A DNA stretch of 64,000 bases from Candidatus Nomurabacteria bacterium (lineage in GTDB: Bacteria; Patescibacteriota; Saccharimonadia; Saccharimonadales; VXPC01): contig JACKGQ010000001.1 in assembly GCA_020631905.1 (NCBI GenBank), positions 165,854-229,853 on the forward strand, written 5' to 3'. How positions within the stretch are numbered: position 1 is the stretch's first letter; the number at the start of each line of letters is the position of its first letter. The notes under the pieces are model-generated. The model was not told the origin of the DNA. It ran no database searches and saw nothing but the letters and a program-made list of their open reading frames with translations. This document shows positions 1 to 64,000 of the stretch, one piece after another. A program made the position numbers and the translations under genes.

Positions 1-948
1 GCGAGTTACGCGACGCTGCCGATAGAATATAGGTGCTTTAGGTTCATTGAGCTTTCTCAGGAGTGCGATGACTAGCAGAATTGGGGCTGCAAGTACAATG
101 CCAATTAACGAGATGGAAACATCCGCCAACCGCTTTGTAACTCTACCCCAACCGATTAGAGGGGTCTGATGAACAGATATCACTGGATATCCCAATAGTA
201 GTTCAACTGTATTCTTGCCCGTGTAAAACTCGGCTTGAGCCGGGATGAATTTGTACTGCATATGACGGTTGCGTACACTGGCAAAAAGTTTACGGTTGGT
301 ATCTTCGTTGTCGTACATTTCGGTCTGAATAATCGTATGAACTTTTAGTTTACCTGCGGCTTCGATTGCAGAATGTACATTACTAAAATGCTGACCCTTA
401 AAGCCCTCTGGCAAAAATTGTTTTGCACAAACAATTGCCGCGACTTTATAGCCGCTCCCGTAGGCAGCCTCAATCTGTTTAGCTATATTTATTGTCACTT
501 CCGAGCTGCCGATAATCATCACATTGCGCACACCGTAGCCGTAGCGAAACATATATGTCCGGAACATCCATAAAATATTTCGAGCTAAAAATAGCAATAT
601 GAAGGCCAAGAAAAATCCATAGACTGGAATTATTCGTGCCGGAAATATGGTATCGTCTTGAACAAAATCGTAACCAATGACTGTTAATATGCCTATAAAA
701 GAACCTACAAGCAGGCGAGCGGCTTCTGGTAAACGCTTTTCGTAGATCGACTTAGAATACAGGCCAAGTCCGGCGTTAACAATTAACCACATTGGCAAAA
801 TTAGAAGAAAGATTTTAATGAACTCAAGTGGCGGAATATCCCGTGCGAGTGGACTTTCACTAAACACTACACGCACGATGTAGGCAACTGTGAAGGATGT
901 TAGTAATGCCAAAAAATCGGTCAGAATTAATAAGCTCGGATAAATCAT
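1..948 (-). CDS. Polyprenyl glycosylphosphotransferase (bacterial sugar transferase, WbaP-like), first 316 codons; gene runs off the left edge
   Basis: Absent from the ORF track because its stop lies outside the window. Reverse-strand ATG at 948-946 opens an uninterrupted frame to position 1: MIYPSLLILTDFLALLTSFTVAYIV... (multi-TM N-terminus), NVMIIGSSEV (nucleotide-binding-like linker), ending ...KRLADVSISLIGIVLAAPILLVIALLRKLNEPKAPIFYRQRRVTR, the usual start of the Bac_transf catalytic domain. Confidence 0.7.
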   Translation of the reverse strand, partial: MIYPSLLILTDFLALLTSFTVAYIVRVVFSESPLARDIPPLEFIKIFLLILPMWLIVNAGLGLYSKSIYEKRLPEAARLLVGSFIGILTVIGYDFVQDDTIFPARIIPVYGFFLAFILLFLARNILWMFRTYMFRYGYGVRNVMIIGSSEVTINIAKQIEAAYGSGYKVAAIVCAKQFLPEGFKGQHFSNVHSAIEAAGKLKVHTIIQTEMYDNEDTNRKLFASVRNRHMQYKFIPAQAEFYTGKNTVELLLGYPVISVHQTPLIGWGRVTKRLADVSISLIGIVLAAPILLVIALLRKLNEPKAPIFYRQRRVTR

Positions 949-988
949 TTGGGCATATTATACACCTGCTGCGCTATAATTATTTGGT

Positions 989-2101
989 ATGTCAAAGCAA
1001 CCTAGAATCGCTATCGTCCACGACTGGCTGACTAATTTGGGTGGTGCAGAACGCACGGTCCGAGCTCTTCTCGATGCCTACCCTCGAGCCGATCTGTATA
1101 CCTCGGTTTACGACAAAGATGGTCTCGATCTGTTTCGAGATGTCGAAGTCAGAACCACCTGGCTGCAGAAAATTCCTGGCAAGCTTAAATTTAAGCATCA
1201 GCTCTGGGTGCCTCTCCGCCCGCTGGCTTTTCGTTCTTTAAATCTCAAAGATTACGACATTATCATCAGTAGTTCGAGTGCCGAGGCCAAGCAAGTGCGT
1301 GGCGGCTCTAGGACGGTCCATATATGTTACTGCCATACGCCAATTCGTTATTTCTGGGTTAACCCCGAAAAATATATGCGCGAGCCAGGTCTTGGACCTC
1401 TTAACTTTTTGGCGCCAGTTATTGTGCCCCTCTTCCTGAAGGCACTCAAAAGGAGTGACTACAAAGCAGCTCAGAAGATCGACGTGTTTATCGCCAATTC
1501 TAAGGCAGTCCAAAGTAGAATTGCCAAATACTATGATCGTGATTCAAAGATTGTCTATCCGCCCGTGCAAATCGACCGATTCCGGCAATCAAAGCCACCC
1601 AAAAGAGCCGGCTTTATAACTGCTGGCAGACAAGTCGCCTACAAAAGACACGACTTAGCAATCGAAGCCTGCAACAAACTTGAGTTGCCTCTACTAGTTT
1701 TAGGGAACGGCCCTGAACATGAACGGCTAAAACATATTGCTGGGCCGACAATAACCTTCAACTCGAATCCAAGCGATCAAGACATCGAAGGCGCCTTTAA
1801 GTCCGCACGCGCCTTTATACACCCAGGCGAGGAAGATTTCGGGATTACTCCGATCGAAGCTATGGCGGCAGGTACACCAGTAATCGCCTATATGGCTGGT
1901 GGCGCCTTGGATTACATCAAGCCAGCTATAAATGGAGAGTTTTTCGATCGCCAAACTCCTACTAGTTTAGAAAAAGCCCTGAAAAACTTCGATACGAAGA
2001 AATATAAACACAACATAGTCTCCCAGTCTGCCCTTGAATTTAGTCTAGAAAAATTCCAAAAAAATATCGCTAAGATTATTGATATGTCTACTCGACCGTG
2101 A
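989..2101 (+). CDS. Glycosyltransferase family 4
   Basis: 370-aa ORF. N-terminus IAIVHDWLTNLGGAERTV and C-terminal FIHPGEEDFGITPIEAMAAGTPVIAY (E-x7-E-type GT-B motif) are typical of GT4 enzymes. It sits next to the WbaP-like gene. Confidence 0.8.
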   Translation: MSKQPRIAIVHDWLTNLGGAERTVRALLDAYPRADLYTSVYDKDGLDLFRDVEVRTTWLQKIPGKLKFKHQLWVPLRPLAFRSLNLKDYDIIISSSSAEAKQVRGGSRTVHICYCHTPIRYFWVNPEKYMREPGLGPLNFLAPVIVPLFLKALKRSDYKAAQKIDVFIANSKAVQSRIAKYYDRDSKIVYPPVQIDRFRQSKPPKRAGFITAGRQVAYKRHDLAIEACNKLELPLLVLGNGPEHERLKHIAGPTITFNSNPSDQDIEGAFKSARAFIHPGEEDFGITPIEAMAAGTPVIAYMAGGALDYIKPAINGEFFDRQTPTSLEKALKNFDTKKYKHNIVSQSALEFSLEKFQKNIAKIIDMSTRP

Positions 2102-3890
2102 CCGATTTCGCCAAATTTCTAGGCTTATCAACGTCGTAACCAAGTTTGGTACCCGCATAATACGCCAGCAGCTGTACATAAATTGAAGTAGCAAACGGCT
2201 GTACATAGTCTTGGATTCCGGGAACCTTTATTAGGCACTTACTTATATCGCTAACATCACTAAGCCGATCACTGCCGAAAGCGAACACGGGACCCTTGCG
2301 AGCATGAACTTCTTGTAAGTTGCTGGCCGTCTTGTCGTAAACATCGTTATACGGCGCCAAAGCAATGGTTGCAAAATTATTGTCAATCAAGGCCAACGGT
2401 CCGTGTTTAAGCTCACCTGCAGAGTAGCCCTCCGCGTGGATATAACTCACCTCCTTAAGTTTCAATGCAGCCTCAAGAGATAACGGATACATATATTTTC
2501 TACCTATAAACACAGTATTTTTATAGGTAGAAATTTGCTCTGCCATTCTTTTGACAGCTTTGTGTTCGGCAAGCGCCTCACTCATTAAGTCCGGTATCCT
2601 AAGCAGAGCTTCGATTATCTCTCGACTTCTGACGCCTGAAATATACATACCTATCATATATAAACATACAACTTGGCAGACAAAGGCTTTCGTAGAGGCA
2701 ACACCGATTTCTGGACCAGCATGGGTATAGACCCCAGCATCTGTCTCACGAGCAATGCTGCTACCTACCACGTTTACTAAGCCCAAAGTTAATAATTTCT
2801 TTTGTTTGGCCAGCTTAACCGCTTCGAGTGTGTCCGCCGTCTCGCCGGACTGACTAATTGCGAGGATGGCCGTACGGCCATCTAGTGGCTCGTCATGGTA
2901 TCGAAATTCACTTGCCAATCGAACTTCGACAGGTATTCTGCAGTGTTCTTCAATAAAATATTTTCCAGTCATACCCGCATAGTAGCTTGTGCCACAGGCA
3001 ACAATTAGCAGACGGTCGACTGTTTTCAGTCTCTCGGCAACATCCTTCAATCCCCCCAGCTTAACCGTATCTCTTTCTGGCTTTACTCGCCCAGCCATGC
3101 TGTTTTTGATAGCATCTACAGATTCATGTATTTCCTTAAGCATAAAGTGGGGGAAGCCCTGCTTACTAAACTCCTCGTTGCTAATATTGATATCTTGCGC
3201 CTGCTTGTCTACAGGCAATATATTTAAGTCATATATTCTGATATCAGATCCTTCAATCTCGACGATCTCGTCGTCATCGGGGTAAATCGCTTTGTTGCAG
3301 CCCTCGGGTAGAGCGGATATGTCTGAAGCCACCGCGGCACCCTTGCCATCACTAGCCACCACCATCGGGCTAGATTTCCTGGCTGCATACAGTCGGTTTC
3401 CCTGCTCTGCCAATACCACAATTGCGTATGAGCCTTTAAGCTGCCTAACCGCATCTACCACTGCATCGCGCAAGGAACCTGTCTTCGAATAGAAGTAGTG
3501 TATAAGATTAGGGATGACTTCAGTGTCTGTGTTTGTCTTAAGTTTATAGCCATTATTCTCTAAGAATGTGCGTATGTCTTTATGGTTCTCGATAATCCCA
3601 TTGTGTACAACAGCGATGCTACCATCGTTGCAAACATGAGGATGGGCATTGGCAGCAGCTCCCCGTGGGTGGCCATCGCGCGTGGCCAATACCGATCGTC
3701 AGAAGAATCTCGTTCGGCAATGGGGCTCAAGCCCAGCAACAAATCCTTTGACCTTATGAACAAATATTTTACCCTCTCTCGAAGAACTGCAATGCCCGCA
3801 GAATCGTAACCGCAGTATTCAGGCTTTGGGCCTGAGATAAGTTTTTCCTGACTTTAGCGATACCTGTAACACTGCAATTATTCCGCACAT
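2088..3890 (-). pseudogene. glmS: Glutamine--fructose-6-phosphate aminotransferase (GlmS); the 5' ~250 nt is disrupted by several frameshifts
   Basis: The 533-aa ORF 2088-3689 carries NAHPH...VVHNGIIEN, two SIS domains and the C-terminal KPRNLAKSVTVE. The true N-terminus MCGIIAV starts at 3890. EYCGYDSAGIAV, GIGHARW, ATHG and AANAHPH lie in different frames between about 3640 and 3890, and there is a stop after 23 codons in the MCGI frame. Confidence 0.8.
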
Positions 3891-4539
3891 GGAATATGAT
3901 ATATACCAAATCAAGACCATATTGCTTAAATGTTGTCAAAAAGTTTCAGCAAGTTATCCTGCAGGCGGTCGTGTGTTTACGGTTATGTTATAATTTAGCT
4001 ACATAAAATTATTAATATGTCTAAAAAACTCACTTTTGACCACTACTACTCTTTGTTTTGCTTGCATTGGCTACTTTAGCTTATTAATTGGTTTGCGTCA
4101 AGATTCTCCCAAGCCAAGATAATTCATCGGACCCAAATGTTGCAACAAGGAATCAAATTGATTATTCCCCGAGTACTAAAAGACGCTGACTACGTTAGAA
4201 GTATCAAAAGATAAACTTTCGACAGACGCCAATGGAACAACCGAGCCAATCTACCGATGGTTCGATGTCAATCACAATTACGCGCAGTGTTTGGCAGCGA
4301 TACAGCGACGATTGGATCAAGAGCTAATTGGCTTTATCGCAGATTCTTGCACCACAAAGATTAGCGATGGCATGTCTCAGATAGAGGCAACATCTGTCGC
4401 GGTGTCGGCAAACGGAACGTATGGGTGTAATGCTAAGCTCAATACTTCAAGCCTTGGCAAAGATACTGACTGGATAGTTACCATTACTGCGAATGACGTG
4501 AATGTTTCGCAAACCTACTCTAGAGAGGAGGCGCGTTGA

Positions 4540-6561
4540 GTGAAAGGAAAGAAGTTTTAGGTGTTGCCCTGTTTTCTAGCCAGCATTGTTTTTGCCCTCT
4601 TAGCGCTTTCATGGGCTTAATGGTAATGATTTTCCTCACGGGAGGATAATCGATGATGTTGTATTTCGCAACAAAAGCTCAATGACCGTCCAAGAGATTC
4701 AGACCTTCCTAGAATCAAAAGTTAACGGAGGTGCCTGTGATCGATACCGAGCCGGCGTATAACTCTGGCTACAACCCCCTGGACGTGCTTATTTGAATTC
4801 AGGCAGAACGCCCGACAACTGGGGCAAATAACTATGGTCAATTTAATCCGGATGGCTCGCCCGCATCGGTTTCTGGTGGTCAATCTGCCGCACAAATAAT
4901 CTGGCAGGCAGGGCAAGACTACAACATTAACCCGCAGGTGTTAATTGTCTTACTCCAGAAAGAGCAAGGTCTAGTGACGGACAACTGGCCATGGACGATC
5001 CAATACAGCAAAGCGACCGGATACAACTGTCCCGACACCGCACCGTGTAATCCAGCGAGTGCAGATTTTGTAAAACAAGTTAGGGGTGCTGCCTGGTCGT
5101 TTAATTACTATATCGAGCATCTAGATAGCTACTGGTACGGGATAGGTAGCAACGATATCTTGTATAACCCAAATACCGCATGTGGCCGAAAAACGATTAA
5201 TATCGAAAATGCTGCTACTGTAGCCCTATACCTATATACCCCCTACACACCAAACCAAGCTGCCCTTGACTAATTTGCCTTACAGCACAGGCGACTCATG
5301 TAGCACCCTAGACAAATTTCTGGAGTATTTTAAGTAATGATTGGTTTTGGTACTTTTACACAACCTACCTATGCCACCTTGCCTTATACAAAGTTAGTGA
5401 GCTATAAGGGTTGAACAGTAGTTCAGACAAAATATCGACTGTCGAACTTTGTTTCTGGCTTAGTCCTCAAATATGGTATGACAGACAGGCTCGAACTGGC
5501 GACGCGCACCGGACGGGTTAGCAGGTCGTACTATGCACCAATAAACCTCTGGGCGGGAAGCAGCCAGTTTGGCTCACCTGCATGGGAACCAATGCTAATG
5601 TTCCCTGGTCGTGACTTCAGTGCAGTTTATGGACGGGGTAACACTTGCCAGCAACCAACACATGGCAGAACCCGGCGGGTAGTAAAGTATATATTCGATG
5701 TCTCCAGTATACGGCTCGATTGATCTATATACCGGCTTTAAACCTAGCCTGTTTCCAGAAACCAAATGAATTTAACAGGCCGTAAGTTTTGTTGATGTTG
5801 AGATAGTGCAAGTGACGCCTCTGCCGACTACTACAGGTATCGGCACCAATCACGTGATTCCTGGAACAACGGCGTAGAAGTGGAGCTATATAGTATGGGG
5901 AATGAGCAATACAAAAATGGTATGATCAGACCGCAACCGAAGGACAAATCTCAGAAAGACAATGTTATATACTAAGCCTATCGGGAACATCGACATTTTA
6001 CGGAATGCGTGGTCTAACACTGTGCCCTCTCCAGACTTCAGTGCAGTTTATGAAGCAGACAGGAGTAACACTTGCCCAGCAACCAACATGTCGCCAATCC
6101 AGGAGCAAATTGTAAAGTACGTCGTGACTCTAAGTGTGCCGATGAATACTCCTCGGTCAAATATCCTTGTACTTTCAGCCTTCACTGTTATTCAAAAGCC
6201 TGGCGTCATGAACGACGCTAACTCTTTATAGACAGATGTACAGAAACCAGTCTACGCCATGCTGTACGCTAAGAGTGTTGTCATCCTGCTCAGAATGTAC
6301 ATTCCGTCAACTAAAAACAGTGGCAATATATGGCTTGGTATGATCAAATTATCTATGGATGCGCCTTCGGGCACTAAGAAAGGTCTATCTCTGTATAAGC
6401 CCCTCGGAAACAGCTCACTATTTGGATCCAGCTGGGGAGTTAACAAGAATGTGCCTGGCTATAATTTCAGTAAAGTATATAAAGCGACAGGTAACGCGCA
6501 AATAACCAACGCATGTGTAGTACTGCCGGACCAAATCAAATCGATACGATGTAGAATTTAA
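4540..6561 (+). pseudogene. Secreted cell-wall-associated protein remnant with three C-terminal repeat modules
   Basis: Signal-peptide-like start, then SMTVQEIQTFLESKV, AAQIIWQAGQDYNINPQVLIVLLQKEQGLVTDNWPW...CPDTAPC...YTPYTPNQAAL, then TNLPYSTGDSCS / NFWSILSNDWF / GTFTQPTYA in three different frames within about 100 nt. Three downstream modules share a DFSAVY...NTC-type motif (ORFs 5478-5723, 5962-6231, 6259-6561). Confidence 0.45.
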
Positions 6562-9500
6562 CGGCCCTCGATATGTTGGCCGGGGAATATCGAACTAGGT
6601 TTAAGCCTTCATTGTTGTTCCGCGATGTCCGATCCTTTAACGACCCAACGCATCGTTTTATCGACATTACGATGACTATTAAAGTACTTCTTCAGCAATA
6701 ATTCTTGTGTATGGGTCTGCCGCTGTTGCCTTGCTGTCATGTGCTGCGGGTATAAAGTTGTCACGATTAATCACCCAGTCGATCATCATCTGAATAATCA
6801 TAAAAAGCAACACCACTTTCTTCCGCTATGCTTTTAAACTTCATCAGGATTTGATCGTAATTGAGGCTCCTGTAAATTTGATATTCTGGCGCATGGATAA
6901 TAAGATAAACCTTAATATTAGCTATTAGTTCCTTTAAGCTGTATGATGTCCTAGGAATGCGCATTGCAAAATCGTTCTCGATTGGGTAGATTTAAACCCC
7001 CTCAGGGTTGGCTTCGACAGATCATCAAACTTCATCCCAATCTTTGTCTAGCCAGGCCCTGCCTTTCGTCTCGATCTCGGGTCAGTTCTGATGCAGGTGC
7101 AATGGGTAATCAGTGATTGTTCGAGGCGGCTATCTTTATATAGCCCAAACTTATCATAATTACATATCTTAACTTTGTAAATACTGGATCTAGTTCTGAT
7201 AGTTGGTTGTACAAGATATCGTCAGATGAAGTATTATGGTACGCTACTGCTGAGGTCTGAATATTTTTATTATTGTCTGCTTATTGGGTACCAGTGATGC
7301 TGCAGCATCAAGACTAATAATGTTGTGCTCGGTGCTGTTATGCCTGAGATATGCAGGACAAATTAGTGGTTAAAACATGTGTCACTACCATTCAAACCAG
7401 AATTAATGGTCTCTGTATGTTGTCAGTGATTCGATTAAGCTGCAGTCGTAATGCACCAATGCCATGTGATGATCAACGACAGCTATATCGGCGTCGATCT
7501 TTCCATCGATTGTCCATATGGCATAATCATTCTGAGTTAGCATTTTTGGGGAATCGCTGATCTCGGCAGCTTGTCGACTAAAAACAATCAAGTATTAAAT
7601 ACCCCGAAGATATCGGAATAAGACTCTGAATAATTTGGGAACTGAAATAGATAGATTCATTGTGAATCTCCATAGTTATTACTAACAATATCGACAACGT
7701 GTAGATGTTTCACCTCAGCCACGTAATGGGCAGCCTAGGAATTTTTCTGGGATATCGCCGTTCCTCTGGCCCAGGTGAACAAGTTCCGCAACTGCGATCA
7801 CAATCAACAGGATTATGATCTCCTCTTTCTTACTGAACCTCGCAGAATCGGGCCAACTTGTCTAAAGACACTAAGTTACCTAGGTCTTTTAACAAATCCA
7901 TCGATGACGTCTGCTCAGACTTGATTATATAAATGCATCGAATCGAGGCTGCTCGAAAAATATCCAACCCACACATACGAGTATATGCTCAAATTATGAA
8001 TTACCCTCCATAACATCTGAAGCGACCCGACTTTCCTCCTAGCCATTCTTTTTTGCCTTAGTCTATGTGCACTCCGGTAATGATTCCAGCGAATGCTAGG
8101 TAAGACCCGTGCAGTAATCCCCAAAAGATAAATGTTAACGCAGCACCATGCATAGCCCACTAAAGGTTATCATCAAGTTGTAATACCATCTCATAACAAC
8201 GCGGTTACCGCCAAGCGGTATATATAAATAATCAATCTCTAAACTTCAGGTTGATATGAAATGTGCCATCGACCAAAATTCAGATATCGACGAAATATAG
8301 CCGATCAATTCTTCATTAAATCGTGGCCAAGTAGTCTATGAGCCTATCGCAATGTCAGAATACCCAGAAAAGTCTCCAAGATCTGAAAGGCGATACTCAA
8401 TAACGAGCGTTAGCCATCGTACGAATGTTAAAGGTTATTATTGAATATCTCGTTGGCAATTACGCTCTGTCGCTTAATAGCCACTTTCTTAAATAGTCCC
8501 CAAACAATCAGTATCAAGCCACTCCTGATCCGCTCTAGGTCAGGCTTAATTTTCTTTTTTAGTTGTGGCAGTAATCTAGACGACCTCGATTGGGCCGGCT
8601 ACAAGTTGTGGAAAATAATACATACAACGCAAAATACCAAGGTGCTTTTCTGGTTTTATTTTTTCTTATATACATCGATGGTGTAGCTCATCTCGTCTGG
8701 AAATGATATAGAAAGATATGCCTACAAGGCAGGGGGTGAGTTGAGGGCGATATCTGGATAGTTCCAGCCGATTAAGTTTATAATATCAGTGAGACGTTGA
8801 AAATTGAAATACTTAAACAAAATAACAAGCCAAGGTTAGACATCAGACTTACATATAGCCATTTACGTCTATGCTTGGCGTTTCTCTTCGACATCATTAA
8901 GGATGCTGTATGTAGTCAATGAGGTTGACGCGACGATTAAGAAATGAATTTGCATTCCAACTCATATAGAATGTGTAGCTAGCACCCAATAATAAACCAT
9001 CGAACCTATATGGTGATGAGTAATACAACAAGAATACGGTCAGTAAAATATCGGAAGGTACGAGAACGGGTTAAATAACAAAATGTATGGCCTCAAATTA
9101 ACGCATGGGATTCTATCAACTCTCCGATTGAATTAAAATTGTTATTTGTCATCTATTTTTCTTTAAAATTTTCATGAATTTATATAGCATTATCGAGGAC
9201 TAGCTGATGTCATACCACAAAAAGCAAAGACATTTAAATGACAAAAAAAGAACTCAAGCTGGCTGAACAACTAGCCGTTGAAAAAATAAGAAATGTACAA
9301 GCAGTTTGTATGATCTAGAATTGGAGAGTTTTAGAACCATAAACTTTATAAAGATTCGTAAAAAATCCTGTCAAAGGATTTACTTCTAACGACCGAAATA
9401 CCATCCCTACTAAAGCGGGCGGAAAAATCTACCTTCCTTCTGAAATGCCGACAGCCAAGATTTTCTAGACAACGCATAGACGGACGTGATAGGCTTATCA

Positions 9501-10379
9501 AAATACTCCCCCTTTAAATGGTACCCCCGTTAAAGTTGCCGTAATTGGCGAGGTCGACTGGCTGAACACCATTACACTATTATTACCTTTCAAGATAAAT
9601 TCCGGCCCATGGGAATATTGCCGAGTTGGCATAGAAATGCTGGTAATTAACCCTGGTAGCAAGTCAGTAGCTTTCCAGGCAATACATCCAATTCAGCCAT
9701 CTGCAAAAAATTTATCAACGCAGGCGTGCTGCCCGGTGATTTATTGGCTAAGTAAGCGCAACCTTGACGACCCACTCTATTTATTAAACCACCCATATCA
9801 TAGGTACAAGCCTTAACAAACAATTCAGTATAAAAACAAGAAGTTATCAGCATCCATGTTTTGTTAATCCATTAAAACAAATCAAAAACTGGTCTCTGAA
9901 GTCGCCCAAAGATACGATTTGTCTTTAGAGGCTGATCCAATAACCCTAAAGTTGATCTCAAGCTAGCAGGCGCTTCAACTTCGGGAATCCATCACAACTC
10001 AAGAAAGCCAATCAAGCTGCACTTGATATAGTAAATTTTAAGTCCGAAGAACTGGAAATTGGTCGCTACTCCACACATCGCAGTTGGATGTCCTGCGGTC
10101 GCAAAGCCCAATATTCGAGCAGGTTATTCATATCCATACACATATACGTCTATAGATAAAAGCAAACCGCTCGACAGATTGAGCGAAGGCCGTTCTGTTT
10201 ATTGATGGCGTCGGGGGTGATGATTTTTGCATCGTTTCTAGGCATTTAGGGCTCTTCCTCTTGGAGTCCTAGGTGTAGACCTAAGACCCTAGAAATATCG
10301 ATTATTCTCTCGACCTCTAGACAGGAGCACATCAAGCATGCACTCCGAAAATATTAATCGCCAAATATGAAAACAAAAG

Positions 10380-10930
10380 GCTGGTAATGGTGTTGCGGTG
10401 ATACCGGTTTTTAACATAATAGCCGACATCAAGAAGATTGCGTCAAGTTACCGTTCAACGCTAAAGGTTATTAGCCGGCCGAGCAGTATTGGTATTTTTA
10501 GCGAGAACCTTAATCTCGCCCTAGACGAAAAGTACTGGTGACCTGATCACTAAAATGGATGATGATGACTGGTATGGACCAGAACACCTATAGACGACCT
10601 GTACGCCCGCCCTGATCTGCTCAGACAGCGCCGGATTGTTGTAAAATGGGGTAACTTTGTTTACTTGTCTCAGACTGATGGGAGATGCTGGTTGCCACAA
10701 AACGAAGAGACCTACGTGATACCAGCTCCCAGGCGCAACGATTATGGCCTCCCGCGATATAATGAAAAAATGAGATTCGGAATTGTAAAACGAAACGACT
10801 CAGAACTTCACCGGCTAGCAATGCGGGCAGTAGGCTCTGCTATCAACGCACAGATATATGCTTTATTAGAGTTCATATGATAATCCATACCTACAAACAA
10901 GAAGATGAAGCATTTCTAGCAGATGCCGAT
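10380..10930 (+). pseudogene. Glycosyltransferase family 2-like remnant
   Basis: (V)IPVFN-like start near 10400 and ITKMDDDDWYGPEHL (10546-10590) followed directly by TAG. Frames break on both sides. Confidence 0.4.
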
Positions 10931-11025
10931 GGCAGCCCATGGGACAACCTAGACCTTAAAAACACTTTTATTTAAATGCCTGCTTCAATATAATCGCATA
11001 TACTCATGTAAGCTTAAAAGTGTAG

Positions 11026-12300
11026 ATGAAAGTTACTGCTGTTGTGGGTTTATGGGGTATGTTGGGTTGCCCTTCTTTGCTACAACTAGCAAGAATGGTT
11101 ATGATGATGTATGGGAGATTGTAGATTTAGATGAATCAAAGTCGGTTAATAAATAGCGGTAGTCACCATTTGTTGACGGTATGTCCGAATCTATGTCTCC
11201 AACAAGATCAAAGTATTCGACATATCAAATATAAGTGACTCGGATATTATTGTGTCATGTCTGTGTTCAACTCCGGTAAAAAACAGTATCAGGCCAGATC
11301 TTGAACCACGCCAAGGCGCCATTTTGAAACATTGGCTCCACCTAAAGGGGTGCCCTACTGGTATTGAATTGAAATCAACGATTAACCCGGGTGTCTGCGA
11401 AGCAATAGTAATCCTTGATGGAAGAATGCGGTAAGTCACTTCTAGCTACATGATCCGCTCATTGTCCGGAAGAATAAACCCTGGTGATCCTAAGTGGAAC
11501 GTTGGCAACATAAACCGAGTGGTTGGCGCCGACAGTAAGGAAAGCTCTAGGTGTGCTTATTTGATCAGGTTTATAAGCATCGTGAACAGCACCATAAAAC
11601 CAATGGGGTCGAATAAAACCGAGGCAGATTAAGGTCGTCGAGAATTCATTTAGAGATATAAATATTGCTTTCGTTAATGAGTTAGCTATGTCTTTCTCAA
11701 AGAATGGATATCAATATCGAGAACGTAATAGACGGAGCAGCCACAAAACCTTTGCATTTATACCCACACCGTCAGTGTTAGTGTTAGTAGACACTGCATC
11801 CCAGTTGACCCATACCTATCTAATCGAATATACCCCGCGGTTATGGTTTCGAGCGCATGATTTTCTGCGTTTGTAAGAAGAATAAACAGTTTATGTATAC
11901 TGTCGAGTTGTTAATCGATTCACTCAACAAAGGCTGAACTGCCAGTTAAAACACTAAGATTGCGCTTTCTGCTGGACTTTCTACAAAACCAAACGTCGAT
12001 GATGATAGTAAAGGCCCATCCTACGAAGTTAAAAGCTGTTGCCGCACTGAACCTGGAGCAAGATTTGAATGTCTATGATCCATTGCTAAAACTCCAGCTA
12101 CCTCAATCTAAGCACTCAAGTGTCGGCCGTACTAATCGCTACTCATCACGACCTATTCAAAAGAAAATCAAAACAAAAGTCAGTTCAAGAACATCGTAGT
12201 AATTGATGGACCTGCCGCATATAAGATCGTCGCCAAGAATTTGAAAAGGCAAATATTATTTACAGAGGTTGGAATTAGTAGTTCCGCATTAAAACTGCCA
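11026..12300 (+). pseudogene. Nucleotide-sugar dehydrogenase (UDP-glucose/GDP-mannose dehydrogenase family) remnant
   Basis: MKVTAVVGL.GYVGLP-like Rossmann start at 11026. SFRDINIAFVNELAM, GIDV-like and GGHCIPVDPY-like blocks (read as RHCIPVDPYL near 11790) are recoverable only across multiple frames and stops. Confidence 0.55.
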
Positions 12301-13737
12301 GACAACATTCTGCCTTATCCACATTGTGCTCGAAATCAGGAAATTGCTTTAGCCCACTTATTATTAACTATATTGGTCTCAGCACCTGTTAGAGTCGTCG
12401 GGTCGCAAGAGCCTTTCAGCATTCTTCCTACAAGTCTTGGGAGTGCTGGATATCTCACTTCATCCTGTACTGACTCAGGGGCCCATCGGCCTTACTAGGT
12501 CGACTGTCGTTGAAGTGAGTCTTCGTCCATAACCGAAATTACCAGCTGTGCGTGTGCGCTTACCGAACTGTTTGGTAGAGTGGTCGCTATAGGACTCGTT
12601 ATATCTGCTCCCATGAGAGTCTTTCTGGTTTCGAAGCAAAAGTTCTTCGTTATCAGATGAGGTTACTTTGCACCGCATAGCTGGCGGCACTTGTCAAAAC
12701 CATGGTAGAGACCCGCTACCAAACTCAACTATATTCTTGGGCTTAGCTTGCTGAACGTATCTAACCAGAGCCAATAGAGGCATCAGGCGACGCCCTGGTG
12801 GTTCTGCTTTAGCTAAAAATATCTTTACCGACTATGTCTCTCTGAGTTTATAAAGCCTCGATCTGCTTATAGATTGGTATTGTATCGTGTTTGAGATTCT
12901 AGCCTCTAGATGTCTTTGACTCTTTGGTATAGATCCTTGTGGTGGGAGTAGCTTTTATGCGTCAAGTTCTTTCTCAGCGACCTATCTATATGCTGCCTGA
13001 GGTCGTCGCGACTACGATAGCTAACATTTTTATATAGTCTAATGACCGCATAATAAGCAGCCTAAAAACATACCAAGAACGATGGCGATAATTGTATCCT
13101 CAATATTCATAACAAAGCGTATTTACTGCAGCATCCTAGTGTTTTTGATTCGTTGTGCGTAATCTTAGGATTCAGCAAATGCGGTAGGCAGGATTTTCTT
13201 TATGCCCTAATAACACCTCTTCTGAAACCGTCCTCGGTGGTTTCTAGATCTATAATAGCCAATGTCTGCGATTTATCACCATGACAGTTACGTTGTCGTT
13301 GATAACGCACATATTGACGACAGGCGACCAGTCTCTGTGTTTCATCAGTTTCTCGTTTGGAACCATGTGAATGCTGCTTCAAGAACATGCGTATCGCACT
13401 ATGGCGCCACTCCACCGTTTATTAAAACTTTTTCGCTGTTGCCTCTGCGTCCCGCTTTAGATGCATACAGCGCCAGATCTCGACTGTCAGGACAAGCATC
13501 CAACTAAGACGATTATCAGCTTCTATTATGATTTTAGGATAATCTAGCCTGGTCTCGTCACGCAAATTCACGCGAAGCGAGTTTCCGGTATCCATACAGT
13601 AAATTCTTCTAATTTTCACAGGCCTTTATTTGGGTCATGTGGTTTCTATCTGCCTGTTACCCTAAAATAAATACATTCATCCTAGACGATGATAATACCA
13701 TTTTGAGTCTGATTATTTGTGGTATAATATCACTTTA

Positions 13738-14543
13738 ATGGCAAATACAATACAGTGATTACCTCCAAACCGTACGGTCGCGCCGGTTTGGGAGCGCAGA
13801 ATTGTTGTACTTCTTCGTGGAACTTTAGGTCCGCTACAAGCAAACCGCAATCAGCGGCGCGCTCTGGGCTTTATGTTTAGACCACTGATCTTAATGGTAG
13901 TAATGATATTGCTTACAGCCTTCAATAAGGTCGCCAACGTCAACACCAGCTCATCTGAGATTCCCTATCAATCTTTGCATACGCTGGGCTGATGTGTACT
14001 GGTCCTACTTCTCACAAACCGTCACACAGGTCGGTGGAAGTTTAGTTTTCGTATCAGGGCATAATAAGATATATTTTCCACGCCTCATGATCCCCGTATC
14101 TACAATAACAGGGATGATTGATTTCTTTGCAGCCATAATATACACTTAGCTATGTGTTTTATTTCGGGTTTACCCGAGGTATCTTAGGGATGATTATGCC
14201 TGCTACCAATGCTGCTACTTCTGGCATTGTAGCAACACTAGGGTGGTTTTATACATGGCCTCGTTAAATGTCAAATACCGGACGTCGTTAGTGCCATTCT
14301 TCGATACCAAGCCATGCTCTTCTTGACGCCAGTTGTCTGTCAGGTCGGGCAAAATTGCAATGGTTATAAGTGGGTACTATACTAAACTGTAATATTTAGA
14401 GTCGTAGACACAATCACGGGCGTCTTTACTAAATATACCTACGGCCAGTCAACTATAGATTCCTGTCGATATCAATAATCCATGATCTTGTGATATTATT
14501 CTTGGCCTTGGTATGTTCAAGCCAAAGAGATTGCCGACATCAT
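13738..14543 (+). pseudogene. ABC-2 type polysaccharide exporter permease (Wzm/TagG-like) remnant
   Basis: TATAAT at 13723-13728 and ATG at 13738. An N-terminal RYKQT-like block and hydrophobic segments are readable in alternating frames. It lies immediately upstream of the Wzt-like remnant. Confidence 0.45.
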
Positions 14544-15321
14544 ATGAAAAGAATCAGCCGATCATGAAGGCATAACCAAAGAATACTTATTGATTAATAC
14601 AAGGCGCTCTCAAATTCACCCACCCTTAAGGATCCTTAACTTGGTCGATATGCTGAAAACCACTTGAGCTAATCGGAGCTAAGGGTAGGTTCTCATGAAA
14701 AAATTTTATACTCCTCGATAACATAAATCTGCAAATAATGCGGGGATGTGGTCGGTTTAATGGGCAAGACAGGTCTATTGAAATCGGCTTTGTTGAAGAT
14801 CGCTCTAAAATTACCCAGCCATCAGATGGCAGCATACATATGGGCAGCACCATGGCAAGTCTGCTGGAGGTAAGACTGGCTTTCATCAGGCTAATTAGTC
14901 GTGAAAACGTTTACTTTAATGGCTCGACCACTTGTGAGCAAGAAGGGAGATCGATAAAAGTTCCAGGTATCGTGGATTTTTCTGAGGTAGAGAGAAGTTT
15001 CTAGACACACCGTGAAATTCTACTCATCTGGTATGAAAATTCGGCTTGCGTTTTCTGTTGCAGCCCACTTTAAGGCCGACATCCTGATGATTGACGGGGT
15101 TTTATCGGTTGGAGACGTGAAGTTTAAACAGAAGAGCCTTGCCGGAATGAAAGACATAGCAAAAAGTGGAACAACAATTATTTTTTGTTAGCCGTGTAGT
15201 CTCCCAATTTCGGAAGATTTGCACTGGGGTTGGCCTGGAGAGCGGCGAGATATGTTTGACGACGCTTAGCAATCTCAAGGACGCCATATCTCAATACATC
15301 TCGCTAAACGGTAAGCTCTAA
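14544..15321 (+). pseudogene. Polysaccharide/teichoic-acid exporter ATP-binding protein (Wzt/TagH-like) remnant
   Basis: Walker-A region split across frames (GLMGKTG / KSALLKI). ITQPSDGSIHMGSTMASLLEV, SRENVYFNG and IVDFSEVERSF are readable. The clean stretch 15009-15190 reads TVKFYSSGMKIRLAFSVAAHFKADILMIDGVLSVGDVKFKQKSLAGMKDIAKSGTTIIFC then stop. The C-terminal tail is in another frame and ends at 15321. Confidence 0.65.
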
Positions 15322-15682
15322 AGATGAGCTTAGTTCAAAGATAGTCGATAAATGAAACATCCAACTTAAGCTGAAGACTCGATTATTGAGGATAGCGTCG
15401 AGATATCAGTTAAGCCGAAGTTGAGTCAAATCTGGCTGGTGATCTCCCAACTAGATCTCGACTAAAGATTGTAAACAACCAGACAGACAGGCGAATTTCT
15501 AGTCCGTTCGTATACCTAATCATTTCTGATGCGAAACCACAACCTTGCATCGATAGGCAGATTCATCGTAGCCCTGGGCACTAAGAGGCTAAATCATAAA
15601 GATAATTAATATCAACACCAGAGTTAGGGACGTTAGTAATTTAACACCATAGGTACAACGCGTGCTTTATTTTTATTGTGAA

Positions 15683-16870
15683 ATGGAAAAACAGAAGATA
15701 CTGTTTACCGTGAATATATGGTTGCAGAATTTTGATATCCAGATTATCAGGCCTTACGAGATCTTATGTGGAATAGAGTTATGTTGCCCATTGATATTAA
15801 ATTATAAAGTTAGCCGATTTTCTTGCCCTAAATCGCCAGGTGGAGCAGAAATGTCAATAAAACAGCACACCATCTATCTCGAAAACTCGGACATGAAGTA
15901 TTAGTATTCTTAACAAACTATGACCTTAACTGGTTCCGCACCAAGAGACTCAATCCCAGGTAACCACCATCTCCAGCTAATCATCGGTTTGCGGCTGCCG
16001 CTTTACCATCTTTCATAAACCAGATGTATAACCCACATTCAAGATTGGCCAGATTGTTTTTCGGTAATGGCAAAACCGCTTCACAGTAAGCCTGTTGTTT
16101 GAAGATGCTGGAGACTTAGTTCACCAGATATCAACAAAAACCAAAATATTTTTGGAAGGATAGTTAAGTCTCTGTACGCAAAATCAACGACAAAAGCAGA
16201 TCATATATATACCTAAACAGCGACGAAATTCAATTATTAAAACTGTCCTCGAGCTTACGAAATTGGAATATATCGAATATTAAAATCTCAGTTATACCGA
16301 GCGATATAGATTTCGCGACTACAATCTCATAGCGCCAAAGTCCGTCAATAAAGATGCCGTTTATGGTTGGATATGTGGAAGGATTGATATACAAAACTAA
16401 GGGGTATCTATATGAACTCTTGAAGCAATGGAAATCTAAAGCACGAAAGATTAATTTACTGGCTGTAGGTGCCGGAGACTTCGATAATGCTGAAAAATAT
16501 TTGGGACAAAGCTCAGGTACGGTTTGTTGTAGCCATCAAAATTTCTAGTTATATGCATGTAGTTTTTGATCACTGGTAGTTCCATGTCACATTTTGAGGG
16601 ATGGGGTCGAACTGTATAAGGCGATGTATTTTGGGTTGCCAGTTATCGCCACCGGATTGGAGAACTAAAGATCAAATTGACGACATAAGACCCAGGACTT
16701 TTCACTACAGGCGAACCTCAAGACATTGCTAGAAAAATCACTCTATCTAAGACAACATCCAGATTTCAGCAGGTGGTATGCTGTGGCGAAAAACAGAAGA
16801 TCCAAAGCTGGAACATGAGTCCTCATTAAAGACCGTGTTGAACCCTACTAATAGCTTTTACAAAAGACTG
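15683..16870 (+). pseudogene. Glycosyltransferase family 4 remnant
   Basis: MEKQKILFTVNIW start at 15683. GT4 C-terminal motifs (FEGWG.. / AMYFGLPVIATG) near 16590-16660 are interrupted by stops and frame changes up to about 16850. Confidence 0.5.
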
Positions 16871-16871
16871 T

Positions 16872-17990
16872 ATGAGATACGTCTTTGAGTCTTCTCGGTT
16901 AACCCAGACAATGACTGGAGTTGGCTATTACGCCGCCTACCTGTCTGAGGAACTCCAACGGATATCTGGTTCGGAGCAGGTCCGATGTGGTTTTAGAGAC
17001 GCTAAATCAGACAGAAACACGTTAGTCACAAGAAGAGTGGCTTATAAGTTATTAGCGTTTAACATTAGACTACCCTTCCAGCTGCTCTGGGGAACAGGCT
17101 ACAAGGCTGCTATTTTTCCAGACTTCAATGGTTTTGGTAACTGGTCGAAAAAAACCAAAACAGCCGTTGTTGTACACGATACAGAGTTTATCACTAACCC
17201 AAGCTCTCTTGATAACAAGCGGCAAGGACTAATGTCTTATTTATTGCCCACGGGCTCCGACTACCTTTGCCGTACGGTACCTGGGTCGATGAGAAGAGCG
17301 GACATCGTTATAACTACTTCTGCAACGGTCAAAGAAGAGTTTGTTAGACTGCTAAACATCGATTCGTCAAAGATTGTCGTCACCGGTATCCCGCCGCACC
17401 CAATCTATGCACCTAGCGCCAACAGACCAGTGCTGCCCTTAAATTTAAAATCCAGGAAATTCATATATTACCAAGCAACTATAGAGCCTAGAAAGAATCA
17501 CATGAATCTACTCAAAGCCTACGAGCTGTTGCCAAATAAGATTTCCTCAAGATATCCCTTGGTGCTCGGCGGAGGATATGGCTGGGGTAATAGACAATTC
17601 TTTAGCTACATAAATAAACTGAAGGAAAAAGGCTACATGATCTACCACCTGGGTTATGTTGATGAGGCCACCAAGCTGGTTATGTATCAGAACGCCGCCA
17701 TCTATGTGCAGCCATCTTTAAACGAGGGCTTCGGAATGCCTATACTCGAGGCCATGGCTTGTGACACCCCTACAGTCGTGAGTGACATACCAGTATTTAG
17801 AGAGGTCTGTCGAAAAGCATCGATTTACTTCGACCCCAAGAGCTCGGAAGCCATTAAAGAGGCGATCCAGACAACCCTGCTAGATAAAAATTTATTAAAA
17901 GAGCTGGTAAAAAAAGGAAGATCTAGGGTAGATTCTTATCGCAAAGATGATTCGGGCTTTAAGGAAATCGTCGAAAGGCTTGGTATTTAA
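16872..17990 (+). CDS. Glycosyltransferase family 4
   Basis: Intact 372-aa ORF. TGVGYYAAYL N-terminal motif and VQPSLNEGFGMPILEAMACDTPTVVSDIPVFREV GT-B C-terminal motif. Confidence 0.85.
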   Translation: MRYVFESSRLTQTMTGVGYYAAYLSEELQRISGSEQVRCGFRDAKSDRNTLVTRRVAYKLLAFNIRLPFQLLWGTGYKAAIFPDFNGFGNWSKKTKTAVVVHDTEFITNPSSLDNKRQGLMSYLLPTGSDYLCRTVPGSMRRADIVITTSATVKEEFVRLLNIDSSKIVVTGIPPHPIYAPSANRPVLPLNLKSRKFIYYQATIEPRKNHMNLLKAYELLPNKISSRYPLVLGGGYGWGNRQFFSYINKLKEKGYMIYHLGYVDEATKLVMYQNAAIYVQPSLNEGFGMPILEAMACDTPTVVSDIPVFREVCRKASIYFDPKSSEAIKEAIQTTLLDKNLLKELVKKGRSRVDSYRKDDSGFKEIVERLGI

Positions 17991-19114
17991 TGTCCAAAAT
18001 CCTAATTGATGCTCGAGACATGCGTTCGAGCACTGGCAGGTATATTCGTTCGCTGCTCATGGAACTCGAACGACTCGATAGAACAAATCAATATGTGATA
18101 TTGGGTCGAAGAGCCGATGTCGATGCGCGCGACCAGCATAGTTGGAGGCCAAAGGCGCCAAACTTCAACCTGGTAGTAGTTGACATACCCCTGAACACCT
18201 TTAGGGAGCAGTTGTTGCTGGCTGCAGAAATAAGAAAACACAGTCCCGACTTAGTACATTTCTGGCTTCCCCAGCAGCCACTTTTCTTGAAGCACAGCAG
18301 GATCACCACCATCCATGACCTTAATTATATCCACCTACATATCCATACAAATGGCATTTTACGATATGAGTTGAAGCGCTTAATATTTAGGGGATTTCTT
18401 AAGCACGTTGTTCGTTCGAACAAATTTATTCTTAGCCCGACAAACTACACCAAACAAGATATTGTTGACTACACCAAATTAAGAAATCCCGAAAAGATTG
18501 TTGTTACGCCTGAAGGAACCGCCGGTGAATTGGCTAACGTTAAGCCAAAACATATCAATCAGCTCAATGGTAAGGAATTCCTCCTATATGTTGGCCAAAG
18601 TTCAGAGTATAAGGGTCAGCTAAGATTAATTGAGGCTCTACAGTTACTCCGAAAGAAGCTCCCGAGACTAGAGCTCGCTTTAATCGGTAAAGAGAACGAC
18701 TACACTCAGAAGCTCAAAAAGATTGTTGCCAAACAGAACTATCATGGTGTTAGGTTCTTAGGGTTTGTCGATGACCGAGAGCTACGCTGGGCCTATGAAA
18801 ATTGTGCATGTTATGTGCAGCCATCAATTGCCGAAGGCTTTGGATTGATGAACCTCGAAGCAATGTTCTTAGGTGCACCAGTAGCTAGTAGTAATGCTAC
18901 TTGTTTGCCCGAAGTTTCAGGAAGTGCAGCCAACTACTTTAATCCATATGATATAGGGGATATGGCTCAGGCGATTGAGCAGATCTTGAGTGATCCAAAA
19001 TTGCGCAAGAAGCTTATCTTAGAGGGCAAGAAACAATATAAAAAATTCTCCTGGGAGCGCATGGCCGAGCAAACATTAGCGGTGTACAATAAGGTCTTGG
19101 ATGAAAAAAACTAA
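17990..19114 (+). CDS. Glycosyltransferase family 4
   Basis: 374-aa ORF with a TAATG junction to the upstream gene. VQPSIAEGFGLMNLEAMFLGAPVASSNATCLPEV motif. Confidence 0.85.
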   Translation: MSKILIDARDMRSSTGRYIRSLLMELERLDRTNQYVILGRRADVDARDQHSWRPKAPNFNLVVVDIPLNTFREQLLLAAEIRKHSPDLVHFWLPQQPLFLKHSRITTIHDLNYIHLHIHTNGILRYELKRLIFRGFLKHVVRSNKFILSPTNYTKQDIVDYTKLRNPEKIVVTPEGTAGELANVKPKHINQLNGKEFLLYVGQSSEYKGQLRLIEALQLLRKKLPRLELALIGKENDYTQKLKKIVAKQNYHGVRFLGFVDDRELRWAYENCACYVQPSIAEGFGLMNLEAMFLGAPVASSNATCLPEVSGSAANYFNPYDIGDMAQAIEQILSDPKLRKKLILEGKKQYKKFSWERMAEQTLAVYNKVLDEKN

Positions 19115-20000
19115 ACCTATTCGTAAAGCAGTAATCGCTGCTGCTGGTTTTGGTAGTCGTTTTTTGCCACAGGTAAAAGCTATGCCAAAAGAGATGTTGC
19201 CACTAGTAGATAAGCCGGTTATCCAGTACGTGGTCGAGGAGCTGGTGGAGGCTGGGATCGAAGATATCATTATCGTGACCGGTGCCAATAAACGCAGTAT
19301 CGAAGATCATTTTGATCTGCCCAGCCAGGATCTGGTCGAGAACCTCAAGCGAGGCAACAAAATCGACCAGCTCAAAGAAATTGAGGCAATTGCAGGACTT
19401 GCCAATTTTGTATACATTCGCCAAAAAGGTCCTTACGGTAACGCCACACCGCTGTTATGCGCCGAACACCTAGTCGACAATGAGCCATTCATCTACACCT
19501 TTGCCGACGACTTTATCGCCGCTTCACCGAATCGCTTTACCCAACTAATCGAGACCTACAAGCAGCAGCAGTGTTCGGTTCTCGCAGCCATCAAAGCAAC
19601 CAAGGACGATGACTACACACGCTATGGTATGTCTGGCGGAACCATGCTGTCCGAGACCGTCATGGACACAAAGGTTATTGTTGAAAAGCCCGGTAAGGCT
19701 AAAGCCCCGTCGAATGTATGTGTTGTGAGTGGCTACTTGTTTACGCCGGAAATTTTTAACTACCTCCATGTAGCCCGAGGCAATAAGCCAGATGATGTTG
19801 AAGTTGGCTACACCGATGGTCTAGAGTTGATGCTTAAAGACAATCACCGGGTAGTGTCTAAAATTATCGAGAATGGTCGATACTTTGACTCTGGCAATAA
19901 ACTAGAATATTTAAAAACAGTCGTTGAGTTCGCGGCTATGAATCCAAATATTGGTGAGGAGTTTAGGCAGTTCTTAAAAACATTTGTTAAAGAAATCTAG
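19101..20000 (+). CDS. galU: UTP--glucose-1-phosphate uridylyltransferase
   Basis: KAVIAAAGFGSRFLPQVKAMPKEMLPLVDKPVIQYVVEE is the canonical GalU N-terminus. 299 aa; overlaps the upstream GT4 gene by 14 nt. Confidence 0.9.
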   Translation: MKKTKPIRKAVIAAAGFGSRFLPQVKAMPKEMLPLVDKPVIQYVVEELVEAGIEDIIIVTGANKRSIEDHFDLPSQDLVENLKRGNKIDQLKEIEAIAGLANFVYIRQKGPYGNATPLLCAEHLVDNEPFIYTFADDFIAASPNRFTQLIETYKQQQCSVLAAIKATKDDDYTRYGMSGGTMLSETVMDTKVIVEKPGKAKAPSNVCVVSGYLFTPEIFNYLHVARGNKPDDVEVGYTDGLELMLKDNHRVVSKIIENGRYFDSGNKLEYLKTVVEFAAMNPNIGEEFRQFLKTFVKEI

Positions 20001-20176
20001 CCTGAATATATACTTACATCGCCAGTTCATAAACAAGCTAATCGACAGCGGCCGAGTAGGAGACTTAATCAAACATCTTGGTCAAAAAAATTTAATTTAA
20101 ATTAAATTTCATACTAAATAACAGTTACTTTTCTAGATAGACCACCGCCCCAACGACTAGTCAACCGAAAGTGACA

Positions 20177-20647
20177 TTAGCCTTCGCCGACTCCACTGGC
20201 CTTCAAGACAATATGTCGGTCGCGACCTTCGCCAACCGATTCGGTTTCGAGACCGTATTCTGAGGCTAACTGGTGAATTATTCGTCTATCGGCAGCGTTC
20301 ATCGGGTGCAAACTTCTACTCCCACCATTGTCTTTGAGTTCTTTTATCCACTCTTTGGCTTGCTCTACTAGCCTTTCTTGCCGCTGCTGCTTATAGTGGG
20401 CGATGTCTAGATTAACGCGTGCAAACTCATAGCCGGCAGCCTTTAAATAGGTAATTACCATGTTTTGAAAGGCATGAAGCGTTTCGGCGCGCGAACCAAT
20501 TAAAAACCCGTTAAGGTGAGTAGAAGGAATCGACAAACTGATAACCTCCTCATCATGGGTTGCCTCGACGACTGTATTTAGGCCGAAAAAACTTAGCATG
20601 TCCTCAGTGTATTTCTGAGCTTTGCTGGTTGCTTCGTTAATGTCCAT
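20177..20647 (-). CDS. khpB: KH/R3H RNA-binding protein Jag/KhpB
   Basis: 156 aa. C-terminal R3H motif LHPMNAADRRIIHQLASEYGLETESVGEG. Conserved position downstream of yidC. Confidence 0.85.
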   Translation of the reverse strand: MDINEATSKAQKYTEDMLSFFGLNTVVEATHDEEVISLSIPSTHLNGFLIGSRAETLHAFQNMVITYLKAAGYEFARVNLDIAHYKQQRQERLVEQAKEWIKELKDNGGSRSLHPMNAADRRIIHQLASEYGLETESVGEGRDRHIVLKASGVGEG

Positions 20648-20648
20648 A

Positions 20649-21590
20649 TCACCTCCTATTATTGGTTTTGCTTGGGGTGATTTTTCCTGCCTTCATGGCT
20701 TCGCGTTTTTGTTTAGCGTTTGGTTTCTTATTCTCGGTTTGAGCGACCTCTGCAACAGCTGGCTTACCATCTACTGTAGCTAGTAGTTCGGTTTGATCCT
20801 GGTTTAAGATACGCCGTTGTTGCATGTAGCCTATTAGTCCATTGATGAACCAGTAGAATGGTAGTGCGGCCACCAGCCCTAACGACACCAAGAAAATCAT
20901 GCCTGGAATTATGTATAGAGTAAACCTGCCAGCAGCTTCATTGATTTCGCTCTGGTCGACGTCCTTGCCCTCTGACTGGTCTTTGAGGAGTTTGCGAAGA
21001 GACTTCTTCTCATTACCGCTAACCATAAGCTGTTTACTTGAATAATACTGAACTAAGGCACTAAGAATCACGAATGTCATTGCCCCCCAGTAAATACCGT
21101 TATCTTCGGTCGCTCTTCTGGTGAGGTCGACGGTGCCAACAAAAGTTGAGTCAAACTTAGTGATGTCTTGCTTGAGCTCCTGCATATGATCGAGCCTAAG
21201 AACCACCGAGTAAGAGTTGTCGATAATCGCCTGGGGATTGTTGGCAACTCGATTTACTCCTCGATAAAGGGCAATGAGTAGCGGAAGCTGAATTAGTATA
21301 TAGCCGGCGCCAGCAAGAGGTCTGATCTCCCTTTCTTTGTATAGCGCCATTGTTGCGATTGCTGCTTTTTGCCGATCGCTGCCGGCTTCTTTTTTGATCC
21401 GCTTGATCTCGGGCTGGAGTTCTCGCATTGCTTTGGCGTGGTGTAGTTGTTTCTTAACCAGGGGCCACATTAGTATTCGCATCAGAACAGTAAAGATGAT
21501 GATCGCAATACCTAGATTATGCCCAGGTATAAGTGCATAGATAGCAACCAGCAGATTAAAAACAGGCTTAATTAAAATTGTCTCAAACAT
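20649..21590 (-). CDS. yidC: Membrane protein insertase YidC (short form)
   Basis: 313 aa. IIFTVLMRILMWPLVKKQLHHAKAMRELQPEIKRIKKE and a basic C-terminal tail. rnpA-yidC-jag synteny. Confidence 0.9.
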   Translation of the reverse strand: MFETILIKPVFNLLVAIYALIPGHNLGIAIIIFTVLMRILMWPLVKKQLHHAKAMRELQPEIKRIKKEAGSDRQKAAIATMALYKEREIRPLAGAGYILIQLPLLIALYRGVNRVANNPQAIIDNSYSVVLRLDHMQELKQDITKFDSTFVGTVDLTRRATEDNGIYWGAMTFVILSALVQYYSSKQLMVSGNEKKSLRKLLKDQSEGKDVDQSEINEAAGRFTLYIIPGMIFLVSLGLVAALPFYWFINGLIGYMQQRRILNQDQTELLATVDGKPAVAEVAQTENKKPNAKQKREAMKAGKITPSKTNNRR

Positions 21591-21611
21591 ATGTGGGTAT
21601 ATTTTAACAAA

Positions 21612-21956
21612 TTATTGCTTATTTACAGCTAGTATTATCTGAGTCACCAACTTGTTGAGCTGGTCTTGGCTAATGCCCTTAACTTGTGAGTCAAAGACTG
21701 TAACAACCATATCGACATGAGCAAGCTCGTCTGTCGCCAACTTGCGAAAGGTTTCATAGATTCTACGCCTTATCCGATTGCGCCCGACAGCGGAGTCTTC
21801 AACCTTACGACTAACTACAACTGCGAGTCGCCAACTTTGACGTTTAGGGTTGTTTACATATTTGCAAGCAAGCATACCCATTCGGATATTCTGTCCATGC
21901 CTATAGACAAAATTAAGACTTTTATGGCCGCTAAAACGGTTTTTTCGGGAAATCAT
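21612..21956 (-). CDS. rnpA: Ribonuclease P protein component
   Basis: SRKNRF...VVVSRKV..SAVGRNRIRRRIYE (RNR motif). Start moved to the internal ATG (MISRKNRF). The track ORF extends to 21995. Confidence 0.85.
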   Translation of the reverse strand: MISRKNRFSGHKSLNFVYRHGQNIRMGMLACKYVNNPKRQSWRLAVVVSRKVEDSAVGRNRIRRRIYETFRKLATDELAHVDMVVTVFDSQVKGISQDQLNKLVTQIILAVNKQ

Positions 21957-22026
21957 TCTATTATTAAAGCAAAAATATTCTATAAAAATAACCACTTTTG
22001 TCGTGGTTATTTATTAACTCAGTCTA

Positions 22027-22176
22027 TTATTTGCTTGTCCGGGCGGCTACTCGTGCTCGTCCCTTGGCAGTTCGTCGCTTAATTACGAGTCGTCCCGCCC
22101 TGGTTTTCATTCTCTTCATAAAGCCGTGTTGTTTAGCGGCCTGGCGTTTCTTTGGTTGATAGGTTCTTTTTGGCAT
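22027..22176 (-). CDS. rpmH: 50S ribosomal protein L34
   Basis: Below the ORF-track size cutoff. Reverse translation gives [49 protein letters not shown] (49 aa), the conserved L34 sequence, directly upstream of rnpA. Confidence 0.9.
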
Positions 22177-22504
22177 ATCTACTCTCTATTTAGTGTGTTC
22201 AAAAGACGCGTTATTATAACAGGGCTGTGCTCCAAAATCAAACAACGTTTCGTGCCATTTTTGCACAATGTCAATAATATTGCTCAAAAGGTTGTATTTT
22301 TAGCATATTTTTTACCCTTGAGTCTGGCTCTTTTACACAATAGCAGCAATAGTTTCCACATTATTTAAGAAGTTAGGTTCTTGTTGTGGAAAAATAATCA
22401 GTAGTCGTAGGTTTTTTAGATGTGCTCGTTGTTAAAATTGCCTCTTCTGTGGAAAAGTATCATTGTCTTGTGTATATTAACTAGCAGAAGTTTTGGAGGG
22501 ATTT
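22177..22504. promoter_or_regulatory. Probable oriC / dnaA promoter region
   Basis: rpmH-dnaA intergenic region. DnaA-box-like 9-mers: TTTCCACA at 22353-22360, and TGTGGAAAA (reverse complement TTTTCCACA) at 22385-22393 and 22448-22456. AT-rich tract around 22200-22330. GGAGG RBS at 22495-22499. Confidence 0.6.
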
Positions 22505-23881
22505 ATGCTAGAGGGTGAAGCCTTGTGGCAAGCAGTCTTGGGGGAAATAGAAGTTAGTGTTTCACGAGCTAGCTTTATAACTTGGTTTAAGAACACCCAG
22601 TTGATTCGTCAATCAGACGATGAGCTAGTTATCGGCGTACCTAATATATTTGCAAAACAGCAGCTGGAGCAAAAGTTTAATGAACTTATCGAGGAGACCC
22701 TAAAGAAACAAGGTATTGAATCAGAGGAAATCGTTTACAAGATTCACACACCTCGGGACAAGTCTGCCGAAAAAGAAGAAGATGACAGTGTTCAGGTCAG
22801 TCTTGTCCGAGAAAGTTCTAGTGTTCCAAACACAACTTCTACTGTTAGTTCAAGCCACAACTACAGGCAAGGCCTAAACTCTAAGTACACCTTCGACTCT
22901 TTCGTTACAGGTAGTTCCAATGAGTTAGCCTACGCTGCCTGCCAAGCAATCGCCGCCAACCCTGGCACTAAGTATAATCCACTGTTTGTCTATGGAGGGG
23001 TTGGGATTGGCAAAACCCATCTAATCCAAGCTGTTGGTAACGAGGTACTTCGAGCCAACCCCTCAGCTAAGGTTGTTTATGTCACCTCCGAACAATTTGT
23101 TCAAGAATTTACAGACTCGATCAGATTTAAGAAGGTTGGGGCTTTCACCCAACACTATAGGAGTGTTGATGTTCTTATTGTTGACGATATTCAATTTATT
23201 GCCACCAAAGAAAAAACTCAAGAAGAGTTCTTTCACACTTTTAATGTGCTTCACCAAGCAAATAAGCAGGTCATTTTAAGTAGCGATCAACCACCTCACT
23301 TAATTCCTACCCTAGAAGACAGATTAAGGAGTCGTTTTCAAATGGGTATGGCAATCGACATGCAAACACCCGAGTTTGAAACCAGGTGCGCAATTATCCA
23401 AACCAAGGCAATCGGCAATAATTTTAATATCGGTCAGGAATGTGTCGAGTATTTAGCTAACAGCTTTACAACCAATATCCGTGAACTCGAAGGCGCTCTA
23501 AACCAGCTAATGGCCTTTTGTGACCTACGAAATGTTGAACCTACGTTAGAGGTTGCTAAGGTTGTGTTCGCAAAACTCGCTAGTCGACCAAAGCATATAA
23601 GCCCTAAGCAAATTGTTGAACGTGTCGCCAAATACTACCGCATCCAGGTCGAGGACATAAAGGGTCCAAAACGTGACAAAGATATTGTCATGCCTCGTCA
23701 AGTGGCCATGTACTTGCTGCGGAGTGAGTTAAAGATGAGTTTTCCTAGGATAGCTGGCGAACTTGGTCGTAAAGACCACACTACAGCCATCCACTCCGTC
23801 GATAAAATCAATCGAGAAGCAAGTGTCGACCTGATTCTTAAACAACAGCTCCAAGAAATAAGGGAGGGTCTGAATGCGTAA
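22505..23881 (+). CDS. dnaA: Chromosomal replication initiator protein DnaA
   Basis: Walker A GGVGIGKTHL, box VII and C-terminal DNA-binding HTH (DHTTAIHS). Start set at the ATG 5 nt after the GGAGG. The track ORF begins at TTG 22493. Confidence 0.95.
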   Translation: MLEGEALWQAVLGEIEVSVSRASFITWFKNTQLIRQSDDELVIGVPNIFAKQQLEQKFNELIEETLKKQGIESEEIVYKIHTPRDKSAEKEEDDSVQVSLVRESSSVPNTTSTVSSSHNYRQGLNSKYTFDSFVTGSSNELAYAACQAIAANPGTKYNPLFVYGGVGIGKTHLIQAVGNEVLRANPSAKVVYVTSEQFVQEFTDSIRFKKVGAFTQHYRSVDVLIVDDIQFIATKEKTQEEFFHTFNVLHQANKQVILSSDQPPHLIPTLEDRLRSRFQMGMAIDMQTPEFETRCAIIQTKAIGNNFNIGQECVEYLANSFTTNIRELEGALNQLMAFCDLRNVEPTLEVAKVVFAKLASRPKHISPKQIVERVAKYYRIQVEDIKGPKRDKDIVMPRQVAMYLLRSELKMSFPRIAGELGRKDHTTAIHSVDKINREASVDLILKQQLQEIREGLNA

Positions 23882-24118
23882 AATATGTGTACAAAATCCG
23901 CTTAAGTTGTGTTTATCTCCAGAAAACGCTTGGGATAATTTACGTCAAACCGGCACTTTACTTCAGAATATTTTAACTTTTCCCCGAGTATTCCGAGCCG
24001 TCCCTGCCATGTTTACCCAAGCATATGAACACAAGAAAGAGCTTAATCTACCCCTGTCCGCCTCGGCTTATGCACACTTTCCACAGAGTCTACTATTAAC
24101 TATTACAAAGGAAAAATA

Positions 24119-25216
24119 ATGAATATACAGGTTACTCAGGAAAACTTATCTCAGGCTTTAGGAAATCTGGCACGTGTCGCTAGCTCGAGTCGAGGAAGTT
24201 TGCCTATTTTGAACAACATTCTCCTGAGGACCGTAAAGGGTCGATTAAGTATGTCGGCCACCAATCTAGAGATTGCAATCACTCAGTCTGTCGGTGCTAA
24301 AGTAAATCAAGAAGGAGTCGTTACAGTCCCGGCTAGGCTTTTTCAAGAGTACATAAACAGTCTTCCGAGCGGTACTGTCGACATAGAAGTAACCGACCAC
24401 AAGATCTATGTTAAGTCGGCTGACTACCGCTCAACTATTAACGGCATGTTGGCGGACGACTACCCTGTAATTCCTGAGGTAAAAGATGAACCTATTTGGA
24501 AAGTTAATACAAAAATATTTAAAGAGGCTTTGAATCAAGTTGTATTTGCTGCCAGCACAGACGATGCCAGACCAGTTCTAACAGGCGTCTTACTTCACTC
24601 TGTTGACGGGGAAATATATCTGGCGGCAACAGATTCGTATCGACTTAGTGAAAAGTTGGTTGGCAAGAGTAAGGCCGAGTTTAGTCTATTGATACCTGCT
24701 AGTGCCCTTGCCGACCTACAACGAATCATTGGCGACAAAGACGAAGATATATTCGTGCACGCCGACACACAGCAAGTTGCCTTCAGGTTCGCCGGCATAG
24801 AGCTGGTTTCTCGCCTTATAGAAGGTACCTATCCGGAGTACCGCAAACTCTTGCCTGCTAGTTTTGCAAACTCGGCAGATTTAGAGAAAGCCGAATTTGT
24901 TAGCGCCTCTAAGTTGGCGAGCTTGTTTGCTCGCGAAAGCGCTGGCTCGATTATGATCGAGCTTTCACCCGATACAAAAAGCCTTTCAGTTAAGTCGGCT
25001 GCTAGTCAGATTGGCGAAAACAACACAAGCATCCCAGCTAATATCAGCGGAGATGGCGCGTCAATATCGTTAAACTCACGTTTTCTAATCGATGGACTTG
25101 CCTCAATTCAGGGCCCGAGTATTATTTTTAACATGAATGGCAAACTCGATCCATGCGTACTTAAAAGTCCCGACCATACCGACTACCTGCATATCATTAT
25201 GCCATTAAAAAGCTGA
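24119..25216 (+). CDS. dnaN: DNA polymerase III beta sliding clamp
   Basis: 365 aa. LPILNNILL, ATDSYRL and EGTYPEYRKLLP motifs. dnaA-dnaN-recF synteny. Confidence 0.95.
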   Translation: MNIQVTQENLSQALGNLARVASSSRGSLPILNNILLRTVKGRLSMSATNLEIAITQSVGAKVNQEGVVTVPARLFQEYINSLPSGTVDIEVTDHKIYVKSADYRSTINGMLADDYPVIPEVKDEPIWKVNTKIFKEALNQVVFAASTDDARPVLTGVLLHSVDGEIYLAATDSYRLSEKLVGKSKAEFSLLIPASALADLQRIIGDKDEDIFVHADTQQVAFRFAGIELVSRLIEGTYPEYRKLLPASFANSADLEKAEFVSASKLASLFARESAGSIMIELSPDTKSLSVKSAASQIGENNTSIPANISGDGASISLNSRFLIDGLASIQGPSIIFNMNGKLDPCVLKSPDHTDYLHIIMPLKS

Positions 25217-25248
25217 GCCTTAAGTTGCTATCAGCTAAAATATACTAG

Positions 25249-26292
25249 ATGTTAATTCGCTCTATCCGGCTCCAGAACATTCGTGCTCACTTAGACAGCT
25301 CTTATGAGTTTGAAGACGGCGTAAATATTCTAGTTGGGCCAAATGCATGCGGCAAGACCACTATTCTAGAGGCAATCGCTTATTTGAGTGGTTTGTCAGT
25401 TGTAAGGTCTAGAAACCTATATCGCCACCAAACTGAATGGCAAAGAATCGACATTAGTTACGAAAACCAAGACAGAACCTTAAGAGTAAAAGATGAACAA
25501 AAGAGTTTTGATGTAGCTGGCAATAAAAAGAAAAGACTTGGACGCGAAGATATTCAACCAGTAGTTTGGTTTGATCCGGAGGAACTGCGTCTACTCAGGG
25601 GCTCACCCCAAAGACGTCGTGACTATTTCGATAGTCTTCTGTGTAGACTTGAGCCAAAATACCAGCTCGCGCTCGGTAGATATAAGAGATCCTTGGTACA
25701 GCGCAACAACCTACTCAAGAAACAAAACATTAGCCACCAAGATGTCTTTGTCTGGGATCTAAGACTGGCCGAAAATGCAGAAATTATCAATAGTTCCAGG
25801 CAAGCATTTGTGGACGAGATTAACCTGCAAATTAACCCTATTTATCAAACACTCGCAAACTCAAGTCGTGAGCTGAAGCTAAATTATCAGTCTGCTCCTA
25901 AAACAACTAACTATAGTCAGGCGCTACTCAAAAGTCTCCAGCAATTCACTAAAAGAGATCAGCTATTAGGCTATACTACCGTCGGACCACATCGTGACGA
26001 CTTTGTGTTTGAGAGTGCGGGTAGCGGCTTCAGTGCCGAGGCATCTCGTGGTGAAATTCGCACACTAATGCTGGCATTAAAAACAATCGAGATCGAGAAA
26101 CTCACCAGTCATTATCAGACCAAACCAATTATTCTATTTGACGATGTTTTTAGCGAACTAGACGGCTCCAGACGCAAAGCATTTACAAAAACACTAAGCG
26201 GACATCAAACAATAATCACAACCACAGATGCCGACATCGTAACAAAAAATATCGCCAACGGCACAAATATCATAGCTGTCTCAATAAACTAA
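25249..26292 (+). CDS. recF: DNA replication and repair protein RecF
   Basis: 347 aa. Walker A GPNACGKTT, signature SRGEIRTLMLALK and Walker B ILFDDVFSELD. Confidence 0.9.
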   Translation: MLIRSIRLQNIRAHLDSSYEFEDGVNILVGPNACGKTTILEAIAYLSGLSVVRSRNLYRHQTEWQRIDISYENQDRTLRVKDEQKSFDVAGNKKKRLGREDIQPVVWFDPEELRLLRGSPQRRRDYFDSLLCRLEPKYQLALGRYKRSLVQRNNLLKKQNISHQDVFVWDLRLAENAEIINSSRQAFVDEINLQINPIYQTLANSSRELKLNYQSAPKTTNYSQALLKSLQQFTKRDQLLGYTTVGPHRDDFVFESAGSGFSAEASRGEIRTLMLALKTIEIEKLTSHYQTKPIILFDDVFSELDGSRRKAFTKTLSGHQTIITTTDADIVTKNIANGTNIIAVSIN

Positions 26293-27041
26293 TAGATGAT
26301 AGTTTGATCTGTTTGGAATTTCTTATGCAAGTTAGGTATATCTGACAGCTGGTAGACTTTTGCTAGCGGGAAACTCCCAATAGCATTAATACTAAATATA
26401 ATGTCATTCTCGTCGTAGCTATCCTGAAGCACATCTTTAATAATCTTGATGGCTTTATCGACCTCTCGACGATTAAAACCTTCATAAAATATAACCAAAA
26501 TTTTGTCAGAATTATTAACATACCTAATTGCGTAATACTTAGTTTTGATTGGTATATTTTGCAATAGTTCCGACCTCTTTCCACCCAAGTGCAACTCACT
26601 GTCGATATTTACATTATTTGCCAGATCTGTAATCGACAGACTTATCTTTCCAGACCCCAAGTCTGTTACCTTGATAGAAATCGTATCGTCACAGCCGTAG
26701 AATTTTCCAGACTGATTAAACACACCATCCTGGATGATCGGCGAACCGGTGAAGGTAAATCCAAGAAGGGTCGAACTGTCTGCAAGTGCCGGGATGGTCT
26801 TTCTGGCAAAAAGAGCCATGTCTTCTTGGATGAGTCTAAGATTTACCTCACTATTATCTAAAAATTCGTAAAGCTGACCATGTTCATAGAGTACCGAGTA
26901 CTCAATTCCAGCAAGTGGATTCTCGTCGTTAATCTGTCTGCTTGGGTTCTTAATATCATTGCCTCCAGTTACTACGAATACCACAACCAACACCGCCAAT
27001 AACGCCAAACCTAGGAATATGTATCGGTATCGTTTAATCAT
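26289..27041 (-). CDS. Hypothetical membrane-anchored protein
   Basis: Start placed at MIKRYRYIFLGLALLAVLVVVF (GAGGG RBS upstream). Single N-terminal TM helix; no recognisable domain. The track ORF extends to 27086 and would overlap the upstream gene. Confidence 0.55.
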   Translation of the reverse strand: MIKRYRYIFLGLALLAVLVVVFVVTGGNDIKNPSRQINDENPLAGIEYSVLYEHGQLYEFLDNSEVNLRLIQEDMALFARKTIPALADSSTLLGFTFTGSPIIQDGVFNQSGKFYGCDDTISIKVTDLGSGKISLSITDLANNVNIDSELHLGGKRSELLQNIPIKTKYYAIRYVNNSDKILVIFYEGFNRREVDKAIKIIKDVLQDSYDENDIIFSINAIGSFPLAKVYQLSDIPNLHKKFQTDQTIIY

Positions 27042-27058
27042 GTCTTTCAACCCTCTCA

Positions 27059-30000
27059 TTATTTTCCATCTATCGACCAGTGCCAACCCTCGTAGTGGTC
27101 AAGGTCGTCCCTACTCTCTTGCTTACCTTTGCCAAATTCAAAGTAGCCGTATCTTGAGGCATTTGCTTGTAGCCACTGAAAACACGGATTATCAACTGCA
27201 GAAGTATATAGCTGCTCAATAAGTCTGCCATTACATTCAATATCTAAGGCGAAGCCCATCTGGTGGTTCGAATAGCCTGGAGGTGCTGCACCAGGACAAT
27301 CAACATATTCAGAGCTACTAGCTAGCGGATATGGTCCGGGTGTCGGCTCAATTCCAGCATCCGCACAATGTCTCTCATAGACAGATACTTGTCCGTCCAT
27401 TGACCTAAATCCTCCACCAGCACCAGTTGCACTAATATCGAGACCTTGTGCTAGCATATCATTAAATAGTGCGTAGGCACCCTCAGAGATCTGTGAGTTA
27501 ACCACCAGGTTACCACCAATATCACAAGTTCTAATCTGGAACTCTTTGCCCTTTCTATAGCCAGTGTCTACACCCAGGTCCTTGGTTCCACTGGCGCAAG
27601 GCACTCCAGTGGAGTCTTCCATGTCTGGGTCGATACTTCCCGCATAGCTACCACCACAGCCCCGTTGACTACCCGAAGAAGCATACGAACCAGGGGCCAT
27701 GCCAGAATATGTGTTATATATGTCCTGCGAAAAGCCAAGTCTTCTTGCGGTTTCTTCTGTCTGACCATCGACACTATAGGCATCCGACCCCTCAACAAAC
27801 ACCCCAGGCACCATAAACTCAGTCAACATCGTATACGACGAATCATCGATTGTTACACCAGGCGTCTGCAGGACTGCTAGTACACCAGCATACGATACTG
27901 TTAGTTCTTGCCATAAAAACTCCAACTGAAGACGTAAATCTCCAGTGGTTCGACCTTGGGTATCGTTGTTGGCAAAGGCTATTAAGTTTGACTGTCGTCC
28001 TTCAGAGGTCCACTGAGCTATACCATAACCAAACTTATTGCGGATATCTGGGTGGGCTTGGCTTGGATCGCTAGGGTCGGTCGGCATATACGGGCTGTCG
28101 GGTAGTGGTGCATTGTTCTGCATGTTGTGGGGGTCAATCCCTGACTCTGCCTTCAGGTTGCCCATTACGCCGGCGGCTGCTTCTGGGGATAGGCCTTTAT
28201 CGGTTACTAGAAAATCCCATGCAATTTTATAACGCTCATCCTCAGCTAGTGTCTCGGTGGAGCCACCCCCAACCGAACAAACACAATTGCCAGTGCTTCT
28301 TGCGGTGGTGCTGGTATCCGAGTTGCCGTTTGATGTGATGTGGTTGACGATAAATTTACTCAACATTTTTGTGCCATTGCCGTTTGGATGGATACCATCT
28401 CCACCACCTTCACCCAAAGAACTTAATGCATCCGGACTTTGATCCCAAGGTATAACATTTACTCCGTTTGCAGCTGCAACTTCTCTTAAGTAACCGTCGA
28501 TAACCTTATAGAACTGATCTAGGTCCCAAGGGCTACCGTATAGACTATCACCATGGGAGTATACCGCCGTCCAATAGATGTTTATATCCGGGTTCGCCTC
28601 TTTAACCGCATCAATTAAATTTTGAACAGAGTTTTTTATTGTGGTCTCTGCGTTAGATAAAATTCTGCCCGGAGGTGCACCAGGCGCGAGAACTTGGTGC
28701 AAATTGTTTGTGCCCAGGCCAACTATTATTGCATCACTTTGGGCGATCGTAGATGCATTTATGTTTACCTGATCAGTTCCCCAATTGATTGCTTGTCCGC
28801 CAACTGCACTAAAACCACTTACGGTCATGCCAGCACCCTCTAAGTCGCCTTTCAAGGGTTGGCCAAAACTACTAGTAACTTCTTTACCATCACTGATTAC
28901 GGTGGGAGAAATAAGCTGGACAGTAATTGAATCACCGAGTACATACACTTTACTTCCGCTTGGCAGTCCACCCCCGTTTACGGCATTTAGGTTACCCCCT
29001 TTGTATTTGATCATGTCATTTAAAACCAGATTGTAGTCGACTCCAGAGTTCTTGACAGCTTCGATAGCGTCAATTATTCCCTGTTCGCCTCCATTTGCGC
29101 TATAGCCAAATAACGGAGCCACACCTGCAGCAAGCGCCTTTGGTGCAGATTCAGTAAGACCGCCAACCACATTTTTTACACCAGGCCCCTCTAAAGCATC
29201 GCTAACAATCAAGCCCTGATGTTTATAAGTAGTTCTCAAAAGATCTACGACTGCAGGAGATACATCAGCAACTAAGCCGTTTTCTGTTAGCCCGGTTATG
29301 GTAGAGCTGTTTAGCATCACAATATCTTTATTGGACTTACCAAGGAGAGTTTCGTAGGGCTTCAGGTCGTCGGTCATTTCCGAGAATGCAATGGTGGAAG
29401 ATTCGTTATCGGTGTTCTTGCCTTTACTTAAACCTGGGAAATGTTTGAAGGTTGGCGAGACTCCGGCTTCTCTCAAGCCCGATGCAAAGGCTGCCGCTTT
29501 TCTGGCAACAACCACTGGATCTATAGAAAATGTTCGACTAACCGATGAATTTCCGAACTCCCCGCTTACATCTGAGCTCAAATCTACAACCGGAGCAAGA
29601 GCGACATTAACGCCTCGTCCAGCCAGACCCTCACCAATCTGTTTGCCTACGGCCTGGACTTCTGTATCGGTCATTGCTCCCATCTCGTGTGCACTCGGAA
29701 AGCTACCTATCTCGGTTTTAAACCTCTGCACACTGCCACCTTCTTCGTCGCTGGCAACCAACAAGGGCACCCCCGAGCGGCTATTCAGATCACTGAATAG
29801 AGTAGAATTAAATACACTGTTACCGTTGTTGCCGAGTATTAGCACTCCACCGATCTTGTATTTTTCTACGATTACTCTCATTTCTTCAACCTGGTCTTTG
29901 GTAAAGCCAACTATGAATGTTTGAGCAATCCTCTGATCTTCTGTAAAAGAGTTTGGTACCCCAATTGCTTCTGTGGTGCCAGGCACCGAGCACTGAGCAT

Positions 30001-30160
30001 CTTCTGGTATGTAAAATGGATAAAGATATGGCGTACCCGAGTTATAGCCAGCTGCGGCCATCACCACGCCGCTATTTACGATCGAAAAGCAGACCACAAA
30101 AACAACGCTTAGCAGGTGCTTCATGCGGCGCAGGCAGTTTTTTATGTATCTTTTGATCAT
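27059..30160 (-). CDS. Secreted four-domain cell-wall hydrolase: GH3 (NagZ-like) + SGNH/GDSL + phage-tail-lysozyme-like + VanY/M15 D,D-peptidase
   Basis: 1033 aa with a signal peptide. GH3 motifs SDEEGGSVQRF, NVALAPVVDL, KHFPG. SGNH blocks VLGDSITV, GLGTNN, DGIHPN. GNLKAESG...YGIAQWT (tail-lysozyme type). GGFRS...PGYSNHQMGFALDI...EGWHWS (VanY type). ATGA overlap with the upstream gene. Confidence 0.8.
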   Translation of the reverse strand: MIKRYIKNCLRRMKHLLSVVFVVCFSIVNSGVVMAAAGYNSGTPYLYPFYIPEDAQCSVPGTTEAIGVPNSFTEDQRIAQTFIVGFTKDQVEEMRVIVEKYKIGGVLILGNNGNSVFNSTLFSDLNSRSGVPLLVASDEEGGSVQRFKTEIGSFPSAHEMGAMTDTEVQAVGKQIGEGLAGRGVNVALAPVVDLSSDVSGEFGNSSVSRTFSIDPVVVARKAAAFASGLREAGVSPTFKHFPGLSKGKNTDNESSTIAFSEMTDDLKPYETLLGKSNKDIVMLNSSTITGLTENGLVADVSPAVVDLLRTTYKHQGLIVSDALEGPGVKNVVGGLTESAPKALAAGVAPLFGYSANGGEQGIIDAIEAVKNSGVDYNLVLNDMIKYKGGNLNAVNGGGLPSGSKVYVLGDSITVQLISPTVISDGKEVTSSFGQPLKGDLEGAGMTVSGFSAVGGQAINWGTDQVNINASTIAQSDAIIVGLGTNNLHQVLAPGAPPGRILSNAETTIKNSVQNLIDAVKEANPDINIYWTAVYSHGDSLYGSPWDLDQFYKVIDGYLREVAAANGVNVIPWDQSPDALSSLGEGGGDGIHPNGNGTKMLSKFIVNHITSNGNSDTSTTARSTGNCVCSVGGGSTETLAEDERYKIAWDFLVTDKGLSPEAAAGVMGNLKAESGIDPHNMQNNAPLPDSPYMPTDPSDPSQAHPDIRNKFGYGIAQWTSEGRQSNLIAFANNDTQGRTTGDLRLQLEFLWQELTVSYAGVLAVLQTPGVTIDDSSYTMLTEFMVPGVFVEGSDAYSVDGQTEETARRLGFSQDIYNTYSGMAPGSYASSGSQRGCGGSYAGSIDPDMEDSTGVPCASGTKDLGVDTGYRKGKEFQIRTCDIGGNLVVNSQISEGAYALFNDMLAQGLDISATGAGGGFRSMDGQVSVYERHCADAGIEPTPGPYPLASSSEYVDCPGAAPPGYSNHQMGFALDIECNGRLIEQLYTSAVDNPCFQWLQANASRYGYFEFGKGKQESRDDLDHYEGWHWSIDGK

Positions 30161-33117
30161 GGCTGGCTTGGCTTACAGGCATTTTGATCGATGAATCTGC
30201 CTTGGTTATTTTCTTTCGGAACGGCTCCGTCTGTAAAGTACGCGGTTTTCTCGACAGCCCCATCCCAACTTAACTGAAAGTGGATATGGGTAATGTGTTC
30301 CTGAGCACTTTTAGCGCTGGCTACACACTGCCAACCCTTGCTCCGATACCATTCAACTTTCCAGAACTTAGCGTAATCTATGCCAAAGATGTCGGCATTT
30401 GTGACCAGCCAGCCAAGCGCACTGTTGCCTTTGGCGAGTTCGGCCGGCACATAGGCCTTAAAGTACGAATCAACCGCTCGCCCAGTGCTATGCATATCGG
30501 GGCCAGCGTCTCTGCATCTACCAATTACGCCCGTGCCCCCCTGGCCATACTTGTCGTTAACTAGCTTTTGAATCGCTTTAGCACCAGGCTGTTGAGCATA
30601 GCCTCCGTTGTGTGAATCGGCTTCGGGTGGTTGGGTGCCATCCCAAATACACCCCGGGAAATACATATTATATCTCGGATAGTGCACTAATCCCTCAGTG
30701 GTAGTAGCTCCTGACTGAGAATTGGTAGAATTGCCGCTCAAGCTGTTTGTGACGGGGGTCTTGCCGTCTAGGTCGAGACAGTCATTAGTGTTGTAGCCGT
30801 CGTTGTTACTACCCACCCGTGTAACGGCGTCGATTGTTTCGCAGAACAAGTAGTATCTTTTAAGCTGGAGAGCTCCCTCGTCGTTGCAGCTGTCGTCAAC
30901 ATCGCCTAAGGCCACATCTTTTACGGTGTAGGTTAGGCACTCTCCATAGTCGTCTATAAGACTACCCAGCTTTTCGCCGTCGTTTTTTTCGAGGCTGTTA
31001 GTAAGGTCTTGAAAATCGTAGAAACTACCCTCACTAAACCCGTATAGATAATCTTGCATGTCGTAGAATTCTGTTTCCGGGCTGTAGGTTGCAGCTGCGC
31101 CAACCCCAGCGAAAGCGAAGTTAAATGAGCTGCTCGGTTTGGTTAGCCACGAGAAGAATCGTCCAATACCTATAGACAGCGTGCTAAAACTAGCCGGAGT
31201 GTTTATGAGAATGCTCGAGGTAATCGAGAATGGGCTGCGCGGGCTAAAGTAGGCATATAGCCAGCCTTTAGATCTTTCTGCCTGTTGGTATGCAAGTACA
31301 CTTTCGCGCTGTTGCATGGATGCCTCTTGAGGTGAGATTTTATTGGTGTATTTCATGGGGATACCAATTGAGCCCGTCAACACATCGCCAGCACCTGCGG
31401 CATTATAAGCCTTGGCCCCCTCGCCCGGCCCAAACACGGCGTATGATGTTGTTGCCAACTCGACCGACCATCGTAAAGCAAAGTCTGCAAATGTTCCAAG
31501 AGCAAAATCTCGCACCATCCTCTTGGCCGCAAATTTTATTGATTCTGTAGTAAGCTTGGTCGCGCCCTTCGAGCCACCGGCAGACATCACCAATGCCAGC
31601 AGCTCGAGCGCTATGGTCGAAAACTGGAAGACTGGATTCATAATCCAGCCACACACATAATCAAGCAGGCTACCTACACCTGGAATAGACTTGCCCGATG
31701 CAAGTTCGCCAACAGTCGCCACAACGTCCAGTGTTTCTAGGTCTAACCCCAATAATTTCATTGGCGAATCAGCATTTGTGGCTCGATTATCTAAAGGCAC
31801 TGTACTAATCGGCCTCCCAGTGGCCATGGCATACTCTTGTGACAGCTCAGCTCCCTCCCACTTTTGGGTTTCGTAGTGCAAGGCATCTTGGGTGGCATTC
31901 TCGCCACCGGCATGGAACTGATCATTAGCTGTAAACAGGCTCGAGGCATGGTTCATAAAGCCGTCAATCCGCCCATCAATGGCTGTACGTATATTCTTAA
32001 ACACATCCCTCCCCATGCAATATAGCGTTAGATAAAATAAGTAGTCGGAGATCTGACCAACCCGATTGAGTCGTTCGATTGCATTTGACCCCAAAACTCG
32101 CTTGAACCTGCTGACTCGACCCTCTTTTATGCCTTCCTCGAACTCGTTCGCGGCTGCCCGTGCTTCGCTAATAGATGGTTCTGGTGGTGCCCTACCTGCG
32201 CGTACATGCGACACGTCTTCGGTTAAGCCTGCTGCCCTCATTTCGGTCAAACTCAGTCTTCTGCCAGCTTTCTGGGCGGCTAGAAATTCTTTAAATCTTG
32301 CTAGCACTATTCCACTAGATTCACGCACATAGCGCATGGTTCGTCGCCGAAACAACCAGCCCTTATTCATGTTAACTAGACCTTTATCTATTTGGCTGGT
32401 AAGTTCATCAAGCAAAACACCTTCAGTAATAGCACCAGGACCACGGGTTGTTCTTTTTATCTCTACCCCGGCCTCGTCTATGTAGCTAAACCCGGTTAAT
32501 TTTCTTGATCCTGGTATTGATCCACGGCCATAAGTTAGTTTAATATCAGCCGCACCCATAGTTAGTAGAGCTTTCTCTGGCGTCCAGCCAGCCAGCCGAC
32601 TAATTAGTCCAGTCCTACCCCCAGGCAAATTCCTTGGAATTAATGAATCATCCGTCAAAGAAAACTGAGCAATAGTAATTTGTCTGGTGACTTTGCCAAT
32701 AGCCCTCTGGGTTTGGGCAAAACGGTAGGTGTGTTGGAGCTGCGCCAAGTGCTCGATCGAAAAGCCTAAAAATAAATACAGAACCAAAAAAACTGCAATA
32801 ACCGGTAAGCCGATTACCCCGATTATTGCCAGCGCAGCCTTCTTGCGATCCTTTTTATCGCCCGAATCAGAGTCGTCACCTACCTGAGCGCTCTTGGCAC
32901 CACCAGCTTTAGCCAGTTTTTGCTTCTCGGTTGCAGCCTCTTTAGAACCAGCATCTGCGCCTAAGCTACCAGTGTATGCTTGGCCCTCATCTAGTTTACT
33001 GCCAGCCGATTCGCCGGCAGGTCGTTCTGCAAGCTTAGTGCCAGCTTGCCGGTTGTACCAACCACCTTCTTGGTCGAGAGCACTCCGCTCATCACTCCAT
33101 TTGTCGTCTACGCCCAT
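30157..33117 (-). CDS. Large membrane-anchored T4SS-associated protein with C-terminal LAS-type metallopeptidase-like domain (PrgK/VirB1 analogue?)
   Basis: 986 aa. Disordered acidic/Lys-rich N-terminus, one TM helix (ALAIIGVIGLPVIAVFLVLYLFLGF), a long unassigned domain, and a C-terminus with HSTGRAVD ... HITHIHF (H-x-D and H-x-H zinc-ligand pattern). Confidence 0.6.
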   Translation of the reverse strand: MGVDDKWSDERSALDQEGGWYNRQAGTKLAERPAGESAGSKLDEGQAYTGSLGADAGSKEAATEKQKLAKAGGAKSAQVGDDSDSGDKKDRKKAALAIIGVIGLPVIAVFLVLYLFLGFSIEHLAQLQHTYRFAQTQRAIGKVTRQITIAQFSLTDDSLIPRNLPGGRTGLISRLAGWTPEKALLTMGAADIKLTYGRGSIPGSRKLTGFSYIDEAGVEIKRTTRGPGAITEGVLLDELTSQIDKGLVNMNKGWLFRRRTMRYVRESSGIVLARFKEFLAAQKAGRRLSLTEMRAAGLTEDVSHVRAGRAPPEPSISEARAAANEFEEGIKEGRVSRFKRVLGSNAIERLNRVGQISDYLFYLTLYCMGRDVFKNIRTAIDGRIDGFMNHASSLFTANDQFHAGGENATQDALHYETQKWEGAELSQEYAMATGRPISTVPLDNRATNADSPMKLLGLDLETLDVVATVGELASGKSIPGVGSLLDYVCGWIMNPVFQFSTIALELLALVMSAGGSKGATKLTTESIKFAAKRMVRDFALGTFADFALRWSVELATTSYAVFGPGEGAKAYNAAGAGDVLTGSIGIPMKYTNKISPQEASMQQRESVLAYQQAERSKGWLYAYFSPRSPFSITSSILINTPASFSTLSIGIGRFFSWLTKPSSSFNFAFAGVGAAATYSPETEFYDMQDYLYGFSEGSFYDFQDLTNSLEKNDGEKLGSLIDDYGECLTYTVKDVALGDVDDSCNDEGALQLKRYYLFCETIDAVTRVGSNNDGYNTNDCLDLDGKTPVTNSLSGNSTNSQSGATTTEGLVHYPRYNMYFPGCIWDGTQPPEADSHNGGYAQQPGAKAIQKLVNDKYGQGGTGVIGRCRDAGPDMHSTGRAVDSYFKAYVPAELAKGNSALGWLVTNADIFGIDYAKFWKVEWYRSKGWQCVASAKSAQEHITHIHFQLSWDGAVEKTAYFTDGAVPKENNQGRFIDQNACKPSQP

Positions 33118-33171
33118 ATTTGAAGTTTATTTTACCAATTTTATCTTTAAATTAACAGTTTGGGGTTGCTG

Positions 33172-35070
33172 CTAAACCGTCGTTCCCTGGTCTAGGAATT
33201 CCTGATTGCGCGCATCTTGCTGGGCCTGTTGCTGTTGAAGGGCTTTTATCTGGTCTGGATTTGTAGTAATTAGGCTCTGTTCTGTTTGGCTGGGTAAAAT
33301 CTGAATATGGACATGGCTTTGGCCGGCAAAGAATAAGCCCTGCCCAACCGGAAAGTTACTTAGCCGCTTACGCTCCTCACTGGTGAGCTTAAACACATCC
33401 GCCAAGACATCAACCGCCGACGGCGATTGCTTTAAGAGAATCTGCATGCTGGCGTTAGCCACAATTGCTCGGCCCATACGCGAACTCATAAAGTCCTCAA
33501 CATCTTGAGTGATCGTGGTTAAGCCTAGATAATATTTTCGGCAGCGTTTAGCAATACTAAACAAGAAACTAGCCGAGTCTTCGTACTTCATCAGCTGCCA
33601 GGCCTCGTCGACGATCAGTAACCGTTTGCGCTGGTCGGCCTTGGTCTTATTCCAGATATAGTTAAGCACAATAAACATCGCTACAGGTCGCAGCTCATCC
33701 TCGAGGTCGCGCACGTTAAAAACAACCATCGGGTTATTAATGTTTATATTGCTTTGTTGGCTAAAAATGCCCGCAAACGTACCGCTGGTGTATTTACGTA
33801 GTCTCTGGGCAAGCTGAGGCCCATTGCCACCCATGTGTAGGAGTGTGTCGTAGAGGTCGCTAATTGTCGGTGGCGGGCTACCGTGTGTGAGCGGATCGCT
33901 AGTTATGCCGGCTTTTTCATAAGTTTCGATCAAAGCGGCATCTAGGTCGGCTTCTTCGCTAGGTGCGAGTACCGGTGTAGTGGCCCCACCATTGGCCGCC
34001 ATAGCTGCCTGGGCCCCACCCATCATTAGGCGCATTAACCCGTGCAGGGTGATTAGGTTGCTACGCAAGGCGTTGTCGGCATCTTCACTGTCAAACACCT
34101 GTGGAATATCGAATGGGTTGATTCGAGTCGGGCTGTTAAGACTAAGTTTTACGTAAGCGCCACCTACAGCCTCGCACATTCGCTGGTATTCGTTTTCTGG
34201 GTCGATAATCACAATCTCGGTGCCGACCATCAATTGGCGCAAAGCCTCGAGCTTAACGGTAAAGCTTTTACCAGCACCGGCTTTAGCGAAGACCACGCTG
34301 TTGCTGTTTTCTAGGCTAAATCGATCAAAAATTACCAGGCCAGAGTTGTGCATGTTAATGCCGTACAGAATACCGTTTTCTTGGGTTAGATCAGCGCTAG
34401 TAAACGGAAAACTTGTGCTAATTGCGCCGGTGTTCATGTTGCGCCTAATCTGCAGTTTATCGACAAATTGAGGAATGGTCGTACTTAAGCCTTGCTCCTG
34501 CTGGGCGCTGGCTGGCTTGCTGTGAACAAGCTGCTGGCCAAGCATGCTCTCTACTTTGTGGCTAACAAACTCGAGCTCGTCTAGACTGCTGGCGTAAATT
34601 GTAAAGTACAAGCCAAAGCGGAAGAAACGCTCTTCGCCAACCTGCAGCTTATCGCGCATTTCTTCGGCGTCGAGAATCTGGGCTTGTTTGGCGGGGTCGC
34701 GCACCCGGCCCTTCTCGGCATCAATCTGGATTCCGGCTTCGAGCTGACCGACTTTTTTGCGCAGGTTGTCTAAGACCACCTGGCTCTCAACTGGATAAAC
34801 ATACATCGATATATCGATAATTTCGTCGAGGTTAATCATGCCCGACAGCCAGCCGGTATACACTTGCCTTGGGTAGCCGTAGACGTAATAGGTCCGAGCA
34901 TAGCGAGTGCCTAGCTGAAAGTAAGAGCTTTGGAGCTCGAGCGAGCTTGGCGCAATGAAGTCTCGCAAAGCAGTTACACCTTTTTGGAAGGCTTGCTGGA
35001 CTTCCATTTCCTCACGCATTCGCTGCTGCTGGGCCAAAGTTACTGGGTCAATCTGTTTTTTACCAAACAT
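33172..35070 (-). CDS. virB4: Type IV secretion ATPase VirB4/TrbE family
   Basis: 632 aa. Walker A AKAGAGKSFTVK and Walker B RLLIVDEAWQLM. The N-terminal YYVYGYPRQV...GWL block is typical of VirB4/TraE-like conjugation ATPases. Confidence 0.85.
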   Translation of the reverse strand: MFGKKQIDPVTLAQQQRMREEMEVQQAFQKGVTALRDFIAPSSLELQSSYFQLGTRYARTYYVYGYPRQVYTGWLSGMINLDEIIDISMYVYPVESQVVLDNLRKKVGQLEAGIQIDAEKGRVRDPAKQAQILDAEEMRDKLQVGEERFFRFGLYFTIYASSLDELEFVSHKVESMLGQQLVHSKPASAQQEQGLSTTIPQFVDKLQIRRNMNTGAISTSFPFTSADLTQENGILYGINMHNSGLVIFDRFSLENSNSVVFAKAGAGKSFTVKLEALRQLMVGTEIVIIDPENEYQRMCEAVGGAYVKLSLNSPTRINPFDIPQVFDSEDADNALRSNLITLHGLMRLMMGGAQAAMAANGGATTPVLAPSEEADLDAALIETYEKAGITSDPLTHGSPPPTISDLYDTLLHMGGNGPQLAQRLRKYTSGTFAGIFSQQSNININNPMVVFNVRDLEDELRPVAMFIVLNYIWNKTKADQRKRLLIVDEAWQLMKYEDSASFLFSIAKRCRKYYLGLTTITQDVEDFMSSRMGRAIVANASMQILLKQSPSAVDVLADVFKLTSEERKRLSNFPVGQGLFFAGQSHVHIQILPSQTEQSLITTNPDQIKALQQQQAQQDARNQEFLDQGTTV

Positions 35071-35957
35071 TAGCCTATACTCCTGTCTAGATTGTGGTCG
35101 ATTGCTTGGCCATCGCCCTTGGTAACCACTGGAGCCGTCATCTGGCTAAAATCTTTCAGCTGCTGGCGAGTGGCGGTATCGGGGTTGTAAGAATCATAGT
35201 AAAGCTCGATTAACTCTTGGGTGTCGAGTGGCAAACTCTGCACCCCGGATTGAGACAAGCCCTGCATCACAGCCTGGACGCGATTACGGAGTTCATCTTT
35301 AGCCCGTTCGAGCGTTGGCTCGTCGATAGTAACGTGATCGGCAGTTTTATTAAAGTTAAAGATGTTGCTAAACATGTTCTTGGTTTCTTTGATGGCGTTT
35401 TGGGCATCAAAGCCCTCGCGAAAATATGGAATCACCACATAAAACATTTTATCCATCACATTGGTTTGCTGCGATAAATCTTCCATAAAATATATATAAT
35501 CTTGCATCAGCACAGACAGCAGCATGTTGTCATGTTCGGAGCGAATTTTTTCGAGCTTTTGGATGTATGGTGCTAGATCGACCTTGCGCGATCGAATAAA
35601 CACCTGAATCGGAAAGTAAAGCGAGTTTAGGAAGCCCTGATAAGCGTACTCAACCCCCTCCCTTTCCTGGGGGCTCATCAGGTCGAAGTTGATCGATTTA
35701 CACATCACAACTGCCCTAAACGAACCATCGTTCATTACTACAATTCCGTCGCGAATTTCGGCAATGTCTAGAGTGTTTTGGGTGCTATTGGGGTTAATCG
35801 GCGGTTTGGCCATCGGCATCGGCTGGGGGCTGGTGGGCGTTGTGGGCTGGGCTGGAGGCACTTGGGTGAGCGGGGCTGGAATATTTGGGTCTACCATCGG
35901 ATAAGTCGCGGCCGTTGGCTGGACTGGTGATTGGACTGGTTGTATGTTTGGATCCAT
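35070..35957 (-). CDS. T4SS-associated protein, Pro-rich N-terminus, resembles a VirB4 N-terminal domain
   Basis: 295 aa with a TAATG junction to virB4. LDIAEIRDGIVVMNDGSFRAVVMCKSINFDLMSPQEREGVEYAYQGFLNSLYFPIQVFIRSRKVD parallels the N-terminal region of VirB4-like ATPases. It has no NTPase motifs. Confidence 0.5.
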   Translation of the reverse strand: MDPNIQPVQSPVQPTAATYPMVDPNIPAPLTQVPPAQPTTPTSPQPMPMAKPPINPNSTQNTLDIAEIRDGIVVMNDGSFRAVVMCKSINFDLMSPQEREGVEYAYQGFLNSLYFPIQVFIRSRKVDLAPYIQKLEKIRSEHDNMLLSVLMQDYIYFMEDLSQQTNVMDKMFYVVIPYFREGFDAQNAIKETKNMFSNIFNFNKTADHVTIDEPTLERAKDELRNRVQAVMQGLSQSGVQSLPLDTQELIELYYDSYNPDTATRQQLKDFSQMTAPVVTKGDGQAIDHNLDRSIG

Positions 35958-35970
35958 CTTCTTGCCCTCC

Positions 35971-36996
35971 CTATTTTAAGCTTACCTCAAAGCCGTCGTC
36001 GATGTAGTCGTGGTCGCGGTTGGCTTGTTGCTGAATGGTGGCGACCGTAAAATCATCATTTTCTGCAAGCTGTTTGATTATACCCGATTGCTGCATAGAT
36101 GGCACAGATTCTGTTGGAGAGTTTACCGGGTCAGCCTGCGCGTTGGCTGGTGGCAAGCTGCTGGGTATTGGCGGTGGTGGGGCTGTCTGTGGCTGGTTAG
36201 AGTTAATGATTGCCGTGGCCGCTTGAGGGCTCACGCTTACTTCATTTACTTGGTCGGGCAAAACGCCCAAACGAGCTTGTTTCTTGTGCAGGTTTTCTAG
36301 AAATGCTTGTTCGGTTGGCTGAATCTCGGGCTGTTGAGGAGCAGGAGCCGATGCGTTGGAGCTCATTTTGGCAGCCAAGGCTGCTTTGGCAGCTTGTTGT
36401 TTGTCGTCTAACATCTGTTGAAAATGCTGGGCAACGCTATTGGCGTTGTTGTCTAAAATATCGTCGCTAGCGCGCACATCAACATCTTGGACCATCTGAG
36501 GTATGTCGCTTGGCGCAACTAAGCGGTCGGGGCTCTCGATTCGCTCGGGGCTCGACAAGTTAAGGATTACATTTTTGACAGCCCACCCGCGTGAGTCGAC
36601 TGTATTAGCTAGAGCCCGCAATCGGCTAGTCACTTGGTCGCGATTCAAACCGTCAGTATAGTGCTTGATTTCTTTTTTGGGCACAGTAATAGTTACTAAC
36701 TCTTGAATACCGGTTTGGTCCCAGATGCGCTTTTTAGGTTTAAACATAAATCTTAGTCTAGCGGCTAGCCAGACATCGTTCGGTTGGTCGCGTCCCAGCG
36801 GTGCTGCCAAAAAGCCGAATGGGATCATCCCAAACAAAAATGGTATAAAGGCTGCCGGGTGGGTGTTGCTCGATATAAAGTAGCCAACAGCGCCGATTGT
36901 GGCGGTGATTCCGGCGAACACAAACTGCTTTAGGGTCAGTGGACCCAATATCTTATCTTCTGCCTCTATATCCTGCAGTACCTTATACGTTGCCAT
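35971..36996 (-). CDS. PrgI family (VirB3-like) membrane protein with long low-complexity tail
   Basis: MATYKVLQDIEAEDKILGPLTLKQFVFAGITATIGAVGYF plus a second TM helix matches the PrgI-family N-terminus. The Q/P/A-rich C-terminal half is unassigned. Confidence 0.7.
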   Translation of the reverse strand: MATYKVLQDIEAEDKILGPLTLKQFVFAGITATIGAVGYFISSNTHPAAFIPFLFGMIPFGFLAAPLGRDQPNDVWLAARLRFMFKPKKRIWDQTGIQELVTITVPKKEIKHYTDGLNRDQVTSRLRALANTVDSRGWAVKNVILNLSSPERIESPDRLVAPSDIPQMVQDVDVRASDDILDNNANSVAQHFQQMLDDKQQAAKAALAAKMSSNASAPAPQQPEIQPTEQAFLENLHKKQARLGVLPDQVNEVSVSPQAATAIINSNQPQTAPPPPIPSSLPPANAQADPVNSPTESVPSMQQSGIIKQLAENDDFTVATIQQQANRDHDYIDDGFEVSLK

Positions 36997-37109
36997 AGGT
37001 TATGGTTATTTTAACACCGCTACGCCAGTTAATCTACATCTGATAAGTATAAACAAACTACTAAAAGTACTTTACAAAAACACAAGCTTATGCTAATATA
37101 TGGCACATT

Positions 37110-37868
37110 ATGGCACTACAAGAATCATTACCAACACGAATCGCAGACGGTTTAGACGAAGCTCACCGAACCTATATGGCTGAGCCAGCAACCGAATTTA
37201 TCAACAACAGCTTTGCCCCGGAACAACAGCGCAAGATTAGACGCGTTGCACGCGTGGTGGGCGCTGTAGCAACTGCAGGCTTGGTTAGCTTTGTGGCTTG
37301 GCGCGGCGGCATGAATGTCAAAGAGGCCTGGGATACAGCTTGGGATTCATCTCTTGCGGTTGCCGACCGACCTTTGGAGGTAGCCAAAGATCTGCTACCT
37401 TCTTGGGGAGAAGCATTTGCCGGGTTAGGTATCGCAGCAGCAGCTGCATCGTCTAAAGCTATCGGTACCGAAAGACACTCTGGCGATCCAGTTTGGAGTG
37501 AGCGTGACGGTGTAACCCAGAGAGCTATTGCCGCTAAGCGGCGTGGCGTAAAATGGGTTGCTCGCAAAAAGCAGAACGTAGGCATTAAGCTAGGCTCTAG
37601 GGTTGCTGGCAAGCAAGCGAAACAACGCACGAAGTTTGGCAGTAGATCAACAGCGTCTGACACTCATTTTAGCAACGCCCGCAGAGGGTTCGGCGTACCG
37701 GGCCGTGGCAGCTATAGGCGAGTTAATAGATCTATCGAACGTGGTGAGGGCGCTGGTCGTCGCGCTGCGAGGTCAGCCGGCAGAGCTGCTAAAGCCAACT
37801 ACAATATGAGTAGACGTACAAGAATCGATGACGCCAACCAGGCTCGGGTCGATCGCCTGCCTGATTAA
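37110..37868 (+). CDS. Hypothetical membrane-anchored, Arg/Lys-rich protein
   Basis: 252 aa. Own promoter-like TGCTAATAT at about 37090. One TM helix (VVGAVATAGLVSFVAW). Very basic C-terminal half. Divergent orientation inside the T4SS locus. Confidence 0.55.
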   Translation: MALQESLPTRIADGLDEAHRTYMAEPATEFINNSFAPEQQRKIRRVARVVGAVATAGLVSFVAWRGGMNVKEAWDTAWDSSLAVADRPLEVAKDLLPSWGEAFAGLGIAAAAASSKAIGTERHSGDPVWSERDGVTQRAIAAKRRGVKWVARKKQNVGIKLGSRVAGKQAKQRTKFGSRSTASDTHFSNARRGFGVPGRGSYRRVNRSIERGEGAGRRAARSAGRAAKANYNMSRRTRIDDANQARVDRLPD

Positions 37869-37895
37869 TTAGTATCAATTATACGAGTCGTTACA

Positions 37896-40800
37896 CTAAA
37901 GATCTTTGACGTCCTGCTTCATTAACTTCGACAGCTGGCCATTGAGCTTCATGTTATCAAGTATGGTTCGCGAATCTACACCAGCTGGAGCGTCGCTAAG
38001 GTACTCACCCCATGCCGCTTTACCTTCGGCAGCCTTAGCCTCATCACTAAGCCCATGAAATTTTTCTGCTCTCTTTGCTTTCAGGGTTGCGTCTGTGTCT
38101 CCGTCGCTAACATCAATCGTTAAGGCAGAGGATACATCCTTTACGGAGCCAAAGTTTATATTCTTAGCATCGTTCCATGACTCGTGTCTTCCGCCACTGG
38201 CGAGTTGGCTTTGCAGACTAGCTAACCCTGCGTAGTCTCTTCTGTCTCCAAGAGCTTGCATTGCCGCGTCTAGAACACCATCACTATTGTCCGCATTTGC
38301 CGCCATAGCTCTCGCTACAATATCATCAGTTGAGAGGTGCTCCATGGCCGATCGGTGATTCTCTGCATTTGCTTTGCGTGCAGTACGTAGCTGATTGGCT
38401 CTAACGGCATCAGGATTATATGTCTCTGCAGCAGCGTCAGCACCCTGTCTTTGGGCTACCGCCTTAGCCTCGGCCAAGCTCATGCGTTGATATATAGGGT
38501 TACCGTAAGCATCTGTACCGACCTGGACGTTCTTTTGGTCCATCAAATCCATACGCTGGGTGAAGTCCTGGTGCCCTTGCACTCGGTCTCTAGTCGCCTG
38601 GAGTCTAGCAGCTTGGCGCTTGCCTCGCCCGGCCCCAAGTGTTCCAGTGCGAGCCCTATCGAAGATACCGCCAGCACCAACCGCCAGCTTCTCACGAGAT
38701 CTGGCAAGCTTGTTTTCTTGGCCCCATTTCTTTTGTTGGTCACGCTTGCTGGTGAGGTTGTTCTTGCCGCGGTCGATTAGACCCTTGGACTTGTCGTTTA
38801 CCATGCCGGTAATGTTGCGGAATATGCCCATCATCGACTTCATGAGGAGTGGAATTGCAAAATAGCCTCCCACATAGGCCACGATGCCAATAAACCAGGC
38901 TACCAAGCTACCGTTTGCTGCCGAAATAGCTGCAAATATCTTACCGATTGCCACGATACCAACAATTGCTGGGTACATAAACAATAGGCCGGTAAAAGTT
39001 GAGCGCCATTTCTTCCACATGCCGTCATCGCCCGGCAATACCCAAGCTGCAATTGCTAGCGGGCTAGCGATTAACAAGAGAATAATTGCCATCTTCCTAA
39101 ATACCAGAGCTATAAACGCCCCCAACATGGCCGTGGCAGCTGTATAGGCGATTGCCAGCACGCCAAAGAGCCCAATGCTCACTAGGGCAACTGCTCCGAG
39201 ACCAGCGCCGGCGGCAAACAGCAGTCCTTCGCCAGTGCCAGAGCCTGTAAGCGAGCCCATAAAGATATGCGCCATCTTGAGGTCTTTTACGTGTACGGTG
39301 TCACCAGCAATGCTTACCTCTGAGAAAGGATAGTAAATTATCGCTTCGACACCTGAGCCAATCGCATTAACTAGTTTTATGAGCCCCACGCATAGCACCC
39401 AAGACAGCTGCATGGCAATCACACCAATCAGGAGCCTCGGCAGGTATTTTTTGATTGTATAGCTACTAAAGAATCCAAGGTCGAGCGCCGTCGAGATAAC
39501 CATAAATAAAGCCGTAAAGACTATGCCAACCGTGGCGATGTTTTTGATTAGCGACCACGAAACCTTATAGGCGTTGGCCACCCCGTCTCTTGTGCTTGCT
39601 GCCGAGGTAAGATCTCGAGATTCCGAAACAGTCAGCAAATTGGTGATCACGCCGTCTATCCAGGTTATTAGACTATCGGCGGCTTGGAGCAAAGAGCAGC
39701 CCAGCCATGTGAGTGGGTTCGAGCCAAAACTGGCCGACTCACAGGTATTGGTAAAGTAGGCGTCTTCTGTGACTACTGCTATTTCGTTGTCTCCGCCTAA
39801 ATCACTAAGGCTCTCAGCCAATGCTGAACGTGCCGGATAAGCTATGTATACATACCCTACCGTGCCATCCCGGTCCTTTATATCGGGCTGAACGTCTGCA
39901 ACTCCTGCAGCGGTAGCCCTAACCTTACTTACCCATCTTTCGTGATAACCTGTTACATTCTCTTCAATAGAGCTGCCCATAAAGCAGCTTGCCTGATCAT
40001 CGACCCAGTGAATACGTCGATTCCTGTCATATACCAGAGCGGTAGCTGCGCGTAAAGAGTTCCTGTCCGTCGCACTGCCACTGGTAGTAAAGGCGTCTGA
40101 TATATCAGTTCCAACATCTCTTGGCCTATTGATTAATAGGAAAGATTTTGGATACCCGCCATCGCTTGGGATGCAGCTTTCGGCTGTCCATATTTCCAGG
40201 TCTGGACTGGTCATGTCGCCAAACGCCGAGGTTATATTTATATTAGATAAGAGGTCGGGCTTATTTGTATTCGGATCGGTTGGCTTCTCTAGTGTAGAAA
40301 CGAACTCTTCAAGCGTTTGAGCATCTGGGTTGGGAATCCAGCGCTTCAGCTGTACATCAGCTGCACCGTCTTTACCATAAGAATAGATATAGGCTGTACC
40401 ATCAACTATCTTCCAGTATAGACTTGCAAACCACTGCCTAAACATGGTGCTGCTATCATAAAAGGCACGATCGCTATGTGAGTGGTATGCAGGGCAGTTA
40501 TCGTTCCCTGCCTCGCCACATCCACGGCTCAGGTTGTGCACGGTATCAATCTTATCTTCAGATAGGAAACCAATTACTGCAGTGACCGATAAGCGTTCTT
40601 GGTTGCCGTCGTCGTTTTCTCTCAAGATGTTACAGTCAACCCCACTGGCCTCATTACCTCTGTCAGTGTATTCAACAGGTACTGCAGCGATTCGTCCGTA
40701 TCTACCTCTATTTCCATCTTCTTCGGAGGTCCGGACTGCAAACCCGCCCCTACATTGCTTCGAAGCCGAGTGCACCCAGGCGTAATCCGTATCGTCGTAG

Positions 40801-41735
40801 TGATCCTTGGCGCCTGCAACCCCGGGCCTTAATGGCCAATATGTCGCTAATCCGTCATCGACTAACCGTTGCTGGTCACCGTCTCCCCAAAAGTTTTCAC
40901 TTGCCATTGCGTAAATGACAGGATCATTAGTCCCGGGATAATTAATCGATCGATCGATAATCTCGAATGGCGAAATGGCAACGAACCTAAGAGGGTCTGC
41001 AAACTCGCCCTCATCAAATGCAACCCCATTATAATCTACCCAAACACGACCGTTGGTGCTTGAGCTTGGTGACGGCGCCCCTACTGATGCCGACGCATCG
41101 TAATTTAGGCCGTCTGCAATAATAATTCGCGAACTGGCTGCGCTAAGTCCTGGACAGTAATTTGTTCCATCTACCCCAAGGGTCAATAAATAACTACCGC
41201 CTTTTATTATTTCTGGATTAAATAGCTGTGGGTCCTCATTGCTTGGTGTATAAAAGGTTGGGTAACTTGGGGATGTGTTGCTGTGCCGAGGCATAACGGG
41301 CTGTAGTACAACCTCGCTCAAGGGAGTGCCCGTCTCACCGCAGATTGTGTTTACAGTTCCGTTATTTACTCTTTCGGTCCTATAAACCTGATCGCCAGCG
41401 TCATATCTAAGATCGATGCTGAATATCTGTGATGCCAAAGTTAGGACTGCGTAGTCCTGACTATATTCGGCCCTAATGATTTCGGCATCTGGATAGTCAA
41501 TATCGTCCATAAGGTCGTTATAGTAATACCATTGAAATATACCCGCTTGAGGAAAATCTACCCTAGGTTTTCCCGGGTCACTAAAATCTTGGGCAGCATA
41601 AGCAGACTGTGGCCCTACTCCGACTCTAGAAGCCAGCAATACTAAAACCAATGCAGCAAAACCAAAGACCTTGGTAATCACCACGAGCAGCGCATCTCTT
41701 TCTGTTGTAATTATCCGCTTAATTCTCATCAGCAC
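37896..41735 (-). CDS. Giant VirB6/TrbL-like polytopic membrane protein with about 680-aa extracellular N-terminal domain and long cytoplasmic tail
   Basis: 1279 aa. Signal/TM at the N-terminus and a large Cys-containing domain. A cluster of at least 6 TM helices at about aa 700-960 (Gly/Ala-rich, as in VirB6/TrbL). The charged C-terminal ~300 aa is unassigned. Confidence 0.65.
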   Translation of the reverse strand: MLMRIKRIITTERDALLVVITKVFGFAALVLVLLASRVGVGPQSAYAAQDFSDPGKPRVDFPQAGIFQWYYYNDLMDDIDYPDAEIIRAEYSQDYAVLTLASQIFSIDLRYDAGDQVYRTERVNNGTVNTICGETGTPLSEVVLQPVMPRHSNTSPSYPTFYTPSNEDPQLFNPEIIKGGSYLLTLGVDGTNYCPGLSAASSRIIIADGLNYDASASVGAPSPSSSTNGRVWVDYNGVAFDEGEFADPLRFVAISPFEIIDRSINYPGTNDPVIYAMASENFWGDGDQQRLVDDGLATYWPLRPGVAGAKDHYDDTDYAWVHSASKQCRGGFAVRTSEEDGNRGRYGRIAAVPVEYTDRGNEASGVDCNILRENDDGNQERLSVTAVIGFLSEDKIDTVHNLSRGCGEAGNDNCPAYHSHSDRAFYDSSTMFRQWFASLYWKIVDGTAYIYSYGKDGAADVQLKRWIPNPDAQTLEEFVSTLEKPTDPNTNKPDLLSNINITSAFGDMTSPDLEIWTAESCIPSDGGYPKSFLLINRPRDVGTDISDAFTTSGSATDRNSLRAATALVYDRNRRIHWVDDQASCFMGSSIEENVTGYHERWVSKVRATAAGVADVQPDIKDRDGTVGYVYIAYPARSALAESLSDLGGDNEIAVVTEDAYFTNTCESASFGSNPLTWLGCSLLQAADSLITWIDGVITNLLTVSESRDLTSAASTRDGVANAYKVSWSLIKNIATVGIVFTALFMVISTALDLGFFSSYTIKKYLPRLLIGVIAMQLSWVLCVGLIKLVNAIGSGVEAIIYYPFSEVSIAGDTVHVKDLKMAHIFMGSLTGSGTGEGLLFAAGAGLGAVALVSIGLFGVLAIAYTAATAMLGAFIALVFRKMAIILLLIASPLAIAAWVLPGDDGMWKKWRSTFTGLLFMYPAIVGIVAIGKIFAAISAANGSLVAWFIGIVAYVGGYFAIPLLMKSMMGIFRNITGMVNDKSKGLIDRGKNNLTSKRDQQKKWGQENKLARSREKLAVGAGGIFDRARTGTLGAGRGKRQAARLQATRDRVQGHQDFTQRMDLMDQKNVQVGTDAYGNPIYQRMSLAEAKAVAQRQGADAAAETYNPDAVRANQLRTARKANAENHRSAMEHLSTDDIVARAMAANADNSDGVLDAAMQALGDRRDYAGLASLQSQLASGGRHESWNDAKNINFGSVKDVSSALTIDVSDGDTDATLKAKRAEKFHGLSDEAKAAEGKAAWGEYLSDAPAGVDSRTILDNMKLNGQLSKLMKQDVKDL

Positions 41736-42159
41736 CCTTGTTGTTATTGTTTATCGGCTTTGACTGTATATATACTACGACCCAACTGCCGTCTTCTTGT
41801 TTCTCGGTGTCTAATCGAAAATCATACCTCGGATCTTGCTCGGCAACTGTTAAGAAGTATATCCTTTTGTATGAATCGCTCTCTTTCACCGATTTATCAA
41901 ATCTTGGCTCTAGGGCTAGTTGGTAATCTATGCTCTTTCGAAAGTCACTCCATGCGTCTTGTGTCACGGAATCTTTGAGTGTCTTGGAGGTGCGGGCGTA
42001 ACTTTCGCTGTCTTTCTTGTCTACTAGTAGCTGCATAACTTTCTTGGCTTCTTTTACGGCCGGATCTGCAGTTAAAGATCTAAAAAGCAAGTAGCCGCCC
42101 ACTAGCAGACCGGCAACAATTGCCGAAACAACGATTACGCGCAATGTTTTTCGATTCAT
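41719..42159 (-). CDS. Hypothetical membrane-anchored protein
   Basis: MNRKTLRVIVVSAIVAGLLVGGYLLF TM anchor. Overlaps the start of the VirB6-like gene by 17 nt, which suggests an operon. Confidence 0.55.
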   Translation of the reverse strand: MNRKTLRVIVVSAIVAGLLVGGYLLFRSLTADPAVKEAKKVMQLLVDKKDSESYARTSKTLKDSVTQDAWSDFRKSIDYQLALEPRFDKSVKESDSYKRIYFLTVAEQDPRYDFRLDTEKQEDGSWVVVYIQSKPINNNNKGADEN

Positions 42160-42280
42160 ATCTATTTGTTGTAACACCCTTTTTGTTAAACCTACTATAC
42201 TACGGGCTTAAGTATAAGCAAAGTATTGTTGGCGTAAGCTGTTGATTATTCGGCCACAAAGAAGTAACATAAGCAAATAA

Positions 42281-43174
42281 ATGAAGCATCTAAACAAAAA
42301 GTTTATTAGCGTCGGTCTTCTGCCCGTATTGTTATTTCAAGTACTAGTGGTTGTTTTTGGATTTGCACCAAAGTTGTCTGCTGCACCAACTCGGGCCCAG
42401 TGTAGTAGTACAGGCGGAACATGGATAACTCTAGATGGTGGCCAGTGTTCTTGCCCGTATGGTTACAATGCGACCGAGACAGGCTGCCTAACTAGTAGCG
42501 CCACAGATAGCGAGCTTAATGATCTGGCAGTATATGTTTGCTCGGAAATTACAAATTCTGGCGAACGTAACGATTGCGTTAACAACATCCTCCAGAACGG
42601 CCCAACCGAAAGCAACATTAGCAACTACTGTAGTTATTATGCACTCGTGAATGGTGTTTACTCGGATTCACGCAATACAACATGCTTAGAAAAGTTCACC
42701 GCCGGCGTGGGAGAGACTGGCAATGGTAGTTCGGGTGGCGGTAGTTCGGGTGGAGGTAGTTCGGGTGGAGGTAGCTCGGGTGGACAGATCGGTTCTGGAG
42801 GCGGGACTGACACCAACAATCCTGAGCCCACCCCCACCCAGAGCGCCTGTGCGCCTGATGAGTTTGATGTCTACGGTGTCTGCGACAATAGCAACCAAGA
42901 TACTTTTACCTGCGACGGCACAGCCGGCGACTGCCTGGGAGGCTTGCCAATTATGAAAACACTCTCCAAGGGTCTAGACATTATGTCGGTAATTGTGGTG
43001 CCGCTGATGATAATTCTGCTGATTGTGGCCGGTATACAGTATACGGTGGCTCGCGAAGATCCTGGCAAAGTGCAGTCTGCGAAAAACCGCATATATAACG
43101 TCGTGTGGGCATTAGTGGCCTATGTATTTTTGTGGGCGTTCCTGCAGTGGTTAATACCCGGGGGAGTATTCTAA
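42281..43174 (+). CDS. T4SS pilin (TrbC/VirB2-type) with Cys-rich N-terminal head domain and Gly/Ser linker
   Basis: 297 aa. Signal peptide, the CSSTGGTWITLDGGQCSCPYGYNATETGC module and a (GSSGG)4 linker. C-terminal two-TM pilin core AGIQYTVAREDPGKVQSAKNRIYNVVWALVAYVF. Confidence 0.7.
   Translation: MKHLNKKFISVGLLPVLLFQVLVVVFGFAPKLSAAPTRAQCSSTGGTWITLDGGQCSCPYGYNATETGCLTSSATDSELNDLAVYVCSEITNSGERNDCVNNILQNGPTESNISNYCSYYALVNGVYSDSRNTTCLEKFTAGVGETGNGSSGGGSSGGGSSGGGSSGGQIGSGGGTDTNNPEPTPTQSACAPDEFDVYGVCDNSNQDTFTCDGTAGDCLGGLPIMKTLSKGLDIMSVIVVPLMIILLIVAGIQYTVAREDPGKVQSAKNRIYNVVWALVAYVFLWAFLQWLIPGGVF
42725..42784 (+). repeat. 4 x 15-nt tandem repeat encoding (GSSGG)4
   Basis: ggtagttcgggtggc / ggtagttcgggtgga / ggtagttcgggtgga / ggtagctcgggtgga, in frame inside the first pilin gene. 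Confidence 0.9.
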
Positions 43175-43175
43175 A

Positions 43176-44027
43176 ATGCTAAGTAACCCATCTAAAAAAA
43201 TACAAGCAATATTGCCAAGCCTGGTGATTCTTGTGTCGGTATTTTCTGGTTATGTTGGTTTTGGGATGGCAAAAGTGTCTGCCGAGATAAAAAATCCTTC
43301 GGTATGCCGTAATTCGGGAGGAGAGTGGCTAACAGTTGATGGTGGAACTTGTGCTTGCCCCTACGGTGAGAACACCGCTGGTACTGCCTGTAACTCGCAG
43401 CCCCGAAACGATGCCGACTGCAAAAGAATCGATTCAGAGGCGTCCATAAGCCTTACGGATGTTGGTGCCTTGTGCGTTTGCCCGAGTGGATTTTTCTTCG
43501 ACTCTGTAGACGGCTGCGTCACCCAAGCACAGATCGACTGTGAGAGCTCTGGCGGAGCAATGAGTGGCTCCGAGTGTGTATGCACCGGTAGTCGCGAATA
43601 CAATAGTTCTACCGGTAAATGTGAGATTCCTAGCGTCGACAACTCTGCATATGTGGCTGGCCCTTGCGAAGTAGCCGGATCTTTTTTGGGTATCCCTACC
43701 TGGTATCGTGGCCTAAGTGTCGATACGGCGAATAACTGCGAGATAGTCTTAGATACCGACAAGCTTTCGAACACCGATATCAGTCGAACATCTGTTAACC
43801 CGCTGATTATTGTGGCTTTTAATGTGATCGATGCCCTGTCGCGAGTAGTTGGTATTCTGGCCGTAGCGTTTGTGATTGTTGGTGGGTTTAAATATGTAAT
43901 CAGCGACGGCGCTCCTGACCGCGCCAATAACGCCCGCAAGACTATTACTAACTCACTGATTGGTGCGGTTATCGCGGGGGTATCCTCAATATTAATAACT
44001 GTTGCCGTAAAGGTGTTAGGAGCATAG
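43176..44027 (+). CDS. T4SS pilin paralog with Cys-rich N-terminal head domain
   Basis: 283 aa. CRNSGGEWLTVDGGTCACPYGENTAGTAC is paralogous to the upstream gene. Pilin core GGFKYVISDGAPDRANNARKTITNSLIGAVIAGV. Confidence 0.7.
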   Translation: MLSNPSKKIQAILPSLVILVSVFSGYVGFGMAKVSAEIKNPSVCRNSGGEWLTVDGGTCACPYGENTAGTACNSQPRNDADCKRIDSEASISLTDVGALCVCPSGFFFDSVDGCVTQAQIDCESSGGAMSGSECVCTGSREYNSSTGKCEIPSVDNSAYVAGPCEVAGSFLGIPTWYRGLSVDTANNCEIVLDTDKLSNTDISRTSVNPLIIVAFNVIDALSRVVGILAVAFVIVGGFKYVISDGAPDRANNARKTITNSLIGAVIAGVSSILITVAVKVLGA

Positions 44028-44564
44028 ATGGACCTACTCGCAAAAATTATTGACAAGCCGGTTGGGCTGCCAGCGGTTCTACCTGACGATTCGACTCTAA
44101 AGGGTGTGTTGACCCTGACATTTGGTGTGCTCGGAGGCTTAAGCTTACTGATGATTACCCTGCAGGGTCTGCGCTATACCCTGTCCGATGGCGACCCCCA
44201 AAAAACCAAACAGGCCAAGAATGGTATCGTCTACGCACTGGCCGGGATTGTGATTGCTCTGCTTGGTACTTCGATAGTGCAGTTTACGCTTGGCAATATC
44301 TTTACTGGTCTTCAGGCCGACGAAACTACACTTGTTGGTACGTCAAGTTTATTTGTGCGAGTAGCTTCGCTAATTTCTTTTGCAACCGGCATCGCCTCGG
44401 TAATTATGATTGTGGTTGCTGGTATAAAATATAATTTGTCGAACGGCGACCCCCAGAAAACCGCTAGCGCTAAGAATACAATTATCTATGCGCTTACAGG
44501 CGTGGTTATATCGGGGATCGCTGCCCCAATAATAATATTCGTAGTTAATAAAGTCGCTGGTTAA
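44028..44564 (+). CDS. Tandem double T4SS pilin domain protein
   Basis: 178 aa with two pilin cores: LQGLRYTLSDGDPQKTKQAKNGIVYALAGIVIAL and AGIKYNLSNGDPQKTASAKNTIIYALTGVVISG. Confidence 0.7.
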   Translation: MDLLAKIIDKPVGLPAVLPDDSTLKGVLTLTFGVLGGLSLLMITLQGLRYTLSDGDPQKTKQAKNGIVYALAGIVIALLGTSIVQFTLGNIFTGLQADETTLVGTSSLFVRVASLISFATGIASVIMIVVAGIKYNLSNGDPQKTASAKNTIIYALTGVVISGIAAPIIIFVVNKVAG

Positions 44565-44576
44565 GGAGGAACAAAA

Positions 44577-44960
44577 ATGATCACAATAATAAAACGTAGC
44601 TTGCTAATCTTCGGGCTACTCGGTATGGCCCTGACTCTAGTTGCGGCGGCTGGACCTGACCGAACTTTTGCCGATGAGCAAACAGATGCGGTAATCGGTG
44701 GCGCTAGTCAGGTGCCCGGCCAAGGCGGAGGCACAAAACTTACGAGTGTTGTTAAGAATCTGCTCACGGTACTCTCGTGGGTGGCTGGAGTGATTTCGGT
44801 AATCATGATGGTAGTCTCGGGTATTCAGATTAGCGTTGCTAATGGTGATGCCAGTAAGGTTGGCCGCGCCCGCAACAGCATAATCTACGCCGTTGTTGGA
44901 TTGGTTGTAGTTATTTTGGCGCAGACGATCGTCCGATTTGCCCTCAACAACATTACCTAA
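44577..44960 (+). CDS. T4SS pilin (TrbC/VirB2-type)
   Basis: 127 aa. Signal peptide and core SGIQISVANGDASKVGRARNSIIYAVVGLVVVIL. Confidence 0.75.
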   Translation: MITIIKRSLLIFGLLGMALTLVAAAGPDRTFADEQTDAVIGGASQVPGQGGGTKLTSVVKNLLTVLSWVAGVISVIMMVVSGIQISVANGDASKVGRARNSIIYAVVGLVVVILAQTIVRFALNNIT

Positions 44961-45023
44961 AGCTTGCGATTTAGACTTCTATGGTATATAAATTAAGCAT
45001 AAGATGAAAAAAGGATAAAATAT

Positions 45024-45455
45024 ATGATTCAAAAAATTAAACTATCATTAATCGCATTTGTGGCCATGGCTTTGCCAATGGTACCTGCTGTGGTCAGTGC
45101 TGCTACAACCAACACGACTGGTGACAGTTCGAATGCCGCCTGTGCAGGCGCAAATCTAGACGCCAGTGCACTCGATGGTACTGGTGGTGCGACTTGTGAT
45201 GCATCAACAACCGAAGATACATCCATCAATAACTTGGTCCGAAGCGTGATCACAATCTTTTCTTGGGTTGTAGGTGTAGTGTCGGTTATCATGATTATTA
45301 TCGCCGGCTTCAAGTATGTAGTATCTGGTGGTGATAGTGGCGGTGTATCTGGCGCTAAAAACACGATCATCTACGCGATTGTTGGACTCGTGGTTGTGCT
45401 ACTAGCTCAGATTATTGTTCGATTCGTTGTCAACAATGTAAATACTGCCGGTTAA
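45024..45455 (+). CDS. T4SS pilin (TrbC/VirB2-type)
   Basis: 143 aa. Signal peptide and core AGFKYVVSGGDSGGVSGAKNTIIYAIVGLVVVLL. Confidence 0.75.
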   Translation: MIQKIKLSLIAFVAMALPMVPAVVSAATTNTTGDSSNAACAGANLDASALDGTGGATCDASTTEDTSINNLVRSVITIFSWVVGVVSVIMIIIAGFKYVVSGGDSGGVSGAKNTIIYAIVGLVVVLLAQIIVRFVVNNVNTAG

Positions 45456-45472
45456 GCTTTAGACTCCAATTT

Positions 45473-45501
45473 AAAAAGCCTCCCACATGGGAGGCTTTTT
45501 T
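45473..45501. terminator. Bidirectional intrinsic terminator between the pilin array and hsp20
   Basis: AAAAAGCCTCCC-ACAT-GGGAGGCTTTTTT: an 8-bp GC-rich stem flanked by an A-run and a T-run, lying between convergent genes. Confidence 0.85.
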
Positions 45502-45516
45502 GGCTGTCTAAATCTA

Positions 45517-45990
45517 CTATTCAATGGCAATCTTTTTGACTGTGTCTTGTTGGACCTTGGTGAAGTTAACTGTCAAGACTCCGTCTTTAAGTACGGCCTG
45601 AATCTCATCTTCTTTGACTGGTGCTGGTAGTGTGATGCTGCGGGCAAACTCACCCCAATAGCATTCTTGCACAAAATAGTTTTCGACGTCTTCCTCTACC
45701 CCAGCGCTCAACGAGCCTCGGATGGTTAGGGTATTGTCGGCAATACTAACATCCAAATCTTCTTTGTTTACGCCAGCGACTCGGCATTTTACGACTAGCT
45801 TTTCGCGAGTCTCGTAGACATCTAAGGCTAGTTGCCCTGGCAGCTCAGCGGCTTCTTCGGTGTCGTCTGCCCAATCGTCGGCAGGTGCTTGAGCGGCCAT
45901 TTGGTCCTCGACTGCACCAAAATCGTCATCTCCCAAAAATGCTGCGGTTAGTTCATCTTCTACAAACATATCATCGTCTTTTTTTGCCAC
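45517..45990 (-). CDS. Hsp20/alpha-crystallin family small heat-shock protein
   Basis: Alpha-crystallin domain LALDVYETREKLVVKCRVAGVNKEDLDVSI...LTIRG...FARSITLPAPV...AVLKDGVLTVNF. Start set at GTG 45990, preceded by GGAGGG. A TTGCTT-17-TATAAT promoter lies upstream. The track ORF extends to 46095. Confidence 0.8.
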   Translation of the reverse strand: MAKKDDDMFVEDELTAAFLGDDDFGAVEDQMAAQAPADDWADDTEEAAELPGQLALDVYETREKLVVKCRVAGVNKEDLDVSIADNTLTIRGSLSAGVEEDVENYFVQECYWGEFARSITLPAPVKEDEIQAVLKDGVLTVNFTKVQQDTVKKIAIE

Positions 45991-46151
45991 TTTATCCCTC
46001 CAGAAATTATTAATCAACGACAAAGCTTCCTGTTTTGAAAGCGTGAGAGTTTTTGTGTTTAAGGTATTATATCTGGAGTGAACACCAATAAGCAACTCCC
46101 GGCAACATTCTTACAACACTTTGATTACAACAACCCTGCTGTGAGGTTACG

Positions 46152-46817
46152 ATGTTAGACCTATACGACAGGCTAATGTCGTTATTTGCACCACACTCTT
46201 GCCTTGCTTGCGGTCTGGAGCCGGATCTACTCTGTGCTACTTGTCGCCAAGATATGTCGACAGTCCCGCCGGCCTGCATAGTTTGTGGCTCGCTCGAATC
46301 TGGTAGTCTGACCTGTAGCTCCTGTAAACGAGTGCAAAAATGCGATGCAGTGTATGTTAGCTACCCTTACAACAAGCTCGCTCAACAGATTGTGCACACG
46401 GCTAAGTTTAATCGAGCCGTAGCTGCCCATAGGCTGCTGGCCGAGCTTCTAGACGAAACCCTGCCCGCCCATATGCCTGACTTTGTAGTTACAAATGTTC
46501 CAACGGTTTATCGACACGTACGACAAAGGGGTTTCGACCACACCGAACGCATCGCTAAACACCTAGCCGAGATGCGTAAACTGCCCTTCCAGCGACTGCT
46601 AGAGCGCAAATCTAACCTTGTTCAAGTTGGTAGCGCTCGACAAGATAGACTCGAGCAGATGAAAGGTGCTTTTCGGTTTGCAGTAAAAACAACTCCCAGT
46701 AAAGTGCTCATAATTGACGATGTTAAAACTACTGGTGCGAGCCTTTCGGAGTGCGCTCGTGAGCTCAAGCGAGCAGGTGTAGAGCATGTCTACGCAGCTG
46801 TTTTTGCAAAAGCTTAA
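46152..46817 (+). CDS. comFC: ComF family protein (phosphoribosyltransferase domain, ComFC-like)
   Basis: 221 aa. N-terminal Cys4 zinc-finger pattern CLACG...CATC / CIVCG...CSSC and a C-terminal PRTase motif VLIIDDVKTTGASL. Confidence 0.8.
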   Translation: MLDLYDRLMSLFAPHSCLACGLEPDLLCATCRQDMSTVPPACIVCGSLESGSLTCSSCKRVQKCDAVYVSYPYNKLAQQIVHTAKFNRAVAAHRLLAELLDETLPAHMPDFVVTNVPTVYRHVRQRGFDHTERIAKHLAEMRKLPFQRLLERKSNLVQVGSARQDRLEQMKGAFRFAVKTTPSKVLIIDDVKTTGASLSECARELKRAGVEHVYAAVFAKA

Positions 46818-46989
46818 GTGGGAGATGGATTATATCTTCAGGCGTAAACTCTATATTTTTAGACGGCGTTCTCGGCTTTAAAATATATTCTCGCTAACCG
46901 CTCGAATATCCGCACCACTCGCGAGGGGGTTCTTATCCACAGCTTTCTTTTGCCATAAATAAAACCCACCAAATGGTTGGCATTATTTA

Positions 46990-47007
46990 TGGCGGAGAGA
47001 GAGGGAT
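46990..47007 (-). repeat. Orphan copy of the tRNA-Ser(GCU) 3' end (18 nt)
   Basis: TGGCGGAGAGAGAGGGAT is identical to 47155-47172 (the 3' acceptor/T-arm of the intact tRNA), 148 nt downstream of it on the reverse strand. Confidence 0.85.
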
Positions 47008-47154
47008 AAGCGCTAGTATGGTAAAAGATACTTTTACCATACGCTATATTCTGTCAAATCAATAGATTGTGACATAATTCTGAACTCTACAGGCTCGCAT
47101 CCTTTTTCTTCACGAGAAGAAAAACAACCAGGATAAACCTGGTTGCTCTTCTCC

Positions 47155-47247
47155 TGGCGGAGAGAGAGGGATTCGAACCCTCGCGCCAACTTTCGCCGAC
47201 CTACAGCTTTAGCAAAGCCGCCCCTTCAGCCACTTGGGTACCTCTCC
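47155..47247 (-). tRNA. tRNA-Ser (anticodon GCU), CCA encoded
   Basis: Reverse strand GGAGAGGTACCCAAGTGGCTGAAGGGGCGGCTTTGCTAAAGCTG-long variable arm-GCGAGGGTTCGAATCCCTCTCTCTCCGCCA. Cloverleaf with anticodon loop TT-GCT-AA. Confidence 0.9.
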
Positions 47248-47394
47248 TCGTCGGCGTGTGAAGGCAATCTTGCCGAACCACCGACGAGAATGAATCTCTT
47301 CGGCACTTCTAGCAAGCTTACCTAGTCGCCTCCTCTCAAATCCTTAAACAGAAAACAAGTTTTCTTGGTTTAATGATTTGGGCTGTATTTGAAC

Positions 47395-47419
47395 TGGTGT
47401 ACCCGGCAGGATTTGAACC
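47395..47419 (-). repeat. Orphan copy of the tRNA-Arg 3' end (25 nt)
   Basis: TGGTGTACCCGGCAGGATTTGAACC is identical to 47547-47571. The sequence after it lacks a matching 5' acceptor strand, so it is not a complete tRNA. Confidence 0.85.
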
Positions 47420-47546
47420 CGAGGAGACCCAGAGGGTCTGTGAGTTCATCATAGACGCGCGGTGCTTCTAGCAGCGGAGTCCATCCGTCTGGAATACTAA
47501 CCTTATTGTAAAACGCTGAGGTTCAATCTCTCAACTTATTTTATAC

Positions 47547-47623
47547 TGGTGTACCCGGCAGGATTTGAACCTGCGGCCTCTGGTACCGCAAACCAACGCT
47601 CTATCCAGCTGAGCTACGGGTAC
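47547..47623 (-). tRNA. tRNA-Arg (anticodon GCG as read), CCA encoded
   Basis: Reverse strand GTACCCGTAGCTCAGCTGGATAGAGCGTTGGTTTGCGGTACCAGAGGCCGCAGGTTCAAATCCTGCCGGGTACACCA. Arg-type D-loop (AGCTGGATA). Anticodon loop TT-GCG-GT. Confidence 0.85.
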
Positions 47624-47709
47624 TTACTCGCGGTGTGATGGTCGGTAAACCAACCATGCCTGCTCATTTACCCACAAAAGCTGCTTTTGCGGGGACCCCA
47701 TTAATAGTT

Positions 47710-47737
47710 TTAATGGTAAAGAACAGGGGTGATTTTA
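47710..47737. repeat. Left arm of inverted repeat flanking gene 47762-48232
   Basis: TTAATGGTAAAGAACAGGGGTGATTTTA. The 20-nt core AAAGAACAGGGGTGATTTTA (47718-47737) is the perfect reverse complement of 48275-48294. Confidence 0.9.
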
Positions 47738-47761
47738 GCACCTTATAGGTTAATATTCAAT

Positions 47762-48232
47762 CTAGAACTTAAGTCGAGACATAAGCTTGTCGACACCAGA
47801 CAGCTCACTTTTTTCATAAGGAACGAAGTTTCCGATAAAATCGACGATTTTATCACCCTGATCAGGTGGAAAATATAAGCTAACCGGGACGGCAAAACGT
47901 TTATTGGGCTTAAGGTAAAGGGCCTCGATATTGCCTTCAACTACTACCGAAAAAGATCGAAATGCGGTATAGGCGTAGCTATTCTTGCCTATCTGGATGC
48001 CGTTTGCATCTATAGAATATTCTTCTTCTTTTGGCTTAACTCCAGCATAGATTGCGAGTATTACGGCAACCATACCAATCGAAACAGGTGTAATAAGGTC
48101 TCCAGTAAGTAAGTAGGCCCCGCAAGCAATCGCTGCCCCAAAGAGCACACAGCCCACGTACCACATAAATGTCTTTTGGTGTTCTACAAACTCCGACGCC
48201 GTCCAGCGTATCCCCTGTTGATTATCGCTCAC
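47762..48232 (-). CDS. Hypothetical two-TM membrane protein
   Basis: Start set at GTG 48232 (VSDNQQGIRWTASEF...), 7 nt after a TGTACAAT extended -10, so possibly leaderless. Two TM helices, then a soluble C-terminal domain. The track ORF extends to 48319. Confidence 0.6.
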   Translation of the reverse strand: MSDNQQGIRWTASEFVEHQKTFMWYVGCVLFGAAIACGAYLLTGDLITPVSIGMVAVILAIYAGVKPKEEEYSIDANGIQIGKNSYAYTAFRSFSVVVEGNIEALYLKPNKRFAVPVSLYFPPDQGDKIVDFIGNFVPYEKSELSGVDKLMSRLKF

Positions 48233-48274
48233 GCTTACATTGTACACTAGTTTGAAATAGTTGCCGCAAGCTGT

Positions 48275-48300
48275 TAAAATCACCCCTGTTCTTTTATTAA
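48275..48300. repeat. Right arm of inverted repeat flanking gene 47762-48232
   Basis: TAAAATCACCCCTGTTCTTTTATTAA, the reverse complement of the left arm apart from a 3-nt versus 1-nt gap next to the terminal TTAAT. Confidence 0.9.
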
Positions 48301-48335
48301 TCGCGAGTTGAGCAATCAAGCATACACACCTACAC

Positions 48336-48425
48336 GGAGAGGTGTCCGAGTGGTTTAAGGAACTGGTCTTGAAAACCAGCGTGCCGGCAACGGTACCGTG
48401 GGTTCAAATCCCACCCTCTCCGCCA
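48336..48425 (+). tRNA. tRNA-Ser (anticodon UGA), CCA encoded
   Basis: GGAGAGGTGTCCGAGTGGTTTAAGGAACTGGTCTTGAAAACCAG-long variable arm-CGTGGGTTCAAATCCCACCCTCTCCGCCA. Anticodon loop CT-TGA-AA. Confidence 0.9.
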
Positions 48426-48431
48426 AGAAAA

Positions 48432-48457
48432 ACGACCAAACCAATGGTCGTTTTTTT
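48432..48457 (+). terminator. Intrinsic terminator after tRNA-Ser(UGA)
   Basis: ACGACCA-AACCAA-TGGTCGT followed by a T run extending to T7. Confidence 0.8.
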
Positions 48458-48529
48458 GATGTGTGGAAACTCTGCCAAACCGGATTTTATCGGTCTTTAG
48501 GCATAACCGAGGCGTATAATAAAACCACA

Positions 48530-50299
48530 GTGAAACATAAATATCTAAGTTCGTTAATATGGATCTTAAAACTACAGTGGCGAACGTCGCGCCTTTTAAT
48601 AATCTGGAATACAATTTACAGCCTACTGATCGGTGTCCGACCGCTATTTACTGCTTATGTTTTAGCTAAATTGTTAGCAGGTGTCAGTCAGGCGGCACTT
48701 CAGGGTGCAAGCCCAAACCAAGTTTATTTTTGGCTGGCCATAACCTTGGCAGATGAATTAGTTTTTATGACGATCGCTAATCTTAATCGTTTAGCAAGCA
48801 CACGCTACGAACAGAAGATCGATTTAGTCTTAAACGAACAGTTTTTCCTAAAAATGTACGAACTGAGCCAGGAACAGTTTGACAATCAGGAGTTCAACAC
48901 CAAACTAGACCGAGCCAGGGATAGCCTAAATCAGGTTTGGAGAATACTCAACGAAGTATCCTGGACTACGTCGGCAATGATTGGTTTTGTGGGGTCAATG
49001 CTAGCTATCTTGTTGGTATCACCGGTTGTTGGGGTAATAATTCTCCTCACGGTTATACCTATTGCCATTTTACAGATCCGCCAGAATAAACAACGCGAAG
49101 AAGTGTATAAAAAAATTGAGCCAATTGACCGAGTGGCTTTTCGTAGCCGTTGGATGCTAATCGACCCAAACTATATGCCAGAAATTAGGCTGATGAACGC
49201 CTTCAAAAATATGATTAGTTCCTGGAAAGTCAATACCAAGAAATACCAAAGTGCGCTCTACGAAAACGATAAGAAAATTGCGAAATTCGATGCTGCAGTC
49301 GACTCTGTGCAGCCCATAATTAGCTTCGGGGCGAATATCTACTTCTTTAAATTATTGCTTGCCAACACCATTGGGCTAGATCGGTTCATGTTTTTACGCG
49401 GAATGTTGAGCCAGGCTAGCAGCGGGGCCATTCAAACTGCGAACTCGATTCAGCGGCTGCACCAGTTAACGATAAATCTTCATAACTTTAGTGAGGTTTA
49501 TGAGACTCTGCCGGCTATACCCGACGGGAACACTACTGTTAAGTCGCCTTTAACAGTTGAGTTTCGGCATGTCAGCTTTGCTTATCCGGGTAGTACAACC
49601 AAGGTTTTAGACGACGTATCTTTTTTAATAGTCCCCGGCAGCAAGCTAGCTGTAGTTGGAGAAAATGGAGCCGGTAAAAGCACTTTAATTAAACTGTTAT
49701 TACGGCAATATCTGCCGACGTCTGGCAGTATACATGTCAACGGCGTTGATATTCGCGAAGTCAAACTTAAGAGCTACTACGCGGCGATTAGTAATCTAAG
49801 CCAAGAGTTTCTGATGGTTCAGCACATGTCGGTCAGAGAGAACTTGGTTATGGGCTTAGATCGAGAACCCACAACTCAAGCAATTTATAAAACTACAGAT
49901 CTAGTAAACGCCACCGATTTCATCCAAAAACTGCCACACGGCTTAGATTCGCGGCTCGATCCCTCTTTCGACGACGGCACGAACCTGTCGGGCGGACAAA
50001 AACAGCGCCTAGGTGTGGCCCGTGCTTTGCTCCGCAACGGTGACATTATGATTCTAGACGAACCAACTAGCGCAATAGATGCCAAGGCAGAGTACGCCAT
50101 CTTTAACAACATTTATAAATCTCATGCCGACAAAACAACCCTTATTGTTAGCCACCGCTTTAGCACAGTTCGTAAAGCGGATAGTATTATTGTGATGGAA
50201 AATGGCAGAATTACCGAATACGGCTCGCACGACGAGCTACTCAAGCACGACGGTCTCTACAAAGAGATGTTCGAAGTTCAGGCCGAGGGCTACAAATAG
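48530..50299 (+). CDS. ABC transporter, fused permease/ATP-binding protein (MsbA/MdlB-like exporter)
   Basis: Six-TM N-terminal half. Walker A GENGAGKST, signature LSGGQKQR and Walker B ILDEPTSAID. The track ORF (from 48398) overlaps the tRNA and terminator. Start tentatively set at GTG 48530, just after a TATAAT at 48515-48520. Confidence 0.8.
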   Translation: MKHKYLSSLIWILKLQWRTSRLLIIWNTIYSLLIGVRPLFTAYVLAKLLAGVSQAALQGASPNQVYFWLAITLADELVFMTIANLNRLASTRYEQKIDLVLNEQFFLKMYELSQEQFDNQEFNTKLDRARDSLNQVWRILNEVSWTTSAMIGFVGSMLAILLVSPVVGVIILLTVIPIAILQIRQNKQREEVYKKIEPIDRVAFRSRWMLIDPNYMPEIRLMNAFKNMISSWKVNTKKYQSALYENDKKIAKFDAAVDSVQPIISFGANIYFFKLLLANTIGLDRFMFLRGMLSQASSGAIQTANSIQRLHQLTINLHNFSEVYETLPAIPDGNTTVKSPLTVEFRHVSFAYPGSTTKVLDDVSFLIVPGSKLAVVGENGAGKSTLIKLLLRQYLPTSGSIHVNGVDIREVKLKSYYAAISNLSQEFLMVQHMSVRENLVMGLDREPTTQAIYKTTDLVNATDFIQKLPHGLDSRLDPSFDDGTNLSGGQKQRLGVARALLRNGDIMILDEPTSAIDAKAEYAIFNNIYKSHADKTTLIVSHRFSTVRKADSIIVMENGRITEYGSHDELLKHDGLYKEMFEVQAEGYK

Positions 50300-50342
50300 G
50301 CGCCACCTCGACCAACAAGTAGTGAGTCTAGCTGCTAGCTAA

Positions 50343-50534
50343 TCAGCGCTTCTGTCCACCGCTACCAAGTAACTGCAATATTGCCGACAAAGCAGCGATA
50401 ATGCCAGAAACTGCGGCAACTTTTACGACTGCGTCTTTGGTAGATTCGTTACTAATAATTCCTAGCACCCACATAGCCAATAGTACGGCTGTAGCAATTG
50501 CAAAGAAGGCTGTGATAATCTTTAAATTTTTCAT
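50343..50534 (-). CDS. Small hypothetical two-TM membrane protein
   Basis: MKNLKIITAFFAIATAVLLAMWVLGII... with a second helix AAVSGIIAALSAILQLL. No homology recognised. Confidence 0.45.
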   Translation of the reverse strand: MKNLKIITAFFAIATAVLLAMWVLGIISNESTKDAVVKVAAVSGIIAALSAILQLLGSGGQKR

Positions 50535-50577
50535 ACTTATAGTATACACCGCTTTGGTACGCGCAGTGACAAGTCGG

Positions 50578-51714
50578 CTACTTTTTAGCGGGTTGAGGCG
50601 ATCCGCTAAGTCTTTGAGGAGCTTTAGCAGCTGTTTTGTCTTTGGTCAAAATAATAATCGTCACACCTACGGCGAGCAACACGGTGGCTATAATGGCACT
50701 TAAGACAATAATGTCTTTAAGCATTTCGTTAACAAACGGTAAGGCGATGTCTTGGACTTCGATGGCATCTTTACTGCTCACGGCACCAGTAAAAATCTTT
50801 GCCCCGAACAGCAAGATAATACCGCCCAGAATACTAATAATTGAGCTAGTAACAAGTCGCCAGCCCAGCTTGCGCGTGCCTTTTTTGCGGCTATCTGCCA
50901 AGAATATTGCCAGGACGGCCCCAACAAACGATATTATTAACCCCAACCAAAACACTTTCTTAGCCTGCTGGTAGTAGCTTGGTATCTTAGAGAAAGTCGG
51001 GTGTTTATAAAACACGACCTCACGGGCTTTTTTGGCGGCAGCCTCGGTTGGGTTAGTTTTTTCATCGCTAGAGTTAAACGAGAAGAAACTGGCTTGTTTA
51101 TCAATCTTTAGGTCGTCTTGAGTGAAAGTTGTTTTCTCGAAAACGCCACCCTCACCCAATAGGTCGTCGTTGAGATTCTGCTTAATTTCATCAGTCGGTA
51201 GAGCATCGGCCTTGCAGATTGCTTCGATTGGATTTTGCTGGCTCTGTTGACGGGCCGAAGCGGTGTTGCATTCTGGCAAAGCATTGTAGCTGACTTCGAC
51301 CTGGTCAACCATTGAGTCGATGAACGCAGAAACCTCGTTTGAATAATCGATGGTGAAGCTCGGTTGCTCGGCACTACCCTCTAGCCAAGCATAAATTCCA
51401 TCGAGCACCGACTCGACCCACGTTTGGGCACTTTTAGCGGTAAAAGCTTTGAGTACGGCTGTTTTAAGCTGCTCATTGTTGACTAAACTTTTGTGTTGTT
51501 CCTGATTGTCTTTGGGTTGCTCATCATCGAGTTTTATTTGCTTGCTGGCTACATCGAGAAAATTCTGATATGTATTTGAGTCTGCTAGCCAACTCTTAAG
51601 TACATCGACCCTGCCAAACGTCTGGTTGACGATAAAACTAAAGGTGAAAATGCTTAACCCCAGGCTGAATAACAGTAGTGACAACCACAGACCAAGTTTT
51701 TTCAGAAAATGCAT
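50578..51714 (-). CDS. Hypothetical membrane protein (N-terminal TM, large extracytoplasmic domain, C-terminal TM cluster)
   Basis: 378-aa intact ORF. Hydrophobic segments at both ends. No recognised motifs. Confidence 0.6.
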   Translation of the reverse strand: MHFLKKLGLWLSLLLFSLGLSIFTFSFIVNQTFGRVDVLKSWLADSNTYQNFLDVASKQIKLDDEQPKDNQEQHKSLVNNEQLKTAVLKAFTAKSAQTWVESVLDGIYAWLEGSAEQPSFTIDYSNEVSAFIDSMVDQVEVSYNALPECNTASARQQSQQNPIEAICKADALPTDEIKQNLNDDLLGEGGVFEKTTFTQDDLKIDKQASFFSFNSSDEKTNPTEAAAKKAREVVFYKHPTFSKIPSYYQQAKKVFWLGLIISFVGAVLAIFLADSRKKGTRKLGWRLVTSSIISILGGIILLFGAKIFTGAVSSKDAIEVQDIALPFVNEMLKDIIVLSAIIATVLLAVGVTIIILTKDKTAAKAPQRLSGSPQPAKK

Positions 51715-51761
51715 AAGTTAATAATAGCAAACAACTAGCCTTATCGTGCTAGAATAATTGA

Positions 51762-52619
51762 ATGGAAGAAGGTGGGAGCAAGGCACTCGGTAGGGCTATT
51801 GGTGATGCCAGGAGGGCGCGTGGCATGACCCAGCAAGATTTGTGTGCAGCTGCCGATTTGTCTTATTCGACTCTCGCCAAGATCGAACGGGGTGCGATTA
51901 GAACGCCAAGTGTGTTTACAGTCGCGGCTATAGCTGAGGCCACCGGCACATCGGTCGAGGCGCTGCTAGGTGGCAAACAACTGGCTCAACTTTCAGATGA
52001 ACGTAGCTATAAGGTATCGAAGTCTGGCATACAGTTTGTCTATTTCGATATTAATGGCGTAATGGTTAACTTCTATCATCAAGCATTTTCGAAAATCGCT
52101 ATTCAAACTGGAGCCAGCCCAGAACAAGTCGAGTCAATCTCGTGGCGCTTTAACGATCAAGTTTGCCGTGGCGAAATGTCCGTCGAGCAGTTTAATCAAG
52201 AATTAGCTAAAGCTCTGGGCGTAAGCCAGATCGACTGGCAACATTTTTATATGAGCACCGTTCAACCTATCGAAGAAGCCCAAGCATGTTTTGAATGGGC
52301 TAAGGAGCATTACCAAGTGGGTTTGCTGAGCAATATTTTCCCAGGTTTTATAGAAGACATGCAAACCCGTGGAATACTGCCTAAACTCGACAATGTGACT
52401 GTGGTCGACTCGTCGCGCGTAGGAGTTATAAAGCCCGAAATTAAAATTTACGATATCGCCACCAACCGAGCTGGCGTGCCACCCGAGTCGATATTATTTA
52501 TCGATGATTCACGCACCAATCTTATTGCCGCCGAACGCTTTGGTTGGCGAGGTTTGTGGTTCGATGACTTTCGGCCAGCCGAATCGGCCAATCGAATCCG
52601 AACTGCTCTAGAGTTTTAG
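51762..52619 (+). CDS. XRE-family HTH domain fused to HAD-superfamily (subfamily IA-like) hydrolase
   Basis: RARGMTQQDLCAAADLSYSTLAKIERG (HTH_XRE), then FVYFDINGVM (HAD motif I DxN variant), LLSN (motif II) and KPEIKIY...ILFIDDSRTN (motifs III/IV). Confidence 0.75.
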   Translation: MEEGGSKALGRAIGDARRARGMTQQDLCAAADLSYSTLAKIERGAIRTPSVFTVAAIAEATGTSVEALLGGKQLAQLSDERSYKVSKSGIQFVYFDINGVMVNFYHQAFSKIAIQTGASPEQVESISWRFNDQVCRGEMSVEQFNQELAKALGVSQIDWQHFYMSTVQPIEEAQACFEWAKEHYQVGLLSNIFPGFIEDMQTRGILPKLDNVTVVDSSRVGVIKPEIKIYDIATNRAGVPPESILFIDDSRTNLIAAERFGWRGLWFDDFRPAESANRIRTALEF

Positions 52620-52665
52620 AAATCTTTACTAATATTTTCAAGAAAGCAAAGCTTTCCATCTCACT

Positions 52666-52857
52666 CTTCTATTTTTGAAGAGACCAAAAACAGAAGCAAA
52701 AAAAGTCTTCCCAGCCACCCAAACATCCAGACTATCAAGCTTACAGCTCTTAAATCTGGTAACTTGCGGAACTTGCTGGCAAAGCCAGCTGCATACAGTC
52801 CTCGTTACCATACTTAAGAACTACAAGCTTGCTAATCTCGAGTTTGGGTGATGCTGG
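52666..52857. repeat. L element copy A: about 190-nt rod-like structured repeat (candidate ncRNA or ssDNA structure)
   Basis: Helices P1 CTTCTATTTTTG/CAAAAACAGAAG, P2 CCAGC-CACCCAAAC/GTTTGGGTG-AT-GCTGG, P2b CTTAA/TTAAG, P3 GGTAAC/GTTACC, P4 GCTGGC-AAA-GCCAGC. Conserved loops GCGGAACT, ATACAGTCCTCG and TTGCTAATC. Begins just after the stop of the HAD gene. Confidence 0.75.
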
Positions 52858-52915
52858 ATATACAAGACCGACAGACATCTAATATCCGAGTTCTAAGATC
52901 TATCTCCTATCAATA

Positions 52916-52975
52916 AACGAGAAAACCCCGAGCCCTGCGAGAGGAACTCGGGGTTCCTCGATCGAGGGGACGGGG
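52916..52975 (-). terminator. T element copy 1: conserved 60-nt GC-rich hairpin plus U-tract
   Basis: Reverse strand, directly after the TAG of ORF 52976-53272: CCCCGTCCCCTCGATCGAGGAACCCCGAGTTCCTCTCGCAGGGCTCGGGGTTTTCTCGTT. 60/60 identical to copies at 54724 and 55399. Confidence 0.8.
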
Positions 52976-53272
52976 CTAGTTGACAGCGTTGACGCCGTCG
53001 TCTGTCTGCGTGAAGCGATCTTCGGGACTGGCATCAGGAGCTTCCGCACGCGCCCGGGCTGCCGCAATCGCCATCTCGCCCGCACGGTTAAGTACAAGGT
53101 CGCAGAAAGCCATCACGATCTGGGCCAGGAACACGTCTTCGAGCTCGGTACCACCACTGACTGCCACTACCAGGTATGTGACCGGATCGTAGATCCCGCC
53201 GCGCCACGGATAGTAGCCATCGGCTACATTGAACATCATCGGGTAGCTCGCAAGCGCAGTGGAGCTATCCAT
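52976..53272 (-). CDS. GC-rich orphan protein (98 aa, acidic, soluble), cargo a
   Basis: Intact ORF with visibly higher G+C than its flanks. The stop abuts T copy 1. GGAAG RBS and an ATAATGTA -10-like box upstream. No recognised domain. Confidence 0.6.
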   Translation of the reverse strand: MDSSTALASYPMMFNVADGYYPWRGGIYDPVTYLVVAVSGGTELEDVFLAQIVMAFCDLVLNRAGEMAIAAARARAEAPDASPEDRFTQTDDGVNAVN

Positions 53273-53387
53273 TCGAGCTTCCGCTTATATAACATCTGCA
53301 TATATAGCACAATAGGATGGCTACATTATGCCGATTTTTGAGCCTAGATGTATAAAAATAAGCATTTTTGTGTTACTATCTGGCTAG

Positions 53388-54497
53388 ATGATAAATCGTC
53401 AAATCACCGACTCTATTCGGCAACGTTTAAATAAAGGTAAGGTAATTATCTTGGTCGGGGCGCGTCAGGTTGGCAAGACCACCCTGACCAACCAACTAAT
53501 CGCCGACTACCCCGCCGAACAGGTCTTCAGCATAACTGGCGATGACTTCGAAACTCAGCGTTTAACCAAAATGCCTGCCAGCGAGATTGAGGCTCTGATC
53601 GAGCCCTACACCTGTATCTTGCTTGACGAAGCTCATAAGGTTAACCGAATTGGCGATATTGTCAAAGCCCTAGTCGACAAATATGGCGACCAAAAACAGA
53701 TAATTCTAACTGGCAGTTCGACAATTGGTTTGGTCGACAAAACCAGTGAGCCACTGACTGGCCGCAAACGAGTTTTTGAGTTATATCCGCTCAGTACCAA
53801 CGAACTCGAGTTGTATGGTGAGGCTCTGCGTAGTCGTTTACCCGAGTTACTGACTTATGGTCTCTACCCAGAGGTGGTTAATGCATGCGATGAGATTGAT
53901 AAACGTGATGCAATCCTCGAACTGGCACGCAGCAGCCTCTACCGCGATGTGCTCGATGTAACCGGTGCTCGGGCTAGCGGCGACTTGGTTGCGCTGCTTC
54001 GCTTTCTTGCTCAGAGTATCGGCGAAACATTGTCGATCAACGAAATCAGTCTCAAGTTGAGTATTGATAGGCGGACGATCGATCGTTATATCGACCTGCT
54101 CGCCAAAAGTTTTATAGTTTTCCCACTTATGCCCTATTCGCGCAGCGACAGCAGCCTACGGCGGTCTTACAAGGTCTATTTTTGGGATGTGGGTGTACGT
54201 AACGCCATTTTGGAAGATTTTACTCCGCTCGAAGAGCGCAGCGACACCCAGGCTCTGTTCCAAAACTTTGTGATTGCCGAGCGCATGAAAAATGCTCATT
54301 ACCGGGGCGATCTAACTCATTATCACTTCTGGCGCAGTTACGACGGTGCCGAGGTCGATTTGGTCGAGATTCGCAACCAAGCAGTGCATGGCTTAAAGCT
54401 TAGCTACGACGGCCGCTATATGCGTGAGAGTAAGTTGTTTGATAAGCTCGAGCCAACCAGTTATAACGAAGTTACTCCAGACAATTTACAATTTTAA
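53388..54497 (+). CDS. AAA+ ATPase with C-terminal DUF4143-like domain
   Basis: 369 aa. Walker A GARQVGKTTL and Walker B ILLDEAHKV. The overall layout matches the widespread stand-alone ATPase family of this type. Confidence 0.7.
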   Translation: MINRQITDSIRQRLNKGKVIILVGARQVGKTTLTNQLIADYPAEQVFSITGDDFETQRLTKMPASEIEALIEPYTCILLDEAHKVNRIGDIVKALVDKYGDQKQIILTGSSTIGLVDKTSEPLTGRKRVFELYPLSTNELELYGEALRSRLPELLTYGLYPEVVNACDEIDKRDAILELARSSLYRDVLDVTGARASGDLVALLRFLAQSIGETLSINEISLKLSIDRRTIDRYIDLLAKSFIVFPLMPYSRSDSSLRRSYKVYFWDVGVRNAILEDFTPLEERSDTQALFQNFVIAERMKNAHYRGDLTHYHFWRSYDGAEVDLVEIRNQAVHGLKLSYDGRYMRESKLFDKLEPTSYNEVTPDNLQF

Positions 54498-54527
54498 TAG
54501 TTTCTAAAGCAAAGCTTTAGTTTTCAT

Positions 54528-54703
54528 TCTTACTTTTGGCGGGCAAAAGTAAGACAAAACCTCTCGGGTAATACCAAAAACATAACTAGCAAAAGCACTA
54601 GCAGTTAACCTGTTGTCTTGCGGAACTTGCTGGTATGCTGCCAGCTGCAAACAGTCCTCGACAACATGCTAGCTACTACCACTTTTGCTAATCAGTTTTT
54701 GTC
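54528..54703. repeat. L element copy B (most divergent)
   Basis: P1 TCTTACTTTTG/CAAAAGTAAGA, P2 GACAAAAC/GTTTTTGTC, P2b CTAGCA/TGCTAG, P3 GTTGTC/GACAAC, P4 GCTGG-TATGCTG-CCAGC. The same conserved loops are present: TTGCGGAACTT, TGCAAACAGTCCTC, TTGCTAATC. Confidence 0.75.
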
Positions 54704-54723
54704 AGACCCGATCATTATTTAGA

Positions 54724-54783
54724 AACGAGAAAACCCCGAGCCCTGCGAGAGGAACTCGGGGTTCCTCGATCGAGGGGACGGGG
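54724..54783 (-). terminator. T element copy 2
   Basis: Identical 60 nt, directly after the TAA of ORF 54784-55206. Confidence 0.8.
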
Positions 54784-55206
54784 TTAGTTGGGGTGTCGGC
54801 GGACATACACCCCCAGTGCAAGCACAAGTAGGAACACCAGCCAGCAGATACCGACGATGCCGAAGGCGATCTCGCGGGCGTCTTGGCTCGGCCAGTATTC
54901 GGTCGGCCAGGCAAGCCTTGAGACCCAGAGTGAGCCAGCGGTTCCCCACAGCGATAGCCACACCCCCAGCCAGAGCTTCTCTTGCGGGCTAATCACCACG
55001 ATCAGCCCCAGCAGGGCCATGCCGGCAGGCATGACGCTCGCCAAAATGATCATCCATTCGGGAGTACCTGCAATGTGCTTGGCGATGACAATACCCCCGA
55101 CCAAGTTGGCTGCGACAATCATCAGACCGCACAGACCAACCAGGAACCACCAATTACGCCTGGTGCTGGCGGTAGTCGACGGACGTGGACTGCTGAATGC
55201 GTGCAT
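54784..55206 (-). CDS. GC-rich orphan membrane protein (about 140 aa, 4 predicted TM helices), cargo b
   Basis: Start moved to MHAFSSPRPSTTAS... (purine-rich GAGAGAAGGTG upstream). Helices WWFLVGLCGLMIVAANLVGGIVIA, MIILASVMPAGMALLGLIVVI, LWLGVWLSLWGTAGSLWV and IAFGIVGICWLVFLLVLALGVYV. Confidence 0.6.
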   Translation of the reverse strand: MHAFSSPRPSTTASTRRNWWFLVGLCGLMIVAANLVGGIVIAKHIAGTPEWMIILASVMPAGMALLGLIVVISPQEKLWLGVWLSLWGTAGSLWVSRLAWPTEYWPSQDAREIAFGIVGICWLVFLLVLALGVYVRRHPN

Positions 55207-55293
55207 CACACACCTTCTCTCACCGTTGTGCCGAACCGCCTGTTGCGATTCTCTGTTAACACAGCTCTTGCGAGATACCAGCTGTATGCCCAT

Positions 55294-55398
55294 CTACCTC
55301 TAGTAGCTCACAAGAGTACATTATCATAACATAATTACAAAATATGTCTACCCCCTCAGTCTATTATCTATGTCCGCGGTAGGACCAAGGGTGTATAT
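55294..55398 (-). promoter_or_regulatory. AT-rich promoter-like spacer of cargo b, related to the spacer upstream of cargo f
   Basis: Reverse strand GACATATTTTGTAATTATGTTATGATAATGTACTCTTGTGAGCTACTAG, versus 62774-62703 GACATATTCTTAAGATAATGATATAATAATGCGAGTTCGAGTGAGCTAGTTC. Shared parts are GACATATT, an ATAATG -10-like box and GTGAGCTA. Confidence 0.45.
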
Positions 55399-55458
55399 AA
55401 CGAGAAAACCCCGAGCCCTGCGAGAGGAACTCGGGGTTCCTCGATCGAGGGGACGGGG
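55399..55458 (-). terminator. T element copy 3
   Basis: Identical 60 nt, directly after the TAA of ORF 55459-55932. Confidence 0.8.
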
Positions 55459-55932
55459 TTAATCACTTTTGGGTGGGGTGAAGGCTCGACTCAGCGCATA
55501 GCCACCAATGGCAATTTCCGTACGCGAAACCTCACGGATTCCCCAGCGAGTCACCTTGCCAAGCGGGTCGATTTCGCTACCCCGCCAGTTGACCAGCCGA
55601 ACTTCCACCGAAATGCGCAGTGGTTTGGATGGCGGTTCAACCTTGTTCATGATACGTGCCAGCGCTTCGAGTTTTCGGGCGATCTGATCTGCGTAGTTGG
55701 CGTAGATGTCGTGACCCAACTCGAGCACCACCCAGACATCGGGCATACCCGAAGCGCGGACCACTTCTGCCATCACAACGCCGACTTCATACTGCCTCAA
55801 CGCTGGAATACCCTCGATGCCAGCCGTTGCATCGGCGACCAAGGCTGCGCCCCGATCAAACAGGTTGTTGGCTAGTCCTGCGACATTACCAATTGCCCAA
55901 CGCTCATAGCTGATTGTCAAACAAACGGGCAT
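55459..55932 (-). CDS. GC-rich orphan protein (157 aa, soluble), cargo c
   Basis: Start moved to MPVCLTISYERW... The track ORF has an AT-rich N-terminal extension to 56013. No recognised domain. Confidence 0.55.
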   Translation of the reverse strand: MPVCLTISYERWAIGNVAGLANNLFDRGAALVADATAGIEGIPALRQYEVGVVMAEVVRASGMPDVWVVLELGHDIYANYADQIARKLEALARIMNKVEPPSKPLRISVEVRLVNWRGSEIDPLGKVTRWGIREVSRTEIAIGGYALSRAFTPPKSD

Positions 55933-56222
55933 AACCCTGCCCTTTCGGGTCGCTGGGCATTGCCCAGATCCCCCACCTTGAGGGATGGTTTTTATTATAT
56001 AATAAACACTCAAATTATCAAGACTGGTTTTAGGGGGAGCGGCTAGAGACCGCTCGACCCCATCTGAAAAGTATTTACGGGAGTGGCAAAAGGCCTGCTC
56101 GAGTTAATTTCTCTAGCAGGGTGATGAAAGTCTACTAGGCTAGCCATGTTACGGCGCCCGTTCATCACTATCTTGAAAGCGGTGGATCGCACGTATCAAG
56201 ATACCTTGCCCGGCTTATGCCC

Positions 56223-56471
56223 TCAGGCAGCTGCTGGTTGAGCAGTTTGACTGCGGACGATGTGCAGCGAGTAGCCCTTGCGGCCAGCGCTCACTACAAC
56301 ACCCAGCGACTCGAGTGCGGCGTAAGCAGCTCCGTGCCCCCAGCCCATGGCTCTCGCCAATGCTTCGATAGCGCTGTCGAAAGATGTGAACTGCTTGGTG
56401 CTTCGGATGAACTTGAGGGCTTCACGGCGCTTGGAGGCGCTGATTTGCCCAATTTTTTCTGTTCTGGCCAC
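56223..56471 (-). CDS. GC-rich small protein (82 aa), possible winged-helix DNA-binding protein, cargo d
   Basis: GGGGAGG RBS 5 nt before GTG 56471. The sequence ARTEKIGQISASKRREALKFIRSTKQFTSFDSAIEALARAMGW... is helix-rich and basic. The fold assignment is a guess. Confidence 0.45.
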   Translation of the reverse strand: MARTEKIGQISASKRREALKFIRSTKQFTSFDSAIEALARAMGWGHGAAYAALESLGVVVSAGRKGYSLHIVRSQTAQPAAA

Positions 56472-56770
56472 CGGTAGCCTCCCCTGGTTGCTCTTCTTCT
56501 GTGTTCCTGGATGAAACACAGAACTAAGCAACCGACTAAACTTAGAGTGTCAAGATTGATATATCCAGGTTGTAAAAATACGAAAAAACCGGCTTTCGGT
56601 GTTTAAGCGAATGTGCCGGTTTATTTACAGATCTTTTTCTAAACTAACAACACACTTCGCTTAAGCGAGAATCACGAGGCTGAGGCCGAGTGTTCGTGTT
56701 GTCATTGCTAATTAAGATACCTCTAAGTTTTTTTCGTGTCAACTCGGCTATGCAAAGTCAATAAATGTTG

Positions 56771-56798
56771 AAGCCCCGGGGACGAATCCCCGGGGCTT
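56771..56798 (-). terminator. Intrinsic terminator of the TPM-domain gene
   Basis: AAGCCCCGGGG-ATTCGT-CCCCGGGGCTT (reverse strand) followed by CAACATTTATT. Unrelated in sequence to the T element. Confidence 0.7.
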
Positions 56799-56835
56799 GT
56801 AACGGCATATCTAGGTGACCGTCGCACCTTGCTTC

Positions 56836-63950: not shown

Positions 63951-64000
63951 CAGCCCAGATTATAACACCTCAGACAAACCGAACCGGTTAGTGGTATAAT

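Follow-up and report, generated by a model that had tools for sequence, protein, structure and literature searches.

Positions 3612-16863 of the window (the whole 64,000-nt stretch of DNA analysed here) are in all likelihood an assembly artefact, with a probability of approximately 0.97: essentially raw Nanopore sequence inserted as a bridge by Unicycler and never corrected with short reads. The first-pass annotation had offered two explanations without choosing, an uncorrected stretch of assembly and a recent wholesale inactivation of a surface-glycan cluster. The former is confirmed by short-read contigs that carry an intact version of the locus and are identical to its flanks, by errors of a Nanopore-like spectrum and by the way in which, according to the source paper, the genome was assembled. 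The latter is refuted, because two short-read assemblies with 100% identity to the flanks carry the same locus in intact form. What had been said of indels and of glycan content also stood, while the description of the genes as remnants was wrong: they are not decayed, and are intact in the short-read assemblies.

Results

An ORF-poor stretch with sharp boundaries

The stretch covers 13,252 nt (13.25 kb). In the interval bounded by the truncated glmS ORF (minus strand, 2088-3689) and the GT4 gene that starts at 16872, the longest ORF initiated by ATG, GTG or TTG encodes 111 aa, in agreement with the ORF desert previously described at about 3640-16870. Stop-free length was at the level of shuffled sequence (longest run of 158 aa in 3612-16863 vs. 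128 ± 21 aa in 200 shuffles), while the longest stop-free run in all other 13.25-kb windows was 646-1284 aa. Stop-free runs of at least 150 aa held 4.4% of the bases in the stretch vs. 88.9% in the remaining window, which is as gene-packed as had been stated. GC content was steady over both boundaries. Rfam detected three tRNAs only in the whole window, and neither these nor any other Rfam match lay in 3612-16863.

The damage had been reported to start inside glmS and to end just before an intact GT4 gene; these edges were refined to 3612 and 16863. On the left, the first mismatch to the short-read contigs is at 3612 and mismatches are dense from 3654, within glmS. On the right, the final mismatch (16863) is 9 nt upstream of the GT4 start codon (16872). 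Both boundaries are step functions, with 0 differences in the flanks vs. approximately 60 per 500 nt between them. Positions 4810-6056, which have no short-read reference, were assigned to the noisy stretch by inference. All the peptide blocks named earlier were located in the stretch: the Wzt block (32 residues) at 15021-15116, MKVTAVVGL at 11026-11052, ITKMDDDDWYGPEHL followed by a stop at 10546-10590, LIVLLQKEQGLVTD at 4941-4982 and CPDTAPC at 5028-5048.

The locus is intact in short-read assemblies

The references were Logan short-read contigs: L001 from run SRR12358675, and L007 and L008 from run SRR12358676. They cover window positions 2033-4809 and 6057-19114 with complete genes, and L001 and L008 are 100% identical over 10,641 nt. 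Both short-read assemblies harbour an intact ORF for every gene covered, including GlmS (602 aa), MBOAT, GT2, UDP-sugar dehydrogenase, Wzm, Wzt and GT4, and the disruptions seen in the window were not reproduced. The protein of the intact GT4 gene at 16872-17990 was present exactly on a Logan contig.

Considering the 100% flank identity and the two Illumina datasets of the source paper, both runs are probably linked to BioProject PRJNA648801; a full-text literature search for the two run accessions found no paper. A contig search with GlmS returned only distant relatives (33-42% identity) and no close genome. Neither the left-flank GT4 (989-2101) nor the truncated GlmS (P0001) was on record when its exact protein was looked up, and a homology search with the 111-aa ORF (4938-5273) yielded the deposited protein itself and, beyond that, only homologues of at most 80% identity.

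Gene content beneath the noise

The features of the region are listed in Table 1. In glmS, all 12 frameshifting indels lie past 3612. As the 5' end of this gene (approximately 280 nt) falls in the noise, the deposited 533-aa protein with a TTG start (MCB9821101.1) is a false truncation. Both short-read contigs end inside the gene at 4540-6683: L007 terminates with a partial protein of 90 aa and L008 with one of 213 aa. Probably the whole interval is one gene, whose large product would be secreted and internally repetitive; a repeat search revealed a weak direct repeat, spaced at 428 nt, inside this gene, and Tandem Repeats Finder found nothing in 4500-6800.

On the intact Logan contigs, the Wzm and Wzt genes adjoin with a 4-nt overlap. 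GT2, three GT4 enzymes, the UDP-glucose/GDP-mannose dehydrogenase, an NTP_transferase and GlmS are co-located with them. As had been proposed, the true content of the region, judged by the Pfam domains of the intact Logan genes, is a predicted Wzm/Wzt ABC-transporter-dependent surface-glycan locus, intact in this organism. It shares with Wzm/Wzt glycan loci an ABC2_membrane Wzm and an ABC_tran/Wzt_C Wzt (the Wzt_C match being weak), together with glycosyltransferases, a UDP-sugar dehydrogenase, an MBOAT, a sulfotransferase-like protein, a nucleotidyltransferase and an adjacent glmS.

Table 1. Features in and around the noisy stretch (window coordinates).
Feature	Position	Strand	Remarks
Clean left flank	2033-3611		0 differences to Logan contig SRR12358676_1003908 (L007) over 1579 nt; short-read-quality sequence
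glmS	2088-3890	-	True product 602 aa (MCGI... start), intact as P0121 on L007; Pfam GATase_6/7 + SIS
Noisy stretch	3612-16863		Very probably an uncorrected Nanopore-derived bridge; identity 87.6% over 7027-16863, 92% over 3612-4809
Hypothetical gene, 172 aa	4017-4540	+	Intact on L007; 14 frameshifts in window; no Pfam hit
Clean patches inside noise	4320-4528 and 4613-4753		Runs of 209 and 141 nt without error, against a mean error spacing of 13 nt
Large secreted repeat protein gene (probable)	4540-6683	+	Contains LIVLLQKEQGLVTD...CPDTAPC domain; homologues P0124-P0130 align in frame 2, then 3
DUF1574-like, 329 aa	6667-7659	-	55 frameshifts in window
MBOAT-family membrane O-acyltransferase, 449 aa	7635-8965	-	PF03062 on intact Logan gene; 73 frameshifts in window
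GT2 glycosyltransferase, 588 aa	9238-10975	+	PF00535; 89 frameshifts in window; contains ITKMDDDDWYGPEHL block
UDP-glucose/GDP-mannose dehydrogenase, 422 aa	11026-12281	+	PF03721/PF00984/PF03720; 72 frameshifts; starts with MKVTAVVGL
Hypothetical gene, 282 aa	12278-13110	-	47 frameshifts in window
Sulfotransfer_4-like, 183 aa	13136-13680	-	PF17784, E = 2.8e-8; 35 frameshifts in window
Wzm-type ABC-2 permease, 276 aa	13738-14547	+	PF01061; 49 frameshifts in window
Wzt-type ABC ATPase, 431 aa	14544-15813	+	PF00005 + weak PF14524 (Wzt_C); 62 frameshifts; holds the 32-residue Wzt block
GT4 glycosyltransferase, 368 aa	15802-16875	+	PF00534; 62 frameshifts in window; last error at 16863
Clean right flank	16864-18582		0 differences to L001 over 1719 nt; includes intact GT4 gene 16872-17990
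Second intact GT4, 374 aa	17990-19114	+	Contains right breakpoint (~18384) of strain-variable glycan island

Error spectrum inside the stretch

The window differed from the short-read contigs by 12.4% in the stretch (substitutions 3.8%, insertions 3.6%, deletions 5.1%); 1290 positions differed in 7027-16863 and 99 in 3612-4809. The damage was dominated by indels, as previously noticed: there were 588 indel events vs. 392 substitutions in 7027-16863, 8.5% of the indel lengths were divisible by 3, and the genes within 6667-16875 carried 35-89 frameshifts each. The differences disregard codon position and gene boundaries. Substitutions numbered 128, 131 and 115 at the three codon positions (p = 0.56), differences amounted to 12.9% in coding DNA vs. 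14.0% in intergenic DNA, and the synonymous fraction (0.243) was equal to the random expectation. Spacing was Poisson-like (CV 1.01), with a difference every 13 nt on average. A<->G changes outnumbered C<->T changes (249 vs. 60), the A<->G excess being present in all six blocks along the 13 kb; the directional counts were 118 G>A vs. 33 C>T and 87 A>G vs. 18 T>C. Homopolymers of at least 4 bases harboured 18% of the 1-nt deletions vs. 7% of all reference bases. Deletions thus exceeded substitutions and substitutions exceeded insertions, A<->G far exceeded C<->T, and deletions were homopolymer-linked, which is the signature of a Nanopore read strand.

In Nanopore reads, deletions are the most frequent errors, A<->G errors occur 3-5 times as often as transversions, C<->T errors are just slightly above transversions, and about half of the errors are homopolymer-linked (Delahaye & Nicolas 2021, PMC8486125). 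The stretch resembles this raw R9-era ONT profile in the order of its error types, in the dominance of A<->G with C<->T barely raised, in its homopolymer-enriched deletions and in the even spread of its errors. The total error was higher (12.4% vs. 6-8% in PMC8486125, obtained with the later Guppy HAC basecaller), yet it is in line with the long reads of its own dataset (87.6% identity vs. 86.7% mean accuracy). Programmed frameshifting and the use of an alternative genetic code were also considered and rejected: the frame changes are due to approximately 590 random indels relative to the intact reference, and not to a recoding signal.

The left 1.2 kb was cleaner (92% identity, two error-free patches), indicating that the bridge is not uniformly raw. 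The two patches were probably polished locally or covered by more than one read, and partial Pilon polishing or a multi-read consensus could account for the cleaner 1.2 kb. Homologues matched 4872-5270 in a single frame, with no frameshift.

The glycan island is strain-variable

Contig L009 (GCA_020428525.1) was 99.85% identical to the window over 18384-29716 and unrelated upstream of 18384. In the GT4 protein encoded at 17990-19114, residues 132-374 were identical to L009, while residues 26-131 were approximately 50% identical. On this sequence comparison, MAG GCA_020428525.1 carries a different cassette left of 18384, and the glycan island is strain-variable. The existence of such a MAG in another assembly, together with four SNPs that distinguish the window from L001 and cluster at 18583-18640, just right of the 18384 breakpoint, might suggest that long reads of at least two strains with different glycan cassettes collapsed into one consensus and that the noise is an artefact of this mixture. 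However, we consider this very unlikely. The alternative cassette has no detectable DNA similarity left of 18384 (L009 vs. L001), so reads of the two cassettes could not merge into a co-linear consensus. Moreover, the window aligns end to end with one cassette, its differences are even and random, and the noise stops at 16863, 1.5 kb before the island boundary.

Discussion

Origin of the stretch

The contig containing the window (770,081 bp) belongs to MAG HK-STAS-PATE-41, from an organism with a community share of 0.037% in Hong Kong activated sludge (Liu et al. 2021, PMC8518188, Table S3). In the same study, PromethION reads had a mean accuracy of 86.7%, and Unicycler 0.4.8-beta served both for the assembly of the bins and for their later re-assembly "to bridge the gaps" (PMC8518188). 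At dead ends in the short-read graph, Unicycler puts the long-read consensus in directly (Wick et al. 2017, PMC5481147). With this re-assembly step and its documented bridging, the pipeline was able to insert long-read sequence directly.

An uncorrected bridge would have formed as follows. The short-read assembly graph would have had a gap (dead ends) at the glycan locus, Unicycler would have spanned it with PromethION (R9-era) long-read sequence, and this bridge would afterwards have been left uncorrected by short reads. The gap probably arose from the rarity of the organism (0.037%), read subsampling and the strain-variable glycan locus. The Logan contig ends do not coincide with the noise boundaries; consequently, the breaks in the graph of the authors, which was based on recruited and subsampled reads, must lie elsewhere. 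As in a Unicycler dead-end bridge (PMC5481147), the stretch has sharp joins to short-read-quality sequence and a long-read level of internal error, but it is unusually long (13.25 kb) and almost unpolished, with approximately single-read accuracy and, towards the left, a few clean patches. We infer that it derives from about one read in '+' orientation, the estimate of a single read coming solely from the match between its identity and the mean read accuracy.

An unlikely rival: biological decay

GTDB places the genome in the Saccharimonadales, family SZUA-47 (class Saccharimonadia), and its NCBI label is Candidatus Nomurabacteria bacterium. Bacteria of the class Saccharimonadia are host-dependent, which bears out the host-dependent lineage suggested by the first-pass annotation, and surface-glycan loci belong to the class of loci that host-dependent bacteria do lose. 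As the stretch is ex-coding, coincides with a surface-glycan locus and lies in a strain-variable region, the contig could in principle be faithful and record a recent inactivation, in one episymbiont strain, of the entire cluster for export and modification of a surface glycan. This appears extremely unlikely, because a divergence of 12.4% beside 0 differences in flanks of 1579 and 1719 nt is beyond ordinary mutation, indels exceed substitutions (588 vs. 392) with 35-89 frameshifts per gene, and the strand asymmetry, with A<->G four-fold over C<->T, fits the Nanopore basecalling bias. Furthermore, the identity level equals the raw-read accuracy of the study, and the intact allele was recovered by both short-read assemblies.

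In real decay, substitutions accumulate too, flanking neutral sites are affected and the damage is reproduced by independent sequencing. The spectrum found here is not of the decay type, being richer in indels than in substitutions and strand-asymmetric, with zero divergence in the flanks. Pseudogene-rich loci of Mycobacterium leprae and Sodalis glossinidius are superficially alike, since there, too, stops and frameshifts break up readable protein blocks and the lineage is host-dependent. By contrast, the stretch has identical flanks, more indels than substitutions and independent assemblies in which the genes are intact. The chance that the read is faithful, and represents a rare sub-population of the Saccharimonadales episymbiont with hundreds of small indels in the glycan locus, is close to nil; if true, it would mean an unknown, locus-targeted, indel-generating hypermutation, with the intact allele in the same sludge.

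Consequences for the databases

The stretch, best explained as an uncorrected Nanopore bridge, is not a real feature and is useful only as a caution for databases. A false 533-aa GlmS (MCB9821101.1) has entered the deposited record together with small "hypothetical proteins" that are spurious, H6798_01005 (111 aa) being one of them, while about a dozen real genes, including those of the Wzm/Wzt exporter, are missing from it. These errors spread into nr and protein clusters. The partial 23S listed for the same MAG is a candidate for a further bridge. The same caution applies to other Unicycler-bridged metagenome assemblies, which could be screened for such bridges without a reference by means of shuffled-level ORF content, sharp boundaries, indels in excess of substitutions and a strand-asymmetric A<->G excess. 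As the locus is ordinary and intact, the desert has no biological importance, and any pseudogene load, glycan-pathway loss or "genome decay" in Patescibacteria read from this MAG would be misleading.

The ORF desert and its intact counterparts in short-read contigs

The ORF desert described in the first-pass annotation was confirmed: from the truncated glmS ORF to the GT4 start at 16872, all initiated ORFs were 111 aa or shorter, and the peptide blocks quoted there were all found at their places. Stop-free stretches in 3612-16863 reached at most 158 aa across all frames, within the range of mononucleotide shuffles of the same segment (128 ± 21 aa), compared to 646-1284 aa in all other 13.25-kb windows. 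Stop-free runs of 150 aa or more took up 4.4% of the bases in this segment vs. 88.9% elsewhere. GC content did not shift across the desert boundaries.

An exact-protein look-up with the GT4 at 16872-17990, which is the nearest intact gene on the right side of the desert, identified L001 (Logan contig from SRR12358675), in which the genes are complete in the 10 kb upstream of the GT4 match (see table). L008 (Logan contig from SRR12358676) was 100% identical to L001 over 10,641 nt and carries the reference leftward as far as window 6057. The 90% cluster of the truncated GlmS contains P0121, a 602-aa Logan protein starting with MCGI, whose contig (L007, also from SRR12358676) spans window 2033-4809. 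Short-read references covered 2033-4809 and 6057-19114, the sole uncovered interval being 4810-6056. We infer that both runs belong to PRJNA648801. Positions 4540-6683 probably represent one large secreted-protein gene with a conserved LIVLLQKEQGLVTD...CPDTAPC domain and internal modules recurring approximately every 428 nt; homologues of its protein had no Pfam assignment.

Features of the window and of the contigs compared with it
Feature	Position	Strand	Length	Observation
Truncated glmS ORF	2088-3689	minus		left edge of desert
Noisy stretch	3612-16863		13,252 nt	first to final difference
MBOAT			449 aa	intact on L001
GT2			588 aa	intact on L001
UDP-glucose/GDP-mannose dehydrogenase			422 aa	intact on L001
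Hypothetical protein			282 aa	intact on L001
Sulfotransferase-like protein			183 aa	intact on L001
Wzm			276 aa	intact on L001
Wzt			431 aa	intact on L001
GT4			368 aa	intact on L001
GT4	16872-17990			right edge of desert, exact protein match on L001
Second GT4 gene	17990-19114			island breakpoint near 18384
L009 cassette	1-10014 (L009)			methyltransferases, 703-aa GT2, sulfotransferase, Wzt/Wzm, 329-aa GT2, 349-aa GT4
Segment without convincing ORF	52619-53388		770 nt	longest ORF 98 aa, minus strand
ORF	56836-59172	minus	778 aa	weak TPM_phosphatase domain match only

Distribution and kind of the differences

Differences between the window and the short-read references followed a step function. 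There were none in the left flank (2033-3611, 1579 nt); the first occurred at 3612, they became dense from 3654, and the 1719 nt beyond the final one were again identical to the reference. Identity over 7027-16863 was 87.6% (substitutions 3.8%, inserted bases 3.6%, deleted bases 5.1%), with 588 indel events, chiefly of 1-2 nt, and only 8.5% of indel lengths divisible by three. The differences pay no regard to genes: substitutions were spread over codon positions 1/2/3 as 128/131/115 (chi-square p = 0.56), their synonymous fraction (0.243) equalled the random expectation, the difference rate was 12.9% in coding vs. 14.0% in intergenic DNA, and event spacing was Poisson-like (mean 13 nt, CV 1.01). 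Each gene carried 35-89 frameshifting indels. We know of no mutational process that yields such a pattern beside flanks of zero divergence. The left 1.2 kb was cleaner: identity there was 92%, no errors occurred in the patches 4320-4528 and 4613-4753, and homologues aligned in one frame without frameshift over approximately 4872-5270; this suggests local polishing or more than one read in support.

Substitutions were strand-asymmetric (G>A 118 and A>G 87 vs. C>T 33 and T>C 18). Over the whole referenced part of the noisy stretch A<->G exchanges numbered 249 vs. 60 for C<->T, and the excess was present in all six blocks along the 13 kb. Since the asymmetry keeps its orientation throughout, the whole stretch is likely to stem from a single read, or from reads that share an orientation, in the '+' direction. 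Deletions outnumbered substitutions, which outnumbered insertions, and 18% of 1-base deletions fell in homopolymers of at least 4 bases, vs. 7% of all reference bases. This spectrum is the Nanopore read-strand profile of Delahaye & Nicolas 2021 (PMC8486125), in which deletions are the commonest error, followed by mismatches and insertions, A<->G confusions reach 3-5 times the transversion frequency while C<->T lies slightly above transversions, and homopolymers are linked to about half of all errors.

Two explanations had been proposed, an uncorrected stretch of assembly and a recent wholesale inactivation of the locus. The second fails every test run: independent data do not reproduce the disruptions, the spectrum is indel-dominated and strand-asymmetric, and the flanks show zero divergence. 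The intact genes in short-read contigs and the Nanopore-like errors uphold the first. The noisy stretch is no biological feature; failures of this kind are documented for hybrid assembly.

Provenance and origin of the noisy stretch

The truncated GlmS (MCB9821101.1) and the GT4 (MCB9821107.1) share one 770,081-bp contig with locus tag prefix H6798. The assembly is MAG HK-STAS-PATE-41 (Liu et al. 2021, Microbiome 9:205, PMC8518188, Table S3), comprising 2 non-circular contigs (835,140 bp in total, the largest 770,081 bp; GC 0.449; CheckM completeness 55.98%; relative abundance 0.0368%). Its NCBI label, 'Candidatus Nomurabacteria bacterium', does not match the GTDB placement in the source table (Saccharimonadia; Saccharimonadales; f__SZUA-47). 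Bins were assembled with Unicycler 0.4.8-beta, and a Unicycler re-assembly was then run 'to bridge the gaps' (PMC8518188). Since the 87.6% identity comes near the raw-read accuracy of the dataset, the 'consensus' in the stretch would effectively represent about one read. Short reads facing approximately 20 differences per 150 nt were probably unable to align in the final Pilon step, and the noise would therefore outlast polishing. The source table also gives only a 'partial' 23S rRNA (PMC8518188), which may point to a further long-read bridge left unpolished in another part of the contig.

Position of the gap in a strain-variable island

Short-read graphs usually break at strain-specific islands and repeats. 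L009 (JAGQMU010000067.1), a contig of MAG GCA_020428525.1 from another assembly, matched window 18384-29716 at 99.85% identity (17 mismatches, no gaps). The part of L009 upstream of 18384 is a cassette unrelated to that of the window, with Wzt/Wzm in the opposite orientation. By this comparison, the glycan locus is a strain-variable island. The second GT4 gene is a mosaic, because residues 132-374 are identical to L009 up to the C-terminus while the N-terminal part (residues 26-131) is approximately 50% identical. Just right of the breakpoint, four clustered substitutions at 18583-18640 (A>C, C>T, T>C, G>A), the only window-L001 differences outside the noisy stretch, are probably strain micro-heterogeneity. 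Two of the Logan contigs, L007 and L008, stop within the repeat-containing gene at approximately 4540-6683. The rarity of the organism (0.037% of the community), subsampled reads and the strain-variable locus may together have placed the gap here, with partial support.

Other segments of the window

The segment of the 778-aa ORF has a GC content of 58-59% vs. approximately 45% elsewhere and many overlapping shadow ORFs on both strands, and may be foreign or compositionally unusual. The segment without a convincing ORF gave no match in an Rfam search; it is flanked by a 369-aa gene with a P-loop motif (GARQVGKT) in its translation and by a 285-aa gene that, judged from its translation, may have an N-terminal HTH and a HAD-like domain.

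Implications

The true content of the stretch, as predicted from its genes, is an ordinary Wzm/Wzt ABC-transporter-dependent glycan locus adjoining glmS, near the dnaA-dnaN-recF origin region. In practice the finding serves as a warning: a truncated GlmS that is false, together with spurious small ORFs, has entered the GenBank record and the protein databases downstream of it, and about a dozen real genes are missing from them.
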